Notes under the pieces: model-generated | The model's input: the letters and a program-made list of their open reading frames with translations, nothing else | What the model was told of the DNA's origin: nothing | Databases searched by the model: none | IMG/VR virus record: IMGVR_UViG_3300049783_001127 | Length of the DNA stretch: 64,000 nt | From: a virus | Reading direction: 5' to 3' (one strand) | In this document: in pieces, positions 1 through 64,000 of the stretch | Layout: every line of letters starts with the position of its first letter | How positions within the stretch are numbered: position 1 is the first letter of the stretch | Made by a program: the position numbers and the translations under genes

Positions 1-11
1 CCTATAAGGAG

Positions 12-3000
12 ATGCAGGACAACATGAAGTCCTTTACAGAAAAAGGTAATCTTCAAAAAGCGTATAGTGATAGAATTGAAGCTCTTGATGATTTTGAAGG
101 AAGAGTTAAAGCTTTATATTGGAATGCAGCTGTACTTGATGGTTCTGTTGATAGAATTAATGAGTACTTAAAAGATATGGTTGATCAACCGGATCAAGCT
201 AAAGCACTACACCAGATATCATTCTTTACACAAAGTATGGAGCAATGGAAAACTTATTTGCTTAATTTTCTAGAGTCTATGGAGAAAGTAGACATTGCTG
301 AAAATTCACCCATAGTTGCGGATATCAATGCTATTAAAGAGAAAATTGAAAGAACAGAAACTAGCATTAATAAAATATACAGGAAAGCTACAACAGATGT
401 ACTTATTGATTATGTGCAAGGGATCAATGCAGACATAATGAAAGCATCTGCAGATAGAATTAAGCGTTGGACTGATAGTGAAGGTAAACCTAATAGCAGA
501 CTATCAGCAGAATATATTGCTAAAGAGATTAAAGAAAGGGATGAAGCATACATCAGTAAAGATGATATGTTAGACTATATAATGGGTAAAAAAGGTGATA
601 TAGGTTTTATGAGTGCTTGGTTTGAAAACTATGCTTCAAGTCAAGATCCATCTATTGCTTCATTTGCTATGTATATAAAAAAGCATTTATCTGATGTAAG
701 TAATAAGGTTCACACTAAGCATAATGAATTTTTAACTAAGTTAGAACCTCTTATTGAAAGATTGGGTGTTAATCCTTCTCAGATTGATAAGTTTTCAGAT
801 AACTTTATTTTTGTAGATAAGACAGTAAGAAAAAATCCTGAGACGAATGAACTTGAAGAGTATGAAGTATACACATACTTGAATGAATTTAAGAACTATA
901 AATATGATAAAGCTATACTTACCGATAGGGTTGCAAAAGCTGAAGCATTAATGTTTGAAGATCCTTCAAATGAAGAAGTAAAAAAAGAATATATTGAAGC
1001 AGTAGGTGCCAAAATGGAGCATGAAAAGTATTTCTTTCATAAGGAATATATAGATGACTATTACTATGCTGATGATGTACTAGACACTACTGAAATTGGC
1101 CGTAAAGCCAAATCACTAAGAGCTGAAAAACTTGAACCTATTAGTGATTATGCTAAGCTACATAATGACAACTCAGAATTATATGAAAATTATGAAGCAC
1201 TAGATATATTCTGGAGAGAATATAGACAACTGTATTCTTTATATGATGAGTATGGAAAAGCTAAAATTGGTGAAGAACTTCAAATAGCCGAAGTACTCAG
1301 AGATCAAAGAGAAGCTAAGAAGCATTTTTATGAATACAATGAGATATCAGGTAAGTTTCAAATCACATACCAACACTTTAGAACTAAAGAAGGTATTAAA
1401 CTGGAACGTGAAGGTATGACCAAAGGTACGGATAAGTACAATGAAGAACTTGACCGTAGAACCAAGCTATGGACTGATAGAAATACACGCACTAAGATCA
1501 AAGATTCTTTCTATGAAGAAAAAGCTAAAATAGTAGATAGAATTAAATCTATTATGGAAGGTGCTAATAATGAAAAGGGTAACTATGATGTTGAGTATGA
1601 AACCATTATGGAAACTCTTAAAGGTAAAAAAGATGACAACGGCCAACCTGTTGCTACTGAAATGACTCCTGAATTACTTAAGAGTATTAAAGATCTTGAG
1701 CAAAAAATTCAAGATGGTAAAGATCAATTGATTGAAGCTAGTGGTTTGACTCCTAATGATTGGGCTATCCTTAAAGGTTTTTATAAAAGAATACAAGATA
1801 AAGATAAGCTTAACCAAAATGAGAGAGCCTTATTTAAAGAACTTACTGATAAGAAAAACAAAATGGGGCTTAGTAAAACAGCTAAAGCTCAGTTACTTAT
1901 ACAGTTTGAAAAACTAAATAACTTACAGTCTAAGATTGCTACTGATTATTACATTACCATAGTTAATGATTTTTATGGGGTTATTCAACAAGACAGTAAC
2001 ACAGAAAATCCTATAGACATTACAAATGAAAATGTTAACAAGTTTAATGATTATGAATTTGTACAAAGCTTGTTTAAAGAAAGTCCTGAATTTAAGATTT
2101 GGTTTGAAGACAATCATATTGAGAAAGAGGTATTTAATTGGCAAAAGAAAGATCTTGAAAAGGTATATGTTAGAACTGCAGCATGGTCTGTAACTAAACC
2201 TAAAAAAGATAAATACTATGAAACTACTGAAATTCTAGATGCTGATGGTAACACTATTAGTATAGACGGTATTCCTAGTATGAAATACTTTGACCGTACT
2301 GTAAAAAATCAATACAAAACAGGATATAACGCGTCAACAGGAACTATAAATCTTAAAGTGGGTGAACATATCAGCAGAGAAGGTTTATCCTTTCCAGATT
2401 TACCTTATGGGCTTAAGAAGATGGAAGAGCTCAAAGATAAGTATCCTAACAAGTATGCTGAACAAAACTTTGCATGGGATCATTATATTAATAGAGACTT
2501 TGAAAAGATTAAAAATGAGAATGGTGCTCAATATGAAGCTTTAGAACTCATTAAAGATTTCCATTTAGAAGCTCAAAAAAATCTTGAAAGAAATGGTATA
2601 CTAGGATTAGAGTTACCAAGATTTAGAAAAGATAGATATGAATACTTAAAATCAGGTACACTTAAAGAAGATGGTGCCGGTAAAATCCATGAATTCAAAC
2701 AGGGATTCTTACAATTTTGGGGTAAAAAGAGAGATGATTTAGAAGAAGGTCTTAACTATGACGCTCAGACAGCTATGGGTGAGATTGATTTGTATGCAGG
2801 TACAGAAGGTAAAGTTCCAGTAAGAGGTAAATATAATCTTGATTTAGGTCAAGTATCTAGAGATATCATTACGCGTGAGATGCAATACTATCTTTCTACT
2901 GAGCAAAACAGAAAACTTAGAGAAATACAACCAATTGCTAGAGCTTTACAGAAATTGGCTGTAGATAACAACCCTGCAGATGTTGAATCACTAGGAAAAC

Positions 3001-4517
3001 TTACTGCCACTCAAAGAAACATTGGACGTTTCAAATCTAAAGATAGTAATAACAGAGGAAAGGTTATAACTTCCATGGTTGAAACATTTTTTGAAGGAAA
3101 AAGATTATTTGAAGGAGGTAACAATAATGCTACTACTATTAAAGTAATGAACAATGCTTTGGGTATGGCATCACATGCTTTCTTTGCTTTTGATGTTACT
3201 TCAGCTATGAAGAACTTTATTGGTGCACAATTTCAAATTGCTTTAGAAGGCGCAGGAAGCAAGCATTTTAGATATAGTGATTGGCATGCAGGTAGACCAT
3301 GGGCTTCTAAAGCTATGTGGACAATATCAATGGATGTATATAGTACTAAAGCTAAAAGTTTGGATGTGCAAATTGTTGATGTGTTTGATGCTATTCAAGG
3401 TAGATTTGAAGAAAAGTTTGGTGAATCACCAGGTAGATCCATAGGTAGAGATATTGCCAGCTTAACTTGGATGACTTCTCATAGAAAATGGTTAGAAACT
3501 GAAGCATCACTTCAATTGTTTTCTGCAATAATGCAAGCAACTAAAGTAGATCAAGTACAAGAAGATGGTACTATAAAAAAAATAAAGTATATAAATGCTT
3601 GGGAGCTCAATGAAGAGACTAAAAGTATTCAGCTTAAGCCTGGTATAGATAAAGAATGGGATCTTAATGGTAGTAAGTTTGATGAAGTTAAATTTAAAAA
3701 TCATGAAGTATCAAACTTCTTACAAGGGGCTTATGCAAATTTTGATCAACCCATGATTAACAGAGCTTTAGCTTGGAGAATGGTGTCTTCAATGAGAAAG
3801 TTCTTTACTAAGATGTTACTTAACAGATATGGTTTTAGAGGTAGTTGGAGAGATCCAAAAGAAAGATACAATCTTCCTACTAACTCTATGCATATGGGAT
3901 TTTATGTACGTAACATGAAAACTATGATGAAGATCATAAGAAGTAAAGGTCAGTACATGATGATGATGACTAAAGATGAACAGAATGCTTTTAAGAAAGG
4001 TATCCTTGAGCTACTTAAATTATGGTTATTGCAAGCATCTTATATGTGGATATGGGGCTTCAATCCAGATGATGAAGACAGATGGAATAAACTTAAAGGT
4101 AAATCAGGTGCATTACCAACATTTTTTACAGATGAAGAATGGTCAGAAAATTGGAACTTAAGTGGATGGTTATCTAATCATACACTGCTTCTGGCCATGC
4201 ACGTAGAAGCAGAGAACGAACACTTTATTCCATTTCCTGGTTATGGTATGTCTGATATGATTAACATTACAAGTCAAACTTCAATTGCATCAGGTCCATC
4301 TATTGGGGCACTTAGCAAAATACTTACTAACGTAATATTTGCAATAGGTGGTGATGACTCAGTATACTACAAACAAGATACAGGAGCATTAAACGTTCAA
4401 CAAGAAGAAGAGTGGAAAGGGTGGAGAGAGATCTATAAAATGTTTGGTATGAAAGGTAAAATGATTGATCCTACTACTTCTATTAAAAACTTTCAAGGAA
4501 TGAGAAACAAAAACTAG
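12..4517 (+). CDS. Very large hypothetical protein, 5'-truncated at the window edge (1501 aa visible)
   Basis: Single uninterrupted ORF. The reading frame is open upstream of the listed ATG back to the window start. K/E-rich. No catalytic motif recognised. Ends at a hairpin terminator. Confidence 0.75.
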   Translation: MQDNMKSFTEKGNLQKAYSDRIEALDDFEGRVKALYWNAAVLDGSVDRINEYLKDMVDQPDQAKALHQISFFTQSMEQWKTYLLNFLESMEKVDIAENSPIVADINAIKEKIERTETSINKIYRKATTDVLIDYVQGINADIMKASADRIKRWTDSEGKPNSRLSAEYIAKEIKERDEAYISKDDMLDYIMGKKGDIGFMSAWFENYASSQDPSIASFAMYIKKHLSDVSNKVHTKHNEFLTKLEPLIERLGVNPSQIDKFSDNFIFVDKTVRKNPETNELEEYEVYTYLNEFKNYKYDKAILTDRVAKAEALMFEDPSNEEVKKEYIEAVGAKMEHEKYFFHKEYIDDYYYADDVLDTTEIGRKAKSLRAEKLEPISDYAKLHNDNSELYENYEALDIFWREYRQLYSLYDEYGKAKIGEELQIAEVLRDQREAKKHFYEYNEISGKFQITYQHFRTKEGIKLEREGMTKGTDKYNEELDRRTKLWTDRNTRTKIKDSFYEEKAKIVDRIKSIMEGANNEKGNYDVEYETIMETLKGKKDDNGQPVATEMTPELLKSIKDLEQKIQDGKDQLIEASGLTPNDWAILKGFYKRIQDKDKLNQNERALFKELTDKKNKMGLSKTAKAQLLIQFEKLNNLQSKIATDYYITIVNDFYGVIQQDSNTENPIDITNENVNKFNDYEFVQSLFKESPEFKIWFEDNHIEKEVFNWQKKDLEKVYVRTAAWSVTKPKKDKYYETTEILDADGNTISIDGIPSMKYFDRTVKNQYKTGYNASTGTINLKVGEHISREGLSFPDLPYGLKKMEELKDKYPNKYAEQNFAWDHYINRDFEKIKNENGAQYEALELIKDFHLEAQKNLERNGILGLELPRFRKDRYEYLKSGTLKEDGAGKIHEFKQGFLQFWGKKRDDLEEGLNYDAQTAMGEIDLYAGTEGKVPVRGKYNLDLGQVSRDIITREMQYYLSTEQNRKLREIQPIARALQKLAVDNNPADVESLGKLTATQRNIGRFKSKDSNNRGKVITSMVETFFEGKRLFEGGNNNATTIKVMNNALGMASHAFFAFDVTSAMKNFIGAQFQIALEGAGSKHFRYSDWHAGRPWASKAMWTISMDVYSTKAKSLDVQIVDVFDAIQGRFEEKFGESPGRSIGRDIASLTWMTSHRKWLETEASLQLFSAIMQATKVDQVQEDGTIKKIKYINAWELNEETKSIQLKPGIDKEWDLNGSKFDEVKFKNHEVSNFLQGAYANFDQPMINRALAWRMVSSMRKFFTKMLLNRYGFRGSWRDPKERYNLPTNSMHMGFYVRNMKTMMKIIRSKGQYMMMMTKDEQNAFKKGILELLKLWLLQASYMWIWGFNPDDEDRWNKLKGKSGALPTFFTDEEWSENWNLSGWLSNHTLLLAMHVEAENEHFIPFPGYGMSDMINITSQTSIASGPSIGALSKILTNVIFAIGGDDSVYYKQDTGALNVQQEEEWKGWREIYKMFGMKGKMIDPTTSIKNFQGMRNKN

Positions 4518-4540
4518 AACTCTGAGTGCTACCTTAGGGC

Positions 4541-4582
4541 AAAAAAAAAGGGGAACTCCAAATTAATGAAGTTCCCCTTTTG
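4541..4582. terminator. Bidirectional rho-independent terminator between convergent genes
   Basis: A-run, then GGGGAACT(c)CA...TG(a)AGTTCCCC hairpin, then TTTTG. Lies between the + ORF ending at 4517 and the - ORF ending at 4761. Confidence 0.7.
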
Positions 4583-4760
4583 TCTTATTACTTAAAATTC
4601 TGAGTTGATTTTTGAGATGTACGAACTTTGTTTTTTATCAAACTTCAAGTCAGTCATGGCAATCTTAAAGACCCCGGACAACTTCTTCTTATCAAAAGTT
4701 ACTAATGCCCATGTTACGTCCATACTTATGTATGTGATGAACAGGTCTTTCTTATTGTGC

Positions 4761-5045
4761 TTAACTATCAGTTTCATATTCTTTAGTTTTATTTTCAAAT
4801 GTGTTACAGTCCTTCTGTATTACAAACGCTGTGAATTCTTTACCCCAATCCTTTTCAGGTTGGTTATGAATGGCTTTAACAAGAGAACTATTAGCAAACC
4901 CCAAAGGGATTGCAGATTTTCCTGAGTACCATGCATACAGATCATCTGTGTATTGTCCTTTACATTTGCCACATTCACAAGATCTCTCTTCTGCTTGTAT
5001 TAAACGGACCACATCTTGGCAGGCTTTACATAGAATCAGTTTCAT
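4761..5045 (-). CDS. Small Cys-rich hypothetical protein
   Basis: 94-aa ORF with CKAC...CECGKC motifs (zinc-binding-like). Overlaps the start of the macrodomain gene by 20 nt. Confidence 0.5.
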   Translation of the reverse strand: MKLILCKACQDVVRLIQAEERSCECGKCKGQYTDDLYAWYSGKSAIPLGFANSSLVKAIHNQPEKDWGKEFTAFVIQKDCNTFENKTKEYETDS

Positions 5046-5511
5046 CTCTTAATACAGTTGATGGATCAAAGATTACTACAGTCACATCCATATCAACTAA
5101 TTCTGTATGGATTAACTTAGAGACAATAGACCAGCTTCCGCCACCTAGACCACAACCAATTTGTGGGAGGCCTATTGTTTTACCTCTATAACGCTTATTG
5201 AGTTTTCTAAAGCAAAGTGTTAGTGCTTCATAATCAAGAGGCTGAGGGCCTCCTGTATCATATTGAGTATAACAGTTAGCTACAAGTGTACCTTGTATAT
5301 TTCTAACATCAATCATACCCAATTTATTAACAGCTCCCTTATAGCGAGCTTCTTCAAGTGGAAATTTGTCTGCACCGAAGTGCCTAGCAAATAAAGGAGC
5401 TATGCCAGCTCCCATCACACAATGACAATTGCAGCCATGGGCAATCATATCAAACTCATTCTTTAGAGCAAGTTTGATAAGATCCCCTTTTACTTCCTTA
5501 TAACTACCCAA
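5026..5511 (-). CDS. Macrodomain protein, TARG1/OARD1/DarG-like (ADP-ribose hydrolase family)
   Basis: IAHGCNCHCVMGAGIAPLF and LPQIGCGLGGGSW blocks match the two glycine-rich signature loops of TARG1-type macrodomains (human TARG1: HCISEDCRMGAGIA / PRIGCGLDRLQW). Confidence 0.7.
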   Translation of the reverse strand: MGSYKEVKGDLIKLALKNEFDMIAHGCNCHCVMGAGIAPLFARHFGADKFPLEEARYKGAVNKLGMIDVRNIQGTLVANCYTQYDTGGPQPLDYEALTLCFRKLNKRYRGKTIGLPQIGCGLGGGSWSIVSKLIHTELVDMDVTVVIFDPSTVLRDETDSM

Positions 5512-5749
5512 CAGTAATTAATTTTTCAATGTTGCTGATTACTTTACCGTTGCTACTAGTAAGCGTATCAAGAGTACTCGTTTCAGCTTGGAGAGCCTTG
5601 ATCTTTTCTTCATTTTGCTCTTTGATAACTTCTGCTTCATTGTTAGCTTCTTTTAATTGAACAATTGCTTTATGGAACATCCCTAAAGCATCATTTGTTT
5701 TTTCAGCTGGAGTCTGTATAACCCCAATCATTCCTGTTTTTCCAAACAT
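5504..5749 (-). CDS. Hypothetical coiled-coil protein
   Basis: 81-aa ORF, E/K-rich heptad-like sequence. Confidence 0.45.
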   Translation of the reverse strand: MFGKTGMIGVIQTPAEKTNDALGMFHKAIVQLKEANNEAEVIKEQNEEKIKALQAETSTLDTLTSSNGKVISNIEKLITVG

Positions 5750-5772
5750 ACCCTGTTAGTTTTTAAGTGTGA

Positions 5773-7683
<1,911 letters not shown>

Positions 7684-7687
<4 letters not shown>

Positions 7688-7989
7688 TCTAATAATAGTT
7701 TAGTGTCTCCTGCACAGATATACAACTGTATGAGTTCCTGATCACAATCTAAACAAGTTTGTTTACTTTGCTTCAATGGTGCATCAAGTAAACTGTTATG
7801 TTCAAATCTTACATTTATCCCTGTAACATTTTCTGTCATAAACATAGGCAAGTAAATATTTTTATCACAACAAGTGCAAGCACCTTCTATAACAAACATT
7901 TCTCCCACTTGATCTATAACAGGGCAGAATAAAGGCGCCGGAAATGAGTTACTCATTGGTTTGATTTTTCCTACTGGTCTTCTAATCAT
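7684..7989 (-). CDS. Small zinc-ribbon-like protein (paralog of 7385..7687)
   Basis: CTCCDKNIY...CLDCDQ. 4-nt ATGA overlap with the neighbouring genes. Confidence 0.55.
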
Positions 7990-8201
7990 TACTCTACAAA
8001 TTTAGCATTTACTTTTAACATAAGCATCCTAAGTGCTGTATCTTTACAAGGAATACATGTACCATCAATAGGTCCACCTTTAATTGCAGTCTGACCACAT
8101 ATGGAACATTTATTAAATCTGCCTCCCCACATGAGTTGTTTTTCATGTTCAGTTGCTATTATTGCCATGGCTTTCCTTTGACTATCCTGCATAAAACTCA
8201 T
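7989..8201 (-). CDS. Small zinc-ribbon-like protein
   Basis: CSICGQ...CIPCKD. Ends KFVE* with a stop/start overlap. Confidence 0.55.
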   Translation of the reverse strand: MSFMQDSQRKAMAIIATEHEKQLMWGGRFNKCSICGQTAIKGGPIDGTCIPCKDTALRMLMLKVNAKFVE

Positions 8202-8395
8202 TCTACAAGTTTTGCTTTCTTCTGTGCTTTACAGAATTTTTTAAAGTTTTCATTACAATCATTACAGAATGGTCTTACATCATGACTCCGCACAGGCCAA
8301 TAATTATTATCACATCCTTCACAAGTAGGTAGTTGAGTATTATAAATTTTTAGGTTTGCACTAGCTAACTGTTTCCACAGACCATCCTTACTCAT
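8198..8395 (-). CDS. Small Cys-rich zinc-binding-like protein
   Basis: CEGCDNNYW...CNDCNENFKKFC. Ends KLVE* with an ATGA overlap. Confidence 0.55.
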   Translation of the reverse strand: MSKDGLWKQLASANLKIYNTQLPTCEGCDNNYWPVRSHDVRPFCNDCNENFKKFCKAQKKAKLVE

Positions 8396-8781
8396 GGTTT
8401 ATATGCTTTAGACATAACCTCATACATTAACATATATGATAACTGTAACACTAAGAACATTATGACACAGACCCACCATGCAAATCCAAACTCCATATCT
8501 AATAACATCACAATTCCTAATGTAAAACAACCGTGTGACAGAAAGTCAAACATGTTCCAAGCATCAGTTATAAATTTAAAAATTGATGTGGATCCTATAA
8601 AACTTGCTCCATTAGATTTTTTACCATTTTTATACATATTTCTCCAACTTTTTGAAGGGTTCCACCAATCTTCTTTTCTATTCTTGAAGATAGACTTTTT
8701 AAATCTAAAAGCTAGTGTATCACAAACAGATTTAAAAGCTGCAGCCACCAGCCATAATCCTACTATTAATACTATAATCAT
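8392..8781 (-). CDS. Integral membrane protein
   Basis: 129 aa. Hydrophobic N-terminal helix (IIVLIVGLWLVAAAF) and a C-terminal helical hairpin (FGFAWWVCVIMFLVLQL). Confidence 0.55.
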   Translation of the reverse strand: MIIVLIVGLWLVAAAFKSVCDTLAFRFKKSIFKNRKEDWWNPSKSWRNMYKNGKKSNGASFIGSTSIFKFITDAWNMFDFLSHGCFTLGIVMLLDMEFGFAWWVCVIMFLVLQLSYMLMYEVMSKAYKP

Positions 8782-8807
8782 TTTTTTATTTTAAGTGTTT
8801 ACATAAA

Positions 8808-8832
8808 GCAGGGGAGTATGACACTCCCCTTA
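8808..8832 (-). terminator. Hairpin, putative terminator downstream of 8838..10352
   Basis: GGGGAGT-atgacAC-TCCCC stem-loop. Confidence 0.4.
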
Positions 8833-8837
8833 CTCTA

Positions 8838-10352
8838 CTAAAATTCAAAGTTAGGCGACTCCAGTGTTGCTTTGTTTGAATCATTATCAAATTCTCCGTT
8901 TGGCTGTAATGTACCTTCAATAACTAAAGGTTCATCAACAACGGGTTCTTTACTTACTTCTTTCTCTGCTTCACTCACAGGTTGAACTTCAGACAATGCA
9001 ACTTGATCTTCTAAAGGAATAGCTTCTACTATGGGTGTTCCCAAAAGTTCCTCTGAATTCTGCTCTGCTGGGATGCCATCTGTTCCATTCTGTGATGGTC
9101 TCTTCTCATCTGATTCCTTCTCATCTGCTCCACTTGTGATTGAGCTCTCTTGTCTGTTCTCAAGGGTTGGATTGGCCGAGAGAAGATGTTCTTCCACGGT
9201 GCTAGTAACACTAAGAGGAGCTGGTTCAACAACCACTTCAGGTTCTTGGATGGCTTTGGTATCTTCAACTTCTTCTTGCTGACCTTCTGCTCCATCTTGC
9301 TTAGTTCCACTATATTCATCTTTTGCTGGATTAGTTGACATTGGTAAATCTTCAGGTGGAAGCGGAAACTCAGAAGGCTCATAGTTCTCTAATGAGAATA
9401 TAGGAGTCTCATCTACAGGTTCCGGAACTGAAACCTCTTCTGGCTCAGCTGCTTCTACTAAACTTTCAGCTTGAATGTTAACATTCTCTTTAACAGCATG
9501 TTTATAATCTGTTAAACTTAATATTTCAGGTTTTTCATTTAATTCAACAGTTTCAATAATCTCAGGCTCAGATTTTAATCCGTCATGATCATTAAGAGTT
9601 GAAATTGATGATTCAATCTGACTGATTATATTTGTTTGAGCTGGATCAGATAGAGGAGCTACTTGCACGTATTGATCTATCAAAAGCTTAGACACAGAGG
9701 TTTGTTGTTTAAACCATGCTTTAGGATGAGATGACTTAAATGTTTCAGCTACTGCTAACCACATATTCCAGACAGTGCTTGTTAGCATTATCTTATCAGC
9801 ATTCTTAATTATAATAAGCTGTGAGCTAGTAATAGCATCCTTGAAAAAGAATGTTCCCATCATCTTCTCATAGTCATCTCCACTTATGATAGATCTTTTC
9901 AATTTGTCACGTATAATAATAAAATCCTTATAGTTATTGAGGCCTTCATCAATTCTTTCATCTAAGTACTCAATAGTATGGTTTAACAAATCTGTACTAT
10001 TTCTTCTGAATGCTTTAGATTCAGTTTCAATAAATAGATCTGTACCACTAGCCATGTTGTAACCACCCATTTCACAACGGAAACCTGTTGTCTTATCATA
10101 CGAATTAATCCATGTAAGCATCATCCCATCCGCAATATCTGCAGTAGGATGATTCAGGTGCAATACACCTTGTACAATTTCTTTATTTACACTAATACGG
10201 TATTCTTCTACTCCTATTCCAAATCCTTTAGCAAGAAGTTGTGTAATAATAAGATCAGCTACCGTTTTATGTTCCAATATTCCTGAATTACCTGGCACAG
10301 GAATCATTTGCAACTGATTTCTATCAGCTGTAATATCAATATTCTTTGGCAT
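8838..10352 (-). CDS. Hypothetical protein with a long acidic, P/E/S-rich disordered C-terminal region
   Basis: 504 aa. A globular N-terminal ~300 aa is followed by a low-complexity acidic tail (PEPVDETP..., EE/PE repeats). Confidence 0.6.
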   Translation of the reverse strand: MPKNIDITADRNQLQMIPVPGNSGILEHKTVADLIITQLLAKGFGIGVEEYRISVNKEIVQGVLHLNHPTADIADGMMLTWINSYDKTTGFRCEMGGYNMASGTDLFIETESKAFRRNSTDLLNHTIEYLDERIDEGLNNYKDFIIIRDKLKRSIISGDDYEKMMGTFFFKDAITSSQLIIIKNADKIMLTSTVWNMWLAVAETFKSSHPKAWFKQQTSVSKLLIDQYVQVAPLSDPAQTNIISQIESSISTLNDHDGLKSEPEIIETVELNEKPEILSLTDYKHAVKENVNIQAESLVEAAEPEEVSVPEPVDETPIFSLENYEPSEFPLPPEDLPMSTNPAKDEYSGTKQDGAEGQQEEVEDTKAIQEPEVVVEPAPLSVTSTVEEHLLSANPTLENRQESSITSGADEKESDEKRPSQNGTDGIPAEQNSEELLGTPIVEAIPLEDQVALSEVQPVSEAEKEVSKEPVVDEPLVIEGTLQPNGEFDNDSNKATLESPNFEF

Positions 10353-10363
10353 GTAATATGTTT

Positions 10364-12358
10364 TTAAAATAAACTTAGTTGTTGAACTCTAGATCCAGCA
10401 ATGTTTTCTATCTCTTTATAAATAGCTTGACTATAGTATTGTTCATTAACACCATAGTCTTTCCATTCCTTTTCTTCAAACTTATTCATGACTGTCATTA
10501 GCCATTTACCTGATTCTACTTGTATCTCTCTTCCATCTGTATTATGACACTTGATTATTTTAACTCCATCTTCTGTAATAAAGTATCTAACAGTAGGTTG
10601 TAATTTATTAGTTACAAACTCACCTTTAACTATAGTACGTTCTTCAAAGTTCCAAGCTCCTTTTATCTTCTTGCCAATACAGTAATCAAAAATATTTTGG
10701 TTACTAGCAAGATGTCTCTCAGGAGATATGTCATGTACAAAGAAATCATACAAGGCCTTAGGAATAACCAAGGCACTCTTATTCTTATGTAATGCTAGGT
10801 TATTAAATTCAAATCTTCCTTTACACTTTACATCAGCGTGATAATGTTTACCATCATCTATCTGTACTAAGGCGTGTGGACTGTCATCTAAGATCTTGTT
10901 GTACTTCTCTTTAGATACTTCTTGAAATTTATTAATAGCAATATAGTTGTTAACATCAGCAAGTATCAGTTTTTGATACTCATCATGTTCTAGGACTAGC
11001 TTAGTTAGTTTTTCCCATTCTGCGCATATCTTGAGATACTTCTCAACATATTCTGTGGGGATTATGGTCTCAAGACCATCAGTGTTTATTAACAAAGACA
11101 CAGCCCCTGGAATTTGTTCCATTATCATCTCATACAACATCATCAGACTAAGTTGTCCGTTGATAGTTATCTGCATAGTAAATTGCGGATCATATAGGAA
11201 AGAGTGTTTATCATTTGATAAGCCATATGTACTATTAAGTATAATTTTATACACATAGTTTCTTGGATCTGACTTTGGGATTTTAAGCCTTTCATCATAG
11301 AACCATTCATACAACTCACAAAAGATCTCTCTAGGTAAATGTGCTGGAGACCACCCATTGCGGATAGCAAGGTTAGGGTAATAACTCTTAACATCAGATG
11401 ACATAATAGTCATTCCATCTGTAGCCTCATAAACACCACTCCTCCTAGCACCATGTACTCCTCCTAGACCAAAGTCAATCTTCATACCTCTGTCTTTAAC
11501 AGTGTACTTCAGACTTCCTTTGGTATTGAGGGGATCTATAGTAGTAGTCCTAAATTTTTCAAGTAAGTTTTGTAATAGAGGAGTATCAAACTTAATATAG
11601 GGTAATAATATTTCCCTAGCTAAGATTAAGTTCCTCTTTGTTCTAGCATACTTGATATCATTTTTCTTCCAGCCAGTTTTCTGTACAAGGAAATGTAGAA
11701 ACAGTTCCTTAGAAATTTTTGGCTCAGAAGCACTATACAAGTTTATTCCATATTCTTGAGTTAAAGTTTTACGTAAACTTATTTGATCTTTACTCAAATA
11801 CAATATGGCTTCAGTAGATAACACATCATTAATACAATAACCAATGATATCATTTATCTCAGCCATTGTCTTAATGTATGTTGTGTGATGAATGGGCATG
11901 TCCTGCAGATTGTGCCAATCCATTGAGAACTGTATCCATTTAAGAGATGATCTCTTAGCTGGATTATCCCAATGGTTTAATTTGAATACATCTATCTGTG
12001 GAATGCACATATTACCCTCATAAAAATCTAGCCAATCTCTGTTCTGAGTTCTAGATATAGTGTCTTGGGCAATCTTATAAATCTCACTTGCCATTTGACA
12101 TCCTGATAAGTGATTCCAATAACCCTCTTTTTTGAGGACATGTTCAGTCACTTGGGCGTCAAACCCTAGACCATTGTAAGAGATGTGTCTCTCACCTAGA
12201 TCTATGTTCTCATGCAAGAACTTTATAAACTCCGTGTAGTCATTCCTCAGATCATGTATAACAAATACCTTAATTAAATCTTTTTTGTAGTGTTTAAAAA
12301 CAGCCACAAAAGTGTTAGATAAGGTCTCGTAATCCATTACCCAGTGATTCATACACAA
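10364..12358 (-). CDS. Family B DNA polymerase with 3'-5' exonuclease domain (compact, 664 aa)
   Basis: Exo I VMDYETL, Exo II YNGLGFD, pol motif A DVKSYYPNLAI (DxxSLYPS-like), motif B KIILNSTYGLSN (KxxxNSxYG), motif C-like NTDGL. Confidence 0.75.
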   Translation of the reverse strand: MCMNHWVMDYETLSNTFVAVFKHYKKDLIKVFVIHDLRNDYTEFIKFLHENIDLGERHISYNGLGFDAQVTEHVLKKEGYWNHLSGCQMASEIYKIAQDTISRTQNRDWLDFYEGNMCIPQIDVFKLNHWDNPAKRSSLKWIQFSMDWHNLQDMPIHHTTYIKTMAEINDIIGYCINDVLSTEAILYLSKDQISLRKTLTQEYGINLYSASEPKISKELFLHFLVQKTGWKKNDIKYARTKRNLILAREILLPYIKFDTPLLQNLLEKFRTTTIDPLNTKGSLKYTVKDRGMKIDFGLGGVHGARRSGVYEATDGMTIMSSDVKSYYPNLAIRNGWSPAHLPREIFCELYEWFYDERLKIPKSDPRNYVYKIILNSTYGLSNDKHSFLYDPQFTMQITINGQLSLMMLYEMIMEQIPGAVSLLINTDGLETIIPTEYVEKYLKICAEWEKLTKLVLEHDEYQKLILADVNNYIAINKFQEVSKEKYNKILDDSPHALVQIDDGKHYHADVKCKGRFEFNNLALHKNKSALVIPKALYDFFVHDISPERHLASNQNIFDYCIGKKIKGAWNFEERTIVKGEFVTNKLQPTVRYFITEDGVKIIKCHNTDGREIQVESGKWLMTVMNKFEEKEWKDYGVNEQYYSQAIYKEIENIAGSRVQQLSLF

Positions 12359-12375
12359 ATGTTTTTAGCCAAAAA

Positions 12376-12396
12376 AAGCAGGGATCAACCTGCTTC
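12376..12396 (-). terminator. Hairpin terminator downstream of 12414..12842
   Basis: GCAGG-gatcaa-CCTGC flanked by an A-run on the plus strand (a U-run in the minus-strand RNA). Confidence 0.5.
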
Positions 12397-12413
12397 TAAT
12401 GGGGAGATTAGTA

Positions 12414-12842
12414 TTATTTCTCTAGTATCAATTTAGGACCTGTTGCAACCTTAGTTGCATCTTCCATAGTAGCCATGTTCAATGATTTCTCATAATCAAA
12501 TTCTTCATGGTTTACTGCAAATTTTTGAATGAAGCTTTTAACCTCTTCTTTATCAGTAATGTAATACTCAGAATAACTTTCTTGTGTTACTCTTTGTTGT
12601 CTTGTTTCATTAGGTTGATTTTTGATTGTTGAAGGTTTTCCATTATCATCCAATCTTGGAATCATGTGGAAGGTATCCTTCTTAGTCTTTCCAATAATAG
12701 CTAATGTTTTAGCCATTGGATTGTACAAACACTCAATGAAAGGGCATTCATTACTGATTGGCATCATTGTAAATGATTTCATTTTAGCCCACTCTCCGGT
12801 AGCTAACATCATTGACGGCTCAGGCCAGTTTATTTTTGACAT
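12414..12842 (-). CDS. Hypothetical protein
   Basis: 142-aa ORF, no recognisable motif. Confidence 0.45.
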   Translation of the reverse strand: MSKINWPEPSMMLATGEWAKMKSFTMMPISNECPFIECLYNPMAKTLAIIGKTKKDTFHMIPRLDDNGKPSTIKNQPNETRQQRVTQESYSEYYITDKEEVKSFIQKFAVNHEEFDYEKSLNMATMEDATKVATGPKLILEK

Positions 12843-12877
12843 ATTGTTTTGTTGATTTGTTTTAACAAACGTACATA

Positions 12878-13462
12878 TTAATTCTGAAGATCCAAAATCT
12901 TAACCTCACTTTTTAGAGTTTCTAGCTCAAAATTTGGTTTAGAACACAATTCACCTACATCTTGTAGTAGATTTATCATTCCTAATTGATCTTCCTTAGA
13001 AGCTAGCATTTGAGCATAACTTTCATAGTACTTTTCCGGATATAAGTAACTTTCTATAAATGAATAGTTAGCTGAACTTTGTCCATAAAAGTCTTTAATA
13101 TTGTCTTTTAATCTTTGTGATATTTTAGAGTATCTACCATTAACAACATGACCAAAGTCAAGTGCAAAAGGCTCAAAGTCAAATATGTACACTGCTTTGT
13201 TATCTCCAATTTCCTTGAAGTCTTCAAACAACTTGTTATTAATGAGGTGTTCTTGTTCAAAAAACATAAACTCATCATCATTGCGTAGGTGGTATACACA
13301 CACTAACTTCATATCAGCTAGTTTAACCTGCCCCTTCCAGCTGAGATAAGTCTCGACTGGTGTAACGCTGCTTCCTCTCTTATGCCCTAAGGCTGGGTGG
13401 AGAAAGACTCTTGATTTTTGAAAATAACCCTTGTAAACTTCTTTAATCTTTCTTACTGCCAT
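12878..13462 (-). CDS. Hypothetical protein
   Basis: 194-aa ORF, no recognisable motif. Confidence 0.45.
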   Translation of the reverse strand: MAVRKIKEVYKGYFQKSRVFLHPALGHKRGSSVTPVETYLSWKGQVKLADMKLVCVYHLRNDDEFMFFEQEHLINNKLFEDFKEIGDNKAVYIFDFEPFALDFGHVVNGRYSKISQRLKDNIKDFYGQSSANYSFIESYLYPEKYYESYAQMLASKEDQLGMINLLQDVGELCSKPNFELETLKSEVKILDLQN

Positions 13463-13470
13463 GGTTGTAA

Positions 13471-14511
13471 CTATAAAGCTACTTGATCCATGGCAAACTC
13501 ATATGGTAATGTGTAATCCTTATTTGTGTAGTGATACTTAGCAATTTCTAAAACTTCTTCCAATTGAGATTGCCATTCAAGTAATGATTCTTTCTTGACT
13601 GGGATTGCATATACTTGATTATACTTGTCTATCACAACAAAGTGAAATACAAACTCATAGCCTTCTGTAGACTTATGGTTTGCTCTGACAAGCCTCTCGT
13701 ATATAGCCGCTTGCATCCAATATTTATAATATTCCACACTATCTTTAAACTCTCTGAGAGTCTTCCCAGTAGTTTTCAGGTCATTTACATGTACCTTCTT
13801 GTTAGCATGATCTATTACATAATTATCAACAATTCCTTTTAATCCGAACGGGTAACCCTGTGCTTGGCACGAGAGCATCTGTTCATTATAAACTTCTAGT
13901 AGTTCAAAGCCTGACTGACCTGTTCTTAACAAGTCAATTACTCTTTTGTTTTGTTTCACTGCTGAAACGGCTTCTTTACATCTATCAAGGACTTCCTGAT
14001 CTATAACATCTTTATTACCAGATGCTTTTAGATATTCAAAGTAGTCCAGGCTTTTAGCATCTAACATCTTACCAAGGCGCTTCAAATCCCCGGTTTTTGC
14101 ATCTACTTTTGTGAGATCTTTATCATCTCCCAATTTTTGATGTAAGTTATTATCTACTAACCACTGTAGTATTTGATCTTTGTATGCCCGCAGATCATTA
14201 GCGGGTTTGCCTCCATCTTTCCATTCCTTGTACATAGCATGAACAAGTTTTTTATTACTTACACCTGGTAAAGAACCAGGCATTACAATAAATTGCTTGT
14301 CAAACATACCTTCTTCAAGAATAAGACAATGGATAACCTTTCCTTCTACTAGGTAGGATTCAAGGCTATCCTTTCTCTCTTTCCGTACGTACCAGTTATA
14401 AAATAAGGGTGCCGAATGTAGTAACTTATTCAAACTTGAATAGCTAAACATAAAATAGTTAGAGTAAAATTTCTCTAAAGGATCTTGTGCTGTTAAGATT
14501 GTTCCTATCAT
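13471..14511 (-). CDS. PD-(D/E)XK nuclease, RecB/Cas4/lambda-exonuclease-like
   Basis: IVDNYVID ... VNDLKT (D..D/ExK core) followed by a QAAIY (QxxxY) motif typical of RecB-family nucleases. Confidence 0.5.
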   Translation of the reverse strand: MIGTILTAQDPLEKFYSNYFMFSYSSLNKLLHSAPLFYNWYVRKERKDSLESYLVEGKVIHCLILEEGMFDKQFIVMPGSLPGVSNKKLVHAMYKEWKDGGKPANDLRAYKDQILQWLVDNNLHQKLGDDKDLTKVDAKTGDLKRLGKMLDAKSLDYFEYLKASGNKDVIDQEVLDRCKEAVSAVKQNKRVIDLLRTGQSGFELLEVYNEQMLSCQAQGYPFGLKGIVDNYVIDHANKKVHVNDLKTTGKTLREFKDSVEYYKYWMQAAIYERLVRANHKSTEGYEFVFHFVVIDKYNQVYAIPVKKESLLEWQSQLEEVLEIAKYHYTNKDYTLPYEFAMDQVAL

Positions 14512-14525
14512 TCTTCTTTTCCTTT

Positions 14526-15671
14526 TTAATTGGGTTGTGTAATTTCTAGTCTCTTTAACATGTAATTTTTCACATCTTCAGATACTGTTATTGAGTTGAT
14601 TTTGAAATGTTTAGTGTTGAACTTGTCTTGCATTACATGCTTGACTCCTTCTGCTACTTCTTTCACAATTTCCATTGTAAGCTCTTCTTTGTCCATTAAA
14701 CACTGAATGATATCATCTACTGTTAAGTTGTCCCAATTTGGGAGAGCAAGATACTTAAGTAAACTTTTAAAGTTTACATGTTTATGTTCTTTCAAAGATA
14801 CAATAATTGGTGAAAATTCCTGTAACAAAAGCAATAAAAAGTGTAGTGAGGGCTTCACGTTACAATTACTCATAATTGATAATGCCATCATTTGATCCTC
14901 TCTATTGGTACTTTTGAACATTGTTTTGATTTGCTTATACATCTCTTGATCTATAATAGCAGAATCTTCATTGACACTCCCTATTAAGGACTTCTCAGAG
15001 TATATCTTACTTTTTGGATCAAAGATTTCATTAAGTTTAAGTAGATCTGCTTCTTCTACATACTTTACAGTCACCCAACTGTTAAACTGACTGCCTGGTA
15101 TTTGACCAGTTAAGCTTTTAAAGCCATAGTCTTCAGCTTTATGTAGCGGAGTCCCTATACCACGGTGTTTAGATATATTACCTAAACCATTATAATTGTA
15201 TCCTCCACGTATATTATTTTTATTAATGTATACAACTGAATTTCCTGTTGCTTTTATAGCATTCTTGAGTTCTACTAATTCTGTTGTGAACGGATAGTTT
15301 TGATCTAACCATGTGCAATATACATCAGCTTTTTCAGTCACACTATAAATTCCATATTTAACACATTCTCTAATTGTTTTTACACCAGCTATAATATGTG
15401 TTGCCTTGTCTGAATTATTAGTTATTGAGACATCTTTATCTTTACCCCATGATCTTACTTTGTACCTAGGTACGTCACATCCGGGATAGAAATACAGTTT
15501 GTCTTTAGCAGTTGGTATGTATTCTTTAAGGTCCAACTGTATAACACTAAAGTCCTTAATATCATCAGTCTCAAATACATTAATAGTCTTGTACTTGAAA
15601 GATGTATTGGGATCATTAGGTTTTTCAATCTGGTCAATCCAGATAGCCTTTTTGTAATTAGCTAGATTCAT
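14526..15671 (-). CDS. Hypothetical protein
   Basis: 381-aa ORF. Confidence 0.5.
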   Translation of the reverse strand: MNLANYKKAIWIDQIEKPNDPNTSFKYKTINVFETDDIKDFSVIQLDLKEYIPTAKDKLYFYPGCDVPRYKVRSWGKDKDVSITNNSDKATHIIAGVKTIRECVKYGIYSVTEKADVYCTWLDQNYPFTTELVELKNAIKATGNSVVYINKNNIRGGYNYNGLGNISKHRGIGTPLHKAEDYGFKSLTGQIPGSQFNSWVTVKYVEEADLLKLNEIFDPKSKIYSEKSLIGSVNEDSAIIDQEMYKQIKTMFKSTNREDQMMALSIMSNCNVKPSLHFLLLLLQEFSPIIVSLKEHKHVNFKSLLKYLALPNWDNLTVDDIIQCLMDKEELTMEIVKEVAEGVKHVMQDKFNTKHFKINSITVSEDVKNYMLKRLEITQPN

Positions 15672-16767
15672 CTTTTTCTGCTTTAAATTCTACTTCTTTC
15701 CATTTGTCTAACAGTCTTACCATGATATCTCCATTATCAAGCACTTCAGTGTAATAGAAATCCTCATTAGTACATTTAACAACATGACTAGAATGATCTT
15801 CTTGTAATACAGGTATCAAGTCATCAAGAATCTTTTGACTCATGTAACCATTCTTTTTTGCATCTATAAGAAGATCTTCTTTCCGCATGTTAGAAAACTC
15901 AATCCATCTTGTTCTCTCTAAGAAATGATCTTTACTCTTAGACTTATCAGCATACCTTACATAATTTGAGAAACCTTCTGCAAGTCTCCATATGGTATAT
16001 CTGATTTCACCCCTAAGATCACAATGGAACAATAAACTCAGTCCCAACTTTCTATTAGACGTATCATTACTGTTTAGCATACTATAGATACTATTGTAAG
16101 TATACTCATCAGTAAGCTTAGCTTCAGAGTTAGCCTCATCAGCAATAGTGCTAGCAGTAACTACCTTAAGTTTTCTAGACAGTACATTATAAATTACCTC
16201 AACAGAGGCTGGAGTTAAGAAACATAGTTCTTCTCCTAACAACTGTATGTTTGGGTCTCCTATGTATCTTGCTTCAGGTCCGGATATGTAAGTATTTAAA
16301 CTTTGGTCTACCTCTTTTGGTAACTTACTGTATGTCTTGTTCATTACTAATGGATCATTCTTTACAATACTATATCCGTCACTCCAATGCATCATTGTAT
16401 GTAGAAACTTAGCTTGATCATTCCACTGGATAAATTTATGAAATTCCTCAGTCCCTGCAATCACTGTTGCAATGTTTACATTATTAGTAATGTTTGCACC
16501 TACCTTCTTAAGGTAAGACTTAATTCTTTCTGCTGCCAGTGGATGGCCAGGTAATATAAATACTTTATCACCTTTTTGTATAGAGTGTGCATCATTGCCC
16601 TCTAATATCTTCACTATACCGTTGTACGTACCATCATCCACTTTATAGATAGTACCACAGTTTCTGTCCCCATTAGGAGAGCCATAGACATAATTACAAG
16701 GCTCAGCTTTGAAACCGAGCCTTGTAATTTTAGATTCATCTATAGCATTTAATGCACTATAGCTCAT
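15658..16767 (-). CDS. Hypothetical protein
   Basis: 369-aa ORF. Confidence 0.5.
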   Translation of the reverse strand: MSYSALNAIDESKITRLGFKAEPCNYVYGSPNGDRNCGTIYKVDDGTYNGIVKILEGNDAHSIQKGDKVFILPGHPLAAERIKSYLKKVGANITNNVNIATVIAGTEEFHKFIQWNDQAKFLHTMMHWSDGYSIVKNDPLVMNKTYSKLPKEVDQSLNTYISGPEARYIGDPNIQLLGEELCFLTPASVEVIYNVLSRKLKVVTASTIADEANSEAKLTDEYTYNSIYSMLNSNDTSNRKLGLSLLFHCDLRGEIRYTIWRLAEGFSNYVRYADKSKSKDHFLERTRWIEFSNMRKEDLLIDAKKNGYMSQKILDDLIPVLQEDHSSHVVKCTNEDFYYTEVLDNGDIMVRLLDKWKEVEFKAEKDESS

Positions 16768-17978
16768 TATTTTGTAACCATTTTAACCACTTCAGGGTTC
16801 ATCATCAACTTCTCAAATTTCTTCTTGTCTCCGTTGAGGATTTCTCTTACTGCATAATACTTAAGGTCATTACCAAACATTTCCTTAGTAGTAAGCATAG
16901 TGATTCTGTCAATAACCTTTTGATCAACTGCATTTTCTTTTGCATATACAAGAGCGTAGTTAGCAAAACGTGTACATAATACACTTGCTATATCAGCTCT
17001 ATAGTTGTGATCAATTCCGATTGCCTCTTTAAGAAGTCTTTCAACTTTCTCATCAGACTTTTCAGTAAGCATCACTTCTGGTGATACCAACTTATCCAGT
17101 TTATTGTTAATGAATTGTGTGAACATAAGCGCAAACTCAGGTCCAACAGATCCTTCTCCAATCATTTGGATCATAGGTAGGTTGTTTTCAAACACATCAA
17201 AACTAGAGATAGCATTGAAGAAAGTTGTAATACTTCTTGCATTAGTCTCCTGACCTACTAGCTCAGGGTGTAACATTAAGAAGTTAATACATCTACCGTC
17301 AATATTAGCAGACTCTGCCCATTTACCCCAAGCTTTAACATCAAACTTAAGATTCACCGAGATGAATCTAGTTTTCTGAGCTGAGTCAATAGACTGAACC
17401 ATGTAATCTCCATTGTCAGGATTGGCTGTTAACACAATGTGCCAGTTCTTAGGTAACTTCCAAGAGATGTACTCCTGTCTATCAACTAATTCCATTACAG
17501 CTTGGATGAATCTTACATCCGCTCTGTTCCAGTCATCCAACAATAAGATTCCACCTTCTCCTTTTCCTGCAATCCACTCTGGTGGACAATAGCCCATTTG
17601 AGATCTACCTGTAGGACTATAACCTTTTTCTTTGTATGAGTCAACAATCATCTCATCAGCCCATTTCATGGTCCACTTTCCTTTATCAGGTCCTTCTTCT
17701 GTGTTTTGTTTGACCATTTCAAACTGTCTAACAGGATAACCAACAAGGTCACCAAGCTCTTCAATCTGTGCTAAGTTCAACTTAACATAACCCATGTTGT
17801 TGTTTGCTGCTATTTGCAACATTGTACTTGTTTTACCAATACCAGACTCTCCTACAACTTCTACAGCAACAGAAGGTTTCCCTTCTGCCTGTAGCTTTTT
17901 GTTGGTGCTGATGATGTGGTCTAAGAACCCTGACATTTCAGGGATATTTAACTCTACTTGTTTAATTTTTGTAGCCAT
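16767..17978 (-). CDS. AAA+ ATPase, MoxR/CobS-like (AAA_5 family)
   Basis: Walker A GESGIGKTS, Walker B ILLLDDWNRAD. Directly followed by a VWA protein, the classic CobS/CobT-type pairing. Confidence 0.65.
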   Translation of the reverse strand: MATKIKQVELNIPEMSGFLDHIISTNKKLQAEGKPSVAVEVVGESGIGKTSTMLQIAANNNMGYVKLNLAQIEELGDLVGYPVRQFEMVKQNTEEGPDKGKWTMKWADEMIVDSYKEKGYSPTGRSQMGYCPPEWIAGKGEGGILLLDDWNRADVRFIQAVMELVDRQEYISWKLPKNWHIVLTANPDNGDYMVQSIDSAQKTRFISVNLKFDVKAWGKWAESANIDGRCINFLMLHPELVGQETNARSITTFFNAISSFDVFENNLPMIQMIGEGSVGPEFALMFTQFINNKLDKLVSPEVMLTEKSDEKVERLLKEAIGIDHNYRADIASVLCTRFANYALVYAKENAVDQKVIDRITMLTTKEMFGNDLKYYAVREILNGDKKKFEKLMMNPEVVKMVTK

Positions 17979-19474
17979 TATAATGTTAATTTTTCAATTG
18001 ATTCTTTACTATACATAGTAAGTTCTGCATTTTGTTCACCCACATGTTGACTACCTAAAACACATACATATTTACCATCATTTTTAATACACAAATTTTT
18101 TAGTTCATAATTATCTTGATACAAACATATTGCATTAGTTTTATAAGTAAACTCATTTACTCCAATACTATCTTGTCCATCATTAATAACTAGAATTTCT
18201 GGTTTTTCTTCACGTAAGTCAACATTTAGGTTCATTAGTCTACCTAATTCAATTTCATCATGAATTCTTTTAACCATTCTTCCTACATCAGTTCCACCGC
18301 CGCCAGGCATAGTAGAGAATGTTTGCCAAAACTTAATAGCAGATTCTCTGTCTTTAATATGAGTGAACAGCATTCGGTTCGGATCACCACAGAAATAACT
18401 AAAGAAAACTTCAGCTTCTTCCTTCATTGCATGCTTAAGTCTATCAAGTAAGATAGCCAATACCCATTCTTGTTTTTGTGGACTACTCATACTTCCTGAA
18501 AAATCTAAAATCATAATGATCTTTTGCTTATGTTCCGTTTTGTCAATTGGAACATTTACAGTTAAATTCTTAGTTGCAAGTTTAATTTTAAAATCAGGGA
18601 ATAATCTTTGGTAGAGATCAACATTGAACACTTGAGAATAATCTCTCATCATCTTCTTAGATATCAGTTTAGAGTTTTGTACAACTTTTTCTGTAACTTC
18701 TTTCTCTATTTTAAACTGAGATCCTAAATTTTGAATCAAAGATATTTTGTTCAATATATTCACCTTTTTGAAATCTTGTTTTTTAAAGAAATCCATGTCT
18801 AAGAGTTCATTGTAAATAGGATCCGTAAAGGTTTGATGATCAAAATGCATCTCTTCAAGATCAGCTCTCATGTCTTCAGTAACCCTGTTTTCAGAAGTTT
18901 GACCATCTGATTTACGCTTTTTATTTTTAACAGTAAGCTCATTAAATATGGTCATGGCTTTTTCCAATGGTGTATACCCAGGAACATATTTATCCCAGAG
19001 TGACTCATAAAAAGGAGTTTTGTTATCCCTTTCACTAAGTTGCTCTTCATTCATCTTTGTTTCATCTTGATAGTTAGAATCAATGTAATTCTTATTATCC
19101 ATCATTTTATAAAAAAAGAATCTAGACATTTCCTTTATAAGGTTAATGTTTTCTCTATTTCTCATATTTGATCCCCAAGGGATACGGGATTCTATTTCAT
19201 AAGTCTTAGGTGTGAAGTAAGAATCTGGATTAGTTACAAATAACTCATCATTGTCCTCTTCTAATTCACCAATTCCTCCATAACTACCCCAGTTCCATTT
19301 AGATCCATAGTTACTTCCATAACTACCTCCATAACTACTTCCATAGCCATCTTTTTTGTAAGTGCTTTTATAACCACTTCCTGCAGTGCCATAAGAGCGG
19401 CCATAGCCGGAGTTTCCTCCGGCATTGGCTTTCTTATCTGACTTCTTATTTTTTTTCTTATATCCAATTTTCAT
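17978..19474 (-). CDS. VWA-domain protein (CobT-like) with a G/S/Y-rich low-complexity N-terminus
   Basis: MIDAS motif MILDFSGSMSS (DxSxS). N-terminal 70 aa are KKK plus (GYGS/SYG) repeats. Confidence 0.6.
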   Translation of the reverse strand: MKIGYKKKNKKSDKKANAGGNSGYGRSYGTAGSGYKSTYKKDGYGSSYGGSYGSNYGSKWNWGSYGGIGELEEDNDELFVTNPDSYFTPKTYEIESRIPWGSNMRNRENINLIKEMSRFFFYKMMDNKNYIDSNYQDETKMNEEQLSERDNKTPFYESLWDKYVPGYTPLEKAMTIFNELTVKNKKRKSDGQTSENRVTEDMRADLEEMHFDHQTFTDPIYNELLDMDFFKKQDFKKVNILNKISLIQNLGSQFKIEKEVTEKVVQNSKLISKKMMRDYSQVFNVDLYQRLFPDFKIKLATKNLTVNVPIDKTEHKQKIIMILDFSGSMSSPQKQEWVLAILLDRLKHAMKEEAEVFFSYFCGDPNRMLFTHIKDRESAIKFWQTFSTMPGGGGTDVGRMVKRIHDEIELGRLMNLNVDLREEKPEILVINDGQDSIGVNEFTYKTNAICLYQDNYELKNLCIKNDGKYVCVLGSQHVGEQNAELTMYSKESIEKLTL

Positions 19475-19486
19475 ATCAAGGACTTT

Positions 19487-20671
19487 TTAATCTTCCATGA
19501 ATGCACCTACAGTAACAGAAGTTTTTATAAACTTACGATATCTAGCTACACTTTCTTTAAATCCATCCACTTTCTTAGCAGTTGAGACAGCAAGAGAGTC
19601 ATCAGCCTTAATTGAAGCAAGATTTTTAACTTCTCTACTCATTGTTGCAATCAATGTTTCTACTGGTTCTGCTTGAGATTGATTAGTAATACCGGCATTA
19701 ATTGCATTTTTAATTGCATTTTGTAGAGTGACAAGTTTATTAACTTTTTTAGCAATTTCATCAATAGCTTTAAACTTAACTAATGCATCTTTTAAAACTT
19801 TTTCATGCGCTTTGAAATCAGCAATAAATTCAAGACAGTTTGGGCCACATTCTCTAATTAATTCAGCAGCAACAATAGCAATTCTAGGAGATATTGTGTA
19901 TCCTTTTATACCAAATGCTTCTAGTACATAAGTTAACATAGGGTCTACATTTCCAGCTCCAAACTTAGCTTCTAACAGGTGCTCATAGTTCATTCTTGTG
20001 TGATCTGTCCAACCAACTTCAAGCTCTAATGGGAAACGCTCCATCAATGCTTTCAATGAATTGTTTTTAGAGAACTCTTCTCTTGTTCTGTTAGTACAAC
20101 AGATGATATTCTTAGTCTTAATTTCAAAGACTTGGCTACCATTTCTGAAGACTCCAGATGAAAGGATATCTTTAAGTTGTTCCAAGATGAAATCAGGAGC
20201 ATCAAATAACTCTTCAAAAATCACATATTCTTGGTTCATAAAAGAGTTTTCAATTAAATACTCAATTTTACCTGATGCATTAAACTGATTAAGATCTACA
20301 CCACCAAACAATCTATCAGTTGTCATTCCTGAACCCATTGTGATAATATAAGGTGTAATTCCTCTAGCTTTCAAGTAAGCTTCTGTAAACTCAGACTTAC
20401 CATAACCACCCTTCCCATGAAGGATTACGTTTTTGTTAGTACCAACACTGATATCTAATATATCACGAGTTTTATCCATATATACAAACGAGGAAAGGTT
20501 TGCTTCCATTTCTTCTTGAGTCCCAGCTACATTTAAGTTAGCTTCTTCAACAGCTACAGACGTAGCTTCTTTCTTTTTAGCAACAGGCTTTTTCTTAGTT
20601 GCTGTTTTCTTAGTTGTAGTTTTGTTTGCTACTGTCTTTTTTGCCTCTGGGGCTTTTTTTGCTACGCTCAT
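19487..20671 (-). CDS. Second AAA+ ATPase (MoxR-like) with a lysine-rich histone-H1-like N-terminal tail
   Basis: Walker A HGKGGYGKS. N-terminus AKKAPEAKKTVANKTTTKKTATKKKPVAKKK. Confidence 0.6.
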   Translation of the reverse strand: MSVAKKAPEAKKTVANKTTTKKTATKKKPVAKKKEATSVAVEEANLNVAGTQEEMEANLSSFVYMDKTRDILDISVGTNKNVILHGKGGYGKSEFTEAYLKARGITPYIITMGSGMTTDRLFGGVDLNQFNASGKIEYLIENSFMNQEYVIFEELFDAPDFILEQLKDILSSGVFRNGSQVFEIKTKNIICCTNRTREEFSKNNSLKALMERFPLELEVGWTDHTRMNYEHLLEAKFGAGNVDPMLTYVLEAFGIKGYTISPRIAIVAAELIRECGPNCLEFIADFKAHEKVLKDALVKFKAIDEIAKKVNKLVTLQNAIKNAINAGITNQSQAEPVETLIATMSREVKNLASIKADDSLAVSTAKKVDGFKESVARYRKFIKTSVTVGAFMED

Positions 20672-20672
20672 C

Positions 20673-21995
20673 TTAATTTAACTTTATTGTTGGTTCTGCA
20701 AATCTGTCTGTTTCATGAGATCTACTTGTTAATACCCATAACATTTTACCACGCGCTCTAGGGCTAGGAGCGGGTGCCTCACCATCTGTAAGATATACCA
20801 AACAGGAAAACTCTCTTTGATGTTCATTGTAATAATCAATGACTGGCTGGAAATCTGTTCCTCCTCTGCCGTGTACTTTGATTTTACCATCTTCTGGTTT
20901 TCTGTATGATGCTATATTACTGATAGCAGTATCACACTGTATTACAGTTACTTCAGCACCAGTTTTATACATATGGTGAATTTCATGGAAAATCTCCACT
21001 AATTCATCGTCTGATACTGAACCTGACGTATCTATTCCTACAAGTACATGCTTTCTTGTTTTTACTCTAAGTCCAGGAGCACCTGTAAACCTTTTACTAG
21101 GTTTTCTTCTAGTCTTCTTAGTATAGGTCTTAATTGATCCACCAGTGAATCTTCTTAAATATCCTTTCCAATCAAACTTTGGTGGTTCTTCTGAATTGAG
21201 TGAGTCAAGATATCCTTTCAGCTCTCCAGGAATAGTACCTCTATTCTTAGCAACCTGATCACCAATTTCTTTTAATTGATAATCAATTTGTTTTTGAACC
21301 ATCTTTTTCTCTGCCTCAGATAGTGAATCAAATTCATCCCAAGTAGTGTGTTCCCATGGAGCTTGTCCTGGATGAGGGTTGCTACCATTATTACCAAGAG
21401 CTGAGTTAAGTGCAGAACATGAGCTATTCCCATTCTGGTCTGTACTCTCTAACAGTTTCTTGTAATAGTAATCAGTTCCTTGTTTAGGTTCTAAGTTCAA
21501 CTCTTTAAAGTCTTCTAAGAATAATGCACGCATTGGTATCTTTAGAAGTTCTTCTCTAGCTGCCTCTTTAGTTAATTCTTCAGATTTTAATCTAGCTTTA
21601 ATGCTATCAATAAATATCCCAGTGTCTTTTTCATAGTCCTCTTTGCTTGGATAATTACCACCTGGAAGATATGCTCTATCTATGTACTGGTTTATTTCTA
21701 AATCAGCCGCGATATTGAATAACTTTTTGTTGGTATATCTGTCTCTCAAAGTAAGATGTTGCATTGCAATATGTAATAACTCATGCTTTAAAATTCCCAC
21801 TCTATACTCAGAAGATAAACCTTCCCAGAAGTTTGGATTAATTGCTAGCTGTGTATTAATACCTTGCTTACTTACGCCTGCTGTATCCAGGTCATTTCTC
21901 CAGACCTTATTCATCATAATGAGAAAGAGCCCATAAAAGGGCTCCTTCAACATTAATTCTTTTGTGGCTCTAGAGAGTGATTCATGATTTGTCAT
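20673..21995 (-). CDS. VWA-domain protein fused to an HExxH metallopeptidase-like domain (DUF2201-like architecture)
   Basis: HELLH motif in the N-terminal half. MIDAS VGIDTSGSVS in the C-terminal half. Partner of the preceding ATPase. Confidence 0.6.
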   Translation of the reverse strand: MTNHESLSRATKELMLKEPFYGLFLIMMNKVWRNDLDTAGVSKQGINTQLAINPNFWEGLSSEYRVGILKHELLHIAMQHLTLRDRYTNKKLFNIAADLEINQYIDRAYLPGGNYPSKEDYEKDTGIFIDSIKARLKSEELTKEAAREELLKIPMRALFLEDFKELNLEPKQGTDYYYKKLLESTDQNGNSSCSALNSALGNNGSNPHPGQAPWEHTTWDEFDSLSEAEKKMVQKQIDYQLKEIGDQVAKNRGTIPGELKGYLDSLNSEEPPKFDWKGYLRRFTGGSIKTYTKKTRRKPSKRFTGAPGLRVKTRKHVLVGIDTSGSVSDDELVEIFHEIHHMYKTGAEVTVIQCDTAISNIASYRKPEDGKIKVHGRGGTDFQPVIDYYNEHQREFSCLVYLTDGEAPAPSPRARGKMLWVLTSRSHETDRFAEPTIKLN

Positions 21996-22263
21996 TGATT
22001 ATTTTTTTAATCATTAATGCTACACTTTGCAAAGACTTATACTTTGCAGGATCATGCTCTTCCATTACTTCCAAGGCTCCTTTAGACATTGGCTTTATTT
22101 GTCCATCTTCAGTCCATCTTCCTATTGTAGCACAATAAGCACATACACTAAAGTCACCTTTTTTTGGGGCTTCCCCCTCTTTTTCAGACATTGCAGCGTC
22201 TAAAACATTATGACAAACTTTACATGTAGTTGCATCATGTGTTTGTTGATATTCATATGACAT
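21982..22263 (-). CDS. Small zinc-ribbon protein
   Basis: CKVCHN...CAYCAT motifs. 93 aa. Confidence 0.5.
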   Translation of the reverse strand: MSYEYQQTHDATTCKVCHNVLDAAMSEKEGEAPKKGDFSVCAYCATIGRWTEDGQIKPMSKGALEVMEEHDPAKYKSLQSVALMIKKIINDKS

Positions 22264-22703
22264 TATACTTTTTTTGGAGTGATTCTGATGTCTAGGTATT
22301 CCAAGAAAGAGAAGCCATAGTCTGTCAATAGATTAATAAGTTCATCTTTAAATATGTTTAGAAGAAATTCCATTTCTGCTTCCACTTTTCTACTAGCAGA
22401 TAGTTCATAGATTTTTCTAAATGATAAAGTACTAATTTCAGTATCACCATCCTTAAGTGCTGCAATCAGCCTTTTATGAAGTTCTGGATATTCATTTTCT
22501 AACCGAGATGTATCATTCTTGAATACATCACTGAAAGTCTCTTTAAATAAACATAGAATGTATACTTGAGATGTTTCAAAGTTAGACTGCTCTAAAATAG
22601 TTAGAGCCATTTTCTTTGATGCGTCATCATTTGACAACATCATGTTTTTAAGTTCTGCATAATTGTCCGGAGACACTATGCTTTGTGTTGTTACTGCTTC
22701 CAT
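22263..22703 (-). CDS. Hypothetical protein
   Basis: 146-aa ORF. Start overlaps the upstream stop. Confidence 0.5.
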   Translation of the reverse strand: MEAVTTQSIVSPDNYAELKNMMLSNDDASKKMALTILEQSNFETSQVYILCLFKETFSDVFKNDTSRLENEYPELHKRLIAALKDGDTEISTLSFRKIYELSASRKVEAEMEFLLNIFKDELINLLTDYGFSFLEYLDIRITPKKV

Positions 22704-22735
22704 TGTGGATTTTTTTTAGGGTTCTTATTGTAGAC

Positions 22736-23191
22736 TTAATTGTTTAATTCTGAGTTAAATAACCCAAGCATATGCATAGCATCTGCAATGTTATCATCCT
22801 CTCCTGTGTAACCGTACTTGGTTTTTGCTGCATCTATCATGGCTTGCTTTCCACAATTACCATTGTCAGTTGCAAACTTCTTGATCTCTTTAGCTGAGTA
22901 TGCTCTATAGTTAATACCAACTTCTTCACAAAACTTCTCTATAATAGCAATCATCTTAGATTGGTGCATAACAGAAGCAACGTGTTGACCGGCTGGTCTT
23001 TCATATATAATAACATCCAGCTTTTCAACTTTATGAATTTCTTGTAGTTTGGCCTTGAGTCTTATCAATTTCATTCCCATGGATTCATCCTTAAGGGTCT
23101 TTAGATCCCAAGTGCCATACAAGTTTTGAGTGTCAATGCACCATCCAGTTGTACTGGCTACATCTAAGCTTAATACTTTTAATACTTTCAT
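22736..23191 (-). CDS. RuvC-like Holliday junction resolvase
   Basis: N-terminal SLDVASTTGWCI (catalytic Asp block), IIYERP (Glu), C-terminal DNIADAMHM (Asp) - an RNase H-fold resolvase pattern. Confidence 0.6.
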   Translation of the reverse strand: MKVLKVLSLDVASTTGWCIDTQNLYGTWDLKTLKDESMGMKLIRLKAKLQEIHKVEKLDVIIYERPAGQHVASVMHQSKMIAIIEKFCEEVGINYRAYSAKEIKKFATDNGNCGKQAMIDAAKTKYGYTGEDDNIADAMHMLGLFNSELNN

Positions 23192-23445
23192 TCTACAAAT
23201 TTTAAGTTTCCTTTAACTTTACAATGCATATATTTTTTAAATAAATATGCTGAAATATACCTAACGTCATCTCTCTTAAGTGTAGATGATTTGTAGAATT
23301 GACACAAATCATATAAGACCCATGCAAAAGCTTCATTCTCTTCATGGATTTTTTCAATATTATTTATTAAAAGTATACTTTTAAATTGATCAATAGAAAG
23401 TTCATTGTTTACAGGATCAACACCTGCTATTATAAAATCATTCAT
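23188..23445 (-). CDS. Hypothetical protein
   Basis: 85 aa. Ends KFVE* with an ATGA overlap. Confidence 0.45.
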   Translation of the reverse strand: MNDFIIAGVDPVNNELSIDQFKSILLINNIEKIHEENEAFAWVLYDLCQFYKSSTLKRDDVRYISAYLFKKYMHCKVKGNLKFVE

Positions 23446-23450
23446 GCGCT

Positions 23451-24383
23451 TTAAATTAAAGGTTTAAGACATTGTTTTGTTTTGATGATCCCATGATCTC
23501 TTATGGAGTCAGACAGGTCCTTAGACAGATTTAAATAAATACCTGGGATGTTATACATCTCTTCATATCTTTTCATGGCCGTATGACCAGCTGCATCATT
23601 GTCAAATAGTGTGATAATCTTTTTATATTTAAGTGAACAAGCTGACAACAAAGGTTTAGCTAACATGCTATTCTCACTACTGGGAGCTATAGATTCTACA
23701 TTCATATCTAATCCAATTAGTGATAATAGATCTTTAAGAGATGAAGTAATAATAAGAGTGTCTGTTTTATAAGTGAGTTGTTCTAAACCTTGAACATAAG
23801 CACTCACATTTAAAAACCTAAACTCCTCTTTCATAGGTCTATAGATCTTATATAGTGTACCATCACTTCTAAAGTATCCATATACATACGGACTTTTTAC
23901 AGTAAACTCTAGAACACCCTTATCTGTTTTTTTGGATGATGTGTACGCACTAAGAGGTTTAACATTGTATTTTTCTAAGATCCTGGATCCAATTCCAAAT
24001 TGTGACCAAAATTTAGCATCTAATTCATTCCACTGTCTAGTTTCAAAAGCAGATATTTGATACTTAGCTTCTTCTTGTATTTGTACTGTTTTATCATTAA
24101 CACCTTCTCTGGCAAAATCAATTAATATTAAGTTGATTGCATCTTTCTGAGAAATATTATGCTTATACATTACAAATTCAACCGCACTTCCTTTATATCC
24201 GGATGAAAAGTCATTAAACCTGTATTTACCATTCTTATAAAAAAACTTAAGAGATGGTGTCTTTTCAATAGAGAATTGAGATAACACTGTTAGTGTTTGT
24301 CCGTGTAATTTCTCAGGTAGTTTTCCATAATATTCAAAAATCCAAGTGCTTGGAATCTTATCAAGTGATATAGTTCTTATCAT
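23451..24383 (-). CDS. Toprim-domain DNA primase (DnaG-like, no obvious zinc finger)
   Basis: ITLFDNDAAGHTA matches the Toprim DxD..AG motif. Confidence 0.55.
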   Translation of the reverse strand: MIRTISLDKIPSTWIFEYYGKLPEKLHGQTLTVLSQFSIEKTPSLKFFYKNGKYRFNDFSSGYKGSAVEFVMYKHNISQKDAINLILIDFAREGVNDKTVQIQEEAKYQISAFETRQWNELDAKFWSQFGIGSRILEKYNVKPLSAYTSSKKTDKGVLEFTVKSPYVYGYFRSDGTLYKIYRPMKEEFRFLNVSAYVQGLEQLTYKTDTLIITSSLKDLLSLIGLDMNVESIAPSSENSMLAKPLLSACSLKYKKIITLFDNDAAGHTAMKRYEEMYNIPGIYLNLSKDLSDSIRDHGIIKTKQCLKPLI

Positions 24384-24433
24384 GACACTTAGTATAAAAA
24401 TAAAGAGGATGCCTAAACACCCTCTTTATTTAT

Positions 24434-25129
24434 TTATAATTCAAAGTCAGTTCCTCCGACTCCTGTCATAATATCATCTGGGTTAGCAGCTGGAAATTCT
24501 ATAATTTCCATTGGTGCTTTCTTAGTAATAATATGACTTGCTTTATCAAAAGTTAAAACACGGCTTACATTTTCTTCAACTTCTTCATTCTCAAATGGAA
24601 CCCCATCTTTAAACTTAGGAAAGAACAAATCAAAGTTGGTATAACCTTGTTTGTTTTCATATTCTTTTCCACATAGACAAACCTTTAAAAATTTGTCTGC
24701 AAATGGTGCAGCTTCACTTAAAGCTTTAACAAGAGACTCTACAGTTTCATGTTTACCATCTTCTTTTTCTAACCAATCAGTGCAACCTACTGCATCACAA
24801 AATTTACCTAGAAACTTTACAATTTCTATGTCTCTATTGATTTTGATTTCACCAAGATCTTTATCTTGATAAGCCCATTGGCTTGCTCTAACACGACCAA
24901 CTTGACCTTTGTGGCGTCCAAGTGTTGTATTAGCCTTATCAATGAAGAATCCTTCAAACGTTTCACCCATATCTACACCTTCACAATCAAGCATAATATT
25001 ATATGCTCCTTCCGCAAAGCGGAACTCTTCTAAGTAAATTGCATTTACTTTGATAGTTGTATTACCTGGTTGCAAAGTCTTTGATACTTTACCTCCCCCA
25101 CCAGTTGGGATGTCTTTTGTACTAATCAT
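24434..25129 (-). CDS. Hypothetical protein (position suggests a ssDNA-binding or replication accessory role)
   Basis: 231 aa with an acidic C-terminus. No motif secure enough for a call. Confidence 0.45.
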   Translation of the reverse strand: MISTKDIPTGGGGKVSKTLQPGNTTIKVNAIYLEEFRFAEGAYNIMLDCEGVDMGETFEGFFIDKANTTLGRHKGQVGRVRASQWAYQDKDLGEIKINRDIEIVKFLGKFCDAVGCTDWLEKEDGKHETVESLVKALSEAAPFADKFLKVCLCGKEYENKQGYTNFDLFFPKFKDGVPFENEEVEENVSRVLTFDKASHIITKKAPMEIIEFPAANPDDIMTGVGGTDFEL

Positions 25130-25140
25130 TTTTTAGCTTG

Positions 25141-25830
25141 TTATTGTTCATACTCTATAATTGCTTCTCTTACTAACTGTAAGTCATTTGGAATGTCATC
25201 ATCACTGAACATTCCATCAGGAGTTTTACATGTGTTTTTACCATTGTTCTTGGTTTCAAACACATACTTCATTTCCTTAGTTTTCTCATCTTGTTTTACT
25301 TTTCCGTATAAAACAATAGAAAACAACCCTTCTAATGTTAATGCGTTATCCACCATTTTACCAACTGTCTTGGCTTTAACGGTCTTTTTCCCATTAACAT
25401 CCATACTTTCTTCAGAGTGTGTCAAGAAAAATACAATGAGATCATCTCTCATATCAATAGGTTTTCTAGCCATTGCAGCTATGTTCTGACCTATTACATT
25501 AAACTTTCCATACCCTGATTCTTGAGCTTTATCAAAAAACTCAAAAGCAGATGCATATTGCCAATCATCAACTATCACATTTTTGATATGAGGCATCTTC
25601 TTACTTATGATGTCTAGCATCATAATTATTGCTTGGGGGTTACTTGCCTTAGACATGTTCCCCGCTGTTGGATCTTCTTTAGTTATTTGAGTATACTTAC
25701 TCTTCCAACCTTTAAACGGTAATGGTTTGTTTGCTACATTTATCCAGAAAGTTTCTTTGGGATCCAAAGTTCTCCCTGATGTAGATTTTCCTGAACCAGA
25801 ATCCGCTATCACTAATACGCTTGCTGCCAT
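25141..25830 (-). CDS. P-loop ATPase (RecA-like/AAA_24-type phage nucleotide-binding protein)
   Basis: Walker A ADSGSGKST near the N-terminus. Walker B-like LIVFFLTHSEE. Confidence 0.5.
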   Translation of the reverse strand: MAASVLVIADSGSGKSTSGRTLDPKETFWINVANKPLPFKGWKSKYTQITKEDPTAGNMSKASNPQAIIMMLDIISKKMPHIKNVIVDDWQYASAFEFFDKAQESGYGKFNVIGQNIAAMARKPIDMRDDLIVFFLTHSEESMDVNGKKTVKAKTVGKMVDNALTLEGLFSIVLYGKVKQDEKTKEMKYVFETKNNGKNTCKTPDGMFSDDDIPNDLQLVREAIIEYEQ

Positions 25831-25832
25831 CT

Positions 25833-26381
25833 TTAAAAAGGTTTTGTGTTTGCTTCTTTAATTACATCATTTAACCAAGACTTAAGACTAACAGGTTCCT
25901 TCATATGAATGGCTGCATAATCTCTCATGGTCATTTGCTCCATAGGTAAATCCATGTTTGGATCATTTGGAATGTCTAACTTATCAATTTCCTCTCGTCT
26001 AGTAGAAAGTTTTGGTTTGTTAAGTTTAACTTCTTCAAATTCATCAAACGGTATAAAATACCTACAGTCACCATTCTGATTTGGTTCTGATGTGGCATAC
26101 TCTTCTCTAAAATGTGGGTTAGGTCTGATTCTGAACAATCTACGTTCATTATCTTCTGAATCCATGTTGATATCAACCATTTCAGTGTACACATTTACTA
26201 ACTCCTTTAATTCACTTTCAAAGAATCCCGCACATTTGCCTAATTCTTTATGTCCCTTTACATTATGGACCATTTTTGGAATGAACATAGCTTTGCTTTC
26301 ATCTAAAGCATCAAATGTTGCTTGATGCTTCTGCCGTAATTTAGCAGTCATTTCAGTTCTATCAATTTTTGTATATGCCAT
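25833..26381 (-). CDS. Hypothetical protein
   Basis: 182-aa ORF. Confidence 0.45.
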   Translation of the reverse strand: MAYTKIDRTEMTAKLRQKHQATFDALDESKAMFIPKMVHNVKGHKELGKCAGFFESELKELVNVYTEMVDINMDSEDNERRLFRIRPNPHFREEYATSEPNQNGDCRYFIPFDEFEEVKLNKPKLSTRREEIDKLDIPNDPNMDLPMEQMTMRDYAAIHMKEPVSLKSWLNDVIKEANTKPF

Positions 26382-26429
26382 TGATTTTCATTTTGTTTAA
26401 TTCATTGTGTTTTGAGTTGTTTGTTTGTT

Positions 26430-27416
26430 CTACATTCCCCTTGTCCTCATTTCTTGTTGAGCTGGTACAGGAGCTTCATCAATTGTCATTCTTTCAAATG
26501 CAGCATGAAAAAAGGCTAATCCATTTTCACCATTTCTACACTTTAAGAAGTGCATAACAAGCAATCTATCATTAGGGACAATGTATCTGTCCGGGCCATA
26601 AAAGCGGATTTTCTGTTTACCTGGGCGGTTCAGACCTATTACTGTATCTGCATGCTGCAGTAGTGCATCCGCACCAAAGATGTCTGATTCTAACACATAG
26701 TTTCCATACTTTCCGTCTTCATTTCTTTCTGGGTGGTCTATTGCTCTGTTTAGTTGTGATAATATGATAAAGATAATAGGGAACTTTCTCTTGAGGGAAG
26801 TGATAGTTTCTCCTAAGTCATATAACATATCATTTCTGTTTTGCTTAGCTATTGGTTTGAGTAGTAATGAGTGGTCTACAGTTACAACTGTATTTTGATA
26901 AGTCTTTTCCCCATTTTTCATTTGTGCATGTTGCTCCATATACAACGTAATGATGTCTTTAAATTCTTCAATTGTTGGAGCTTCTTCTACAATGTCAATT
27001 GGATAGACTACTGCTTTTTTGGCATACTCATGACAACGCTCTAAATCAGCATTTGAAAGTTTGCCATCAGCACTACAAAGATACTTGTATGTAACTCCGA
27101 GCTCACTTGAGTAAGCTCTAATTGCAGAGTTCTTTCCTAGCATTTCTAGTGAGAACTCTAAGACCCTGAAGTTGTCTGTTGTGTTAAGCTTAAAAGCTTG
27201 TTTAATAAGTTGATCTTTGGCCAATGTCTTACCTGATCCGGGTCTCCCTCCGATGACAGTCATTGAGTGCCATTCTAACCCGTTAGTAGTAGCATTGTTT
27301 ACCTGAGACCATGGAGTAATCAAACTAGTAATAGTCCCGTTCTGCCTACCTCTAAGGTAGTGAAGAGATTCTTGATAAGCTTCTTTTTGTTGTTTCCAAG
27401 GTGTCTTTTTTGCCAT
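26430..27416 (-). CDS. DnaB-like replicative helicase (RecA-fold C-terminal domain)
   Basis: Walker A IGGRPGSGKT, Walker B TVDHS, and the DnaB signature SQLNR (ILSQLNRAIDHPERN). Confidence 0.7.
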   Translation of the reverse strand: MAKKTPWKQQKEAYQESLHYLRGRQNGTITSLITPWSQVNNATTNGLEWHSMTVIGGRPGSGKTLAKDQLIKQAFKLNTTDNFRVLEFSLEMLGKNSAIRAYSSELGVTYKYLCSADGKLSNADLERCHEYAKKAVVYPIDIVEEAPTIEEFKDIITLYMEQHAQMKNGEKTYQNTVVTVDHSLLLKPIAKQNRNDMLYDLGETITSLKRKFPIIFIILSQLNRAIDHPERNEDGKYGNYVLESDIFGADALLQHADTVIGLNRPGKQKIRFYGPDRYIVPNDRLLVMHFLKCRNGENGLAFFHAAFERMTIDEAPVPAQQEMRTRGM

Positions 27417-27521
27417 ACTTTTTGAGGTGAGTATTCCCTTTACCCTGAATTAGGTATTGGTTTTACTCATATGTTTTACTGATGTTTTTGAGGACTACTA
27501 AATTACTAAAACTTTTCCAAT

Positions 27522-28112
27522 TTAGAAAACTTTTTCTGTAAAATGACCCTGATCTGGAGCATCACCTCCATCTTCTATTAGTTGACAAACATCAGCCAAT
27601 TCACTATGCCATGATTTATCACTACGTTGCTTTCTAACAAAATATTGACTTGTCATAGTATATTCCCAATTGACTTTCTCTCTATCATCTAAATAATAGT
27701 TTGTTGCTTTATAAATCTGTTCCCAAGTTATTTCATAATTTTCAAATAACCATCTAAAGCCAGATTCTAAGTTACGAATAGCTGATCTAGCAGCTTTACC
27801 ACTAGGAAGCCTTTTCTTAGGCCATAAATTATTATAGGTTTTCATCTTTTCTTCAAAATCATTACCCATTATGGCTTTGTTTGTTTTCTTTTTTCTAACT
27901 TTTAGAAATCCCTCAATTTCTGTAATAAGTTTAAGAGCCTTTGGACTAGGCTTTCCATTCTCTAAAATCCAACCACCTTTATTCTTAAGGTTACGTAATT
28001 CTAAAGATACATTCATGTGTGGTGTTCCCAAAGCTTCTTTCATTGACCATAGTAAATGAAATTGATTAGCTGTTAGTTTATGTCTGTTTAGTATATCCCA
28101 AATTTCTTCCAT
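27522..28112 (-). CDS. Hypothetical protein
   Basis: 196-aa ORF. Confidence 0.45.
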   Translation of the reverse strand: MEEIWDILNRHKLTANQFHLLWSMKEALGTPHMNVSLELRNLKNKGGWILENGKPSPKALKLITEIEGFLKVRKKKTNKAIMGNDFEEKMKTYNNLWPKKRLPSGKAARSAIRNLESGFRWLFENYEITWEQIYKATNYYLDDREKVNWEYTMTSQYFVRKQRSDKSWHSELADVCQLIEDGGDAPDQGHFTEKVF

Positions 28113-28113
28113 A

Positions 28114-28557
28114 TCAGTATAATCTAATCATTCTTTTAAGTGCTTCATCATTTTTAGTGTCATTATGATTCTTTCTAAAAGCAGTCAGCTTAGCATGCTC
28201 ATCATTAGTAAGGAAAACTGTCATTTTATGCTTGTTTAAAGATGTATCTTGCTTCTTGTCAGGTTTCTTTGGATTGTAAGGAAAAACTTTTCTTAACCTT
28301 TCTGTATGTAATGTGAAATCTTTTTGATCTTTCCAGAAGTATGCATGATATTTTGAGTGGTGTACAGCAGATCTTTTAATCTTTAATATATTTGATATTT
28401 CATATTCAGTCTTTTTAAACTTACAATACATAATATGCATCAGATAATTTCTTCTATCAAGTATATGTCTTTTTCTACTATTATTACCTTTAAGATCAGA
28501 ATTCTCTTCAAGATAATACAGTAATGATTCTAGTGTGTAGTCTTGTTTTAAACTCAT
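28114..28557 (-). CDS. Hypothetical protein
   Basis: 147-aa ORF, last gene before the strand switch. Confidence 0.45.
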   Translation of the reverse strand: MSLKQDYTLESLLYYLEENSDLKGNNSRKRHILDRRNYLMHIMYCKFKKTEYEISNILKIKRSAVHHSKYHAYFWKDQKDFTLHTERLRKVFPYNPKKPDKKQDTSLNKHKMTVFLTNDEHAKLTAFRKNHNDTKNDEALKRMIRLY

Positions 28558-28608
28558 TGATATTTTGTTATTAGGTTAATAATGTGTATATTAATATAAA
28601 CATACACT

Positions 28609-28854
28609 ATGAATTTTACATTTTTTAGAGACATCTCTATGGAAGATAAAGGTGGCAAATATTCCTCAAAGAAAATTTGGGGACATCTTATTATGCTCCT
28701 TGTTGGTACAGCATTTGTCTTAGATGGCCTACATTGGTTTGTAATTGATGAAGGTCTTTTTAACTCTATGCTTATTGCTGGTACAACTTTACTTGGTTTG
28801 AACACTATTAGTTCAATTATTACAAAGAAAAGCAATAAAGATGAAATTAAGTAA
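28609..28854 (+). CDS. Small two-TM membrane protein (holin-like topology)
   Basis: 81 aa with two hydrophobic helices (HLIMLLVGTAFVL / MLIAGTTLLGLNTISSII) and a charged C-terminus. Confidence 0.45.
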   Translation: MNFTFFRDISMEDKGGKYSSKKIWGHLIMLLVGTAFVLDGLHWFVIDEGLFNSMLIAGTTLLGLNTISSIITKKSNKDEIK

Positions 28855-29176
28855 ATCTAACATATCAATTTTTATACTATTAGGTATAATACTAGTGTTA
28901 GCATACATCCTAACCTTCAGAAAGCAAGATCCAATAGAGGTTCCTGCTTTTGATGATAATGAACTCCGTAAGGAAATTACTAAATCTGATAGTGTAGCTT
29001 CTCACTGGGAACAGAAAGCAAAAAGCTTCCGGGACGATGCTCTTTACTATGAAGCAAAGGCTGATGGACTTGAAGTACTTAAACCACAAATAAAAAACTA
29101 TTATGATAAGATCTACAAGTTTAATTCTACTGCTTCTAACAGGGAACGTGACTCAATCATACGCGCAAACTGGTGA
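28841..29176 (+). CDS. N-terminally anchored membrane protein (i-spanin-like topology)
   Basis: 111 aa. TM helix ISIFILLGIILVLAYILTF followed by a charged, helical periplasmic domain. Confidence 0.4.
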   Translation: MKLSKSNISIFILLGIILVLAYILTFRKQDPIEVPAFDDNELRKEITKSDSVASHWEQKAKSFRDDALYYEAKADGLEVLKPQIKNYYDKIYKFNSTASNRERDSIIRANW

Positions 29177-29525
29177 AGATAGTCTTCAGTGTTATACACC
29201 TACGGATCTTCAGCATATTGTAAACAGAGTTGTAAGAGCTAAAGAATGTGACACTTTATTAATAACATGTGAAAAGCAACTAGCACTTAAAGACAGTGCT
29301 AATGTTGCTCTTCATAATGCTATTGATGCCAAAGATCTTGTTATCATAGAGATGAACAAGATATCCGACCTTAAGGAACTCATCATAGATGGGCAATCTG
29401 TTGAAATAACAGGTCTAAGACAAGCCCTTAAGAAAGAAAAAAGTAAAAAGACCTGGTTAAAGGTTGGTTGGGTCAGTACTACGGTTGTTCTTACCGGCGT
29501 CCTCACTTACTTCATCATAAATTAG
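29103..29525 (+). CDS. Protein with N-terminal signal-like segment and C-terminal TM helix; starts in the +1 frame inside the preceding ORF
   Basis: MIRSTSLILLLLTG... at the N-terminus, coiled-coil middle, C-terminal WLKVGWVSTTVVLTGVLTYFII. Overlaps 28841..29176 by 74 nt. Confidence 0.35.
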   Translation: MIRSTSLILLLLTGNVTQSYAQTGEDSLQCYTPTDLQHIVNRVVRAKECDTLLITCEKQLALKDSANVALHNAIDAKDLVIIEMNKISDLKELIIDGQSVEITGLRQALKKEKSKKTWLKVGWVSTTVVLTGVLTYFIIN

Positions 29526-29762
29526 TCCTTTTAGTCTCATATCTACAGCCTTTTCAGCTATAAATACATCAGTTTCATTATCTGAGTTTGCCATATTCAT
29601 GAGTATCTCAGATTGATATCTACCTATTTTATTATCTAGAGAAAGGTTCTGTACTCCTTCACGTACTCTACACTTTTTACTAAACTTAGCAAAAGCTGAA
29701 GGCCCAGAAGGTACTTTACCATATCTTCCATTAATCATCATCTTGATTGCTTTGTGCTTCAT
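29457..29762 (-). CDS. Hypothetical protein (overlaps the end of the + cassette; true start may be an internal Met)
   Basis: 101-aa ORF. Confidence 0.3.
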   Translation of the reverse strand: MKHKAIKMMINGRYGKVPSGPSAFAKFSKKCRVREGVQNLSLDNKIGRYQSEILMNMANSDNETDVFIAEKAVDMRLKGLIYDEVSEDAGKNNRSTDPTNL

Positions 29763-30066
29763 TTTTAACTTTCAGATTATGTCTTGCAATAATGCAAATG
29801 AGATCTTGATTTTCAACCCTGAGTTTTTTGATCTTTTTATTCTTTTCAGCGTTGTTAATAGTACATCTATTAAGTTTTAAAATAACTGAACCTTTAGGAT
29901 CATTTTTCATAACATACTTGAGTTCATCAAGTTCTGATTGTAAAACACCTCTATTTAGCTCAGACTCTTCAAGCTGTTTGTTAAGAGTTTTATTTTTAAG
30001 CCTTTCCCACAACAACTTTTCAGTTGCTGTTCCTGGCCTTATAGTCATTAGAGTTTCTTTTTCCAT
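29731..30066 (-). CDS. Hypothetical coiled-coil protein
   Basis: 111-aa ORF. Confidence 0.45.
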   Translation of the reverse strand: MEKETLMTIRPGTATEKLLWERLKNKTLNKQLEESELNRGVLQSELDELKYVMKNDPKGSVILKLNRCTINNAEKNKKIKKLRVENQDLICIIARHNLKVKNEAQSNQDDD

Positions 30067-30458
30067 ATTTGAAGTTTTTCATTCTGAATAAATTCATACC
30101 CTTCATCAGAATCAGCAAATGCAACTGTCTTAATACCAAGTTCTTGAATTTTAGAGTTCAACTTTAATAGTTGCTCTCTTGCTTCATCTTGAGTAATATC
30201 ACGTTTTAATTGTAATACCAGTTGTCTGTCTGCATTGTGTTCCTCATACGGAAGATTACATCCTTTTACTGCACACGGATACTTTTGGCAAATATCTTCA
30301 GTCATTACCCCATCTACTTTATCAGACGCCTTAACGTGTTTGGGACTAATGGTAAATTGGTGTGGACTGAAGTTTTCCTCATGTATGCCCGCGGCTCTAA
30401 TGATGTCATCTTCCTTGAGGATCTCTGAGAATTCTATTAATATTTGTTCTTTAGTCAT
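30048..30458 (-). CDS. Hypothetical protein
   Basis: 136-aa ORF. Confidence 0.45.
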   Translation of the reverse strand: MTKEQILIEFSEILKEDDIIRAAGIHEENFSPHQFTISPKHVKASDKVDGVMTEDICQKYPCAVKGCNLPYEEHNADRQLVLQLKRDITQDEAREQLLKLNSKIQELGIKTVAFADSDEGYEFIQNEKLQIWKKKL

Positions 30459-30700
30459 AAATTGAGTTTTTGAGTTGAGAGTTCATCCTCCCATGCGGCA
30501 ATAGTGCCAAGTTTTTGAGCTATTTCTGCATGTTGATTAGACCAATTGTATTTAGTCTTCAAATCTGCAATTTCTTTTCTCTTAAGTACTATACCGTCCT
30601 TCAAGGTGCCATAACCAGTTTTAGCTATGTTTGATATCATCTGTACACCCAAGAAATATCCATTTTGATAATTTGGGTTATTAACTAACCTTAGATTCAT
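30455..30700 (-). CDS. Hypothetical protein
   Basis: 81-aa ORF, ATGA overlap. Confidence 0.4.
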   Translation of the reverse strand: MNLRLVNNPNYQNGYFLGVQMISNIAKTGYGTLKDGIVLKRKEIADLKTKYNWSNQHAEIAQKLGTIAAWEDELSTQKLNL

Positions 30701-30959
30701 TTAATTTACGTTCTAATTCATAGACTTTTTCTTCTGATGCTGCAATGTGAGCATCAATAACACTCTCCACCATATTCTTGTCTTCATCTTGACCATCATA
30801 ATATAGATTCAGGAGACCATCTCTAGCCTCCTGATCTATCATATCAAATTTCAATAAAGCATTAAGACTTCTAGTGACTCTTTTCTCTCTTAAACTAGAA
30901 AAGAAGTAGATAGGTTCACATTTAGCTGCCATTTCCAAACATTGCTTTATAATAGTCAC
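30681..30959 (-). CDS. Hypothetical protein
   Basis: 92-aa ORF. Confidence 0.4.
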   Translation of the reverse strand: MTIIKQCLEMAAKCEPIYFFSSLREKRVTRSLNALLKFDMIDQEARDGLLNLYYDGQDEDKNMVESVIDAHIAASEEKVYELERKLNESKVS

Positions 30960-31497
30960 CTTTTCTAGCTTCTATCATTATGGAGCATAAGACAGAGTCT
31001 TCTTTTCCACCTTCCAGCATCATTTGCATTCCTGCAGTCTCCTCTTTAGTGAATATATCATACTCGTCATAAGCATCTAACCAGAATCTGCAGTAACCTG
31101 CTTTCTGATCACCAACTGCTTGAAATCTTGTATGAGAACCACTTTGAACAAACTCAAAATTACCTATAAGCTTTCCGTTTAACATAGTTCCAGTAGAAAA
31201 GATGTCTGTGATTTCAGCTGCCTGGATTTGTATGAATGCTAGTCCTTTTCCTGTTTCTATTCCTATATAGAAGTAGAAACTAGAACCTTCTCTAGCATCA
31301 AGTATTTTAATGGAGCTGAACTGATTCTTAGTTTCAATAACCTGCCCTCCATTTTCTATAAACTTGATATTAACAGGAGTTGCTTTCTTTAAAGCATCTC
31401 TAACTACAGCCTCATACTTTACACCATAACTTTGATGATAAGGATGAGGTTTCTTACAGTAGAACTTTACGTTCTCTATTTTTTTATCACTTGTCAT
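30922..31497 (-). CDS. Hypothetical protein
   Basis: 191-aa ORF. Confidence 0.45.
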   Translation of the reverse strand: MTSDKKIENVKFYCKKPHPYHQSYGVKYEAVVRDALKKATPVNIKFIENGGQVIETKNQFSSIKILDAREGSSFYFYIGIETGKGLAFIQIQAAEITDIFSTGTMLNGKLIGNFEFVQSGSHTRFQAVGDQKAGYCRFWLDAYDEYDIFTKEETAGMQMMLEGGKEDSVLCSIMIEARKGDYYKAMFGNGS

Positions 31498-32591
31498 TAC
31501 TTGTCAAGTCTAAATCCAACACATACCGGAAACCTTGGAATGCCGTCATCACTAAATTCAAAGAACCTTGTTTCAGACATCTGTTTACCAATGTAGTCTT
31601 CCTTGTTTTCTAAGATCTCTTCACGCTCTTTGTGTGAGAACTTCATTCCACATCCAAAAGTTCTACCATCTGGTAGTTTACAGTGTACTACACCTTGTTT
31701 TGGATTCTTGTCTGAAGGTACAACATCTACTACATCATACACCTCATCAATGAAGTCCTTGTATTTAAGTAGTTGGTTAGCTCTTTTATTGAGTTTATAA
31801 CCATCATCTCCATGTCTAATGATAGAACCTTCATATCCGGCAGCTAAATTAGCTGAGTGGAATTCAGCAATTTGTGCTTCGGATCCTATTCTATCACATG
31901 ATACTAATAGCAATATAGGATTATTAGCTATCTTAACAACTAAGTTAAGAGATCTGTATCTTTCCACATAAGGCGTATCTTCAACTGTATCATACATGTG
32001 TAAACATACATCTTCAGTCTCACCCTCTCTGTACTTCTTGATCAATTTCATATTCTCTTGAAATGTTTGACCATGAGCATAAAGTTCACCATCTAATACA
32101 GTAGATTGGATTCCAGGAATAGCTTCAATAGCGTCAATAATATGCTGACATGTATCAATAACCTTTCCTTTTCTAGAGTATAACTCACATTTACCATCAG
32201 TTACAATAGCAAAGCATCTCATACCATCTAGTTTAGGCTGAATAAATACATTCTTAGCCCAATCAATTCTTTTAATGTCCCATGGTTTAGCAAGCATAGG
32301 TAGCATAACTATATTAGCTTTAGCTTCTTCAATAGTATCAAAATATCCTGTAGACATCTTGTTTACTACTAAGCTCTCAGCTTCAGATTGCGCTTGTTCT
32401 TGTGGAGTGGTTTCATTAGAACGGCCAACATTCTTTGCAGTGGCTGTACTTCTGTGTTCTACTTTCTTTCCATCTAATAAACCAGACTCTTGTATAAGTT
32501 CTGGTCCTTCTGTGTATACATGTAGAATTCTTACCTTACCAGCAGAGTCCAACTTATATACCTTTCTTGAATACTCTTCAGTTTCAGTCAT
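31497..32591 (-). CDS. ATP-dependent DNA ligase
   Basis: Motif I KLDGMR (KxDGxR), motif III DGELY, motif IV EGSIIR, motif V LLKYK. Confidence 0.8.
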   Translation of the reverse strand: MTETEEYSRKVYKLDSAGKVRILHVYTEGPELIQESGLLDGKKVEHRSTATAKNVGRSNETTPQEQAQSEAESLVVNKMSTGYFDTIEEAKANIVMLPMLAKPWDIKRIDWAKNVFIQPKLDGMRCFAIVTDGKCELYSRKGKVIDTCQHIIDAIEAIPGIQSTVLDGELYAHGQTFQENMKLIKKYREGETEDVCLHMYDTVEDTPYVERYRSLNLVVKIANNPILLLVSCDRIGSEAQIAEFHSANLAAGYEGSIIRHGDDGYKLNKRANQLLKYKDFIDEVYDVVDVVPSDKNPKQGVVHCKLPDGRTFGCGMKFSHKEREEILENKEDYIGKQMSETRFFEFSDDGIPRFPVCVGFRLDK

Positions 32592-32593
32592 AA

Positions 32594-32884
32594 TTATTTG
32601 AATTTAGGTAATCCTACTATTTTAAGTAAGAATAATACCTCATGTTTATATTTAAGTGAATTGCTTATTGTTGTATCATCCCTATCCCAACCCTTTGCTC
32701 CTGATTCGTTTTTTGTTACATAGGATTTTTCATATAAAAATGCATACCAGTGATGAGTACCATCTATATGCAACCCATTATAGGCAATAATTAAATCTTT
32801 TTTATATTCAGCATCATCACATATTATGAATGTACGTCCTAATATTTCTTTCAACCACTCATCAGTAATTATCTCCTTTAGCAT
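32594..32884 (-). CDS. Small hypothetical protein (tandem paralog A)
   Basis: N-terminus ITDEWLKEILG resembles ITNEWLLKHCD of the next ORF. Confidence 0.45.
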   Translation of the reverse strand: MLKEIITDEWLKEILGRTFIICDDAEYKKDLIIAYNGLHIDGTHHWYAFLYEKSYVTKNESGAKGWDRDDTTISNSLKYKHEVLFLLKIVGLPKFK

Positions 32885-33188
32885 CTTTAAATTTATTTGG
32901 ATCTCCGCCTAATATACACCAGAGTGTAATTAAATCTTCTCTGTATTTAAAATAATTTAATAATACAGTATCATGTTCTTCTTCAGTTTTTGGATTGTAC
33001 TCACTAGCCCATACTGTGTGTGACTGTTCATGATTGGAACCATAGCTTTCTGTAATGTCTAAACAATGTAGGATACTATCAGAATTAACACCTCTATAAA
33101 AAAATCTTTTATAATGCTTAGTATCTAAAGTATCACAATGCTTTAACAACCATTCATTAGTAATTGGTGTTTTAATCATAGTAGTCAA
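32862..33188 (-). CDS. Small hypothetical protein (tandem paralog B)
   Basis: See previous entry. Confidence 0.45.
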   Translation of the reverse strand: MTTMIKTPITNEWLLKHCDTLDTKHYKRFFYRGVNSDSILHCLDITESYGSNHEQSHTVWASEYNPKTEEEHDTVLLNYFKYREDLITLWCILGGDPNKFKDAKGDNY

Positions 33189-33216
33189 ATAAAAGGGAGC
33201 CCACTAAGAGCCCCCT
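33187..33216 (-). terminator. Rho-independent terminator (minus-strand RNA) downstream of the flotillin-like gene
   Basis: In the minus-strand RNA, GGGGGCUC-uuagu-GGGCUCCC pairs using G-U wobbles, followed by UUUUAUUU. Confidence 0.5.
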
Positions 33217-33223
33217 TTATTAA

Positions 33224-34723
33224 TTAATCTTCTGGATCCAATTTTGGTGTATTTGACAATGCATTTTCAGCACTTCCCAGATTTCTCAATAAAGACATAA
33301 GACCTTGACCTTCTTCAGTCTGTCCTAATGACTCCATCAATCCATTTAACTGAGCTCCTCCTTTTGAAGAGAATATATCAGAGATTTTGCTCATTCCTGA
33401 TTCAACATCTCCACTGTTAACTAACAGTTTAAGATCTGCACCATTCATAGCTTTAGCAAGTTCAGAATATTGAACTTTACCTACTTCTCCAGCTACTTCA
33501 ACTCCTTTTAAACGGATCAAGTAGTTTTGATACTCAATGTTTTCACCTACTTTATCTGCTAATTCTACTTGAGCTACAACTGATGCAAGACCAGATGCTT
33601 TCTCACCTTCAGCACTTGCAAGACCTTTAGCCTCGATTACCTTAGCTTGAGCAGTACCTTCAGCATCAATAACAGATGCATTAGCAATACCTACTTCTTT
33701 AATACCTTCAGCTACTCTCTTTTGTTTAGAAAGTTGAGCCTCTGCATCAATTTCAATACGGTACTTTTCAGCATCAGCAGCAATTATAGTTTGCTCTTTT
33801 CTTTGATTCTGAGCTACAATAGCAGCATCTTTATCAATTTCTGCTTGCTGAATTGTACCAACACGAATCACTTTCATTTCTTCTGCTTTAGAAGATTGTG
33901 CAGATACAGCAATAGCTCCTAAAGATTCTTGTTCAGCAATTCCAGATTCCTTCAAAGCTCCAGCATCTGCGATACCTACAGCCTTACGAGATTCTGCTAG
34001 TGCTTGACCTGATTCTCTTTCAGTATCAGCTGTCTTCACAGCTACTTTCTTACGAGACTCAAGCTCAGCTTCTTCAGCTTCCTGGTGGTTTCTGGCTACT
34101 TCTACACGAGATTCTTTCTCAATCTCAGATTTTCTCTTAGCCATGATTTGATAGATAACTTTTTCACCTTCTTCATCACGAACATCCATAAGCTCAATGC
34201 TCTTAACAGCAGTAACTCCCCAATGTGTAAGGTCAGCTGCAACAGCATTAGTAAATTCTTTACCAAACTTAGATCTTTCTTCCATGATTTGTTCTAAATC
34301 AGAATTAGCTAAAATTGATCTTACAGCACCTCTTACAATGTCTAGTAATTGCTCTTGTAGATCTTCAAAAGATGCAATCTTATTGGCAGCAGTATTAGTA
34401 TCTTCAATATGGAAGAATGCTTTAATATCTACAACAAAAGGAACACGCTTAATATCATAAGCTGAGTAACTTTTAAGTTCTATATCAAAGTTAGATACTG
34501 GTAATTCTCTTACTATAATACCTAAACTTGGTATCCATGCCGGAAACTTATAATAGACATTTGATCTCTTGCCTACCCCATAAGAAACAGTCTTGTTTCC
34601 TCTTTGAACAATGTGCACCATGTTTGGCGGTACAATACGTCTTAATGTTAAAACCCACAAAAAAGACAATAGCAAAACCAGTGAAGGAACTGCAATAATT
34701 AGGTTGTTAATTAACCACTCCAT
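33224..34723 (-). CDS. SPFH/Band-7 family protein, flotillin-like
   Basis: N-terminal TM helix, then an SPFH domain, then a long A/E-rich (EA-repeat) coiled coil as in flotillins (FloT/YuaG-like). Confidence 0.7.
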   Translation of the reverse strand: MEWLINNLIIAVPSLVLLLSFLWVLTLRRIVPPNMVHIVQRGNKTVSYGVGKRSNVYYKFPAWIPSLGIIVRELPVSNFDIELKSYSAYDIKRVPFVVDIKAFFHIEDTNTAANKIASFEDLQEQLLDIVRGAVRSILANSDLEQIMEERSKFGKEFTNAVAADLTHWGVTAVKSIELMDVRDEEGEKVIYQIMAKRKSEIEKESRVEVARNHQEAEEAELESRKKVAVKTADTERESGQALAESRKAVGIADAGALKESGIAEQESLGAIAVSAQSSKAEEMKVIRVGTIQQAEIDKDAAIVAQNQRKEQTIIAADAEKYRIEIDAEAQLSKQKRVAEGIKEVGIANASVIDAEGTAQAKVIEAKGLASAEGEKASGLASVVAQVELADKVGENIEYQNYLIRLKGVEVAGEVGKVQYSELAKAMNGADLKLLVNSGDVESGMSKISDIFSSKGGAQLNGLMESLGQTEEGQGLMSLLRNLGSAENALSNTPKLDPED

Positions 34724-34758
34724 AATAATAAAAAATTAAATTAGTAAATACATGAGCT

Positions 34759-35007
34759 TTATTGCTCAGCTTCTTTTGGCCATTCATCACTCCTGCCATT
34801 TCTTCTGTCTTCCTCTCCTTTGGAGTCATCTGAGTCTGTTGTTATATTAAATAAAGCCATCATCCCCATAATACCCACAAACCACATTATAAACAATATT
34901 GGAGGAGTATACCATTCAAATGTTTCTTTTAACAGTTCATTAGTAGAGTAAAATAACCCAAAGAATATTAATAAACTTACTAGAATTAATAGAAATTTTC
35001 TTTTCAT
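34759..35007 (-). CDS. Small two-TM membrane protein upstream of the flotillin-like gene (NfeD/YuaF-like position)
   Basis: 82 aa with two hydrophobic helices and an acidic tail. Same transcription unit as the flotillin-like gene. Confidence 0.5.
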   Translation of the reverse strand: MKRKFLLILVSLLIFFGLFYSTNELLKETFEWYTPPILFIMWFVGIMGMMALFNITTDSDDSKGEEDRRNGRSDEWPKEAEQ

Positions 35008-35025
35008 ATTTTCAATGTTAATTCA

Positions 35026-35050
35026 TAAAAAAGGAGCCCACTAGGGGCTC
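35026..35050 (-). terminator. Rho-independent terminator (minus-strand RNA)
   Basis: GGAGCCC-actag-GGGCTCC hairpin preceded by an A-run on the plus strand (a U-run after the hairpin in the minus RNA). Confidence 0.6.
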
Positions 35051-35058
35051 CCATAATT

Positions 35059-35196
35059 CTACTTTGCTTGTTTGAAGTAAACTTCAGCAGAGATAATACC
35101 TCTTACAAACTTTGAGAGTGGCGTCACACGAGCCTCTCTTTTCTTCTTAGAACGGCCTGCAGTTCTGCACCCGCCTCCTTTAGCTTTTGTAGCCAT
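35059..35196 (-). CDS. Unannotated small basic protein (45 aa): MATKAKGGGCRTAGRSKKKREARVTPLSKFVRGIISAEVYFKQAK
   Basis: Manual translation of the minus strand. Not in the ORF track (under 60 aa). Sits directly upstream of its own intrinsic terminator. Confidence 0.4.
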   Translation of the reverse strand: MATKAKGGGCRTAGRSKKKREARVTPLSKFVRGIISAEVYFKQAK

Positions 35197-35288
35197 GATT
35201 CTGTATTTTTAGTTACATCCTCATAGCTACCTCCTTTCTTTTTTTCATAGTCTTACAAATATAGTGAATAATTGTATATCTTTACATC

Positions 35289-35609
35289 ATGAGCAATCCA
35301 ACAACAGAAACACAACATGTCATTCCTTTAGAAGAAAAAGTTAACATAGAAGTATCCGGTTATTTTTACAGACAGGTTATGACAAGTTATTTTAATGTTA
35401 CTAGCCTTATTGGGTCAGTTAAGACTGAAGAATTATGCAAGGCTTTAGCGGATAACACTGTTAAATCTCTTCCAGAGGAAGATCAGACACTTGCTGTTAC
35501 TATTCATACATTTTTAGCTTTATTAAAAACTATAGAAGATGAGTTTAAAACTTCTAAATCTATAATTAAGGAAGATATTGAGCTACCTACCGAAGATTCA
35601 GAGTCATAG
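35289..35609 (+). CDS. Hypothetical protein (single plus-strand gene in the minus block)
   Basis: 106-aa ORF, acidic. Confidence 0.4.
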   Translation: MSNPTTETQHVIPLEEKVNIEVSGYFYRQVMTSYFNVTSLIGSVKTEELCKALADNTVKSLPEEDQTLAVTIHTFLALLKTIEDEFKTSKSIIKEDIELPTEDSES

Positions 35610-35982
35610 TATCTCCAAGTTCTATACAGGCCTGAATGGCCAAGTTTAGGTCATCTCTGGAACAATCTCCAAAAGACTTCCAATCCATATACTCTTTATC
35701 TAGTACATTTCTTCTTACTACTAAACCAGCACGATCTTTAATAACCATTTTGATATCATCAAAAGTGTTACCTGATTGGTTTGCTATCACTCTAATGCAT
35801 TTATGCACTTTAGCTAGCTGTGATAAAGTACCATCTCCAGAATTAATTTCCATAAAGAAATCTAACACTATACCTTGATCCAGTATTTTTACAAATTCTT
35901 TATAACGTACTTCATCTCCACTCTTTACATGTATAAGTCTATCACCACTCTTCTTAAGTGATGAGCTGAACATTCCATCCAT
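35587..35982 (-). CDS. Hypothetical protein
   Basis: 131-aa ORF. Start overlaps the upstream stop (GAATAATGG). Confidence 0.45.
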   Translation of the reverse strand: MDGMFSSSLKKSGDRLIHVKSGDEVRYKEFVKILDQGIVLDFFMEINSGDGTLSQLAKVHKCIRVIANQSGNTFDDIKMVIKDRAGLVVRRNVLDKEYMDWKSFGDCSRDDLNLAIQACIELGDTMTLNLR

Positions 35983-36212
35983 TATTCTAAAAATTTAAAA
36001 GAGCCTGTTAATACCTTGGTTATATGTTTATGAGCTGATTTACATTCTGATTCAGTATAAAACATCCAAAACCAAATTGAGCCTTTATCATCTTTATACT
36101 CAATTTGCCATTGACCTGGTGTATTAGGCATCTGTATAAAGGTAGGATCTTTAATACCATCAACTTTATCAGAATTATACAGAGTATCATTTACTTTAAA
36201 CCATTTGGCCAT
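35982..36212 (-). CDS. Hypothetical protein
   Basis: 76 aa, ends KFLE*. Confidence 0.4.
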   Translation of the reverse strand: MAKWFKVNDTLYNSDKVDGIKDPTFIQMPNTPGQWQIEYKDDKGSIWFWMFYTESECKSAHKHITKVLTGSFKFLE

Positions 36213-36262
36213 AATTCATATTTTAAGTAGCCCGTACCTCAATAGAAGTACGGGCATAATAC

Positions 36263-36820
36263 TTATTTAATTGAATAAGCAACTCCACCAATCTTTAAAC
36301 CTCTAAGAGTCTGAATATTGATGTTACGCACTGCTTTTGTAGGATCAATGCGCATCAATGATGCTTCTTTAACCTTAACATAGCCTAATTTTGGATCTTG
36401 GTCCTTAAGACATTGACAATTCATAACACGAACCTCACCATCTTTTTTAACAAACTCAGCTGTGAAGAAATAACCTTTGTTACCAAGCATAAGATCCATA
36501 GCTTTAGTTCTGGAAATTCTAGTAGCTTTCACTTTACCTAGTTTCTTCCCTTTAGCATCTTTCTTAATAGACTTAGTCTTTTTCACTTCACCATGATAGA
36601 TACGGTAAGTACCATTATCATCATAAGTGAGATCACCTGCAAGGTGCATATCATTCATGAAGTTACTGATATCTTTCTGTAACCATGAGAATTCAGGATG
36701 AGATGTTCTCAATTGATTCTTCACTTCTAAAGTAGTAATAGAGTTGTTAGCTTCTAACAATCCTAAAATTGCCACACTCATGTGACCTAGCATTACATTT
36801 TTAATAATTGTACTTGACAT
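36263..36820 (-). CDS. Hypothetical protein
   Basis: 185-aa ORF. Confidence 0.45.
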   Translation of the reverse strand: MSSTIIKNVMLGHMSVAILGLLEANNSITTLEVKNQLRTSHPEFSWLQKDISNFMNDMHLAGDLTYDDNGTYRIYHGEVKKTKSIKKDAKGKKLGKVKATRISRTKAMDLMLGNKGYFFTAEFVKKDGEVRVMNCQCLKDQDPKLGYVKVKEASLMRIDPTKAVRNINIQTLRGLKIGGVAYSIK

Positions 36821-36831
36821 AGTTTTAATTT

Positions 36832-37152
36832 TTAGATTAACTTTTTTTGTTTTTTAAGTTTTCTCCAAGGAGCACACATTCTTTGTTGTCTGGATAACTT
36901 AATCATTCTTAAGTCATATCCAAGATCTCCAAGAACATCTTTTCCATGTTGATTTATACTAGGGATAGCAACAATATATCCGCCCCCTGTACTTTGCCAA
37001 TAAATAGGTATTGCCTTATTTCCACGCATACCTTTGGCCAGTTCATCTAAAGCTCGCATACTTGTTCTAGCTTCTTCTTGAGAGTGATCTCTGATGTAAA
37101 TTCTAACTTCACCAAATACACCATCAAACTTTCTACTGTCATCATATCCCAT
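36832..37152 (-). CDS. Hypothetical protein
   Basis: 106-aa ORF. Confidence 0.4.
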   Translation of the reverse strand: MGYDDSRKFDGVFGEVRIYIRDHSQEEARTSMRALDELAKGMRGNKAIPIYWQSTGGGYIVAIPSINQHGKDVLGDLGYDLRMIKLSRQQRMCAPWRKLKKQKKLI

Positions 37153-37412
37153 TATTCTTCAATTAACTTAATAACATTCTCAGTACTTACAGCTGGTATT
37201 TTAACCGACTCCAATACTTCTTGGCTTTCTTCTTTACTTACCCAGTGTACTTGAATATATAGTACACCTAAATCTTTTCTTAATTGCGTTTTGGCTTCTA
37301 CTATACGTTTTTGGTTATCCTTACCCTTAAGAGGGTATAACATAATAGTTATACCACCTTTTCCTTCAAGTCCCCATTCATATTTGATGCCGTTTGTACT
37401 TAGTTCAATCAT
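37152..37412 (-). CDS. Hypothetical protein
   Basis: 86-aa ORF. Confidence 0.4.
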   Translation of the reverse strand: MIELSTNGIKYEWGLEGKGGITIMLYPLKGKDNQKRIVEAKTQLRKDLGVLYIQVHWVSKEESQEVLESVKIPAVSTENVIKLIEE

Positions 37413-37418
37413 AACTTG

Positions 37419-37730
37419 CTATTTTAGTTGTCTGTAGTGCATTCTTCTTACTTTTCTAGACATATTGTCCATTTGTTCAAGGTTATATCCTAAATCTTTA
37501 TAAATCTCTATTACTCTATGGTTTACATTGTATAAAAGTACAATATAATCTTGAGAGGATATTTTATTGTCCCAGTCCTTACGTGTTTGAAACATATACC
37601 AAATAGAATGATTGCGGTTAGTCTTCTTATTTGTCATAAGAGCTTTAACAACACTGTTTGCATCATCAACTCTTTGTCTTAATGTAAGAGGATCTATACT
37701 ACCTAACTCTATTGTAAGTTTAGTCCACAT
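37419..37730 (-). CDS. Hypothetical protein
   Basis: 103-aa ORF. Confidence 0.4.
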   Translation of the reverse strand: MWTKLTIELGSIDPLTLRQRVDDANSVVKALMTNKKTNRNHSIWYMFQTRKDWDNKISSQDYIVLLYNVNHRVIEIYKDLGYNLEQMDNMSRKVRRMHYRQLK

Positions 37731-38070
37731 CTAATTCACTATTTACTAATTCTAACCACTTAGGATCTATATGTGCGCGGATAGCTGAAGTATGAATCGT
37801 TCTCATTTCATCTTCTGTTTTGTGATATTTAAGACCTAACATCTTCTCATGCTCTAAAGCAGCTTCAGACTTGTCAGTAGCTTTAACTATAATACCAACA
37901 TCTCCTGTTTCAAGCCATGAATACAGTTCTACATGTGTACCAGGGTTAGTGATAGCATAAGGAGAACCTTCTTTCATAGTATATATACCAGGTGGAAACT
38001 TTTTAGCTAGTGCTTGCACTACTTCTGGTCTTTCCGCTAACCATGCTTCAAATGTTTCTTTGTAGCTCAT
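37720..38070 (-). CDS. Hypothetical protein
   Basis: 116-aa ORF. Confidence 0.4.
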   Translation of the reverse strand: MSYKETFEAWLAERPEVVQALAKKFPPGIYTMKEGSPYAITNPGTHVELYSWLETGDVGIIVKATDKSEAALEHEKMLGLKYHKTEDEMRTIHTSAIRAHIDPKWLELVNSELDVD

Positions 38071-38303
38071 TTTAATAAATGTTTAAAAATTAAGTCAATT
38101 AATGACACTATTTCTCTAATTTCAGCATGTTTCATTTCCATAAGATGTGCTGCATACCGCATTTGATTTTCTTGGTCCTGCAAATGTAACTCATATTCAT
38201 AAGTTTCCCTCCGCTGTTCCATTTCATAACGGCGTTCATCTTCATGGTAATTATTGCTGTAGCTCATCGTGAACCTCCCAGTTAATAGTACCGTCTTCTT
38301 CAA
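38067..38303 (-). CDS. Hypothetical protein
   Basis: 78-aa ORF. Confidence 0.35.
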   Translation of the reverse strand: MKKTVLLTGRFTMSYSNNYHEDERRYEMEQRRETYEYELHLQDQENQMRYAAHLMEMKHAEIREIVSLIDLIFKHLLK

Positions 38304-38490
38304 TCAACCCCATTTCCATGAGATTGACTGCTTCAGCGCGCATGTGCCTTTTCATAGACCACACTTTTGCGGTCTTAATTAAAAAAGCCCATGCTTCTAA
38401 CTTCTGCTCTTGGGTGGCTGATTCCCCTTCTGCTTCTTCAGAAACATAGGCTAAGGCTAATTGTTCATCAAATTCTGTGGTTAGGTTCAT
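38251..38490 (-). CDS. Hypothetical acidic protein
   Basis: 79-aa ORF. Confidence 0.35.
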   Translation of the reverse strand: MNLTTEFDEQLALAYVSEEAEGESATQEQKLEAWAFLIKTAKVWSMKRHMRAEAVNLMEMGLIEEDGTINWEVHDELQQ

Positions 38491-38493
38491 AGG

Positions 38494-38964
38494 TTATGAT
38501 TTTTTCTTAGATATAGGATTACCTCCTGGTAGCTTCTCCGGATTGTTCAAAGCTACCTTAGCTTCTACATCTTTAGTATATGCATCAATACCTGAAAAGT
38601 AAGCTTTACTCTTTGCATGGTGAAGAAGTTCTTCTTTTTGCTTTGCATCCATATGCTCATGGAACTTTTTAGCTAATTCGTCAATAATTTCTCTAGTTTC
38701 TTGTTTTTCCTCATCTGTTATAGCTTTAGGATCACTATCCTCTTCACCTGACACTTTACCTAAAGCATCTTCTTGTTCATCAATGAACTTAGACACTTTA
38801 TTTATAATCTTGTACAGATCACCGTACGTCTTAGCACCTTTGGCTTTGTTAGCCAACATCTCAACTGCTGTTACAACCTTCAGGATTGTATCTTTTTCAA
38901 GAATACCTAGTTTGGTATCCTTATTAATTTCTTCTTCTGGGTTAAAATCATCAAAATACTGCAT
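38494..38964 (-). CDS. Hypothetical protein
   Basis: 156-aa ORF. Confidence 0.45.
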   Translation of the reverse strand: MQYFDDFNPEEEINKDTKLGILEKDTILKVVTAVEMLANKAKGAKTYGDLYKIINKVSKFIDEQEDALGKVSGEEDSDPKAITDEEKQETREIIDELAKKFHEHMDAKQKEELLHHAKSKAYFSGIDAYTKDVEAKVALNNPEKLPGGNPISKKKS

Positions 38965-39061
38965 TCTTTTCCATTTATTCTATTAATACTCGGCCCAACA
39001 TCTAAAATTTTCAAATACTTATTTTCATCATGTAATGGACTTCTTCTTACAAACCACTTCA

Positions 39062-40216
39062 TTAAAAAACAGTTGTATCATACCATTCAATCTTGTCTGG
39101 GTTAAATTCAGCTAAGCCTTCTCTTACCCATACTTCATCAATAGTATCTTTAAAACATAATACATGCGCTGTCATCAGTTCATCCGGATTCAGCCTTAAG
39201 CCTCTTCCTAACCTCTGGGCACCTCTTCTATTGTTACCATACAAATGCATGATTATAAGCTCCTTTAGACCAGGCATATTAGCACCTTGAGATAATTGAT
39301 CAACACAAGCTAACTTGTCTATTGTATCATCCTCAAACATCTGCATGTTATGCTCTGAGTCTTTGTTATCAGAATGATAACTGTACTTACACATTCTATC
39401 AGCTTGAACTTTGAGATTGGCAAATAGTAATGACTTTTGTGTTGCTTGTTCTAAAAGTTTTCTTCCATAATATTCTTTACTAGGATACTTTTTCATGGAT
39501 GTCATCCTTAGAACACTCAGTTTACGTTTCTCTGTAAAGCTTTCTGCATCATTGACTCTTGAAGTCCAATATGCATAGTTCTCAGTTTCTGATGTATACC
39601 AAGACTTAATCACTTTTCTTTTTTTAGGATCTTTGTGGTTGTTTTTAATTTCAACTTTAAAGTTTTGATCTTGACTCAAAGGAATCATATGAACAATTAT
39701 CTTATAATCATTAAGGATCTTATCATCAACAGCTTCATCAATTAAGTACGTATACCTTATTGGACAGTATTTTGCAACCATCCGTGATTTCTCTGAACCT
39801 TTCCTCTTAGGAGGTGTTCCGGTAAGACCGATGATGTAGCCCCCAAAGTGTGATAACCAATAATCATGTTTTTGTTTAAGACTATGACATTCATCTAGAT
39901 AGATTACATCATAATCATTTACATTCTTTTTGGTTAGTGATCTATAAGTTACAAATTCTATATCCTCACTTAAGTGTGTCATATTCCACTTTTCAGCTTC
40001 ATCAACCCACCCTTTATGAATAATAGTAATAGGAGCTACAACTAATGCTTTAGCTCTACGTCCCTTATCCACCAACACTTTGTTCATGACCAGTTGAAAA
40101 TGCTCAAGACCTAATCTAGTCTTTCCAACACCCATGCTGACCCCGGCACCACCGCGCTGAAACTTGCGCAAGATAGTCAAAGCTTCTTCTCTAACTTGAT
40201 CTTTGGTCTTTGCCAT
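39062..40216 (-). CDS. Superfamily 2 helicase (DEAD/DEAH-like, compact)
   Basis: Motif I GVGKT, motif II YLDECHS, motif III LTGTP, motif VI QRLGRGLR. Confidence 0.65.
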   Translation of the reverse strand: MAKTKDQVREEALTILRKFQRGGAGVSMGVGKTRLGLEHFQLVMNKVLVDKGRRAKALVVAPITIIHKGWVDEAEKWNMTHLSEDIEFVTYRSLTKKNVNDYDVIYLDECHSLKQKHDYWLSHFGGYIIGLTGTPPKRKGSEKSRMVAKYCPIRYTYLIDEAVDDKILNDYKIIVHMIPLSQDQNFKVEIKNNHKDPKKRKVIKSWYTSETENYAYWTSRVNDAESFTEKRKLSVLRMTSMKKYPSKEYYGRKLLEQATQKSLLFANLKVQADRMCKYSYHSDNKDSEHNMQMFEDDTIDKLACVDQLSQGANMPGLKELIIMHLYGNNRRGAQRLGRGLRLNPDELMTAHVLCFKDTIDEVWVREGLAEFNPDKIEWYDTTVF

Positions 40217-40237
40217 AACTCTTTAAAGTTTAATTAT

Positions 40238-40573
40238 TTAATACTCAGATTCACCATCACTTGGTATTCTGAGGGACTTTTCAAATTTATCTGAACAACC
40301 ATGACAAGTCCTATATGTAGGCCAATCACCGTCTTCTCCATAAAATTTGTGAGTTGCATGAGATGTTCCTAGAGGTAATGATTCACCACATTGTTCACAA
40401 TCATAGGTACTCCTACCTCTACTGACGCTACCACTTTCATAGTACATATCAGCCATTAGGTGCTCATGTGGTATTCTATTAAGATCAGGGCCTTGTTCCC
40501 ACACGTCTTTAATTTCATTGTTAACAACGTCCATGTTAACTAAGTTTCTGCCTATTCTTGCTTCTGCACTCAT
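40238..40573 (-). CDS. Small Cys-containing hypothetical protein
   Basis: 111 aa. CEQCGE...CHGC motifs. Confidence 0.45.
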   Translation of the reverse strand: MSAEARIGRNLVNMDVVNNEIKDVWEQGPDLNRIPHEHLMADMYYESGSVSRGRSTYDCEQCGESLPLGTSHATHKFYGEDGDWPTYRTCHGCSDKFEKSLRIPSDGESEY

Positions 40574-40787
40574 AATATCTTACTTATTTGTTATTTTAGT
40601 TCATAAAAATGGGGATGTTATGCAAACAACACCCCCTACCTAACCACTTTTTAGAAAAGCTCATCCCACTTGTTATTTACACAGAACCACCTATGATTAA
40701 TAATTGAACAAGTGGAGAGATTACAGTTACACGCCAGAGGCGCCCTGTTATCTGCAATGTTATTTTACTCTTCTTAAGTAATGTCTA

Positions 40788-41198
40788 TTATTCTAGTAGA
40801 TTCATCTCACGGGCTTCTTTAGGGTGCTCGTGAATATAAGTGTGACAAGCTCTACATACAGCTAACCATGTAGCTACTACTAGGTAGTTAGAACCTCTTT
40901 GGGATACGTGATGCACATCACTTGATGCTCCTTGGCAACAAGGTAAGTGTGCTTCACACATAGGATGGGACTCCATAAATGGTTTCCTTAAGATACCATA
41001 TGCTGCGTCTAATCCTTGTTGTTTCTTTGATTTGGGGTTGATTGGTTTTTGTGCTTTAGGTTTGAATCCTTCTTTCTTGAACTTAATAGCTTGCCAGCAA
41101 TACTGGCAATACTTGTTACCTTCATGATTTTTCCAGATTACTTTTTCCTCTGAACATCCATTACATGTCTTCAGCTTCTTCTCCATCTTCTGTTCCAA
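40788..41198 (-). CDS. HNH endonuclease
   Basis: CNGC...CQYC zinc knuckle plus HHV..R...N...CRACHTYIH (HNH core). Confidence 0.6.
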   Translation of the reverse strand: MEQKMEKKLKTCNGCSEEKVIWKNHEGNKYCQYCWQAIKFKKEGFKPKAQKPINPKSKKQQGLDAAYGILRKPFMESHPMCEAHLPCCQGASSDVHHVSQRGSNYLVVATWLAVCRACHTYIHEHPKEAREMNLLE

Positions 41199-41490
41199 AT
41201 ATGATTTCTTCTAATTCATTTTCCATTGCTGGTTCACTGTCAAGTATTAGTTCCACAATAGGATCTAATTTGTCAATGATAGAACGTAAAATTCTTAACT
41301 TATCACTTGTTTGTAATTGATCTTTCTCTTCAGAAGTAAGTTCTTTAAAGATGTGAACTTTACCAAGAGGTGAGTCCATAACGTGTTCTAATCCACCTGC
41401 TTCAAGCACATCATAATATGCTGAAGTCATATCTTTCAATAATATTGATGTGAACACAATCTCTTCATTAGACAATTCATTAAATTTCAT
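41161..41490 (-). CDS. Hypothetical acidic protein
   Basis: 109-aa ORF. Confidence 0.4.
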   Translation of the reverse strand: MKFNELSNEEIVFTSILLKDMTSAYYDVLEAGGLEHVMDSPLGKVHIFKELTSEEKDQLQTSDKLRILRSIIDKLDPIVELILDSEPAMENELEEIIFGTEDGEEAEDM

Positions 41491-41981
41491 GCAACTTCTT
41501 TTAGATGATAGAAGTTATTAGGTAATATACCTTCTTTGATAAACTTGCCAATGACATGTTTTCTGGTTATCCCTAAGCTTCTAAGATCTAAGGTATTAAT
41601 AAATTCTGGATCTAACCCAATTACAGAGCTAGAAAGTAATGATCCCATTGCTATGTTATTAGGAAAATACTGTTGTTGTATACTCATACACAGTTCATTA
41701 ACTCTTTCTTGTTTAAAAAGATTGATTGAGATTTGAGCTCTTTTGGATACTTTTTCAATTCTTTTTCTTTTTTCCCAATGCATCTTCTTCTTTTCATCTC
41801 TGCTGTATAGCTTGAGACCAAGTAATGCTCTTTTATAAAGCATGTTTTGATAATCTGTAAGTCTATAGTTTTGGTATTTTATACCGTTTTGATCAGAACC
41901 TATTATTTGGTACTTTTCCAGTACACCTTGATAAACAACAGAATTGTTTGCAAGTGCACTTAATGTATTTAGTGTTTTCAT
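41487..41981 (-). CDS. Hypothetical protein
   Basis: 164-aa ORF. Confidence 0.45.
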   Translation of the reverse strand: MKTLNTLSALANNSVVYQGVLEKYQIIGSDQNGIKYQNYRLTDYQNMLYKRALLGLKLYSRDEKKKMHWEKRKRIEKVSKRAQISINLFKQERVNELCMSIQQQYFPNNIAMGSLLSSSVIGLDPEFINTLDLRSLGITRKHVIGKFIKEGILPNNFYHLKEVA

Positions 41982-42005
41982 AGAGTGTAATGTTATTTAA
42001 TAATG

Positions 42006-42034
42006 ACAAAAAAAGGGGGCCTGAGCCCCCTTTA
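42006..42034. terminator. Bidirectional hairpin terminator
   Basis: AAAAAAA-GGGGGC-ctga-GCCCCC-TTT. Confidence 0.6.
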
Positions 42035-42050
42035 GTATATTTAGCTTTGA

Positions 42051-42512
42051 TTAAAGCTTAGCATCTTCTTCTACATCAGAAGCTGATTCTTGAGATTCTG
42101 CATAAGCAGTTTGGATAGCCTCACGGTTATCATGCTCAATCAATGTATCTGTTGCTTCAATAGCATCAGTATACATAGTTTTACGACAGATTGGAGTTCC
42201 TTCAAAAGAGCAAATAATACCAGTATCACCGGCAACTTTGTAATCTTTTTCTGGATCTGATTCATTGAATGGAGTTAATGACTCACATACAACAATCTTA
42301 CCTGGCAACGCTGCACCATTTGTAAGACCAAGAGCTTTTAACTCTGATACCTTACCTGCAATCAAAGCACTGATGTTTCTATTGCGAACCCATCCACCTT
42401 CCATAGTAGTACGGGATTGAGATACACGAATGTATCCATACTCAGGATTGTTTTTTGAAATGTTAACTACTTGTCCTGCGTCATTTGCTGTAACTGTTAC
42501 TGATTTGTTCAT
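42051..42512 (-). CDS. Hypothetical protein
   Basis: 153-aa ORF. Confidence 0.45.
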   Translation of the reverse strand: MNKSVTVTANDAGQVVNISKNNPEYGYIRVSQSRTTMEGGWVRNRNISALIAGKVSELKALGLTNGAALPGKIVVCESLTPFNESDPEKDYKVAGDTGIICSFEGTPICRKTMYTDAIEATDTLIEHDNREAIQTAYAESQESASDVEEDAKL

Positions 42513-42618
42513 CTTAATTGTGTTTTTTTAAAGCACACCATCTTAGGGTCATGCTTTTTGTTTGAATAAATAAAAAATTGATTGTTTGAGTGAGTTACAA
42601 TAATACTACAGAAAGATC

Positions 42619-42867
42619 TCACTCTTCATCTGCAGTATAATCTTGGTCTTTAAGCTTCTCAGCACTTGATACTTTATCAACATCAGGTGTTTTGTCTTCT
42701 TCAGGTTCAGATTTCACTTGTTTTTTCATAGCAGACGCATAGAATGGGTTATTCACCATTGCTCCAGCATCATACGCCATTAAACCTCTGATCTCTTCAT
42801 CTGAAAAGTCTAGATAGTCATTGATAGATAATTCAATTGTCCTTCCGTCTGGTAATTGATACAACAT
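42619..42867 (-). CDS. Hypothetical protein
   Basis: 82-aa ORF. Confidence 0.4.
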   Translation of the reverse strand: MLYQLPDGRTIELSINDYLDFSDEEIRGLMAYDAGAMVNNPFYASAMKKQVKSEPEEDKTPDVDKVSSAEKLKDQDYTADEE

Positions 42868-43080
42868 AAATTGTTATGTACAAGTTTCAGATGTAAAGAT
42901 AACTAAGATATCTAGTCTAAACTACTAGGTATACGTGAGTTACTTAAATATATATGAATATATAGCTATAATTGATGTTATTGACACACAGTTCTATTTA
43001 TAGGCCTAACTTGGCAAAAGTCTGTGTTCTCAATCTCATAGAGCTTGATTAGATTCTAATTAAAAATAGGGGAGCTATGA

Positions 43081-43135
43081 CACAAGTGCCAAATTAACCC
43101 CTTAATTGCTCCCCTATTAAGTCAACAGTTCCAAA
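43081..43135. repeat. 11-bp perfect inverted repeat with a 31-nt spacer (long hairpin)
   Basis: AATAGGGGAGC ... GCTCCCCTATT. The left arm shares GGGGAG-TATGACAC with the hairpin at 8811. Confidence 0.6.
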
Positions 43136-43141
43136 CTGCAA

Positions 43142-43666
43142 CTATTTTTTGATGATTATCTTAATATCTTTAGCAACGCCTAATCTAGGGGTGGCGCCAA
43201 CTGCAGTTAAGAAATCAATTGAATTGGTATAACGTGATGACATACAGTCATGCACAATCCACTCACCATTAATAAACGGATGAGCTTTTGACTCCACACT
43301 GATAGTATCTCCAAACTTGAAGTATCCTTTCCAATGTGCTTCATTACTGTATAAATTATCTCTGTATTGATCTAGAATTAAGTCTCTAGATAAAGCTACC
43401 CATCTCTGTTTTCCATTCTTTACTTTAGAAGGAACTATTAAAGATCCATCTGCTGTTTTAAATGGAGATTCATCACACTGAGCTACTGTGGCGTTATACC
43501 TAGTTCCTCTTTTTAAGTGTAATGTATCATGCTTTACTATGACTTTCTTAGTGACTTTTTTAGTTTTTACTATGACAACTTCTTGCTGAGGTACTGAATA
43601 GACTTGTTGTAAGCCATACCCTCCTGTTATACAAATAGAGAAGCCAATAATCATTACTTTGATCAT
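43142..43666 (-). CDS. Secreted/anchored protein, possible DPBB/3D-like fold (candidate cell-wall-active protein)
   Basis: N-terminal hydrophobic segment. Weak resemblance to 3D/RlpA-type barrels (TADGS...VALSRDL...GDTISV). Tentative. Confidence 0.35.
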   Translation of the reverse strand: MIKVMIIGFSICITGGYGLQQVYSVPQQEVVIVKTKKVTKKVIVKHDTLHLKRGTRYNATVAQCDESPFKTADGSLIVPSKVKNGKQRWVALSRDLILDQYRDNLYSNEAHWKGYFKFGDTISVESKAHPFINGEWIVHDCMSSRYTNSIDFLTAVGATPRLGVAKDIKIIIKK

Positions 43667-43688
43667 AATTTAATTTTAGTGAATAATT

Positions 43689-44642
43689 TTAGAATGGTAA
43701 GTCATCATCCAATGATCCCACACTAACTGAACGAGTGTTTCTGCTTAGCATGGGACCTCCTCCCCACAAATGTACGATATCCTTGATCCCTTTCTCCTTC
43801 CTGGAGATTCTCTTCAGAAACAACTCAGGATTAAATCCTATACCCGTCCAGTCAATCTTAGTGCTAATCAATTGTGCTTTTTCTTGAAGTTTCCTTCCAT
43901 AAGCGTCATAATCAACAACAAGTCTATTCTTCAGTGTGGTGTCTCCCGAAATAGGGTGAAACAAACTAACAACAGCTCTGGGGTCTAGGCTATTATATAA
44001 AAGTGTCTCAGCTTCTAATCTAATTCTAAAATGTTTGTAGAATAGATATAATGCTGAAGCATCTTCTTTTTGTAATCCACAAGTTCTCTTTAACAAATAG
44101 GTGACCCTATATGCCATAGCTTCTTCTGTAGATGTAACTTTTCCTGCTAATATAGAACCAATAAGTCCTTTAGTAGCAATCTTTTGGATTACTTTGTCAT
44201 TAAGTAATTCCTTAGCAGATGGATTAACTGTATCTATCAAATGATTAAACACTTTGGTAACTAATATACTATTGATATTATGTCTTCCCCAAACTGTTAG
44301 TCTTGATGCAGCTCTACCCTTCTTGTGGTATGTAACACCTTCAGTTGGATTACCACCTTTAATGAACAATACACCTTTAGAACCTTTCATTACTCTGTTT
44401 CTTCTTTCCACTACATGTACTTTCTCATCACCATCTGTTATGGCAATAGATGAATACGCAAGTTGTCCAGAATAATGCATTCCTCTACCACCAGAGTTAA
44501 ATACATAGGCTTGAAACTTCTTAGGTTTAGTCATTAATTCTTCAATATTCTTACGTCTTGCTTGTGCATAGTGATCTAACACGTACCTTGTATTGCTTAC
44601 TTTCTTTTCCATAGTTGTAAGTATAAAAGGGTCTGCTATCAC
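43689..44642 (-). CDS. Hypothetical protein ending in the SSB-tail motif DDDLPF
   Basis: 317 aa. The C-terminal hexapeptide DDDLPF matches the bacterial SSB C-terminal tip (DDDIPF). Confidence 0.5.
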   Translation of the reverse strand: MIADPFILTTMEKKVSNTRYVLDHYAQARRKNIEELMTKPKKFQAYVFNSGGRGMHYSGQLAYSSIAITDGDEKVHVVERRNRVMKGSKGVLFIKGGNPTEGVTYHKKGRAASRLTVWGRHNINSILVTKVFNHLIDTVNPSAKELLNDKVIQKIATKGLIGSILAGKVTSTEEAMAYRVTYLLKRTCGLQKEDASALYLFYKHFRIRLEAETLLYNSLDPRAVVSLFHPISGDTTLKNRLVVDYDAYGRKLQEKAQLISTKIDWTGIGFNPELFLKRISRKEKGIKDIVHLWGGGPMLSRNTRSVSVGSLDDDLPF

Positions 44643-44674
44643 ACAAACCCTTTTTAGTATTTCTTGATTGGTTT

Positions 44675-45112
44675 TTAATCTTTGTTTGGACCTAACCCAG
44701 CTAATAATGCAGCTAATAAACCTCCAGGCCCTCCATTCCCACCTTGCATTCTTTGTACTTCTACATACAACATAATGGAAACTAAATAGAATTCATTTGC
44801 ATGTTTAATATGAGGTGCTAATAATGCCATAGCATCAATTGTGTTCTTAGATTCGAGAATTGACATCTTTACTTTTTTAGAATAAAAACTTACTTTCTCT
44901 TCAGATATACCAAGTCCTTCATGCATGTTTTCATTGTCAGGCTCAACATGAAACACTTTAAATTTATTAGTACCATCTGGTAAATTACTGGTGTCCAATT
45001 GGTTAACATTAATTATCTTTTCTTCTGTTATGTTCACAGTAAAAAATTTAGGGAACATTTTAAATAATAGTTTTTTCATAGGAACTGTTTTAAAGTTTTG
45101 TTTCCATCCCAA
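44675..45112 (-). CDS. Hypothetical protein
   Basis: 145-aa ORF with a Gly-rich C-terminus. Confidence 0.4.
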   Translation of the reverse strand: MGWKQNFKTVPMKKLLFKMFPKFFTVNITEEKIINVNQLDTSNLPDGTNKFKVFHVEPDNENMHEGLGISEEKVSFYSKKVKMSILESKNTIDAMALLAPHIKHANEFYLVSIMLYVEVQRMQGGNGGPGGLLAALLAGLGPNKD

Positions 45113-45302
45113 TAAGCTTATGCTCTTTGGAATAGGTTAAATTATCTATTACACACTCTATGTGTGCAGGTACTGCCTCTACATTATTACCATCTTGAGT
45201 CCCGTGAATGGGAATTAAGATTGTTGGTCCATCATGTCTTTCACTACATACAGGACACACTGACCCAGCTGTTTCTGGGAAGTGTTCAAATACTCTATTC
45301 AT
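45090..45302 (-). CDS. Small zinc-ribbon protein
   Basis: CPVCSE...HIEC. 70 aa. Confidence 0.4.
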   Translation of the reverse strand: MNRVFEHFPETAGSVCPVCSERHDGPTILIPIHGTQDGNNVEAVPAHIECVIDNLTYSKEHKLIGMETKL

Positions 45303-45419
45303 TTTTTTAGTTTTTAAAAAGGGCCTGTATTTCTACAAGCCCTTGATAGATTTGGAAAAGAAGCGTAGGGTATGAACCCTAACAATACATACCACCTTAT
45401 GTGATACTAGCATTGTACG

Positions 45420-45617
45420 TTAAATATTATTTGCTGTACGATCTTGAGCACTTCTTTCCCAGTTGCTCAGCCGTTTGTAAAATCCTCTTAGTGTAGACAC
45501 CACGTGTCCATCAAGTATTACCTTTTCATAATCTGTAATTATTGCTTTTGGTAATCTTGGATAGTTAGGAAATCTTTTTTTCATAGCCTTGTGGCCATTT
45601 ACTTCTTCAAGCGTCAT
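45420..45617 (-). CDS. Hypothetical protein
   Basis: 65-aa ORF. Confidence 0.35.
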   Translation of the reverse strand: MTLEEVNGHKAMKKRFPNYPRLPKAIITDYEKVILDGHVVSTLRGFYKRLSNWERSAQDRTANNI

Positions 45618-45891
45618 TAGTTTGTTTTTGAGAGTGATACTTATCCCACAATTTCTTGTAAGAATATTTAATTGTAGGAATCTTTCTTGCTCCTAACATT
45701 CCGATAATAATAATAAAAATTCCAATCCATGAAAGAGCACTGAAAACATATCCAAGCATATCATGGTGTGCAGTTTCATATAATGGTTTATCAGGACCTA
45801 TGTCATCAATTTCTAGTTTATACATGGCACCAATATAAAAGCCATATGCTAGTACTGTACCTAAGAGGTACATTATTACGTAATAATTCAT
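45607..45891 (-). CDS. Small membrane protein
   Basis: 94 aa, two hydrophobic helices. Confidence 0.4.
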   Translation of the reverse strand: MNYYVIMYLLGTVLAYGFYIGAMYKLEIDDIGPDKPLYETAHHDMLGYVFSALSWIGIFIIIIGMLGARKIPTIKYSYKKLWDKYHSQKQTNDA

Positions 45892-46095
45892 TTGATTTGG
45901 TATTTAAGGGGTTTATAAACTATCTACGGGTTGTACGTCCATAAATATCATAATTGTAATCATATAACCAGGTATAGCGGAATGCTCTCCATGTATATAG
46001 TCCAATTATAGGAAGAGTGGTATCTCCTTTAGCTACCAACCGACCTTCACTATTTATGAATAAGTTTGAGTTGTTCATTGAGTTGAGTTAAGGGG

Positions 46096-46473
46096 TTATT
46101 TTAAAAATCTTTCACAGTGTCCACGCCATTTGCCGTCTGCCACGTACTGTATACATTTAATTCTATTGTTAGACCCTTTAGCCAAAAGCTCAAGGTCCAT
46201 TGGATCATCATCAAGATGAAATATAAAGTTCTTATCAGAGATATGCTCAAATTTAAACTTGAAACTACAAAATGTTATTCTTTCTTCCGGAATACTCAAC
46301 TTTCTGGCTATTCTGTATAATTCCTGGTTGTGCTTCTCACGACCTGGTTTATTTGGAAATCTTCTAGTTGTTATCCATACTGTTACATCATGTCTATCTA
46401 CAAGAGTTTGTACATAATCCTGTACTTCTTTATACTCTAGAGTTCCGTCAAAGTCTATGCTTACATGTTTCAT
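46096..46473 (-). CDS. HAD-superfamily phosphatase (small)
   Basis: Motif I SIDFDGTL (DxDGT) and a C-terminal HLDDDP acidic motif. Confidence 0.55.
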   Translation of the reverse strand: MKHVSIDFDGTLEYKEVQDYVQTLVDRHDVTVWITTRRFPNKPGREKHNQELYRIARKLSIPEERITFCSFKFKFEHISDKNFIFHLDDDPMDLELLAKGSNNRIKCIQYVADGKWRGHCERFLK

Positions 46474-46557
46474 GCTTCTAAAGTATTGTACTATTGCAAA
46501 GAGAGGAAATCAATCTGCCATGGCTGTGGTAAAAGAACCTCTCTTTGCTTTAGTGGA

Positions 46558-47289
46558 TTAAATAAATATGTTCTTTTGCAAATACATAAGTGTATTATGC
46601 TCAGAACCCATCATTATTAAAGTATTCTTGTGAACACCTATGTTCTTGATTGCTTTAGAATGATTGTAAAGATTACCAACAGCTATTCTAGCTCTCATGA
46701 TCTTTCTTTTAAGATTATGATCAATTCCCGGTATTAAATCAAACAATTCATTTAATTCTTTACACCATTTGTCAGCTGAAGGGTTGATCATTTCAAACTC
46801 ACCTCTTTTTAAGTAGTTTGTACCTCCTCCTGAATCATAGCTTGGGTTTAAACCACAAACAGCAGACAACATAGCCAATTCAATGTTATGCGTATTATGT
46901 AGTTTTAATAATTGTACATAATCAGGCATATAATAGGTGTATGCTTCAACATAATTCTTAAGATTCCAGCTTTTAGCTGTACTGTTGAACTGTCCCATTT
47001 TCTTGACCATATCAATTTCATCTTTTACTTTGATAATTTGATAATTAATAGGCATACCCAAACGTTCTAAAGCCTTAGCTAAGTGTTGTCCATCAATGAT
47101 ATACAATTTAGGAGCTCCTCCTAATACACTAAGCATACAACAAACTACATCTCTAGTAACTGCACCCATGGATTTAATGGAATCAACTAATACTCCTACT
47201 TGTTTTTCATTAATATTCCTGTTCATAGGAAGTAATTCAAACATCTTATAATTCTTACTTTTCATAACTTTAAATAATGTGAAACTCAC
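46558..47289 (-). CDS. ParB/Srx-superfamily protein with a DGQHR-like motif
   Basis: YIIDGQHLAKAL matches the DGQHR-type motif of ParB-like nuclease domains. Confidence 0.45.
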   Translation of the reverse strand: MSFTLFKVMKSKNYKMFELLPMNRNINEKQVGVLVDSIKSMGAVTRDVVCCMLSVLGGAPKLYIIDGQHLAKALERLGMPINYQIIKVKDEIDMVKKMGQFNSTAKSWNLKNYVEAYTYYMPDYVQLLKLHNTHNIELAMLSAVCGLNPSYDSGGGTNYLKRGEFEMINPSADKWCKELNELFDLIPGIDHNLKRKIMRARIAVGNLYNHSKAIKNIGVHKNTLIMMGSEHNTLMYLQKNIFI

Positions 47290-47308
47290 TTACCCGGCTT
47301 CAATAGGT

Positions 47309-47968
47309 TTATTTTCTCATCTTTCTACGGACAAGGAGCATACTTCTCCTTGGTTTTTCTGCTTGTTCTACTACATTTAAGACTTCAGCAACTGTTCTTT
47401 CAGATACTTTCTTAAAGTAACTTTCATTCTCCTTTTGATCTGCTAGTTCAACTTGTACTTCAATGTCAGTTTCATTACTTAACATATCTAGTTGTTTTAA
47501 CATAGCTACAAATGTCTCATTGTTGTTTAAGAATGTAGAAGGTGCGTTATTTCCAGCTGCACAATACATTGAAATAAATGCATGTCCTAACTTCCAGTTA
47601 TTCTCGTCTACCGTATGTACATCTTTATTTCCTATCCTATGTATATATAATCCACGTGGATTATTATTTACTTTATAACTTTCCATAGACATAGCAAATA
47701 CTGGGATACGCTGTGCATTAGCAGATTCTATCTCACTCTTACAGCCTTTAGCTATATTATGACTGGTAGAGTTTATATCATTTGTACCTACAATTACAAG
47801 ATCAGCATCAAGTACTTTCTGAGGATCATAACTTGATAAATTTCTATTATGCTTTGTAATTATAATTTTCTCACAACTAGCCTTACCTAAGGCTTTTATA
47901 AAAGCAAGGAGATGAGGTTTAAACTTTGCGTCATCCACCTCATTACTCCTAGAATAATAAATCCTCAT
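47309..47968 (-). CDS. Hypothetical protein (possibly nucleoside 2-deoxyribosyltransferase-like Rossmann protein)
   Basis: 219 aa. MRIYYS... N-terminus and ...DLVIVGTND... weakly reminiscent of that family. Tentative. Confidence 0.4.
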   Translation of the reverse strand: MRIYYSRSNEVDDAKFKPHLLAFIKALGKASCEKIIITKHNRNLSSYDPQKVLDADLVIVGTNDINSTSHNIAKGCKSEIESANAQRIPVFAMSMESYKVNNNPRGLYIHRIGNKDVHTVDENNWKLGHAFISMYCAAGNNAPSTFLNNNETFVAMLKQLDMLSNETDIEVQVELADQKENESYFKKVSERTVAEVLNVVEQAEKPRRSMLLVRRKMRK

Positions 47969-48309
47969 TATTCAGTGATATTAAACCACTCATTAGAAGT
48001 TTCCTCAGCTACTTCTAACTCTACTTCAAGATTTGCAATATCTACTTTAAGATTATTAATCTCTAATACAAAGGCATCAGCATCAAAATTCTTGCTGATC
48101 AAGTTAGTAGTAGTTGATTGGTTATCTGCTGATAAATCAGTCATTTCATCCAATCTGTTTTGCTTACTCCGGATTTTGGATTTAACATCCATAACCAATT
48201 TCATTTGAGCATCTGAACAGGCTTCTCCTATTCTACGTGCTCTGTCAATCTTAATTTGTTTGTTCTCTCTACTTAATTGAGCAACAAATTTGCTGTCTTT
48301 CTTAGCCAT
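47968..48309 (-). CDS. Hypothetical coiled-coil protein
   Basis: 113-aa ORF. Confidence 0.4.
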   Translation of the reverse strand: MAKKDSKFVAQLSRENKQIKIDRARRIGEACSDAQMKLVMDVKSKIRSKQNRLDEMTDLSADNQSTTTNLISKNFDADAFVLEINNLKVDIANLEVELEVAEETSNEWFNITE

Positions 48310-48379
48310 AACTTAGTTATTTTACTTATTTGGAACTGTTTGATTGATATCTTTGCCTCAATCAGGGCTATATGTATTG

Positions 48380-48643
48380 CTATTCTAATAGCTTGTTACC
48401 ATCTTTAGTAATTATTTTCCATACATCATCTGTAAGCGTCATTGCTGCTCTATCTGATTTTTGTGCAATATGAGCACAAGGTAGATCTTGATCTTTGAAA
48501 TTGATATAATGAAACAATATGCTATGTAAATGATCATAAAGTTCTTGTTTCTTATTTACTTTTTTCATTCTAATATATTTGAATAAAGTCTCATTACAGA
48601 GCCTACACACTGGATTATTACTTCTGTCATTGATAGTGCCCAT
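48380..48643 (-). CDS. Hypothetical protein (CRLC motif)
   Basis: 87-aa ORF, ends KLLE*. Confidence 0.35.
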   Translation of the reverse strand: MGTINDRSNNPVCRLCNETLFKYIRMKKVNKKQELYDHLHSILFHYINFKDQDLPCAHIAQKSDRAAMTLTDDVWKIITKDGNKLLE

Positions 48644-48924
48644 ATTGCAGCATCATCTCTATTAACAGCTGTTATACCACCTGGGTTTCTATAATGATAG
48701 TCCATGATGAGACCTGTTCTTATTCTCTCTCTTAAGTCATTTCTGTGGAGATAATTCCATTCCATAAAGTCTGAGAATTTCTCAAGATTATCAATGGTGT
48801 CTCTTCCAATCTGGTTGCCCCAATGTGCCATACCTTTAATAGGATTTGGATAAGGTTGAGGTCCTGTGCACATCTTATATTGTATTAAATGTACGAGCAT
48901 ATTACAATGAGTCTTATCTATCAT
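48565..48924 (-). CDS. Hypothetical protein (overlaps the next ORF by 79 nt)
   Basis: 119-aa ORF. Confidence 0.4.
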   Translation of the reverse strand: MIDKTHCNMLVHLIQYKMCTGPQPYPNPIKGMAHWGNQIGRDTIDNLEKFSDFMEWNYLHRNDLRERIRTGLIMDYHYRNPGGITAVNRDDAAIWALSMTEVIIQCVGSVMRLYSNILE

Positions 48925-49144
48925 AAATTAGTTGTTATAAAAAGGCTGTGCACTCTACCACACAGCCTTTTTCATTTGTCATCACTTCTAAAACTCTAAT
49001 AAACTACAGTTCTTTATGCTAAGTGCTTTGATATGATTGATGTTCAGTACAAGACCAAACTCCCTCTTGATATCTTTCTTAGCTTGTGCTTCAGCCTTTT
49101 TATGCTCAAACATATTCTTAGGCGTTGGCTTTTGCCAACTTTTA

Positions 49145-49660
49145 CTAGTCATTACAAACTAGTTTTTCTTCCAATTCCTCCATGTGATACTTTACATGTA
49201 TTGCTTCTTCCAGATCTATACCTTCTATTTTATAATAGCTTGTATAGAAACTTTCACTGGGATTAAATTGATAAGCGTATGCATATAGATCTTCTAGTGC
49301 ATCATAGTTAATTATAAGATTCATCTGCCATATGCCGGATTCTCCTCCTTCAATAAACAATTGCTTAGTATATCCATTTTCACCTTGATACCATACTTGG
49401 TAATGTGTTTTTGAATTAAGCATTAATGAATACTTCTTTTTAGTTTTACTTGTCTCATATAAAACCCAATTTCCATCCTCTTTGTCTAAATAGAACACTG
49501 AAATAGTAGTTTCTACATTGTTGAGAATTTCTCCTTTTACAACTAAGATGTTATCTTTCTCAGGTGCCGGGATTGTTGGTTCATTCATTGAATAAGAACC
49601 AAAAGATGTCAATACTAATGCAATGACTAAAAATAAATTGATGTTGGATAAATTTTTCAT
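49145..49660 (-). CDS. Secreted protein with N-terminal signal peptide
   Basis: MKNLSNINLFLVIALVLTSFGSYS followed by a hydrophilic domain. Confidence 0.5.
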   Translation of the reverse strand: MKNLSNINLFLVIALVLTSFGSYSMNEPTIPAPEKDNILVVKGEILNNVETTISVFYLDKEDGNWVLYETSKTKKKYSLMLNSKTHYQVWYQGENGYTKQLFIEGGESGIWQMNLIINYDALEDLYAYAYQFNPSESFYTSYYKIEGIDLEEAIHVKYHMEELEEKLVCND

Positions 49661-49741
49661 AACTTGAAATTTAAATAAAAAATAGTTGCTGAATTTCTCT
49701 GTTAATAACTGGCAACCTTACAGTTATTGAGGCTTCATTAA

Positions 49742-49924
49742 TTACTTTAAATGATTCATTATATATGCCTGAAATGCAATGGCTAACACAGCTAATATAT
49801 ATGCATACCATAATATTCTAAAAGCTTTAAAGCTTTTTCTATTCTTCTTTAGTTCTATTGACCTGAATGCCATCGCTGAGGATATACATACAATACTAAC
49901 TATGACTAAATAAATTGAGTTCAT
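49742..49924 (-). CDS. Small membrane protein
   Basis: 60 aa, two hydrophobic segments. Confidence 0.35.
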   Translation of the reverse strand: MNSIYLVIVSIVCISSAMAFRSIELKKNRKSFKAFRILWYAYILAVLAIAFQAYIMNHLK

Positions 49925-49956
49925 AATAATAGTTTAAGGGGTTAATTACTTGATAA

Positions 49957-50178
49957 TCAATCTAATAGATCATCATCTTTTTTAGGTATTTCTCTTACTT
50001 GACCTCCTACAATTAGAACTGAGCAAATAATTATCATTATTGAATCTAATATCAACATAGGAGCATGCCACCATTGTCTAATGGATATACTCATTGATGC
50101 TAAAAAATTAAGTAATGCAATGATTACTAGGAATGATATTAACTTAAGTGCTATTGTTCTTGGTTTGTTTACTTTCAT
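49957..50178 (-). CDS. Small membrane protein
   Basis: 73 aa, two TM helices. Confidence 0.4.
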   Translation of the reverse strand: MKVNKPRTIALKLISFLVIIALLNFLASMSISIRQWWHAPMLILDSIMIIICSVLIVGGQVREIPKKDDDLLD

Positions 50179-50181
50179 AAT

Positions 50182-50892
50182 CTATAAGTTTTCTTTAATC
50201 CAATCACTAATATAAGTTGTCCATAACACTTTACCTTTAGTATTACCTCGGTAAAGTAATCCATCAGCAAGAGCTTTTTTGCACTTAACCTCAACTTCCT
50301 CTCTACTATACATCTTCTCAACAATCCTGTGAGTAGTAATAGTGTTGTGTATTGGGTCTACTTTGAGTTTAAATTTTCCATTATCAAGTACTACTTGTGC
50401 AGAATGTGGGAAATGGTAACTCGTTGCTTCTTCATACTCAACATCAACTTCATCAAATCCACCTTGCTCACAATAAGCTTTGATTAGTGCTTGAGATGGT
50501 TGAGGTAACAATGCCGTCTTAAGTTCTCCCCCAATATATTGAGGTTTGGGGTTTGGAACATTACGTAATGTAAATATTGTAGTAGTAAGCTTAGGATCAG
50601 TAGTTGCTATGATTTTTAAACCTGATTTAGCTTCTCTTTCATGTTGAACTATAATAGTTTGTTCATTACCATTTTCATCAGATATATATATTAAATTCCA
50701 ATCCCCTACCTTAATCTCTTCATCTGTTGTGAAGTAGAGGTGTTGAGGTGTCCCGCCTATTTCTTCAATAGCCATAAGTACAGACTGAGGGTTATTGTGG
50801 AAATGGTCTAATCCACTTCCATGTAATACTATGCCTGTATAATCTTCTGTAGGTAATCTATGTACCTGTGTTCTTTTTCTATTTGCTTCCAT
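50182..50892 (-). CDS. Hypothetical protein
   Basis: 236-aa ORF. Confidence 0.5.
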   Translation of the reverse strand: MEANRKRTQVHRLPTEDYTGIVLHGSGLDHFHNNPQSVLMAIEEIGGTPQHLYFTTDEEIKVGDWNLIYISDENGNEQTIIVQHEREAKSGLKIIATTDPKLTTTIFTLRNVPNPKPQYIGGELKTALLPQPSQALIKAYCEQGGFDEVDVEYEEATSYHFPHSAQVVLDNGKFKLKVDPIHNTITTHRIVEKMYSREEVEVKCKKALADGLLYRGNTKGKVLWTTYISDWIKENL

Positions 50893-50907
50893 TTGTTTAG
50901 CTTTAGA

Positions 50908-51156
50908 TTAATAGTTAAATAGTCTTCTCCAAAAAGATAATTTAGATTTTTTCCAATCTTCCATCTTCTCTACTTTTTCTATACGTTTTTGGGATAAATA
51001 TATTACATCCCTTATACGTTTTCTCATAGTGTCAGGGTCAGAAGTATTTTGTGGGTCTATATTATAATAAGATTGATGACATCTTCTGAAATCTTTCAAT
51101 GCTTCTGCCTTTGAAGAGTATACATCCTCAATACCTTCAATAGATAACTCTTCCAT
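50908..51156 (-). CDS. Hypothetical protein
   Basis: 82-aa ORF. Shares the upstream motif TTAAAGCTAAACAAATGGAAG with 50182..50892. Confidence 0.45.
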   Translation of the reverse strand: MEELSIEGIEDVYSSKAEALKDFRRCHQSYYNIDPQNTSDPDTMRKRIRDVIYLSQKRIEKVEKMEDWKKSKLSFWRRLFNY

Positions 51157-51870
51157 TTGTTTAGCTTTAAATTGTTAATAAGTATCTCATCTGATTGTTC
51201 ACAGGCTCCTTAGTCAAGGTCCTGATATGTTTATTTACACCGTTACCTCCATAGCAAGTATAGTCAGTTACTGGTTTTTGAGAGTCTTTACTGACTCATT
51301 CAATCAGATGAGAATAAAATACCTGTCCATTTCTAAGTAATGGATTACTATAACCCCTTGGACTCTAACCAAGAACCTCCCGAAAGTGTACTAATTGTAC
51401 CAGAGTTTGATAAGTATCTTACAATAAACAACGTCATCTTAGCATGACTGTGAAGTACTCAATCCCAGACATTCCCCGATTACTCAGTATGTTTCTGACT
51501 TCGTATCAATCACTGTTTATCTTCAGCAGGTAGTATTTTAATAAGTATGAATATGACTTAGATAGCGTAATCACCAGTCCCAATAGAGCTTGTTTCCTTC
51601 TCTGTCAGTTACACCAATTATCCACCATATCATATTCAATATCCTCCCTACAAGGTTGCACCTTGATTATCCACTAATGAAAGTGTTTCGTGCCTTACGC
51701 ACTTTGCCTGCAGTTGGATAGGGAAACCTTTGTCACAAGGTTTTAGTATTGTTAAATGCTATCTTAGTCTTTGGTTTTGTGTTTCTTCTTCCTAGTATAC
51801 TTAGTCTTATCCTTGTACACATTAGGCCTAGTAGCTTGGTTAATCTCTTCTTGAGTTACTACAATCTTCT

Positions 51871-52059
51871 TCATGATAATTTTCTAATTCTAGCTTGCAG
51901 CTCAATGAGTTCAATAATATGTTTAAATGACTCATTTTGATCCTCTAAATTCTGGATATATGCATCTGAATATCTCTCAGATTTACTGAGACATTCAAAA
52001 TTGTGTTTAAGAACATCTAATACAGCTACATGAGCTTTAAGGTTTTCAAGTTCAGTCAT
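51871..52059 (-). CDS. Hypothetical protein
   Basis: 62-aa ORF. Start lies in a TTGTAGAATGA overlap. Confidence 0.4.
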   Translation of the reverse strand: MTELENLKAHVAVLDVLKHNFECLSKSERYSDAYIQNLEDQNESFKHIIELIELQARIRKLS

Positions 52060-52307
52060 TCTACAAATTTTATATTTCTGTTAATAGGTACTGTCTTAAC
52101 CATCTGATAACCAAATGTTCTTGAGTAATTATCCTTTTCAGCCTGATCTTCAGTATAACTAATGAAGGCTGAGAATGCTTTGTGAGCCAGCTTAATTGTC
52201 TTAAACACTGTAGCATCACGTGGATCCTCAACAATTTGTTCCCTTGTTGCATTATAGAATAGTTCATGAGTCTTATTTATTACAATATAGCTCTTAAATG
52301 CTTTCAT
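52056..52307 (-). CDS. Hypothetical protein
   Basis: 83 aa, ends KFVE*. Confidence 0.45.
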   Translation of the reverse strand: MKAFKSYIVINKTHELFYNATREQIVEDPRDATVFKTIKLAHKAFSAFISYTEDQAEKDNYSRTFGYQMVKTVPINRNIKFVE

Positions 52308-52534
52308 TTGTCCTCCATATTCTTATCCACATAATGCCGGATAATACGAAGTAACACTGTGAAGTGTATAATAAGCACTAAGGTAAGAACCCATGTACTA
52401 ATAGTATCATGCATAACTTCATTATCACTCATAGGCTTCATGTTGAAACCATACCATAAGTTGTATAATAAATAGTGTATCACCCATAGGTAAAATACTC
52501 TATCTGCTAGCTTTAATATCTTCTTTGTCCTCAT
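52304..52534 (-). CDS. Small membrane protein
   Basis: 76 aa, two hydrophobic helices. Confidence 0.4.
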   Translation of the reverse strand: MRTKKILKLADRVFYLWVIHYLLYNLWYGFNMKPMSDNEVMHDTISTWVLTLVLIIHFTVLLRIIRHYVDKNMEDK

Positions 52535-52543
52535 AACATATAG

Positions 52544-52840
52544 TTATAACTGTTCACGCCACCCTTTTTCATACTTCTGATTAATTGCCTGCCGAGCGTC
52601 ATTGACAGCAATATTCTTTTCCTTATCAGTTGTACAAGTCTTCTGTGTATCCTTGATTAGGATAGCTAGTTCTCTACGAATAGCTTTAGTTGACTTTGAA
52701 TACTTAGCAGGATTACGAGGTTCCTCAGTATTATAGTTACCTGGCTCCATTGTCCGCGGATAACCTACTGCTGGTCCAATGTATTCTCCTGTTTGTTCAT
52801 CACATATACCATCAAGTAACATGTCTGCTGCATCTCCCAT
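52544..52840 (-). CDS. Hypothetical protein
   Basis: 98 aa. Upstream CTATAAATCTAAC motif. Confidence 0.45.
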   Translation of the reverse strand: MGDAADMLLDGICDEQTGEYIGPAVGYPRTMEPGNYNTEEPRNPAKYSKSTKAIRRELAILIKDTQKTCTTDKEKNIAVNDARQAINQKYEKGWREQL

Positions 52841-52913
52841 AATTAGTTAGATTTATAGTTAATTTCAGTTGTTCCGGATACATTTATACTCTTCCTCATC
52901 TATAGAGAGAAGA

Positions 52914-53165
52914 CTAATAATCTGTGTTACCTAATATCTGTCTTTTAGCAAGAGCAGTATCCTCTTCTTCTCTTGATTTAATACCAAGGCTAATAGACTC
53001 ACCATAACATTGTATAGTTGGTTCATACTTTGCTGTAGCTCCTATACTTAAGAAGCCAGCTGATATTGGATTATGACCTCTAAAGTCACTATGTTCTAAT
53101 AGGTCACTAAATACAATCATTACATCGTCTTTAGTTACTATGTACTTCTGTTTGTGTTGGAACAT
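52914..53165 (-). CDS. Hypothetical protein
   Basis: 83 aa. Upstream CTATAAATCTAAC motif. Confidence 0.45.
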   Translation of the reverse strand: MFQHKQKYIVTKDDVMIVFSDLLEHSDFRGHNPISAGFLSIGATAKYEPTIQCYGESISLGIKSREEEDTALAKRQILGNTDY

Positions 53166-53187
53166 GTTGGTTAGATTTATAGTTATT

Positions 53188-53436
53188 TTACTTACACTCT
53201 CCTACTACTGGTAAGGGTGTGTTTGAACTCGATTGCCATGTACCATTTTCTTGAACGCCTGTGCATTCGTTAATTGTTACCCACGGAGCAAATGAATAAC
53301 CTATACTGTTAAATAGATTCACTTCAACGTACTTATCGCAATTGCAATTTGGAGCAGGTGGTACTGGTTCAATTGGTTCATCTTTACAGCTTGATAAAGC
53401 CAGTGTTAAAAGTAATATTGTTGTTAATGTTTTCAT
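53188..53436 (-). CDS. Small lipoprotein
   Basis: MKTLTTILLLTLALSSC lipobox. Upstream CTATAAATA. Confidence 0.5.
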   Translation of the reverse strand: MKTLTTILLLTLALSSCKDEPIEPVPPAPNCNCDKYVEVNLFNSIGYSFAPWVTINECTGVQENGTWQSSSNTPLPVVGECK

Positions 53437-53835
53437 GTTGTTTTATTTATAGGTTTCTAATAGTAAGTGTTAGTGAATAAAATAATAGTGTTCTCATAAG
53501 GTTGCACCTTTTAGATATGTCTTCTTTTAAGAGATTGCATAGTAAGTTACAAGTTTACAAGCATCTGATTCCCACCACGCCATTGGATAAGAACACTATT
53601 AGATGTCAGTTGGGACTTCCTGCTCAGCTGCAGCGTAAGATTATTCTACCCTGTTTGGAATTCTCTGACTTCCTGATTGTTTAGCTCCTTGTATTACAAC
53701 TAGGTAATATAATCAACAATGAAATTATAGCTGCAGATATTATAGGTACTAAAGGTGTGGCAACTAGATAACATATGTAATCTATTATTCCTAGTATAAC
53801 TATTATAGTTAAACACATTGTGAATGCTGTTTTTT

Positions 53836-54228
53836 TCATATCTCAATAAGTTTTTTGATAGGTTTCTTTTTAAACCATTTTTTATAAAAAGGTAACTCGT
53901 ACCAATCTATAATCTCCCAAAAGTTTTGCAAAGCGTAGTCTTTTAGATCCTCTCTCTTAATTGTAATAGATGTTATTTCTTTCATAGTTTCCTTAGTGTT
54001 TGGTTTGATGTGGTTTGCTAGGCTTGCCTCCCATCTTTGATCGGATTCAGAACCCTCTTTGTATATTGATCTTGACACCATTAGTAAGTCGTTAAGCCTT
54101 ATCAGTTCTTCTTCGTGCTTGGCTTGGAGTTGTATTAAATACTGATTTAGTAAATATTCAGACATTTCACCGTCATTGTAAGTATTTAAAATCTCTATTT
54201 CTAATTCCTCTATCGCTGTGTTTTTCAT
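53836..54228 (-). CDS. Hypothetical protein (contains an internal copy of its own upstream leader repeat)
   Basis: 130-aa ORF. A roughly 36-nt direct repeat lies upstream of both the start codon and an internal Met. Confidence 0.4.
   Translation of the reverse strand: MKNTAIEELEIEILNTYNDGEMSEYLLNQYLIQLQAKHEEELIRLNDLLMVSRSIYKEGSESDQRWEASLANHIKPNTKETMKEITSITIKREDLKDYALQNFWEIIDWYELPFYKKWFKKKPIKKLIEI
53984..54020 (-). repeat. Direct repeat copy 1 (about 36 nt) of a leader-like element; copy 2 is at 54227..54262
   Basis: AGCAAACCACATCA[A/C]ACCAAACACTAAGGAA(A)CTATG occurs twice, each time immediately 5' of an ATG (minus-strand sense). Confidence 0.6.
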
Positions 54229-54262
54229 AGTTCCTTAGTGTTTGGTGTGATGTGGTTTGCTC
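54227..54262 (-). repeat. Direct repeat copy 2
   Basis: See copy 1. One indel and one substitution between the copies. Confidence 0.6.
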
Positions 54263-54417
54263 ATTAACTTTTCTATGGACGTTTTTACTAATACTTCCCT
54301 ATCATAGAAATAGATAGTGAAAGCAATCCATCCAAGGCATAGCCTAAAGCAGTTTTTAATCCTGATATTAAAGCCTCCAAATTTACCAATGCACAATGTA
54401 AATGTTATTCCTTTCAT
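54235..54417 (-). CDS. Small hypothetical protein
   Basis: 60-aa ORF. Confidence 0.3.
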   Translation of the reverse strand: MKGITFTLCIGKFGGFNIRIKNCFRLCLGWIAFTIYFYDREVLVKTSIEKLMSKPHHTKH

Positions 54418-54421
54418 GTCT

Positions 54422-54691
54422 CTATTGTTTTAGGGTTATTAATACTCTTTTTAAACTTGATTCATCTCTGAGTGTGGTGTAAACCCAAAGCTCATCTTTG
54501 ATAGTATCATTAACTGTATAACTATAAACCCCATGTAGGTTTACTTCTGTAATTTCTGAATAAGGGTGTTTATCTCTTAGATAGTTTCTGAAATCTTTTT
54601 CATCTGACCACTCCCCGCAAGAGGTAAGGATAATTAATGATATTCCAAATAGTATATTCTTCATAATTCTAAATTTAACTTCTATACTCAT
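54422..54691 (-). CDS. Small lipoprotein
   Basis: MKNILFGISLIILTSCG lipobox (the internal Met is the probable start). Confidence 0.45.
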   Translation of the reverse strand: MSIEVKFRIMKNILFGISLIILTSCGEWSDEKDFRNYLRDKHPYSEITEVNLHGVYSYTVNDTIKDELWVYTTLRDESSLKRVLITLKQ

Positions 54692-54719
54692 ATTTAATTT
54701 TTAGTTATTCCGGATATCA

Positions 54720-55004
54720 TCATTCTACAATAGGACTAGACTCAACTAATCTTACTGATACCTTGTGTACCTTGAAATCAAATGGTGAGTAGTTACTGTC
54801 TGTAGCTAACCATGATTTAGGAAGGAAATGAAAGCATATTGTTGAAGGTGTTCTTTGATCATTAAATACTGTTGCATTGTGCAAGTGTGAAATGATACTA
54901 AACTTACCTTCTATCTTTCTATCAGCTTTATAGTAAATGTTTCTAGTCTTGTGTTTAATGACCCACATAAGGTTCAGGTTTTGATAGTTATGATTAGGAT
55001 ACAT
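54720..55004 (-). CDS. Hypothetical protein
   Basis: 94 aa, ends IVE* in an ATTGTAGAATGA overlap. Confidence 0.45.
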   Translation of the reverse strand: MYPNHNYQNLNLMWVIKHKTRNIYYKADRKIEGKFSIISHLHNATVFNDQRTPSTICFHFLPKSWLATDSNYSPFDFKVHKVSVRLVESSPIVE

Positions 55005-55076
55005 AGTTAAATTTAGTTATTCCGGATATATTTATACTAATCTTCATATAGAAGAAGAGACAAATAACATAGAGGT

Positions 55077-55322
55077 TTAATGCTTCTTCTTTGTACTTAT
55101 AACAGGACCTACTAGAAACTTTTTCATTGCCCTAATTCTATTCAGTGCTGCTTTGATTGTCTGCAACTTATGGTCAAGCTCTTCAACTACATGATCCATT
55201 GATCCATTTCTTTTAGCTGCATTTCTTCTAGCTGCATTTAAACGAGTATATGTTTCAGAGTGGTGATGAGATAGAGCAACAATAGTTGCATATATAATAT
55301 CACGGTCAGTAATAGGTCTCAT
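55077..55322 (-). CDS. Small basic hypothetical protein
   Basis: 81-aa ORF. Confidence 0.4.
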   Translation of the reverse strand: MRPITDRDIIYATIVALSHHHSETYTRLNAARRNAAKRNGSMDHVVEELDHKLQTIKAALNRIRAMKKFLVGPVISTKKKH

Positions 55323-55379
55323 AGTAAGTGAATTTTAGGTTTGCGGATGCCCATGTATTGATAAGAATACTATATAGGG

Positions 55380-55598
55380 TTAAGACAAGTAATGAAATAG
55401 GCCCCAAAGCATACATGTTATTATTGCGCTAATTAGAGTAGCCGTAAACCAAAATGGCTCTACGTTAGGTAGTAGTAAACCAATGAAGCCTTTAATGGTT
55501 ACATAGGTGCCAAATAAGCTCAGTGTTAATATTATACTTGTAATCATAATGTTAGTTTTTGAGTTTGCGGATACAAACATATTAGTAAAGAATACCAT
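55380..55598 (-). CDS. Small membrane protein
   Basis: 72 aa, two TM helices. Confidence 0.4.
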   Translation of the reverse strand: MVFFTNMFVSANSKTNIMITSIILTLSLFGTYVTIKGFIGLLLPNVEPFWFTATLISAIITCMLWGLFHYLS

Positions 55599-55603
55599 AG
55601 GGC

Positions 55604-55792
55604 TTATAACCCTTGATCTAGTATATTATTCTTTGAGCGCAATGTCTCTTTATAGAGGGCTAATGTCATGTGTATTGTCTTGTAGAGTGAGTACGTAAGT
55701 GTAGTGACTCCAAGAGCAATAGTTATATAGCCTATCATCATGAATGTAGTAATCATAGCTATATATTTATTAAGAGAGCATATATTAGTCAA
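55604..55792 (-). CDS. Small membrane protein
   Basis: 62 aa, hydrophobic. Confidence 0.35.
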   Translation of the reverse strand: MTNICSLNKYIAMITTFMMIGYITIALGVTTLTYSLYKTIHMTLALYKETLRSKNNILDQGL

Positions 55793-55983
55793 TGCTCAAA
55801 GGTTAAGGATTAGTAGGTATGTTGTCTCCCACTCAGTCACTTAAGCACACACAACTCAACAAAAACTTTAAGTTTTGCAGTGAATATTCAATTATTCTAC
55901 GGATAATGGGTGAGGTGAATGGTGAGGAGCATCTAAAAGAGCTACCACACCCCTATTACAGGATATGGTAGCATCATGACCTA

Positions 55984-56499
55984 CTATAAGCTTGCCTCAT
56001 CTTCAGAAACAGCATCCTCCACAATGTCTTCTACAGGAGCAGAAGCAGGAGCAGCACTGTTAAGAGATCCTCCACGCATAGCGTTGGCAATCTTGTGTTC
56101 AGCAATCTTCATTGCAATAACACCAAGCACTGCTGGATTAGTTTCTGTTTCCAACAAAGCTTCAAGACCAAGCATAGTTTCATCAGCCGTTTTAGGGATG
56201 ATAATACCGTCAACAATCTCAAGAGTGATCTTGTTAAGCTTGTGTTTGCTAGTAAACAATACTTTACCGTCTGCGTCTTCACGGTAATATTCATCTTTGA
56301 TGCGCTTGTATTCAGCAAGAGCTTCAGGGCTACCTGTTACAGTATATCTAAACCTTGGGCTTTTAGCACCAGTTTCAAGGTTAGTAGATTTGTAAGCTTC
56401 ACCAGTTCTGTAAGTTGCAACTAATTTCATAACATAAGGGGTATTAAGTAATGGGAATGCCACAATGACATTCTCTCCATTATAATAATGGGTAGTCAA
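55984..56499 (-). CDS. Hypothetical protein with an acidic C-terminus (the track start is a TTG codon)
   Basis: 171-aa ORF. First gene of the minus block next to the divergent region. Confidence 0.4.
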   Translation of the reverse strand: MTTHYYNGENVIVAFPLLNTPYVMKLVATYRTGEAYKSTNLETGAKSPRFRYTVTGSPEALAEYKRIKDEYYREDADGKVLFTSKHKLNKITLEIVDGIIIPKTADETMLGLEALLETETNPAVLGVIAMKIAEHKIANAMRGGSLNSAAPASAPVEDIVEDAVSEDEASL

Positions 56500-56506
56500 A
56501 GAGGGA
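56489..56506. repeat. Iteron-like 18-mer TGGGTAGTCAAAGAGGGA, copy 1
   Basis: Exact 18-mer repeated at 56631..56648. Shorter TGGGTAGTC(AA) copies at 57057 and 57307. Confidence 0.6.
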
Positions 56507-56630
56507 GCAGAACGGAAGGAGCAGTAACCAAGGATAGTAAAGCTAGTGCTTGCGGTAGCAACAGGCTGATTAAGCCTGAACGCTGAACTTGTTCAAGCTT
56601 TAATAGCATTGGTGAATGCGAGTGAAGTGA

Positions 56631-56648
56631 TGGGTAGTCAAAGAGGGA
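56631..56648. repeat. Iteron-like 18-mer TGGGTAGTCAAAGAGGGA, copy 2
   Basis: See copy 1. Confidence 0.6.
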
Positions 56649-56842
56649 AAAGATAACTATCTAATAACCAGTACTTGAGTCTACTTGTTACACACGCTGG
56701 ATACAATATATTAGCCTCCACCCACCAAAGGTACGAGATATATATTTAACAAGTGTCACATGATTGTCATAACACCTTGCATCAAGCTAATTTAGAATGA
56801 TTCTAAATAAGAAGGAGAGAGCCTAAGCCCTCCCCTCTTAGC

Positions 56843-57133
56843 TTAGTTACGAGACCTTGAAGCCTTGTAACATTCCCTGTCGGGTTGTACGTGTGAGAAT
56901 CTACTGAATGTCTTTTCAATAGCTTCCCATTTAGTTTCTGCTAATGTGCTCAATATTAATGGCACTCTTCTATTAGGTCTTCTAACAGTAACTACAAACT
57001 TGTATTTGTCATTATGCATATATCTTGGGTTTAAGGGGTTAATATTCCAATAAAGTAATGGGTAGTCAATCCAACCAATGAACTCCCTAGAATGGGAGCT
57101 CATCTTCATCAGTGGCAATACATACATGATCAT
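56843..57133 (-). CDS. Hypothetical protein (sits in a repeat-rich control region; may be spurious)
   Basis: 96-aa ORF. Confidence 0.3.
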   Translation of the reverse strand: MIMYVLPLMKMSSHSREFIGWIDYPLLYWNINPLNPRYMHNDKYKFVVTVRRPNRRVPLILSTLAETKWEAIEKTFSRFSHVQPDRECYKASRSRN

Positions 57134-57449
57134 TCAATCTAATAGTTACTAGTGTTCTTAGAGCAAGCTTGTAACCTCCATTACATTCAATGAACTCACA
57201 CGAGTCAAAGCTTCCGTTGTTTAGCAACTTGATACAGTCTCTTACAGTCTTCATAAACTTATTCATAACAATTGTTTTTATATTCCAGCACTGTATTGGG
57301 TAGTCTCTCTCACAATTAAGGGGGGTGGGACCAAAACTTTTTTTTCTTCAAGTTTTATTAGGGGGTGTCCACTACAGGTCCTAATACATCCCTAAAATCA
57401 AAGACTTAAATTTTTGGGTAGGAATTTTGGATGAAAAACCGTATATTAT

Positions 57450-59009
57450 ATGTATATAGAAATTAATATTTATAATATGAGAAATGATAGCATTAACTGG
57501 ACATGGCTTATAGAAACAGGCCGTATTCAGGAAGCAACAGCAGATGAAGATTATATATTAGTAGGATCTTTTGATACTACTAAGAAGACATCTAGTACTG
57601 CAAATAGAACAAGAGAGTACATGATTAAGGTTTCAGATTTCTTGGCAAACGTAGCCCCCGGAGCAGAAGCTTGGACATCTTTAACAGATACTCCTGGAAC
57701 TATTACAGCAGACCAAATGGTTGTTGGAAATGCTTTAGGTACTGGTTTAGAGTTTGCGCCAGTTCCTGTTACTGAAAACACTTGGGAAGTCCCTACAGTA
57801 GCATTTGTAAACCCTGATCCTGCGATTGGAAATGATGGTACAGCTGTAATTGGAGATGGAAATAAGCCGTATCGAACTATTGCAGCAGCACATGCAGCTT
57901 CTAATATAATATTCTTTCAGCCCTACAATAATTACACCGAAGCTTTTGCACCAGGTACAGGGAAAACGTACTTCTCTTATCCAGGCGTTATTTTCACTTC
58001 TGGAGGAATAAATAGTACAGGTGCCACTTTGGTAGGTACTAAATTCTTGGGCTATGCTAAATTCTTAGGGAATCAAAGATTAATATATTTAGACAATGCA
58101 ACTCTTACAGATGTTGTTATAGAATTTGACAGTGCTGAAACTACAGCTGGAGCAGGAAACGGATGTGTGAGAATTGACTGTGATAACCCTAGCACATTAA
58201 CTTTTAAATGTAATAGTCTTAAAGATATTTATAATGGAAATGCATTCGGAGCCTTATTTAAAGGTCCAATATCAGGAACATTAGATGTAGCGGATAGTAT
58301 TATAGGTTCTTATGGTGTTTTGGAATTAGGTTTCTCGGGAGAATACTTGAGGAATTTCACTGTTAATTGTCCTAGAATAGTTTGTCTTGATGGAGGGGCA
58401 GCAGGAAACAATGCATCGTTTAAACAGGCTATTAAATACGGAGGAACCGAAGCCGGATATAAAACCACAATAAATGGAAACATTTACCATGAAACAGTAG
58501 GGACTTTAGCTTCTGTATCAGGATGTGTTGTAGCTCAATATGCAGGAGGAGGTACATTAGAGATTAACGGAAGTATTGAAGGAGGGGACCAAAGAGGTAT
58601 TGTTAATTTTTCCACTGATAAAATTATCCTAAACGGTGGGGGCATTGAAACTGTCGCTGCTTCTTTCTTTGTTACTAATGGGGAGCTTGTAATTAAGGAT
58701 TCCACAATAGTCCAGGGAATAGCAAACAGTATAACTGGATCTCCGAAAGTATGGATTTATGGGTCTACTATCAACTCCACTACAACGGCAAACATAATTG
58801 ATCACTTGAGTGGGACATCTCAATTAGTAATTAGAGACACTGACGCTCAAGGAAGCACAGGAGAGTTTGTAAATACAGGTGGTGCTGCAAACAAAGTAGG
58901 GATGACAAATGTTGTATCTAACTTAGCAAATGACGTAAGTATGGGAAGTTTATACTCTGCGCTTGGGTTCACTCAAGACGATGCATTGGTAACACCTGAC
59001 TCAATTTAA
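57450..59009 (+). CDS. Beta-helix-type tail fibre/tailspike-like protein
   Basis: 519 aa, rich in G/N/T/S. Repetitive short beta-strand segments (NGGGIETVAASFFVTNGELVIKDSTIVQGIANSITGS...) typical of right-handed beta-helix receptor-binding proteins. Confidence 0.45.
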   Translation: MYIEINIYNMRNDSINWTWLIETGRIQEATADEDYILVGSFDTTKKTSSTANRTREYMIKVSDFLANVAPGAEAWTSLTDTPGTITADQMVVGNALGTGLEFAPVPVTENTWEVPTVAFVNPDPAIGNDGTAVIGDGNKPYRTIAAAHAASNIIFFQPYNNYTEAFAPGTGKTYFSYPGVIFTSGGINSTGATLVGTKFLGYAKFLGNQRLIYLDNATLTDVVIEFDSAETTAGAGNGCVRIDCDNPSTLTFKCNSLKDIYNGNAFGALFKGPISGTLDVADSIIGSYGVLELGFSGEYLRNFTVNCPRIVCLDGGAAGNNASFKQAIKYGGTEAGYKTTINGNIYHETVGTLASVSGCVVAQYAGGGTLEINGSIEGGDQRGIVNFSTDKIILNGGGIETVAASFFVTNGELVIKDSTIVQGIANSITGSPKVWIYGSTINSTTTANIIDHLSGTSQLVIRDTDAQGSTGEFVNTGGAANKVGMTNVVSNLANDVSMGSLYSALGFTQDDALVTPDSI

Positions 59010-59024
59010 ATTATTAATAACAAT

Positions 59025-59717
59025 ATGATGAAACTAAAAATTATGAGTAAAGCACTTTTAGTAATGTCTCTAGCAATGACATCATGCCAACAACAAAATA
59101 TTGAATCGCCTAACAAGAAAATTGTTATGTTAGGTGATTCAGGCATAAAACAAATAGACGGTCAGCTCTCAGGAGTTAATCAATCTTCTTGGAACGCTTT
59201 GATGGGTCATAACAATATGATCAACTTAGGTTTTAATGGATACGCAACAGCAAATATCATAAGCTATGGCAATCCTGCACCTTTGGCCTTGGCTATTGCA
59301 GAAGCCCCTGATCTATTATACTTAAGTATAGGTGGAAATGATGGTGCTGCAGGACAAGGTAGTGGTGTATCTTTAGCTACAACTATGGCTAATCTTGAAA
59401 ATATATGTAATCAAATAAAAGCTGCAAACATTCCATTTGTAATTGTTTCTGTTCTCCCTTTCACTAAGATAAGAAATGAAACCGCTGGTGGGGGTGTAGG
59501 GATATTCAATGACAACTTTCAAAACATGAATGATGCTATTATCCAGTTTTGCGCAGACAATGAATATGAATGCATGGATATACGCCCTTATGTTTGTTAT
59601 AGAGAAAATGGCTTATGGCACTTAAGAGACAGTCTCACTTTTGACGGAGTCCACTTAACTTTTGAAGGATATGAACAGTGGGCAATACCTCTAAGTTACA
59701 GTATTAACCAACATTAA
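59025..59717 (+). CDS. SGNH/GDSL-family hydrolase lipoprotein
   Basis: Signal plus lipobox (LAMTSC). Block I GDSGI, block III GGNDG, block V DGVHLT. Confidence 0.7.
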   Translation: MMKLKIMSKALLVMSLAMTSCQQQNIESPNKKIVMLGDSGIKQIDGQLSGVNQSSWNALMGHNNMINLGFNGYATANIISYGNPAPLALAIAEAPDLLYLSIGGNDGAAGQGSGVSLATTMANLENICNQIKAANIPFVIVSVLPFTKIRNETAGGGVGIFNDNFQNMNDAIIQFCADNEYECMDIRPYVCYRENGLWHLRDSLTFDGVHLTFEGYEQWAIPLSYSINQH

Positions 59718-59723
59718 ATAAAA

Positions 59724-59755
59724 AAGCCTTGGATCAGTTCTAAGGCTTTTTTTTA
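59724..59755 (+). terminator. Rho-independent terminator
   Basis: AGCCTT-ggatcagttct-AAGGCT followed by a T-run. Confidence 0.6.
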
Positions 59756-59776
59756 CTTTTACATAAAAACCAACAG

Positions 59777-60184
59777 ATGAAACATAAAGAAATTAAGTTG
59801 CTCCCGTCCCAATGGACAATGGATGTAGTAGAGTGTGCTAATGAAGACTATGAGAAGTTAGATGTCTGGATGTCTAAGAGGTATGGTATACCAATGTGTG
59901 AATTAGATGACGGCCATAATATTAACGCAGTCCATAGTATAGAGTCCTCACCTAAATCTCCACTTAAAGGTAGGAGGCTTATCTTGCTAGCACTCAATGA
60001 CTTAAATGATGATGGTGTATTAGTACATGAGTTGTTACACGTTCTGTGGCACCATGCTAAACATGTGGGTTACAATATGGACTATGAGTCACAAGAATGG
60101 CAGGCCATAATGATTGAGTACATATTCAATGAAGTTAAGGACAAAAAGGGTTGGAAGAGAGTTCCTGCAAAAGATATGAAGTAG
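59777..60184 (+). CDS. Small HExxH-motif protein (putative zinc metallopeptidase-like)
   Basis: LVHELLHVLWHH. Confidence 0.4.
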   Translation: MKHKEIKLLPSQWTMDVVECANEDYEKLDVWMSKRYGIPMCELDDGHNINAVHSIESSPKSPLKGRRLILLALNDLNDDGVLVHELLHVLWHHAKHVGYNMDYESQEWQAIMIEYIFNEVKDKKGWKRVPAKDMK

Positions 60185-60295
60185 TATCCGGCAATATTCT
60201 TTAAGGTATACATCTACCCTCTAGTTAAGTTATAAAGATTATCAGAACTTTGGAAGATTCATATTAAGTAACTAATTTAGCAAAAACTAATAGAT

Positions 60296-60571
60296 ATGAG
60301 CGTAAGATTTAAACCAATGGGAGATGGAGTTCTAATTGCTCCAGTTATCCCACCAAAAGAAACAATATCCCCAGCAGGGATTGTAACAACAGTAAATACA
60401 CCTGAGCTTCCTACAAGAGGTGATATAGTAATTACAGGAGAAGAAGTAAAATACACTACAAAAGGTGATACTGTCCTCTTCGGTATACATGCAGGTAAAG
60501 ATGTAGAAGTAGATGGAGTAGTTTACAAATTAATCAAAGAAGGAAATTTAGATGGATTTTTTCTAGATTAA
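60296..60571 (+). CDS. groS: GroES-like co-chaperonin (Cpn10/gp31-like)
   Basis: F-K-P-M-G-D-G-V-L-I start and the size (91 aa) match Cpn10; the mobile-loop region is proline-rich. Beta-barrel-type sequence. Confidence 0.55.
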   Translation: MSVRFKPMGDGVLIAPVIPPKETISPAGIVTTVNTPELPTRGDIVITGEEVKYTTKGDTVLFGIHAGKDVEVDGVVYKLIKEGNLDGFFLD

Positions 60572-60713
60572 ACTTGTTTATTAACAAATTAGTATTAATT
60601 TAGCAGCATGAATAACACACTATATAGCAGATGTCTCTCGTTATGGTTCCGCCCGGATCCTGAGATGACCATGCTATAACCTGTTTTTCACATTGTTTTT
60701 AAATTAGGTATTA

Positions 60714-60746
60714 AGCTCCAGGTCATTTGATCTGGGGCTTTTTTTA
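60714..60746 (+). terminator. Strong rho-independent terminator
   Basis: 11-bp stem AGCTCCAGGTC-attt-GATCTGGGGCT followed by TTTTTTT. Confidence 0.7.
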
Positions 60747-60747
60747 T

Positions 60748-60820
60748 GGAGGTATAGCAAAGATGGACTATGCGGGGGTTTGAAGAACCTTAGATCCAAG
60801 ATCGTTACTTGGTGCCTCCA
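60748..60820 (+). tRNA. tRNA-like element / probable pseudo-tRNA (73 nt, aberrant anticodon arm)
   Basis: Acceptor GGAGGTA/TGCCTCC and T-arm CCAAG-ATCGTTA-CTTGG are present, but the anticodon stem is poor. Confidence 0.3.
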
Positions 60821-60825
60821 CACAT

Positions 60826-60896
60826 GGGATGGATTATGGTGATAGCCGGGACTGTAAATCCCTAGCAGGTTGGTTCGAGTCCAGCGCATCCCACCA
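60826..60896 (+). tRNA. tRNA (anticodon read as GTA, Tyr?; atypical short form)
   Basis: T-arm GTTGG-TTCGAGT-CCAGC. Acceptor GGGATGG/GCATCCC, discriminator A plus an encoded CCA. D-arm irregular. Confidence 0.4.
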
Positions 60897-60901
60897 ATTA
60901 T

Positions 60902-60985
60902 AGAGGGCATCCGGCTGGATGAGGAGCTGATCTTGAAAATCAGTAGCACTGAAAGGTGTTTAGAGTTCGAGTCTCTAGCCCTCTA
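60902..60985 (+). tRNA. tRNA-Ser(TGA), class II
   Basis: Acceptor AGAGGGC/GCCCTCT, anticodon stem CTGAT/ATCAG with loop CTTGAAA, long variable arm, T-arm TAGAG-TTCGAGT-CTCTA. Confidence 0.65.
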
Positions 60986-60990
60986 CATAC

Positions 60991-61059
60991 GCGTCTCAGG
61001 CCGGGGTGGCCAAACGGATTCCAAACCCGTAGGGCAGAGTTCAACTCTTTGGGGGCGCG
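60991..61059 (+). tRNA. tRNA (anticodon read as CCA, Trp?)
   Basis: Acceptor GCGTCTC/GGGGCGC (two G-U pairs), anticodon loop TTCCAAA, T-arm CAGAG-TTCAACT-CTTTG. Confidence 0.4.
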
Positions 61060-61064
61060 CAAAT

Positions 61065-61135
61065 GGTACCATGAGTGAGTGGCTAACTGCCGGTCTGCAA
61101 AACCGGTTACGCTGGTTCAAATCCAGCTGGTACCT
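61065..61135 (+). tRNA. tRNA-Cys(GCA)
   Basis: Acceptor GGTACCA/TGGTACC, anticodon stem CCGGT/ACCGG with loop CTGCAAA, T-arm GCTGG-TTCAAAT-CCAGC. Confidence 0.7.
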
Positions 61136-61227
61136 CAAACAGAGAGAGAACCTACCTGGGTAGGCTGCCCCTGCTAAGGGCATGGGTGTGAAAGCACTGG
61201 GGATCAAGGCCTCCTCTCTCTACAAAT

Positions 61228-61309
61228 GCCTTTGTGGTGGAATTGGGAGACACAGCGGTCTTAGAAGCCGTGGCTGAAATGCATGAGAGTTCGAGTCTCT
61301 CCAGAGGTA
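61228..61309 (+). tRNA. tRNA-Leu(TAG), class II
   Basis: Acceptor GCCTTTG/CAGAGGT (G-U pairs), anticodon loop CTTAGAA, long variable arm, T-arm GAGAG-TTCGAGT-CTCTC. Confidence 0.5.
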
Positions 61310-61320
61310 CAATAACAAAT

Positions 61321-61393
61321 GCCCCCGTAGCTCAACTGCTAGAGCAACGCTCTTCTACAGCGTGGGTTAGAGGTTGGAATCCTCTCGGGGGTA
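61321..61393 (+). tRNA. tRNA-Arg(TCT)
   Basis: Acceptor GCCCCCG/CGGGGGT, D-stem GCTC/GAGC, anticodon stem ACGCT/AGCGT with loop CTTCTAC. Confidence 0.7.
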
Positions 61394-61401
61394 CTATACA
61401 A

Positions 61402-61474
61402 GGGGAAGTAGCTCAACAGCTAGAGCACTTGGCTACGAACTAAGAGGTTATGAGTTGGACTCTCATCTTTCCCT
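61402..61474 (+). tRNA. tRNA-Arg(ACG)
   Basis: Acceptor GGGGAAG/CTTTCCC, D-stem GCTC/GAGC, anticodon loop CTACGAA. Confidence 0.65.
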
Positions 61475-61479
61475 CTACT

Positions 61480-61563
61480 GCTCCAGTGGTGGAAATGGCT
61501 ATACACGACAGGCTTAAGACCTGTTGCCTTTAAGGATTGGGGGTTCGAATCCCTCCTGGAGTA
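61480..61563 (+). tRNA. tRNA-Leu(TAA), class II
   Basis: Acceptor GCTCCAG/CTGGAGT, anticodon stem ACAGG/CCTGT with loop CTTAAGA, long variable arm, T-arm GGGGG-TTCGAAT-CCCTC. Followed by a T-run. Confidence 0.65.
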
Positions 61564-61764
61564 CTTTTTTTAAAAATAATTGCTAATTAATTTGGTAGTT
61601 AAGAAACTATGCCTATATTTGCTTTAATAAACACTTAGAAACAGCATGTACAAGATACAACATATGGCGCCCGCAACGGCAATTACTAATCAGGTAGAAG
61701 GGAAAGATCCCAGCTGCCCGGAGAAGTCATATATGTAACTTAGTAACTACTAACTATACATTAA

Positions 61765-61793
61765 GCTCTCCGGGAAACCAGAGGGCTTTTTTT
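61765..61793 (+). terminator. Intrinsic terminator with a GNRA (GAAA) tetraloop inside the tRNA cluster
   Basis: GCTCTCCGG-gaaa-CCAGAGGGC followed by TTTTTTT. Confidence 0.6.
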
Positions 61794-61806
61794 ATGCCCG
61801 ATATAT

Positions 61807-61879
61807 CTAGATGTATATCAGTTGGTAGATGGCCTGCTTTGGGAGCAGGAGGCCGGGGGTTCGAGTCCCTCCATCTAGA
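61807..61879 (+). tRNA. tRNA-Pro(TGG)
   Basis: Acceptor CTAGATG/CATCTAG, anticodon stem CCTGC/GCAGG with loop TTTGGGA, T-loop TTCGAGT. Confidence 0.65.
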
Positions 61880-61893
61880 CTAAAAAATAACTA

Positions 61894-62054
61894 TGGATGA
61901 ATTAAGAGCAGAAATTGCAGAATTAGAAAGTACGTTAACAGGAGACATGTTTCAAGATATGGAGATAAAAGATAAAATCCATAATCTAAACATGAAACTA
62001 ACTGGGACAAAACCAACAGATAGTCACTTTGACTGTGTAGGATGTGGTAGTTAA
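61894..62054 (+). CDS. Small ORF (53 aa, MDELRAEIAELESTLTGDMFQDM...CVGCGS) inside the tRNA array
   Basis: ATG-started ORF filling the gap between tRNA-Pro and tRNA-Ala. Not in the track (under 60 aa). Confidence 0.3.
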
Positions 62055-62061
62055 AACAAAT

Positions 62062-62134
62062 GGGGAAGTAGCTCAAATGGATGAGCATCTGCCTTGCACG
62101 CAGAAGGATGAGGGTTCAACTCCCTTCTTCTCCA
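62062..62134 (+). tRNA. tRNA-Ala(TGC)
   Basis: Acceptor GGGGAAG/CTTCTCC, D-stem GCTC/GAGC, anticodon stem TCTGC/GCAGA with loop CTTGCAC, T-loop TTCAACT. Confidence 0.7.
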
Positions 62135-62167
62135 CAAATACAGACTTGGAAATCTGTATTATGCACA

Positions 62168-62240
62168 AGCGCGCTGTAGCTTAATGCTAAAGCATCTGCC
62201 TTCCAAGCAGAGGACGGAGTTGGATTCTCACGGTGCGCTC
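62168..62240 (+). tRNA. tRNA-Gly(TCC)-like (irregular T-stem; possibly degenerate)
   Basis: Anticodon stem TCTGC/GCAGA with loop CTTCCAA. The T-stem needs a bulged nucleotide. Confidence 0.4.
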
Positions 62241-62249
62241 AATTAATAT

Positions 62250-62325
62250 GGTCTATGGGGCTGCTTGGTGTGGCCACTCCCCTGTCACGGGAGATATCAG
62301 ATGGGTTCAAATCCCATATGGACCG
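62250..62325 (+). tRNA. tRNA-Asp(GTC)
   Basis: Acceptor GGTCTAT/ATGGACC, anticodon stem CTCCC/GGGAG with loop CTGTCAC, T-arm ATGGG-TTCAAAT-CCCAT. Confidence 0.65.
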
Positions 62326-62392
62326 CAGAGAGAGAGATGCAGGTAATCCTGCCCGACAGGTGGTGTAATTAACATACTCTCTATTAAATTAT

Positions 62393-62463
62393 GCCTCATA
62401 AGCTTTAAGGTGAAGCTCTTGACTGTTAATCAAAGGAAGGTGGCTCAATCCCATCATGAGGCG
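62393..62463 (+). tRNA. tRNA-Asn(GTT)
   Basis: Acceptor GCCTCAT/ATGAGGC, D-stem GCTT/AAGC, anticodon loop CTGTTAA. Confidence 0.55.
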
Positions 62464-62469
62464 CAAAAC

Positions 62470-62543
62470 AGGTGTATAGCTCAATTGGTTAGAGCACTTC
62501 GCTGATACCGAAGAGGTTATAGGTTCAATTCCTATTATACCTA
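62470..62543 (+). tRNA. tRNA-Ile(GAT)
   Basis: D-arm GCTC-AATTGGTT-AGAGC, anticodon stem CTTCG/CGAAG with loop CTGATAC, T-arm ATAGG-TTCAATT-CCTAT. Confidence 0.7.
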
Positions 62544-62554
62544 CAATATAAAAT

Positions 62555-62628
62555 AGGAGTATAGCTCAGGGGTTTAGAGCACTTCCCTTACAAGGAATAG
62601 GTCCGGGGTTCAAATCCCTGTACTCCTA
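62555..62628 (+). tRNA. tRNA-Val(TAC)
   Basis: Acceptor AGGAGTA/TACTCCT, D-stem GCTC/GAGC, anticodon loop CTTACAA, T-arm CGGGG-TTCAAAT-CCCTG. Confidence 0.6.
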
Positions 62629-62677
62629 CAGAAGAAAAAAGTATTATGAAAAAGAAGATAAAGATATTGAAACACTT

Positions 62678-62750
62678 AGTCCCCTAGCTCAACGGTTAGA
62701 GCATCACTCTTATAAGGTGAAGGTTATCAGTTCAATTCTGATGGGGGCTA
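62678..62750 (+). tRNA. tRNA with anticodon TAT (Ile-UAU type, AUA decoder)
   Basis: Acceptor AGTCCCC/GGGGGCT, D-stem GCTC/GAGC, anticodon stem TCACT/GGTGA with loop CTTATAA. Confidence 0.55.
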
Positions 62751-62759
62751 CAACAACAA

Positions 62760-62831
62760 GCCCCCTTAGCTCAATGGCGGAGCCACCGGCTTTTAACCGG
62801 TAGGACATTGGATCAGTACCAATAGGGGGTA
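62760..62831 (+). tRNA. tRNA-Lys(TTT)
   Basis: Acceptor GCCCCCT/AGGGGGT, anticodon stem ACCGG/CCGGT with loop CTTTTAA, T-stem ATTGG/CCAAT. Confidence 0.65.
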
Positions 62832-62842
62832 CAAAAATATAT

Positions 62843-62916
62843 AGCGGGATGGGAAGTAATTGGTAACTCCTTGGTCTCATAAGCCAACGTTCCGGGTTCA
62901 AGTCCCGGTTCCGCTA
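62843..62916 (+). tRNA. tRNA-Met(CAT) (Met/fMet/Ile2 type undetermined)
   Basis: Acceptor AGCGGGA/TTCCGCT, anticodon stem TTGGT/GCCAA with loop CTCATAA, T-arm CCGGG-TTCAAGT-CCCGG. Confidence 0.6.
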
Positions 62917-62990
62917 CCAACTAGTAAAGTTAAACACAATGAGAGTAGATTCAGACATATCAGAAGTAGAAGAAGGAGAAGAGACAATAT

Positions 62991-63063
62991 GCTCCGTTCT
63001 TCTAACTGGTCAGGAAACCACACTTTCAATGTGGCAACACGGGTTCGAGCCCCGTACGGAGTA
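62991..63063 (+). tRNA. tRNA-Glu(TTC)
   Basis: Acceptor GCTCCGT/ACGGAGT, anticodon stem CCACA/TGTGG with loop CTTTCAA, T-arm ACGGG-TTCGAGC-CCCGT. Confidence 0.65.
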
Positions 63064-63110
63064 CCATCAGAGTACGCTACATCTGTTCTAGGTGTAGCAC
63101 CACAATTCAA

Positions 63111-63183
63111 GCTTCTAAAACATTTAATGGATGATGTCTGCTCTTGTAAAGCAGGGAACTAGGTTCGATTCCTAGTGGGAGCT
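63111..63183 (+). tRNA. tRNA-Thr(TGT)
   Basis: Acceptor GCTTCTA/TGGGAGC (G-U pairs), anticodon stem CTGCT/AGCAG with loop CTTGTAA, T-arm CTAGG-TTCGATT-CCTAG. Confidence 0.55.
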
Positions 63184-63191
63184 CTATATCT

Positions 63192-63266
63192 TGCCCGGTA
63201 GACAAAGTAGGCAAAGTCACCACACTTTGAATGTGGAATTTGTAGGTTCGAGGCCTGCCCGGGCAA
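63192..63266 (+). tRNA. tRNA-Gln(TTG)
   Basis: Acceptor TGCCCGG/CCGGGCA, anticodon stem CCACA/TGTGG with loop CTTTGAA, T-loop TTCGAGG. Confidence 0.6.
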
Positions 63267-63268
63267 CT

Positions 63269-63338
63269 GTGTTATTAGCTTATTGGTAAAGTGCTAGACT
63301 GTGAATCTAGAGAAGAGGGTTCGATTCCCCATAACACC
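63269..63338 (+). tRNA. tRNA-His(GTG)
   Basis: Acceptor GTGTTAT/ATAACAC, anticodon stem CTAGA/TCTAG with loop CTGTGAA, T-loop TTCGATT. Confidence 0.55.
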
Positions 63339-63472
63339 CCATTTAATTTGTTAGTCTTAAAGTTTTTCGCTATATTATAGTATGATAGTATTTGTAGGAG
63401 TAGGTATTGTATTAATTGCTTGCTACCACATAAAAAACTATTTTACAAAAGACTAGATTAAAACATAAATAT

Positions 63473-64000
63473 ATGGGATTAGGGAACCAAGGTGGTGGAG
63501 GTAACTCCGGAAACAAAAGAAGCAATCACAATTTTGAACATAGAGAACTGTTGATATTAGGTGAGCAATTGGCAAGATTGCAACTTCTAGCTACTGAGAC
63601 AACACTGATATCTGTTCTTAATGCCGTTATTGCATCTGATCAAGATATTGAAGTTTTACTTGTACGTGATACAGGTAATGCTGATCAAGTAGTATCACAG
63701 GTTACAAATTGGCAAACTGGAGTTCCCGTAGTGACATATACAGATGTCAATGGTGCTGCATATACACCAACAGGTCCTTTAGAGTATTTAGATCCTTCAG
63801 GAGTACTAAATCTCATTTTAACAGAAACATTAGCTCAAGGTTTAACTTTAGATAGTATTGATACTAGTCTTAGAACCCAAACAAGAACTGCAGGTTTAAT
63901 AAGACCAACAGGTGCAGGAACTATTTCTGCAGGAACCTATTCAGTAGCAATAGCAAATGTTGGTGCAGTAGATGGATTCTTCTTAGGAGTAACTTTAAAA
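63473..64000 (+). CDS. Hypothetical protein, 3'-truncated at the window end (Gly-rich N-terminus; possibly structural)
   Basis: ATG at 63473, then 176 codons with no stop to the window edge (MGLGNQGGGGNSGNKRSNHNFEH...). Absent from the ORF track because no stop codon is reached. Confidence 0.5.
   Translation, partial: MGLGNQGGGGNSGNKRSNHNFEHRELLILGEQLARLQLLATETTLISVLNAVIASDQDIEVLLVRDTGNADQVVSQVTNWQTGVPVVTYTDVNGAAYTPTGPLEYLDPSGVLNLILTETLAQGLTLDSIDTSLRTQTRTAGLIRPTGAGTISAGTYSVAIANVGAVDGFFLGVTLK

Follow-up and report, generated by a model that had tools for sequence, protein, structure and literature searches.

A flotillin-like SPFH protein and a small lineage-specific membrane protein encoded side by side in a probable accessory cassette of an uncultured large phage

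The locus described here lies on the minus strand of a 64-kb stretch of phage DNA (the window, i.e., the whole of the stretch analysed) and comprises a gene for a 499-aa flotillin-like SPFH protein, a gene for an 82-aa protein with two predicted transmembrane (TM) helices directly upstream of it, and an intrinsic-terminator-like hairpin at each end of the pair (Table 1). The phage origin assumed in an earlier sequence-only reading of this DNA is borne out by the GroEL, DNA polymerase, ligase, helicase and HNH PHROG families and the 20 tRNAs that are encoded in the window. A megablast search of positions 32500–36000 against 50,697 phage records returned no DNA match, and the DNA polymerase of this phage is only ~33% identical to that of any isolate; on these sequence comparisons, the phage is placed in a separate uncultured lineage of large phage. 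The flotillin gene is situated among the DNA ligase, helicase and DNA polymerase genes and on their strand, with a GC content near that of the window (37% vs 35%), and this replication-gene setting suggests that the pair is expressed early or in the middle of infection.

Table 1. Features of the two-gene locus and its flanks (positions in the window; residue numbers refer to the 499-aa protein).
Feature	Position	Strand	Basis
Predicted flotillin-like SPFH membrane scaffold, 499 aa	33224..34723	-	ORF, Pfam Band_7, FloT alignment, PDB matches, AF2, Foldseek
Predicted layout of the 499-aa protein: hydrophobic helix ~2–26; SPFH ~28–180; A/E-rich helices 184–430; conserved C-terminal region 430–472			
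A/T-rich spacer between the two genes, 35 nt	34724..34758	-	Sequence; no terminator
Predicted two-TM membrane hairpin protein, 82 aa	34759..35007	-	ORF, hydropathy, alignment with relatives, dN/dS
Downstream intrinsic-terminator-like hairpin, AAGGGGGCTC-TTAGT-GGGCTCCCTT + TTATTT	33185..33217	-	Separate scan and fold
Upstream intrinsic-terminator-like hairpin, GGGAGCCC-CTAGT-GGGCTCC + TTTTTT	35026..35052	-	Two scans and fold
Basic ORF (45 aa) or leader, between the divergent intergenic region 35197–35288 and the upstream terminator	35059..35196	-	ORF

The 499-aa product is almost certainly a flotillin-type SPFH protein, as judged from profile matches and a modelled fold. The Pfam Band_7 model (PF01145) scores 61.5 bits against a gathering cut-off of 23.6 (E = 1.4e-16), aligning residues 30–212 with profile positions 2–174 of 176; nothing besides Band_7 was matched in Pfam at E ≤ 1, a separate flotillin-domain model included. 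A hydrophobic segment at residues 4–26 (30% Leu), through which the protein is predicted to be membrane-attached, is followed by L-R-R, and this motif and P13 are invariant in a family alignment of 25 sequences, as are many positions of the C-terminal region. Residues 185–400 consist of Ala and Glu to 33% and display an 11-residue periodicity. The AF2 model assigns a helix to residues 2–26, a beta/alpha SPFH domain to 28–180 and four long helices to 184–275, 286–347, 352–392 and 396–430, in agreement with the sequence-only reading, which had proposed an N-terminal TM helix, an SPFH/Band-7 domain and a long EA-repeat coiled coil; the N-terminal segment may either span the membrane or form a hairpin in it. 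Because the monomer model is of low confidence (mean pLDDT 59.8, pTM 0.33) and its helix geometry is unreliable, it was used for secondary structure and fold class and never for geometry.

At the level of fold class, the best Foldseek match of this model is the flotillin complex 9bq2_A (E = 1.3e-10, 434 columns), and ranks 2–31 are occupied entirely by cage-forming SPFH assemblies (stomatin, HflK/C, erlin, QmcA-YbbJ and prohibitin), below which come SPFH-domain crystal structures and the major vault protein; the SPFH core superimposes on stomatin SPFH crystal structures at ~2 Å over 107 residues (TM ~0.8). The sequence matches in the PDB likewise include flotillin-1/2 and QmcA, and human flotillin-1/2 is the best solved-structure match both by sequence and by fold. 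Aligned with human flotillin-1, the family profile covers residues 44–342 (E = 1e-11) and thereby includes the coiled-coil flotillin domain as well as the SPFH domain. Identity as a structural coiled-coil protein, tape-measure-like or other, which had been named as one finding that would overturn the flotillin assignment, is ruled out by the Band_7, FloT, flotillin sequence and Foldseek matches; a PHROG search with the 499-aa protein returned no match, structural families included.

The closest solved relative, the eukaryotic flotillin-1/flotillin-2 complex (PDB 9BQ2, 9L3G), forms a membrane-attached dome of 44 subunits (PMC13000311). The domain order agrees, with a membrane-associated N-terminus, an SPFH domain, long A/E-rich helices and a C-terminal region, whereas identity is only ~19%, the phage protein begins with a hydrophobic helix of 23 residues in which a proline is invariant, and the phage assembly, being the product of a single gene, would be homo-oligomeric where that of flotillin-1/2 is hetero-oligomeric. 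In FloT of B. subtilis and YqiK of E. coli, with their respective NfeD-type partners YuaF and YqiJ, the same architecture is found and the SPFH gene follows a gene for a small membrane protein. Nevertheless, the NCBIfam FloT model (NF058507) aligns with residues 74–392 at 58.8 bits against an equivalog cut-off of 700, which marks the phage protein, by sequence, as a relative of FloT and not an orthologue, and it resembles YqiK only marginally (27% over 177 residues, E = 1e-4). The SPFH fold is also common to E. coli QmcA-YbbJ (an SPFH-NfeD pair, PDB 8Z5G) and HflK/C-FtsH (PDB 7WI3, 7VHQ, 9CZ2), which provide a model for an SPFH cage around a membrane patch with a partner or client; however, QmcA and HflK/C are shorter and lack the long flotillin domain, and nothing in the phage cassette corresponds to the NfeD OB-fold protein or the FtsH protease with which they are partnered.

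Homologues of the 499-aa protein were found by tblastn in 53 of 50,697 GenBank phage records and in 38 IMG/VR contigs of 5–517 kb; a scan of genome contigs found nothing with the single 499-aa sequence as the query and succeeded with an alignment. At least 34 phage lineages of the sample carry the gene, among them T5-like Vibrio phages, several jumbo phages and a 635-kb megaphage, and the sequence comparisons portray a family patchily spread over unrelated large phages. Its carriers in GenBank include the Brevundimonas phages vB_BpoS-Bambus, Marchewka and relatives (labelled 'flotillin protein'), the Xanthomonas phages X1 and BUDD ('SPFH domain-containing protein'), the Ralstonia phage RP13, ~37 Vibrio Thalassavirus genomes and an uncultured 635-kb phage (LR745206.1). 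These proteins are 43–57% identical to that of the window over >90% of its length, fall into one tree cluster with it, and are similarly carried by large lytic phages among accessory genes; unlike the gene of the window, none has the 82-aa partner upstream. The tree contains phage and cellular homologues, the phage copies forming large clades of their own. Cellular members of the clade (from Treponema, Fibrobacteria, Chitinispirillales, Verrucomicrobia and gut Alphaproteobacteria MAGs) are 41–52% identical over the full length and are chromosomal, stand-alone genes; many adjoin housekeeping genes such as Era, RNase J, YicC and an HpnE-like gene. The earlier remark that membrane-microdomain scaffolds are not standard phage equipment consequently holds with regard to rarity, but the family had already been annotated in several phages, and phage SPFH proteins are mentioned in genome papers, in which their role is given as unclear (PMC7760394, PMC13239085, PMC13384950). 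Phage flotillins as such are not new; what the window adds is one more lineage and a small ORFan partner.

The bracketing of the pair by terminators on both sides, another element of the sequence-only reading, was confirmed by a hairpin and T-run at each end. The upstream hairpin (stem 35052–35032 plus T-run; −15.3 kcal/mol, z = −2.4) is separated by 24 nt from the 82-aa start codon. It is absent in the relative L010, where a divergent gene abuts, and an unrelated hairpin occupies the same place in the relative L005. The downstream hairpin (33217–33193, followed by TTTTATTT; −17.7 kcal/mol, z = −3.05) stands directly 3' of the flotillin stop codon and is conserved at that place in L010, L005 and L092; it was missed by the first terminator scan and picked up by the scan made for this analysis. 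The minus strand carries 12 terminator-like sites in 64 kb, two of which lie exactly at the boundaries of the gene pair. Between the two genes, by contrast, the fold of 34725–34800 is no better than that of shuffled sequences (z = 0.23), indicating that no hairpin separates them. Given the 35-nt spacing, the absence of an intervening hairpin and the conservation of the pairing in relatives, the two genes appear to form an operon; the spacer itself is similar in L010 and L005. No sigma-70-like promoter was found in the 24 nt between the upstream terminator and the 82-aa start codon, and promoter-like matches across the region show no excess over shuffled sequences (37 vs 31.4 ± 5.8); the host promoter type may differ from sigma-70.

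The 82-aa ORF is a real gene under purifying selection, since it is kept directly upstream of flotillin in four related contigs (L005, L006, L010 and L092) with a dN/dS of 0.14–0.33 against relatives, and constraint is stronger on its tail than on the TM part. Hydropathy delineates two hydrophobic segments (residues 5–23 and 37–55), and the charges (+3 at the N-terminus, −2 in the loop and −5 in the C-terminal tail) fit an N-in/C-in topology, the acidic tail being conserved as KGEEDRRxGRSDEWPxEAEQ. Relatives amount to 3 clusters in 5.8 billion proteins and, in a profile search, to 2 clusters in 1.84 billion representatives, both from close relatives of this phage; by these searches, the protein is a lineage-specific ORFan confined to the closest relatives of this phage. 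No other locus examined, phage or bacterial, has the partner upstream of its flotillin gene, and clustering of all neighbours within 4 kb of the flotillins yielded no small membrane protein common to other flotillin phages. Its only PHROG match is a weak one that covers the first 22 residues and leads to a family of unknown function. The sequence-only reading had placed the 82-aa protein in the position that NfeD-like partners occupy in bacteria. The position stands, with a two-TM protein encoded 35 nt upstream on the same strand, but the NfeD identity does not: neither Pfam nor NCBIfam returned an NfeD match even at E ≤ 1, no similarity to E. coli YqiJ was detected, and the 27 residues that follow the second TM helix were judged too few for the NfeD OB-fold. 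From its sequence, the protein is not NfeD, and the likeness is one of positional analogy only.

In addition to its own downstream terminator, the pair has gene surroundings that differ between relatives. It stays together in L005 even though both flanks there differ from those of the window, NAD-salvage genes lying downstream of it where the window has small ORFs and the ligase, and its context in L005 also differs from that in L010. On account of these two properties, the pair is regarded as a moron-like accessory cassette, and the patchy spread of the family and the near-window GC content speak for accessory status as well. The explanation favoured here, which in its composite form (cassette, dome, partner and host-takeover role) is given about an even chance, is that this terminator-delimited cassette of an uncultured large phage would equip the host inner membrane with a flotillin-like dome on its cytoplasmic side. 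The N-terminal hydrophobic helix would anchor the 499-aa protein in that membrane, with the SPFH domain and the A/E-rich helices facing the cytoplasm according to the positive-inside rule. By homology with flotillin-1/2, HflK/C, QmcA, stomatin, erlin and prohibitin, the protein probably assembles into a closed many-subunit dome that would fence off a patch of membrane. The 82-aa protein would cross the membrane as a hairpin of two helices and expose both of its ends to the cytoplasm, which would put its conserved acidic tail on the scaffold's side of the membrane, and it is tentatively viewed, by analogy, as a client or adaptor that would be retained inside the dome or next to it, i.e., as a functional analogue and not a homologue of NfeD. 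The scaffold would not need this partner, as most phage and bacterial homologues occur without it. The weakest step, unlikely on present estimates, is the role in infection, in which the dome would reorganise or stabilise the host membrane, or sequester membrane proteins, as a host-takeover or auxiliary function and not as a part of the virion. The sequence-only reading had suggested that the protein may organise a membrane-associated site of replication or assembly, or may act on proteases or membrane-bound defence of the host.

Recent structural work has made SPFH/flotillin cages understandable as enclosures around part of a membrane, and their contents and purpose are still debated even where cellular proteins are concerned; phages that devote coding capacity to a flotillin constitute a natural experiment in this respect. 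Several carriers have culturable hosts (Vibrio harveyi/campbellii, Brevundimonas, Xanthomonas and Ralstonia), which makes a knock-out feasible.

A distinctly less probable explanation is counter-defence or membrane protection, by which the dome would guard the membrane of the infected cell against too-early failure, either by fencing off or neutralising membrane-targeting abortive-infection effectors or by postponing the triggering of the holin under a defence that depletes NAD+ or the proton-motive force, alongside NAD+-reconstitution genes. Gene neighbourhoods speak in its favour: a NARP-like gene (an Adps/PRPP-synthetase-like, Namat/Nampt or Nmnat gene) lies within 0.5 kb of flotillin in 5 of 34 phage lineages and within 8 kb in 7 of them, as against none of 13 bacterial or MAG lineages, and the Brevundimonas phage Bambus has NMNAT/Nudix and Nampt genes, one gene downstream of flotillin. 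NARP1 and NARP2, which counter NAD+-depleting defences, are found, both counted, in only ~5.4% of phage genomes, and NAD+ depletion can trigger premature lysis (bioRxiv 10.1101/2024.02.11.579819). In addition, a 57%-identical bacterial copy is flanked by a type II restriction-modification methyltransferase, PDC-S60 (1241 bits) and a type IIG restriction-modification enzyme. Nevertheless, the 64-kb window contains no NARP-like gene, the five adjacencies count as only about three independent events, some of the clades being related and syntenic, and accessory genes of large phages tend to cluster irrespective of function. Moreover, PADLOC-DB returned no match for the 499-aa, 82-aa or 45-aa product, even at E ≤ 1, and there is no known anti-defence homologue. 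The broader proposal that phage flotillins are a widespread counter-defence or lysis-control device, so far unrecognised, whose dome on the inner membrane would fence off membrane-acting abortive-infection effectors or the phage's own holin and for which, in this phage, the 82-aa hairpin would be a lineage-specific adaptor or client, is slightly less probable still; if true, the membrane would hold until the progeny are complete, together with the adjoining NAD+-reconstitution genes of several phage lineages. Should the NAD+-reconstitution adjacency or the defence-island copy reflect function, a membrane-level layer would be added to the phage–host arms race; otherwise, the gene would be one more auxiliary host-like gene of large phages.

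Alternatively, and with a similarly small probability, the two genes are functionally unrelated neighbours, the smaller encoding a holin-like or other independent small membrane protein. Two TM helices in an N-in/C-in arrangement with a charged C-terminal tail constitute the class II holin layout, the partner is missing from most flotillin-carrying phages, and small membrane ORFs are common in such regions; for example, small TM ORFs unrelated to the 82-aa gene are found near flotillin in the lineages L053, L083, L047 and L080. The integrity of the pair in L005 despite its differing flanks, as well as the conserved, terminator-free spacer, argues for a connection. As for the holin version, the topology fits, but holin tails are usually basic, whereas the tail here has a net charge of −5; no holin family was matched in PHROG or Pfam, and a Pfam search of ten neighbouring ORFs between 27.5 and 39 kb returned no match and hence no lysin domain; a class II holin is thus not supported.

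Superinfection exclusion or defence against competitors, in which the scaffold and the small protein would block DNA entry or replication of other phages, is quite improbable. Known exclusion proteins, T4 Imm and Sp for instance, are small and reside in the inner membrane, and the predicted membrane products of the cassette, its bounding terminators and its site among replication genes, suggestive of early or middle expression, are compatible with such a function; the bacterial copy in a defence island, which is identical in L007 and L009 but has other neighbours in one than in the other, would then represent the same function domesticated by the cell. This is a single defence-island case, however, the housekeeping neighbourhoods of many cellular homologues are of a different kind, and the PADLOC result tells against exclusion as well.

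A virion-associated or packaged protein, in place of a host-membrane scaffold, is very improbable. Mass spectrometry of particles prepared from some Erwinia jumbo phages has revealed SPFH-domain proteins (PMC7760394, PMC6034870). These may belong to other SPFH subfamilies, and the gene of the window is located among replication genes, not in a structural module, and encodes a protein with a predicted membrane anchor and no PHROG structural family match. Furthermore, crude phage preparations are commonly contaminated with membrane fragments. Finally, a divergent, minimised NfeD, which would render the pair a canonical NfeD-SPFH operon captured from the host, shares with E. coli yqiJ-yqiK the upstream position on the same strand and has N-terminal TM helices, but it is already contradicted by sequence on its defining feature, the OB-fold domain, and the narrow distribution of the 82-aa protein and the absence of an upstream NfeD gene from the cellular members of the flotillin clade leave it scarcely any probability.

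Several minor features surround the cassette. Rfam returned no family above noise in 34950–35350 and only tRNAs across the whole window, i.e., no riboswitch or known leader RNA. The 45-aa ORF has no Pfam, PHROG or NCBIfam match; it is called as a gene in contigs with an identical flotillin and is absent from L010, its coding status is uncertain, and it may belong to a transcript entering the pair. The motif TTATGAWTWAA, which resembles sequences located after the terminators in L005, was considered as a promoter motif and dropped, as its single occurrence in the window equals chance expectation. The 11-mer TAGTGGGCTCC was likewise rejected as a genome-wide repeated terminator element, as it is common to the upstream and downstream hairpins and is present in the window at these two flanking sites only.

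The 499-aa product of the larger gene of the pair is a flotillin-type SPFH protein with a membrane anchor, as the sequence-only reading had claimed; its residues 30–212 match the Pfam Band_7 profile at 61.5 bits, above the cut-off of 23.6. A single-sequence search of solved structures retrieves QmcA and human flotillin-1/2, and a 25-member family profile aligns to residues 44–342 of flotillin-1 (E = 1e-11), a stretch that comprises the SPFH domain and the coiled-coil flotillin domain. In a low-confidence AlphaFold2 monomer model (pLDDT 59.8), a helix at residues 2–26 is predicted to precede a beta/alpha domain (28–180) and later helices at 184–275, 286–347, 352–392, and 396–430, and the secondary structure so modelled is that of the flotillin layout. 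The top PDB match of this model by Foldseek is the flotillin complex 9bq2_A (434 columns), followed at ranks 2–31 exclusively by cage-forming SPFH assemblies (stomatin, HflK/C, erlin, QmcA-YbbJ, and prohibitin) and, at lower ranks, by crystal structures of SPFH domains and the major vault protein. The wording "EA-rich coiled coil" for residues 185–400 is fair, because Ala and Glu account for 33% of this region, which has an 11-residue periodicity. Moreover, the family alignment contains an invariant L-R-R right after the hydrophobic helix, which, by the positive-inside rule, means that the SPFH domain is cytoplasmic. Orthology with Bacillus subtilis FloT is ruled out (58.8 bits against a 700-bit cut-off), and Escherichia coli YqiK is barely similar (27% over 177 residues).

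The 82-aa partner is likewise a real and conserved protein. Its gene immediately precedes the flotillin gene in the closest related loci, namely L010, L092, and L005/L006, whose flotillins are 91%, 84%, and 74% identical to that of the window, respectively, and it evolves with dN/dS = 0.14–0.33, the constraint being strongest in the tail. The two hydrophobic segments occupy residues 5–23 and 37–55; given a basic N-terminus, a slightly acidic loop, and a 27-residue tail of net charge −5, both ends of the protein are predicted to be cytoplasmic. An identity as an NfeD-like partner, suggested by its position, is not borne out, since the protein has no family match (NfeD, holin, or any other) and no similarity to YqiJ. 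Indeed, it is an ORFan, represented by three clusters among 5.8 billion proteins and, when a full HMMER profile search is run against 1.84 billion representatives, by two. The closest relatives aside, neither a homologous partner nor NfeD lies upstream of flotillin in the GenBank phages or in the 33 MAG and 38 IMG/VR loci examined, so that the partner, as judged from these comparisons, is a recent and lineage-specific addition.

The cassette, with 35 nt between its two ORFs, is bounded by terminators on both sides, as originally described. By one uniform criterion, the 64 kb contain 12 same-strand hairpin sites of this kind, 2 of which coincide exactly with the two ends of the cassette (see table). 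The downstream terminator is kept in L010, L005, and L092; at the position of the upstream terminator, L005 has an unrelated hairpin. An exact 11-mer, TAGTGGGCTCC, comprising the loop and 3' arm, is common to both flanking terminators and is unique to them within the 64 kb. The upstream copy is accompanied by a 45-aa ORF that precedes the terminator and is absent from the 91%-identical L010, which together with the shared 11-mer suggests a local duplication or insertion. Only 24 nt separate this terminator from the start codon of the pair, and no promoter is recognised; transcription must therefore depend on read-through of the hairpin or on a promoter of an unrecognised type. The leader matches no Rfam family, and no Shine-Dalgarno-like sequence precedes the flotillin or the 82-aa ORF. 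Upstream of the 45-aa ORF, the divergent intergenic region contains a strong Shine-Dalgarno-like sequence, AAAGGAGG, and, after it, a three-codon mini-ORF (ATG AGG ATG TAA).

Coordinates of the cassette and of other features in the window
Feature	Position	Strand	Basis or property
499-aa ORF (flotillin-like)	33224-34723	minus	ORF call
82-aa ORF (two-TM partner)	34759-35007	minus	ORF call
Upstream hairpin + T6	35052-35032	minus	fold -15.3 kcal/mol
Downstream hairpin + TTTTATTT	33217-33193	minus	fold -17.7 kcal/mol
11-mer TAGTGGGCTCC, two copies	33196-33206, 35033-35043	minus	
Divergent intergenic region with AAAGGAGG	35197-35260	minus	
GroEL-type chaperonin, 542 aa	5773-7401	minus	PHROG 5725, E=3.9e-170
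ATP-dependent DNA ligase	31497-32591		
1501-aa ORF	12-4517	plus	
Three further large ORFs	8838-10352, 17978-19474, 57450-59009		
tRNA array, 20 genes, dense	60748-63341	plus	ARAGORN
Extra tRNA-like match	62393-62463		Rfam; unreported by ARAGORN

The window clearly originates from a large phage, with PHROG matches to GroEL, DNA polymerase, ATP-dependent DNA ligase, helicase, HNH endonuclease, and ATPase. The phage belongs to an uncultured lineage, for which megablast retrieves no related phage DNA; its DNA polymerase shares at best ~33% identity with the enzymes of isolates. Among the large ORFs of the window, the 1501-aa ORF has no PHROG match at E ≤ 1e-5, and three others also lack a PHROG match. 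The ligase gene lies 0.1–2.4 kb downstream of flotillin in the window and in L010, L092, L060, L061, and L087, a proximity seen in several flotillin lineages beyond the window's own clade.

By homology with all its SPFH relatives of solved structure, the 499-aa protein would be expected to form a closed dome at the inner membrane, on the cytoplasmic side. The conserved acidic tail of the partner would lie on the same side as this dome, which makes a role as client or adaptor plausible. The cassette is accessory and situated among replication genes, which argues for a putative function in host takeover and against a role in the virion.

With regard to distribution, the remark that such scaffolds are not standard phage equipment holds by frequency only: of the 50,697 phage records searched with tblastn, 53 contain a flotillin homologue, but such proteins are already annotated in phages, as "flotillin protein" in Brevundimonas jumbo phages and as "SPFH domain-containing protein" in Xanthomonas phage X1. 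Homologues are also present in Ralstonia phage RP13, in about 37 T5-like Vibrio phages, and in a 635-kb uncultured phage (LR745206.1) whose flotillin is 57% identical. A large protein database holds >1,600 homologues, with >100 clusters at 55–59% identity, and all four of those clusters examined reside on phage-like contigs of about 104–635 kb; IMG/VR adds 38 loci on contigs of 5–517 kb, mostly >50 kb. In a neighbour-joining tree, the clade of the window is nested in a large clade of phage contigs, with chromosomal copies (Treponema and other MAGs) as sisters and more phage clades deeper. The flotillin of L011, a contig binned as a "Hyphomicrobium" MAG, is nearly identical to those of the phage-like contigs L044–L046 and L050, a set that includes a 246-kb IMG/VR contig, and L011 is probably a mis-binned phage. 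Phage SPFH proteins have been mentioned in genome papers, where their role is called unclear (PMC7760394, PMC13239085, PMC13384950), and no functional study was found in the literature; the protein belongs to a family already known in phages and functionally unstudied.

Two genomic associations, adjacency to NAD+-reconstitution (NARP) genes and a copy in a defence island, suggest a possible link between flotillin and the phage-host defence arms race. NARP1 and NARP2, which counter NAD+-depleting defences, are carried by about 5.4% of phage genomes (bioRxiv 10.1101/2024.02.11.579819). In neighbour clustering, the commonest neighbour within 4 kb of flotillin is an Adps-like PRPP-synthetase homologue, and Namat/Nampt homologues also recur there. 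After collapse to 34 phage and 13 bacterial lineages, a NARP-like gene is near flotillin in 5/34 phage lineages within 0.5 kb and 7/34 within 8 kb, against 0/13 bacterial lineages; these adjacencies amount to about three independent events, and no NARP-like gene is present in the window. Loci in which flotillin immediately adjoins genes of the Adps-like PRPP synthetase, Namat/Nampt, or Nmnat/Nudix types, in several unrelated phages, are L005 (6565-9349), L048 (8605-9495), L001 (5827-8400), L057, L059, L069, and L071. One bacterial flotillin (L007, 1-11440, and L009, GCA_963852545.1, a 1.16-Mb contig), which shares 57% identity with the phage protein, is situated within a defence island, next to genes for a PLD-domain protein, an HTH protein, a type II restriction-modification methyltransferase, PDC-S60 (1241 bits), and a type IIG restriction-modification enzyme; this flotillin is identical between contigs, but the genes around it differ.

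Other cellular copies adjoin Era, RNase J, YicC, or an HpnE-like gene. In L027, L038, L039, and L043, which are MAGs of gut Alphaproteobacteria with flotillins about 44% identical, an HpnE-like homologue of FAD-dependent hydroxysqualene dehydroxylase (191 bits, under the 283-bit cut-off) precedes the chromosomal flotillin, which hints at a tie to squalene/hopanoid lipids in these bacteria.

What the first reader, a model, noticed from the sequence alone, without database searches (positions are those of the whole stretch)
51157..51870. About 710-bp ORF-free, GC-enriched, structure-rich region - candidate large ncRNA, intron remnant or origin
Coding density in this genome is very high, yet this stretch has no ORF of 60 aa or longer on the coding (minus) strand. 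It is visibly GC-richer than its surroundings. It contains a perfect 12-bp long-range inverted repeat (CTCATCTGATTG at 51186 and CAATCAGATGAG at 51310) plus many local hairpins (GTGCcttacGCAC, AACCTTtgtcacaAGGTT, CTTGGactctaaCCAAG). It shares the hairpin-forming 13-mer AAGGTTGCACCTT with the other ORF-poor region at about 53497.
Basis: seen in the sequence. Interest (0 to 1): 0.6.

Follow-up and report, generated by a model that had tools for sequence, protein, structure and literature searches.

The report
Phage noncoding island with conserved RNA
The gene-free stretch is real, and its first ~95 bases carry one copy of a folded RNA element, absent from Rfam, that recurs in dozens of phage genomes, often beside tRNA and tmRNA genes; its function is still unknown.

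Summary
The ORF-free stretch is real, but about 607 nt long (51157-51763). The top end of the reported interval is a probable 36-aa gene. It is not a decayed gene, an intron or an origin. It is neither clearly GC-rich nor unusually "structure-rich".

The useful clue was the 13-mer shared with the 53.5-kb gap. It is the core of a conserved, strand-specific structured element with two copies on the minus strand: 51634-51730 and 53480-53601.
- A closing helix P1 covaries across 47 copies.
- Next comes an invariant box, UAUCCAA..GG.
- Then a variable insert of roughly 30-150 nt.
- Last is an invariant hairpin, CAAGGUGCAACCUUG, abutting the 3' strand of P1. This is the acceptor/T-arm layout of a tRNA.

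All 47 copies are intergenic and flanked closely by ORFs on the element's own strand. Nothing in Rfam matches. In 185,579 bacterial and archaeal species genomes a sequence pattern from its 3' end hit only three MAG contigs. Flavobacterium phage FpV21 has one copy.

At least eight contigs carry a tmRNA gene on the same strand within about 6 kb. One copy sits directly upstream of a tRNA gene.

Two relatives (L152, L037) keep the island's 5' half. The 3' 360 nt has no detectable conservation.

Best reading: an island of small stem-closed RNAs in the early gene cluster. Function unproven.

The parts
51764..51874 (-). 36-aa ORF (MKKIVVTQEEINQATRPNVYKDKTKYTRKKKHKTKD). It is a probable real small gene and marks the upper boundary of the noncoding island, although it lies inside the reported interval.
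   Evidence: Its ATG overlaps the TGA of the 62-aa gene 51871-52059. Source gene callers annotated it in several contigs. Pfam DUF7230 scores 26.9 bits against a cut-off of 27, E 5e-6.
51724..51743 (-). Hairpin AAACCUU-GUGACA-AAGGUUU just after the 36-aa ORF. Its 3' arm runs into P1 of the conserved element.
   Evidence: Read directly from the sequence. A hairpin occupies the same place in L152 (ACCUUUA...UAAAGGU) and in L037 (CAAGG...CCUUG). It does not fit the terminator pattern.
51634..51730 (-). Conserved structured element, copy 1 ('module A').
- P1 5' strand: 51719-51726 (UUUCCCUA)
- Invariant box UCCAACUGCAGG: 51707-51718
- Variable insert: 51666-51706
- Invariant hairpin CAAGGUGCAACCUUG: 51651-51665
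- P1 3' strand UAGGGAGG: 51643-51650
   Evidence: Covariance model R1 scores it 63.5 bits, E 7e-10. It aligns with 46 other copies: 98.8% of cells are paired, and 9 of 14 pairs show changes on both sides. G-U outnumbers A-C 15 to 4, so this strand is the one that folds.
51549..51637 (-). Second stem-closed module ('module B'). Its closing helix is GAAUAUGA (51630-51637) with UCAUAUUC (51549-51556).
   Evidence: The helix appears in the minimum-energy fold. Relative L152 has a closing helix at the same place with a different sequence (AAUAUUAAG / CUUAAUAUU) and a shorter interior. That is two sequences only, so support is modest.
51520..51547 (-). Conserved single-stranded linker UACUUAUUAAAAUACUACCUGCUGAAGA.
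   Evidence: It is conserved in the same order in the window, L152 and L037. The sub-motif TACTTATTAA recurs at 51406-51416 and 51174-51184. A one-mismatch variant, TACCTATTAA, lies at 52080-52090.
51185..51313 (-). A perfect 13-bp helix (UCUCAUCUGAUUG / CAAUCAGAUGAGA) enclosing 103 nt. The interior is predicted to form three hairpins, a cloverleaf-like topology ('module D').
   Evidence: Inverted repeat I4; 3 of 1000 shuffles reach 13 bp. There is no comparative support: model R1 does not match it, and a 19-mer from its 3' hairpin has no match in IMG/VR.
51157..51184 (-). Leader of the 82-aa gene (UACUUAUUAACAAUUUAAAGCUAAACAA, then AUG at 51154-51156).
   Evidence: Read from the sequence. The same leader style, TTATTAAC..TTTAAA, precedes the first gene after the island in L037.
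53480..53601 (-). Conserved structured element, copy 2, in the other ORF-poor gap.
- P1: 53587-53601 with 53483-53497 (15 bp, one G-U)
- Box CCAAUGGCGUGG
- Hairpin AAGGUGCAACCUU: 53498-53510
- Then UUUUAUU, with the next gene's AUG 46 nt on
   Evidence: Model R1 scores it 56.8 bits, E 2e-8. The helix is inverted repeat I3. The fold z-score is -3.3, with 0 of 200 shuffles as stable.

Best explanation
SHOWN. Positions 51157-51763 are noncoding DNA inside a long block of minus-strand genes of a marine Flavobacteriia-type phage. They lie about 4.8 kb below the divergent region at 56.5-57.4 kb that heads that block.

The first ~95 nt on the minus strand (51730 down to 51634) are one copy of a conserved, strand-specific structured element:
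- a closing helix P1 of 7-15 bp whose sequence changes by compensating substitutions;
- the invariant box UAUCCAA(U/C)UGCAGG immediately after the 5' strand of P1;
- a variable, hairpin-forming insert;
- the invariant 15-nt hairpin CAAGGUGCAACCUUG, which runs without a gap into the 3' strand of P1.

A second copy lies 1.85 kb upstream, at 53480-53601. What follows copy 1 is a second stem-closed module, a conserved AU-rich linker, about 200 nt of unconserved sequence, and a cloverleaf-like domain closed by a 13-bp helix.

INFERRED. The island is transcribed with the early genes. Each stem-closed module is released or persists as a small stable RNA, much as tRNAs are cut out of a tRNA array.

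Module A has the topology of a tRNA or a tmRNA tRNA-like domain: an acceptor-like P1 next to a T-arm-like hairpin, with a conserved box where the D arm would be and an insert where the anticodon arm would be.

I propose that module A acts as an RNA by binding one conserved partner, either a host tRNA-handling or translation-quality-control factor or a phage protein. That would explain why 28 nt stay invariant while everything else drifts.

The partner and the effect are unknown. The 3' 360 nt may be lineage-specific small RNAs or spacer sequence.
For: Noncoding:
- Stop codons are at random density in six frames.
- Stop-free fragments have no PHROG match.
- Relatives L152 and L037 are also ORF-free at this place.

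The family is real:
- The 18-mer from the P3 / P1-3' junction found 13 IMG/VR loci.
- The covariance model then found 45 further copies in about 1.2 Mb of fetched loci.

It folds:
- 98.8% of cells in the model-fitted alignment pair, against 86.7% in shuffles and 35-56% with slid partners. Nine of 14 pairs change on both sides.
- P1 variants are visible by eye: CUCUA/UAGAG, CUCUCA/UGAGAG, CUCCCA/UGGGAG, GACUCUCA/UGAGAGUC, AUAUCUA/UAGAUAU, AAUAACA/UGUUAUU, UUCCCUA/UAGGGAG and the 15-bp region-2 helix.
- The hairpin shows G-C to A-U at one pair in two copies.

Sense-strand RNA:
- G-U outnumbers A-C 15 to 4.
- None of the 47 copies overlaps an ORF; same-strand ORFs lie close by and opposite-strand ORFs are mostly far.

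Phage-specific and low copy:
- A sequence pattern from the 3' end hit only three contigs, all in MAGs, across 185,579 species genomes; the model confirms an element at each.
- There is one copy in the complete 89.7-kb FpV21 genome, 1.5 kb from the head of its leftward operon.
- There are two copies in this 64-kb window.

Company of RNA genes:
- tmRNA genes lie on the same strand within 0.15-6 kb in L052, L058, L044, L069, L081, L117, L140 and L054. Four of these are confirmed by Rfam.
- In L024 the element lies about 10 nt upstream of a tRNA that has a 100-nt insert. A tRNA-like acceptor/T-arm end, not recognised by Rfam, lies a few nt upstream.
- The L152 island also holds a tRNA-Leu-like gene.

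Island architecture is conserved in order in the window, L152 and L037.
Against: - There is no expression data of any kind. Transcription, processing and stability are all inferred.
- Every contig identical to this phage is 100% identical across the region. Nothing can be said about selection within the lineage.
- The tRNA resemblance is topological only. ARAGORN and the Rfam tRNA model do not recognise the element. The T-like loop has 3-5 nt, not 7. There is no anticodon arm or CCA. P1 length varies from 7 to 15 bp.
- FpV21 has the element but no tRNA or tmRNA gene.
- In this window the tRNA array is 9 kb away on the other strand.
- A possible loop-loop pairing (UUGCA with UGCAA) is not backed by covariation; several natural variants break it.
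- Modules B and D rest on a minimum-energy fold plus, at most, one relative.
- The region's fold energies are not exceptional.
- Strong conservation of two boxes flanking a helix would equally fit a cis-acting protein-binding site.
Confidence: 0.4

Rival explanations
1. A cis-acting intercistronic RNA element in the early transcript. One possibility is a processive antitermination site of the lambda nut or HK022 put kind, in which a conserved single-stranded box plus a conserved hairpin load onto or modify RNA polymerase. Another is a processing or stability site like the RNase III sites between T7 early genes. On this reading no free small RNA is needed. The comparisons with nut, put and T7 rest on my own knowledge.
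For: - The element has the same sense as the flanking genes and is always intercistronic.
- There are only one or two copies per genome, and they lie in the proximal part of the leftward gene block both in FpV21 and here.
- In compact cases it fills the whole gap between two genes: 3-17 nt after the stop and 20-33 nt before the next ATG. That leaves no room for its own promoter.
- Invariant boxes would suit binding to a conserved surface of host RNA polymerase or a Nus-like factor.
- Most copies are followed by U-rich sequence.
Against: - Direct adjacency to a tRNA gene in L024 and the recurrent neighbourhood of tmRNA genes are not expected for an antiterminator.
- Two copies 1.85 kb apart in one gene block is redundant for antitermination.
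- P1 plus the hairpin stack to about 15 bp, which is short for RNase III (from my own knowledge).
- In this window the element is 486 nt from the next gene.
Confidence: 0.25
2. A DNA-level site: a strand-specific single-stranded-DNA fold used for priming or replication initiation, or a recombination junction that shuffles small gene cassettes, like the promoter/stem-loop (PeSL) repeats of T4-type phages. The comparison with PeSL repeats rests on my own knowledge. The ORF-free stretch would be what deletions between such junctions leave behind.
For: - The region sits among ORFan mini-genes that differ between relatives. The 62-aa protein has no homologue at all. The 82-aa and 236-aa genes sit on opposite sides of the element in L152 and in the window.
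- The motif TACTTATTAA recurs four times locally, one copy with a mismatch, each time after a stem or before a gene.
- G-T pairs are tolerated in folded single-stranded DNA too.
Against: - The copy number is one or two per genome, not the many copies expected of cassette junctions.
- The outermost helix covaries while the inner boxes are fixed. That is the reverse of recombinase or transposase ends.
- There are no iterons, no AT-rich tract and no skew turn.
- The element is flanked closely by ORFs on its own strand in nearly all of the 47 cases. That would be unexplained for a replication signal.
Confidence: 0.1
3. Mostly junk. Apart from the ~95-nt conserved element, the rest of the stretch (51157-51633) is non-functional spacer or a long-dead gene remnant, and its stems are chance.
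For: - No conservation was found for 51157-51519 in IMG/VR, JGI metagenomes or GenBank phages.
- Fold z-scores are ordinary.
- The hairpin count is not above that of neighbouring coding DNA.
Against: - Coding density in the window is high; few ORF-free gaps exceed 300 nt outside the tRNA-array end. That suggests idle DNA is not usually kept.
- The 13-bp perfect helix is reached by only 3 of 1000 shuffles.
- Module B's closing helix and the linker are kept in L152 and L037.
- Those relatives have even longer ORF-free islands at the same place, 1.27 and 1.5 kb.
Confidence: 0.15
4. A group I or group II intron remnant, or another known large ncRNA such as GOLLD, ROOL or HEARO.
For: Only the size and the absence of an ORF.
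Against: - There is no Rfam match at E<=10 on either strand, and none at gathering score anywhere in the window except tRNAs.
- The flanking ORFs are independent genes and are not halves of a split gene.
Confidence: 0.02

Closest known systems
tRNA genes and the tRNA-like domain of tmRNA
   Same: - The 5' and 3' ends pair in a helix.
- A short conserved hairpin runs directly into the 3' strand of that helix, as the T arm runs into the acceptor stem.
- A conserved box follows the 5' strand, where the D arm would be.
- An insert of free length occupies the anticodon-arm position, as in tmRNA.
- In L024 it sits directly upstream of a tRNA gene, and in at least eight contigs it sits near a tmRNA gene.
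   Different: - It is not recognised by ARAGORN or by the Rfam tRNA and tmRNA models.
- The hairpin loop has 3-5 nt and lacks the T-loop sequence.
- There is no anticodon arm, no CCA, and no tag reading frame.
- The closing helix is 7-15 bp, not 7.
Small stable RNAs encoded inside phage tRNA clusters (T4 species 1 and species 2 RNAs; recalled from my own knowledge, not checked here)
   Same: These are phage-encoded, stem-closed small RNAs of unknown function, co-located and presumably co-processed with tRNAs.
   Different: - No sequence relationship was tested.
- Here the element also occurs in a phage without any tRNA gene (FpV21), and far from the tRNA array in this window.
Lambda nut (boxA + boxB) and HK022 put antitermination RNAs (from my own knowledge)
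   Same: - A conserved single-stranded box is combined with a conserved 15-nt hairpin.
- There are one or two copies per genome, in the sense strand of early operons.
- The element is phage-specific.
   Different: - nut and put have no covarying closing helix and no variable insert.
- They do not sit next to tRNA genes.
- No N-like or Nus-dependent function could be tested.
Bacterial Y RNAs with a tRNA-like module (YrlA; title and abstract of PMC4201824, seen)
   Same: A noncoding RNA whose ends pair in a stem and which mimics a tRNA.
   Different: - There is no Rfam Y RNA hit.
- No Ro60/Rsr gene was looked for or seen.
- The box sequences are unrelated, as far as tested by Rfam.
Catalogue of 8,495 candidate structured RNAs predicted from IMG/VR (PMC10690425)
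   Same: It uses the same data source (IMG/VR intergenic regions). The authors report many tRNA-like candidates and motifs upstream of genes. This element may be one of their unnamed candidates.
   Different: This could not be checked, because no supplementary text is held. That paper assigns no function to most candidates. No paper in the library contains the box sequences in a relevant context.

Membership tests
Any Rfam 15 family (4227 models) | A covariance-model match at the gathering score, or at least a suggestive E-value | tested here: not met
   - Window at gathering score: only 18 tRNAs, at 60.7-63.3 kb.
- Window 50800-54000 at E<=10: one chance snoU30 hit in a coding region.
- Twenty-one other loci carrying the element were scanned. 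Nothing overlaps it.
tRNA | A cloverleaf with a 7-bp acceptor stem, D arm, anticodon arm with a 7-nt loop, and a T arm with a 7-nt loop, recognised by ARAGORN or Rfam RF00005 | tested here: not met
   Neither tool calls the element in the window or in the loci. There is no anticodon arm, and the T-like loop has 3-5 nt. Only the acceptor/T-arm layout is shared.
tmRNA | A tRNA-like domain plus a tag reading frame ending in ..AA-stop, recognised by ARAGORN or Rfam | tested here: not met
   There is no tmRNA call in the window. I saw no reading frame ending ..AA-stop in the six-frame translation. tmRNA genes do occur near the element in eight other contigs.
Group I / group II intron (or remnant) | A conserved catalytic core, and flanking sequences that join into one reading frame | tested here: not met
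   There is no Rfam hit. The upstream 36-aa ORF ends in its own stop and matches DUF7230. One homologue of the 82-aa protein is also 82 aa.
Replication origin | An AT-rich unwinding tract, repeated initiator-binding sites (iterons), and a GC-skew turn | tested here: not met
   - GC is slightly above average.
- There is no direct-repeat family with more than three short copies and no tandem repeat.
- Cumulative skew falls steadily through the region and turns near 54.7 kb.
- Origin activity itself cannot be tested here.
Pseudogene | Residual similarity to a protein family, or an intact ORF at the same place in relatives | tested here: not met
   - Ten stop-free fragments have no PHROG hit better than E 0.12.
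- Stops are at random density.
- L152 and L037 are ORF-free at the syntenic place.
- The fragments were not searched against the large protein databases.
Intrinsic terminator | A short GC-rich hairpin with a 3-8 nt loop, directly followed by a U run | tested here: inconclusive
   The pattern scan finds none in 50800-54000. Most family members have a U-rich tail after P1, including copy 2 (UUUUAUU). However, P1 encloses 60-190 nt, and copy 1 has no U run.
New element family defined here (model R1) | A closing helix that covaries | tested here: met
   98.8% of cells pair; 0 of 500 shuffles reach the observed values; slid controls give 35-56%. Both window copies form it, with sequences unlike the consensus. 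The alignment was fitted to the model, which favours the structure.
New element family defined here (model R1) | The invariant box UAUCCAA..GG after P1, and the invariant hairpin (C)AAGGUGCAACCUU(G) before the 3' strand of P1 | tested here: met
   Both are present in copy 1. Copy 2 has CCAAUGGCGUGG and AAGGUGCAACCUU.
New element family defined here (model R1) | Intergenic position, in the same sense as the flanking genes | tested here: met
   None of the 47 copies overlaps an ORF; both window copies lie on the minus strand among minus-strand genes.
nut/put-type antitermination site | Lies between an early promoter and a terminator, and makes RNA polymerase read through | not testable with these tools
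   The position in the proximal part of the leftward gene block is compatible. Promoters could not be located: no Bacteroidota-type -33/-7 pattern occurs in the region.
PeSL-type cassette junction repeats | Many copies per genome, bracketing ORFan cassettes, each with a promoter consensus | tested here: not met
   There are two copies in 64 kb and one in the complete FpV21 genome.

The most novel reading that the evidence does not exclude
Module A is a new class of phage-encoded, tRNA-shaped small RNA. It has a fixed scaffold (closing helix, UAUCCAA..GG box, CAAGGUGCAACCUUG hairpin) and a freely evolving insert. The host tRNA-processing machinery would cut it out of early transcripts. It would act in trans, for example as a decoy or adaptor for a host tRNA-directed defence or for the tmRNA/SmpB rescue pathway. 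That would explain why it travels with phage tmRNA and tRNA genes.
Probability: 0.15. Interest if true: 0.8.

Novelty: new variant of a known kind. Interest (0 to 1): 0.6.

Why it matters
Phages are known to carry tRNAs, tmRNAs and a few small RNAs. Most conserved noncoding elements in uncultured phage genomes are still unnamed and untested.

This element has 28 invariant nucleotides, a helix with clear compensatory changes and a strict strand preference. At least 50 copies were found in a small sample. It is absent from Rfam, and its 3'-end sequence pattern is nearly absent from bacterial and archaeal species genomes.

It also occurs in a cultured, tractable system: Fipvunavirus phages on Flavobacterium psychrophilum, a fish pathogen for which phage therapy is being developed. 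Its function is therefore directly testable.

If it is a tRNA-shaped decoy or an antitermination signal, it would add a new RNA tool to phage-host conflict or to early gene control in Bacteroidota. In that group, promoters, ribosome binding and termination differ from the E. coli paradigm.

For annotation, it explains two of the larger unexplained gaps in this contig, and similar gaps in many IMG/VR contigs.

Tried and rejected
- **Stop-codon recoding.** All three stop codons occur in every frame, and no suppressor tRNA is among the 20 tRNAs. Rejected.
- **Short conserved peptide over the hairpin.** SRCNLVGRILN in the window resembles SRCNLVEKILI in L037. The window has a stop just upstream and no start. 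L152 loses the ATG of the 20-aa ORF that follows GGGAGG. Rejected.
- **Close strain variants for covariation.** Eight contigs from four JGI samples and two SRA runs are 100% identical across the region. No information.
- **Synteny through the 82-aa gene.** Homologues at 75-83% identity (L017-L022) have other genes or a divergent control region upstream, and no similarity to the region.
- **The 62-aa gene.** It has no homologue at all.
- **GenBank phages.** BLAST with the region or with 24 kb around it found nothing.
- **Bacteroidota promoter pattern TTTG..TAnnTTTG.** None in the region, and not enriched in the window.
- **TACTTATTAAC as a genome-wide promoter.** Matches are not above chance window-wide; it is only a local cluster.
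- **GGAGG/GGGAGG enrichment.** Two of the nine minus-strand GGGAGG lie in the region. This is post hoc; one of them is simply the 3' strand of P1.
- **Loop-loop pairing (UUGCA of the box with UGCAA of the hairpin).** RNAalifold proposed it, but natural variants break it without compensation.
- **A third copy of the element at 51185-51313.** The model does not match it.
- **Further relatives of the 3' half.** Exact-pattern scans with CTTGGTTAGAGTCCAAGG and GGACCTTGACTAAGGAGCC found nothing. The linker pattern found only L037.
- **Antisense target.** A 16/17-nt match exists between the insert of copy 1 (51676-51692) and the SPFH-domain gene (33862-33878). Its E-value is 0.56, which is chance level.
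- **Literature.** No paper in the library holds the box sequences in a relevant context, and nothing on Fipvunavirus noncoding elements turned up.
Full report
**1. Context**

The window has 34.9% GC. Almost all ORFs from about 5 kb to 56.5 kb lie on the minus strand. Plus-strand genes resume at 57.4 kb, followed by 20 tRNA genes at 60.7-63.3 kb.

A GroEL-type chaperonin is encoded at 5773-7401. The 236-aa protein next to the region belongs to PHROG 15656. Its only GenBank relatives are Cellulophaga phages, at 31-36% identity. The source is therefore a marine Flavobacteriia-type phage with no close cultured relative.

**2. The observation**

The stretch has no ORF of 60 aa or more on either strand from 51157 to 51748. 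It is the largest such gap in the window outside the tRNA-array end at 61.4-64 kb. TAA, TAG and TGA occur in all six frames at about the density expected for this base composition. It is therefore neither a recoded gene nor a recently broken one.

The upper 110 nt of the reported interval are a 36-aa ORF. Its ATG overlaps the stop of the preceding gene. It scores 26.9 bits against Pfam DUF7230, whose cut-off is 27. The noncoding stretch is thus 51157-51763, 607 nt.

The other claims fare as follows.
- The inverted repeat is 13 bp (51185-51197 with 51301-51313) and is rare by chance: 3 of 1000 shuffles reach it.
- The 13-mer AAGGTTGCACCTT occurs exactly twice in the window.
- GC is 36.9%, only the 87th percentile of same-size windows.
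- Fold energies are ordinary, locally and overall.
- The number of short hairpins is within the range of neighbouring coding DNA.

**3. Dead ends**

- Rfam gives nothing at E<=10.
- PHROG scans of the stop-free fragments give nothing.
- All contigs that encode the same flanking proteins are 100% identical across the region.
- Homologues of the 82-aa protein at 75-83% identity sit in different surroundings.
- The 62-aa protein has no homologue.

**4. The lead**

I first took these for chance matches. Then nhmmer showed that one of them, L037, matches the window over 33 nt around the 13-mer and again over 29 nt further on.

The 18-mer CAAGGTGCAACCTTGTAG then found 13 loci. Lining them up showed a common architecture, read on the window's minus strand:
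- a 5' helix strand (for example AAACUCUCA);
- the box UCCAAUUGCAGG;
- an insert of very variable length;
- the hairpin CAAGGUGCAACCUUG;
- the matching 3' helix strand (UGAGAGUUU);
- usually a U-rich tail.

The window's copy 1 has UUUCCCUA / UAGGGAGG as its helix. The other ORF-poor gap holds copy 2. Its helix is the 15-nt inverted repeat 53483-53497 / 53587-53601, a completely different sequence in the same position.

**5. The family**

A covariance model built from 15 copies (R1) finds exactly these two copies in the window, at 63.5 and 56.8 bits. It finds 45 more in the fetched loci.

Evidence for the fold, from the 47-sequence alignment:
- 98.8% of helix cells form standard pairs. Shuffled partners give 86.7%, and slid partners 35-56%.
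- Nine of 14 pairs change on both sides. Part of this count comes from register differences between 8- and 9-bp helices, and the alignment was fitted to the model.
- Even so, at least eight clearly different helix sequences are visible by eye.
- The hairpin has a G-C to A-U exchange in two copies.
- The insert also folds. Between L119 and L065, UUAGGU/ACCUAA becomes UUAGAU/AUCUAA.
- G-U pairs outnumber A-C mismatches 15 to 4. The strand that folds is therefore the sense strand of the surrounding genes.

Evidence on position and distribution:
- None of the 47 copies overlaps an ORF of 40 aa or more, apart from one borderline case.
- Same-strand ORFs lie close by. Opposite-strand ORFs are mostly far.
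- In GenBank phages the element is found only in Fipvunavirus phages of Flavobacterium psychrophilum, FpV21, Fpv20 and the FPSV series.
- The complete FpV21 genome has a single copy. It lies 1.5 kb from the head of the leftward early/replication gene block.
- In 185,579 bacterial and archaeal species genomes, the 21-mer pattern CAAGGTGCAACCTTGTRRGAG matched only three contigs, all in MAGs. The model confirms an element at each.

No Rfam family overlaps any copy. No paper in the library contains the box sequences in a relevant context. A 2023 catalogue of 8,495 unnamed candidate RNAs from IMG/VR may include it. I could not check this.

**6. Company it keeps**

ARAGORN finds tmRNA genes on the same strand as the element, 0.15-3 kb away, in L052, L058, L044, L069, L081, L117 and L140. 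Rfam confirms those of L058, L081 and L052; the L052 gene is the permuted type. Rfam also adds L054, 5.7 kb away. Many loci also carry tRNA genes.

In L024 the helix ends about 10 nt before a tRNA that has a 100-nt insert. The helix starts a few nt after a tRNA-like acceptor/T-arm end that Rfam does not call.

Many copies lie in ORF-free stretches of several hundred nt. These stretches contain further stem-closed modules separated by repeated AU-rich linkers.

**7. Anatomy of the window's island**

The single metagenome scan found L152, an intermediate relative. The window, L152 and L037 share the following, in the same order:
- a hairpin after the upstream gene;
- module A;
- the sequence GAUAUUGA;
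- a stem-closed module B. Its closing helix differs but stays complementary: GAAUAUGA/UCAUAUUC here, AAUAUUAAG/CUUAAUAUU in L152. I found no matching helix in L037;
- the linker UACUUAUUAAAA..UACCU.CUGAAGA.

After the linker the three diverge. L152 and L037 continue for 0.7-0.9 kb with blocks of their own, and L152 carries a tRNA-Leu-like gene there. The window continues for 360 nt, ending in the 13-bp helix that closes a predicted three-hairpin domain. The leader of the 82-aa gene follows. For this last part I found no relative.

**8. Interpretation**

What is shown: the stretch is noncoding, and it begins with a member of a conserved, sense-strand, phage-specific structured element whose second copy explains the other gap.

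What is inferred: the element is transcribed with the early genes and works as RNA.

Its layout matches a tRNA or the tRNA-like domain of tmRNA in three respects. A terminal helix is continuous with a short conserved hairpin on the 3' side. A conserved box sits on the 5' side. An insert occupies the anticodon-arm position. Together with its position next to a tRNA gene and its neighbourhood of tmRNA genes, this makes 'a small stable RNA released by the tRNA-processing machinery and binding one conserved partner' my preferred reading, at 0.4.

The main rival, at 0.25, is a cis-acting intercistronic signal of the nut/put or processing-site kind. It fits the low copy number, the position in the proximal part of the gene block, and the compact cases with no room for a promoter.

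DNA-level roles (0.1) and 'mostly junk beyond module A' (0.15) cannot be excluded. Intron and origin readings are not supported.

**9. Verdict**

The descriptive claims about GC and structure richness are weak, and the three proposed identities do not hold.

The finding is of moderate to good interest. It yields a well-supported RNA motif that is absent from Rfam, has dozens of members and has a cultured host-phage system in which its function can be tested.

Noticed in passing
window 60748-63341 (+): An array of 20 tRNA genes covering 17 amino acids, with no suppressor tRNA. It lies on the strand opposite to the early gene block.
   Followed up: partly
window 5773-7401 (-): A phage-encoded GroEL/Cpn60-type chaperonin (Pfam PF00118, E 1e-75). 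Also seen: an SPFH/Band-7 protein at 33224-34723, a DUF2201 metallopeptidase/VWA protein at 20673-21995, and a GDSL lipase at 59025-59717.
   Followed up: no
IMG/VR loci L052, L058, L044, L069, L081, L117, L140, L054: Phage contigs encode tmRNA genes, including one circularly permuted type in L052 (Rfam RF04321). Their tag peptides end in ..LAA, ..IAA, ..MAA or ..FAA. All lie on the same strand as the conserved element.
   Followed up: partly
L024 3317-3660 (-): The element is followed by a tRNA with a 100-nt insert in the anticodon region (Rfam tRNA, 38 bits). It is preceded by a 74-nt sequence with a good acceptor stem and T arm that neither ARAGORN nor Rfam calls a tRNA.
   Followed up: partly
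L054 ~7480-7610, L074 ~850-980, L124 ~90-225 (all minus strand): A second conserved module lies directly downstream of the element in three contigs: AAAAUACUACUUAAGCUAGUUUAUGAACAGCCACACU ... AGUGUAAAG.GGUGAGAUGCC. Its first 12 nt resemble the window's linker. Rfam has no match.
   Followed up: no
L044, L065, L140, L106, L104 (downstream of the element): Stem-closed modules of about 70 nt are bracketed by direct repeats of UUUAAUAAUAUAAA(U/C). This suggests arrays of small RNAs or repeated promoter-like spacers.
   Followed up: no
L037 5890-7436 and L152 2935-4200: ORF-free islands of 1.5 kb and 1.27 kb lie at the syntenic place. They share blocks that the window lacks (GGTCAAACCTATGACC.TGTGA, GAAAG.TAAGGGAAAGTGT, ATATAACCTTATCCAGTGTA). 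No Rfam family matches them.
   Followed up: partly
L017 2676-3804: In a TARA relative, the operon holding the 82-aa homologue starts at a 1.1-kb divergent ORF-poor region. That region has iteron-like repeats (CACTTGAGCA four times) and a tandem GGTAAGYATTAAGGATAAAC. It looks like an operator or origin region.
   Followed up: no
window 50903-50918, 52847-52862, 53171-53186 (+ coordinates; minus-strand genes): The motif TTAACTATAAATCTAA lies 5-17 nt upstream of three minus-strand start codons. It is probably part of the translation-initiation or promoter region in this phage, which has no Shine-Dalgarno sequences.
   Followed up: no
window 51676-51692 vs 33862-33878: The insert of element copy 1 is complementary, at 16 of 17 nt, to the mRNA of the SPFH-domain gene. 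The BLAST E-value is 0.56, which is chance level.
   Followed up: partly
FpV21 (KT876726.1) 83,840-86,170: A 2.3-kb stretch has no annotated gene, in the same leftward block as the element. ARAGORN finds no tRNA or tmRNA there.
   Followed up: no

Follow-up and report, generated by a model that had tools for sequence, protein, structure and literature searches.

Genes and Signals at the Divergent Junction

The leftward block of the 64-kb stretch of phage DNA analysed here (the window) begins with two small genes, A and B, a conserved structured RNA, and a conserved 148-aa early gene, and each of the four is preceded by one copy of a 23-nt element (Table 1). The first-pass annotation had described the region as a poorly coding stretch of about 1 kb, a description that holds only in part, as two small minus-strand genes (59 and 58 aa), the structured RNA, and a conserved intergenic region are present. 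The leftward unit opens with copy 4 as its first promoter-like element, and the ATG of the 59-aa gene is at element position 40; the ATG of gene B stands at position 49 of copy 3 and that of the 148-aa gene at position 68 of copy 1. The alignment of its homologues supports 57019 as the start of gene B; the longer, 96-aa ORF of the mechanical listing would include copy 3. The hairpin at the end of gene A is kept in five relatives (L006, L007, L009, L011, and L029). The divergent intergenic region holds an invariant CCTACCCAAAA (minus strand, about 57410-57420) as well as a poly-C/G block that adjoins copy 4.

Table 1. Features of the early junction, listed leftward from the divergent intergenic region
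Feature	Position	Strand	Score or remark
Divergent intergenic region	57306..57449	none	79 % conserved with relatives
Element copy 4 (GACTACCCAATACAGTGCTGGAA)	57283..57305	-	31.3 bits
Gene A, a small ORFan of 59 aa behind copy 4	57087..57266	-	no homologue in relatives
Hairpin GAGCTCCC-ATTCTA-GGGAGTTC at gene A end, directly upstream of copy 3	57080..57101	-	
Element copy 3 (GACTACCCATTACTTTATTGGAA)	57045..57067	-	33.9 bits
Small gene B, 58 aa	56843..57019	-	homologues in L022 and L029 align from residue 1
Terminator-like hairpin and T-run behind gene B	56812..56837	-	
Element copy 2 (CCCTCTTT-GACTACCCATCACTTCACTCGCA), includes the 18-mer, ahead of structured RNA	56617..56648	-	27.4 bits
Conserved structured RNA, ~100 nt	56515..56619	-	one copy per genome
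Element copy 1 (CCCTCTTT-GACTACCCATTATTATAATGGAG), includes the 18-mer	56475..56506	-	33.1 bits
Conserved 148-aa early gene, acidic disordered C-terminus	55984..56430	-	
Terminator-like hairpin behind 148-aa gene	55941-55972		

The structured RNA consists of a long closing stem and three hairpins, its first helix starting at element position 21. An Rfam scan of 55000-60800 gave nothing credible, leaving the RNA without an Rfam family, and a covariance model of it found no extra copies in the window, in the adjoining contig L135, or at the left end of phi14:2. We do not count a 37-aa ORF lying between copies 2 and 1 as a gene: the start is not conserved, and RNA structure accounts for the similarity. 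The 148-aa protein has no sequence match in PHROGs, Pfam, or PDB, and its AlphaFold model (pLDDT 73) has no fold match (best Foldseek E 0.05, TM <0.3). No family or PDB match was obtained either for the 1501-aa ORF that opens the window and forms the C-terminal portion of a 2012-aa protein.

A Repeat Family Confined to the Junction

The repeat had first been noticed as an 18-mer (TGGGTAGTCAAAGAGGGA) occurring exactly at 56489 and 56631, and exact and mismatch searches bear this out: there are just two exact matches, at 56489-56506 and 56631-56648, both on the plus strand, and no third in the window even with three mismatches allowed (chance expectation, 0.02). Two truncated copies had been placed at 57057 and 57307; the copies are real, their actual positions being 57059 and 57297. 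The one at 57059 has 11 bases (TGGGTAGTCAA) in common with the 18-mer, or 12 counting the A just 5' of them, and the one at 57297 has only the 9-mer core, TGGGTAGTC. Plus-strand positions 56489, 56631, 57059, and 57297 carry this core exactly; the four span 817 bp, there are zero others across the 64 kb, and the 16 kb of adjoining contig has none. One-mismatch matches elsewhere are at chance level (12 in total vs. 8.8 expected).

On the minus strand, the repeat takes the form of a 23-nt element, GACTACCCA-wTAyTrTAnTkGAA. With a weight matrix made from related contigs only, leaving out the window's own four copies, the four sites score 27-34 bits and everything else on both strands of the 64 kb scores 8 bits or less. 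The matrix and exact-core scans agree with the first-pass view that the repeats are confined to the divergent junction, and the search of the rest of the 64 kb gave none of the copies scattered in coding regions that would indicate a simple dispersed repeat. Within the leftward block of 52 kb, the motif does not go beyond the initial 0.8 kb, and the replication genes are without it.

The consensus matrix comprises 38 non-redundant instances, among which positions 1-9 are invariant save for T4 (37/38); the 9-mer of L012 is a variant, GACAACCCA. They are followed by a TAnnnT pattern resembling a -10 hexamer (T11 in 28/38, A12 in 38/38, and T16 in 33/38) and, 5-7 nt beyond it, by a purine start region (G21 34/38, A22 32/38, and A23 28/38). 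About half of the copies read TTGACT, which ends 6 nt ahead of the conserved TAnnnT, and class A copies read GAGACT, TAGACT, or AAGACT.

Sequence searches beyond the relatives returned little. An exact 17-mer scan of IMG/VR gave three chance matches, within a gene of a 46 %-GC phage; a literature search for the literal motif gave unrelated primers only, and none of 50,697 phage records matched the region at the DNA level. A metagenome scan with two spaced 11-mers hit 39 loci, of which L022 and L029 alone are relatives and the others, unrelated tandem repeats, were discarded. IMG/VR searches via the 148-aa, 519-aa, and 230-aa neighbours produced no useful loci, and the context of L001 is unrelated.

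Position Rules and Cassette Exchange

In the window and 10 related loci, the element lies on the gene strand in 61 of 61 copies. An ATG occupies element position 40-42 in 20 of the 46 distinct instances and lies at 32-72 in 13 others; for 10 of the 46, no ORF was found within 125 nt. A terminator scan of one relative, L029, has terminators ending 8-15 nt ahead of the element, and the 45 nt upstream of elements fold to a mean of -12.5 kcal/mol, compared with -5.7 for random 45-mers. No Shine-Dalgarno sequence was found ahead of 94 genes. Copies are spaced 142, 428, and 238 nt apart in the window and about 140-730 nt apart in relatives, every interval being filled by a gene or an RNA gene, and the copy number, 4 to 11, varies with the number of small ORFs. 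The repeats have the look of functional elements, in line with the earlier suspicion.

The element is kept in relatives whose neighbouring 148-aa protein shows just 52-76 % identity, and a TARA Oceans contig among them has 11 copies. Between the window and its relatives, only the cassette boundaries are conserved. Contigs L006-L011 are 98-99.9 % identical downstream yet carry different small-ORF cassettes; homology blocks begin at the element or end about 30-45 nt past it, and in L011 and L012, the junctions lie inside the element. Alignments of these contigs show a mosaic of cassettes exchanged at the elements.

The Phage, Its Host, and Its RNA Polymerase

The phage is an uncultured crAss-like phage of marine Flavobacteriales. 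The GroEL encoded by the phage shares 71-74 % identity with Flavobacteriales GroEL, and of the top 80 genome matches, only about two do not bear a Bacteroidota label; together these identify the host as Bacteroidota/Flavobacteriales. Contig L135 overlaps window positions 1-4824 at 99.4 % identity and encodes, directly upstream of the window's first gene, a 3785-aa protein with three collinear blocks of similarity to phi14:2 gp66 (phmmer E 2e-24). It carries SGSDFDIDK, with 42 % identity to gp66 over the surrounding 59 residues. The gp66-type virion RNA polymerase gene is thus located on this nearly identical contig, outside the window itself; a DFDxD search found the motif only in the adjoining contig and nowhere within the window. 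PHROGs and Pfam scans of some 30 larger ORFs of the window's ~100, and of two giant L135 proteins, gave no RNA polymerase match. The element has the length of the contiguous T7-type consensus, 23 nt; among the scanned ORFs, none of T7-polymerase size has an RNA polymerase match, and an alignment in T7 register (GACTCACTATAG vs. GACTACCCAnnA) was abandoned once the conserved block reached position 23.

In phi14:2, the early genes are transcribed by injected, rifampicin-resistant gp66 (10.1101/2020.03.07.982082; reviewed in PMC10136315), and the early gp66 transcripts have no detectable common upstream motif (Drobysheva et al., 10.1101/2020.03.07.982082). Our search of its early region found no repeat comparable to the 23-nt element. 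The sole characterised relative, phi14:2, would thus not lead one to expect the strong consensus seen here. The replication genes of phi14:2 depend on the virion RNA polymerase, whereas those here are without the element.

Comparison with Host-Type Promoters

For Bacteroidota sigma-A, the test pattern was a -33 TTG, N18-21, and a -7 TAnnTTTG. As a positive control, it recovers the phi14:2 middle/late promoters P070 and P075 together with two further structural-gene promoters; TTG-N18-21-TAnnTTTG matches neither the phi14:2 early region nor the sense strand of the cassette regions, in the window or the relatives. Element positions 14-21 (TrTAnTkG) partly resemble the -7 box, and an upstream TTG, where present, stands 16-17 nt before this -7-like box compared with 20 nt in P070 and P075, 3 nt too close. 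Neither does the element have the layout of E. coli-type sigma-70 promoters (-35 TTGACA and -10 TATAAT, 17 +/- 1 nt apart): the scan matches at 16-18 nt spacing consist of poor hexamers (GAGAAT, AATATT, 9 of 12) at the frequency of shuffled sequence. TTGACT was rejected as a -35 element, class A copies being without TTG and its spacing to any -10-like box being wrong. With the three class A variants of this hexamer, the conserved unit is GACTACCCA rather than a -35 hexamer.

Discussion

The element is a sequence family of fixed strand and position, exclusive to the junction, conserved in relatives, and ill-fitting as a host promoter. We are rather confident that it constitutes an immediate-early promoter family, its activity and start site being predictions from sequence. 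The copies resemble separate promoter cores, each with a -10-like TAnnnT and a purine start region of its own. On this view, the minus-strand promoter would be 23 nt long (GACTACCCA-w-TAyTrT-AnTk-GAA), with the repeat as its invariant upstream half, and would fire leftward out of the divergent junction, transcription probably starting at G21-A23. The cassettes would then run from the terminator hairpin of the previous unit through the 23-nt promoter and an A-rich leader of ~20 nt, without a Shine-Dalgarno sequence, to the small ORF; in one of them, the structured RNA would replace the ORF and be driven by copy 2. The first-pass annotation had offered an operator array for a transcriptional switch as one of two explanations. 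This came closer than the other, replication iterons, in that the repeats appear to be transcription signals; they do not look like members of one array acting on a single switch promoter.

What enzyme reads the element is less certain. We tentatively favour the injected two-barrel virion RNA polymerase over the host sigma-A holoenzyme, while granting that this assignment falls a little short of an even chance; with the same reserve, GACTACCCAwTAyTrTAnTkGAA may be the promoter that the injected gp66-type virion RNA polymerase recognises in this marine crAss-like lineage. If so, it would be the first sequence-defined promoter for the two-barrel, gp66-type polymerase class. Recognition of the 9-mer, which is invariant and strand-specific, could take place on one DNA strand, matching the enzyme's in vitro preference for a single-stranded template. 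Several observations count against this reading: phi14:2 yielded neither a common early motif nor a comparable repeat, the replication genes here are without the element, and the polymerase gene was located on L135 rather than in the window.

Alternatively, the elements could be promoters for the host RNA polymerase, with sigma-A or an alternative host sigma and perhaps in an unusual geometry, a less probable but quite possible explanation. TAyTrT (positions 11-16) would then be the -10, and GACTACCCA, lying at about -22 to -14, would serve as a spacer or extended element specific to the phage, or else as an operator, at which a phage or host protein would later shut off, or activate, all early cassettes jointly, so that operator array and promoter would be merged. 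T11, A12, and T16 do match two or three key -10 bases, with purines 5-7 nt on; TTGACT is present in half of the copies; positions 14-21 fit about 3.7 of the 6 specified bases of TAnnTTTG; and the hairpin and T-run terminators flanking the cassettes suit a bacterial polymerase. There is precedent as well, the early genes of most phages using the host enzyme (PMC4496689) and the PeSL cassettes of T4-like phages being host sigma-70 promoters (PMC2839356). The geometry, however, is wrong for both known promoter types, with a gap of only 6 nt between TTGACT and TAnnnT and an upstream TTG too close to the -7-like box; class A copies conserve GACTACCCA and not a -35 hexamer; nine invariant spacer bases would have no counterpart in any known sigma-A contact; and in phi14:2, the role is filled by the lineage's injected polymerase. 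Were the host polymerase to read the element after all, it would be an ordinary, though unusually built, early promoter family.

Two further explanations deny that the copies are promoters at all. The fixed ATG distance of 40-42 nt in many copies, the unusual conservation of the divergent intergenic region upstream of the first copy, and the first helix of the structured RNA, which starts just past the motif as if the 5' end were cleaved there, would all suit an RNA-level motif, that is, a processing site in the 5' leader or a site for a translational regulator, with a single promoter in the divergent region. We regard this as improbable: the terminator-like hairpin and T-run 8-15 nt ahead of each copy would block read-through from a single promoter, ATG distances range from 32 to 72 in other copies, and TAnnnT followed by purines is a DNA-level promoter signature, while copy 2 precedes a non-coding RNA and a translational role is therefore not applicable there. 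An origin of replication at the strand switch, with the repeats as its iterons, seems least probable of all, and here the earlier proposal has to be given up. Iterons typically form a tight group, several direct repeats of ~17-22 bp set at short and regular intervals in helical phase, independent of gene orientation and next to a Rep gene and an AT-rich unwinding element. The limitation of direct repeats to the divergent junction, a cumulative GC skew minimum near 52-56 kb, and an AT-rich stretch at 57420-57480 agree with an origin, but the long and irregular spacings are each filled by a gene or RNA gene, the copies track the number of small ORFs, and their strict gene-sense orientation and set distances to start codons and terminator hairpins do not fit iterons. 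The skew minimum merely follows the change of coding strand, no tie between the AT-rich stretch and the repeats was found, and there is no adjacent initiator gene, the neighbours having no replication-initiator match.

One of the known systems nearest to this one is the transcription programme of phi14:2. Each of the two phages infects a Flavobacteriia host and encodes a PolB, a phage GroEL, and a giant homologue of the virion RNA polymerase with DFDID; in each, the early region is without host-type TTG-N20-TAnnTTTG promoters, and non-coding RNA genes lie near the start of the early block. Unlike phi14:2, in which no shared early motif was detected, the phage studied here has a 23-nt consensus with nine invariant positions, and its polymerase is embedded in a 3785-aa protein, compared with the 2180 aa of gp66. 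crAss-like phages rank among the most abundant viruses of Bacteroidota. In a 2023 review of the order, the word "promoter" is absent (PMC10136315), and the element may be the first recognisable promoter for the injected RNA polymerase of the crAss-like group. The lineage supplies a candidate signal that is short and almost invariant, with 4-11 copies per genome and natural variants, and it adds a new structured early RNA.

The early promoters of N4, which serve an injected virion RNA polymerase, are hairpins with a stem of 5-7 bp and a 3-nt loop, in which compensatory changes keep the variable stem positions complementary (PMC4496689). As in N4, the copies here are few, conserved, clustered at the first-expressed end of the genome, and unrelated to host promoters, and the element consensus is partly palindromic around a 3-nt centre (C7-G21, A9-T19, T11-A17, and A12-T16). 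However, the variable pair 10-18 is Watson-Crick in 10 of 35 instances against 9.5 expected, pair 11-17 is likewise at chance level, so that no covariation supports an N4-like hairpin model; the N4 polymerase is, moreover, a T7-like single-subunit enzyme, unlike the two-barrel enzyme here. In halovirus HF2, intergenic sequences first seen as repeats similarly turned out to be promoters (PMC8707807). HF2 is, by contrast, an archaeal virus with archaeal promoter logic, and its sequences bear no relation to ours.

A close parallel in organisation is with the PeSL cassettes of T4-like phages, units of a stem-loop and an early promoter between small ORFans (PMC2839356, Arbiol et al. 2010; PMC4122927, Comeau et al. 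2014). In both systems, units of a terminator hairpin and a promoter-like sequence repeat between the small ORFans of a hypervariable early region, and related genomes stay homologous at the units but differ by swaps, insertions, or deletions of the intervening ORFs. PeSL promoters have canonical sigma-70 -35 and -10 boxes with AT-rich upstream sequence, whereas the core here is GACTACCCA plus TAnnnT, with neither a canonical -35/-10 nor a -33/-7 geometry, and the phage is crAss-like rather than T4-like, with a host of another phylum. The cassettes are an analogue of PeSL, not a member. We infer that early ORFans are also shuffled by recombination at the repeated terminator/promoter boundaries, in which case small early genes would be exchanged at such boundaries in phages other than the T4-like ones, too.

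The repeated element and its relatives

An exact-match scan confirms that the 18-mer TGGGTAGTCAAAGAGGGA occurs twice on the plus strand, at 56489 and 56631, and the same search over the rest of the 64-kb window returned nothing beyond these two junction sites, even at three mismatches (0.02 expected by chance). The truncated copies that the first-pass annotation had placed at 57057 and 57307 are real, with an exact 9-mer core, but lie at 57059 and 57297; the four exact sites of this core, TGGGTAGTC, the first nine bases of the 18-mer (56489, 56631, 57059 and 57297), are all on the plus strand and within 817 bp, and one-mismatch matches elsewhere are at chance level. Because the genes from ~4.6 to 57.3 kb are all on the minus strand, the relevant form of the repeat is the reverse complement, GACTACCCA, which in the 18-mer copies is preceded on that strand by CCCTCTTT.

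Three contigs (L002-L004) represent the same phage at at least 99.9 % identity and added no information. Relatives L005-L012 were reached through homologues of the 148-aa protein (52-76 % identity). Searching metagenomes for two spaced 11-mers yielded two more, L022 and L029 (the latter from TARA Oceans); the other 37 loci from this search were rejected as unrelated tandem repeats. All relatives have between 1 and 11 copies of GACTACCCA, and 61 of 61 copies are in gene-strand orientation. The consensus from 38 non-redundant instances shows that the initially noticed repeat forms the upstream half of an element of 23 nt. Positions 1-9 (G A C T A C C C A) are invariant except for one T4A variant, and are followed by w10, T11 (28/38), A12 (38/38), y13, T14 (33/38), r15, T16 (33/38), A17 (27/38), n18, T19 (27/38), k20, G21 (34/38), A22 (32/38) and A23 (28/38). 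With a weight matrix built from related contigs only, the four window sites score 27-34 bits and no other window site on either strand exceeds 8 bits; the adjoining 16-kb contig L135 has no copies.

Soil metagenome contigs (L028, L031, L043, L045, L046, L048, L050-L054) hold dense arrays of direct repeats (TTGACTACCCAT / ATCTACCCAT) at intervals of 11-32 nt, and then inverted copies (AAATGGGTAGTT). These arrays have the appearance of true iteron arrays; the soil elements that carry them are unrelated to the phage, and the 11-mer is common to both by chance.

Organization of the leftward unit

Features of the window by coordinate; copies 1-4 are the occurrences of the element, copy 4 being nearest the divergent junction
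Feature	Position	Strand	Remark
GroEL gene	5773-7401	-
Strong terminator-like hairpin	55941-55972	-	after 148-aa gene
148-aa gene	55984-56430	-	conserved; first core gene of leftward block
Copy 1	starts 56497	-	ATG of 148-aa gene at 56430 = element position 68
Structured RNA, ~100 nt	56515-56619	-	between copies 2 and 1
Copy 2	starts 56639	-	without conserved ORF downstream
Terminator-like hairpin and T-run	56812-56837	-	after 58-aa gene
Copy 3	starts 57067	-	ATG of 58-aa gene at 57019 = element position 49
Hairpin GAGCTCCC-ATTCTA-GGGAGTTC	57080-57101	-	between 59-aa ORFan and copy 3
Copy 4	starts 57305	-	ATG of 59-aa ORFan at 57266 = element position 40
GroES gene	60296-60571	+
Array of 20 tRNA genes	60748-63341	+

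The start of the 58-aa gene agrees with its L022 and L029 homologues, which align from residue 1; a mechanically listed 96-aa alternative would engulf the copy 3 motif and was rejected. The 148-aa protein has an N-terminal domain rich in beta structure, along with two helices and a disordered, acidic tail; neither its sequence nor its fold matches anything known. The divergent intergenic region (57306-57449), in which a C-run adjoins copy 4, has 79 % column identity with relatives, exceeding the flanking ORFs, and contains an invariant CCTACCCAAAA (minus strand, ~57410-57420) that may be a degenerate fifth copy.

The window, L005, L006/7/9/11 and L022/L029 all conserve the sequence that separates copies 2 and 1; the 37-aa ORF within it is not conserved, and was dismissed as a gene. 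From four distinct sequences, RNAalifold gives a long closing stem and three hairpins, with 33 pairs, nine of them showing compensatory changes. In this structure 93.8 % of cells pair; sliding the partners by 1-3 columns lowers the figure to 29-47 %, and the observed covariation was reached by 0 of 500 shuffles. Searches with a covariance model recover a single copy in each genome and no match in the left end of the Cellulophaga crAss-like phage phi14:2; Rfam has no match. The first helix starts at element position 21, which fits an RNA 5' end there, and copy 2 would on this layout drive the structured RNA. There is no terminator between the RNA and copy 1, so that it could also be the structured leader of a longer 148-aa gene transcript.

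The elements also mark points of exchange. Contigs L006-L011 share an identical 149-aa protein and 98-99.9 % identity over >1.5 kb downstream and differ upstream in their sets of small ORFs; their homology blocks begin at an element or stop ~30-45 nt past one, and in L011 a junction falls within an element. Comparison of the window with its relatives shows conservation of just three segments: the divergent region including copy 4; the hairpin together with copy 3; and the block formed by copy 2, the RNA, copy 1 and the 148-aa gene. In L012, where the RNA is lost, the variant GACAACCCA stands in two fused copies (CCCTCTTTGACAAC-ATCCCTCTTTGACAACCCA, 69-101), as if recombination between copies 2 and 1 had caused a deletion.

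Two further repeats occur in the minus-strand block. ATCCGGAAyAACT has three exact copies (52867-52879, 54703-54715 and 55015-55027, minus strand), each 10-38 nt ahead of an ATG and two of them following GTATAAAT(A/G)T; this repeat and the main element have the start-like block GGAAyA in common, and it may represent a second class of promoter. ACCCCTTAA has four gene-strand copies (45904, 46088, 49934 and 57031, minus strand; 0.58 expected on both strands), every one 10-20 nt upstream of an ATG, and may serve as a leader or as a signal for translation initiation in a phage lacking Shine-Dalgarno sequences. Within the minus-strand early/replication block, long ORF-free stretches lie at 51157-51870, 53437-53680, 42868-43141 and 40574-40787; in phi14:2, comparable gaps produce highly expressed early non-coding RNAs (10.1101/2020.03.07.982082).

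The phage and its polymerase

The window has 34 % G+C and encodes GroEL, GroES, PolB, primase and helicase. Its GroEL is 71-74 % identical to that of Flavobacteriales MAGs (Cryomorphaceae, Crocinitomicaceae, Fluviicola, Taishania), and all but ~2 of the best 80 genome matches are labelled Bacteroidota; the similarity points to Flavobacteriales (Cryomorphaceae/Crocinitomicaceae) as the host lineage. A 2012-aa protein is represented in the window by its C-terminal 1501 aa, encoded by the ORF at 12-4517. Contig L135 (Ga0589574_000037) overlaps window 1-4824 at 99.4 % identity and, directly upstream of the 2012-aa protein's gene, carries a 3785-aa gene (L135 1-9998). The product contains SGSDFDIDK and aligns in three collinear blocks to gp66, the injected virion RNA polymerase of phi14:2 (phmmer E 2e-24); the 59 residues surrounding the catalytic motif are 42 % identical. 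The protein is about as long as gp67 and gp66 of phi14:2 combined, suggesting a fusion, and the 2012-aa protein occupies the place that the polymerase-associated gp65 has in phi14:2. Phage phi14:2 likewise has GroEL and PolB. Together these observations indicate a marine crAss-like phage of Flavobacteriales, whose genome we infer from two contigs to be roughly 130 kb.

Function of the element

The first-pass annotation had offered replication-origin iterons or transcriptional operators as readings of the repeats. The spacing of copies equals the length of whichever gene intervenes (142, 428 and 238 nt in the window, ~140-730 nt in relatives), and copy number follows the number of small ORFs. 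Among 46 distinct instances, an ORF of 40 aa or longer has its initiating ATG at element position 40-42 in 20 and at 32-72 in 13 more; no ORF was found within 125 nt in ten. Scan-detected terminators in L029 stop 8-15 nt ahead of the element, and the 45 nt upstream of all 46 instances fold at a mean of -12.5 kcal/mol (-5.7 for random 45-mers), 30 of 46 reaching -8 kcal/mol or lower against 23.5 % of controls. Positions 11-16 read T-A-n-n-n-T, as in a -10 hexamer, and never vary at the A; conserved purines stand 5-7 nt further on, where transcription would start. The leader that follows is short and A-rich, as is typical of this phage, and a Shine-Dalgarno sequence is absent from all 94 minus-strand genes. 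Spacing, ORF and terminator positions, -10-like block and leader compose a terminator-promoter-leader-ORF cassette, unexpected for origin iterons; with all 61 copies in gene sense, the iteron reading is rejected as extremely improbable. The repeats are supported as a transcription signal, and the element likely functions as a promoter; action at the RNA level is improbable.

In phi14:2, injected gp66 makes early transcripts in the presence of rifampicin, and the host polymerase uses -35-like/-10-like promoters for middle and late genes (10.1101/2020.03.07.982082). Two such host-type promoters read from the phi14:2 genome both have TTG, 20 nt and TAnnTTTG; the pattern recovers both and two more in the structural block, with no match in the phi14:2 early region and no sense-strand match in the early cassettes of the window or relatives. 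Two plausible intergenic matches elsewhere in the window (TTG-N19-TAnnTTTG) lie at 61592-61621 (plus strand), inside the tRNA array, and 12895-12866 (minus strand), before the gene upstream of DNA polymerase. In the element, TTGACT is found in only half of the copies and ends 6 nt before TAnnnT; the partial -7-like box at positions 14-21 has its upstream TTG, where present, 3 nt too close; and the nine invariant bases occupy the site of the host promoters' unconserved spacer. The element thus fits neither known host promoter geometry, and reading by the host polymerase is rather unlikely. This misfit, together with the gp66-type enzyme, makes the injected virion polymerase the most likely reader, a tentative assignment against which three points stand: phi14:2 early transcripts showed no common motif (10.1101/2020.03.07.982082), no comparable repeat was found in the phi14:2 early region, and in the leftward block the motif extends over no more than the first 0.8 kb. 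As for a hairpin promoter of the kind used by coliphage N4, the consensus is partly palindromic and its variable positions lack covariation.

Comparison with known systems

The function is of a known kind, that of phage early promoters in promoter/terminator cassettes. The nearest analogue, the promoter-early stem-loop (PeSL) cassettes of T4-like phages, shows the same exchange behaviour (PMC2839356, PMC4122927), but PeSL phages are unrelated to the group studied here and the PeSL promoter is a canonical sigma-70 sequence, which the element is not. Against phi14:2, the sole crAss-like phage with a characterised transcription programme, the difference is the strong early consensus, and, if read by the injected enzyme, the element would define the promoter of a crAss-type virion polymerase.
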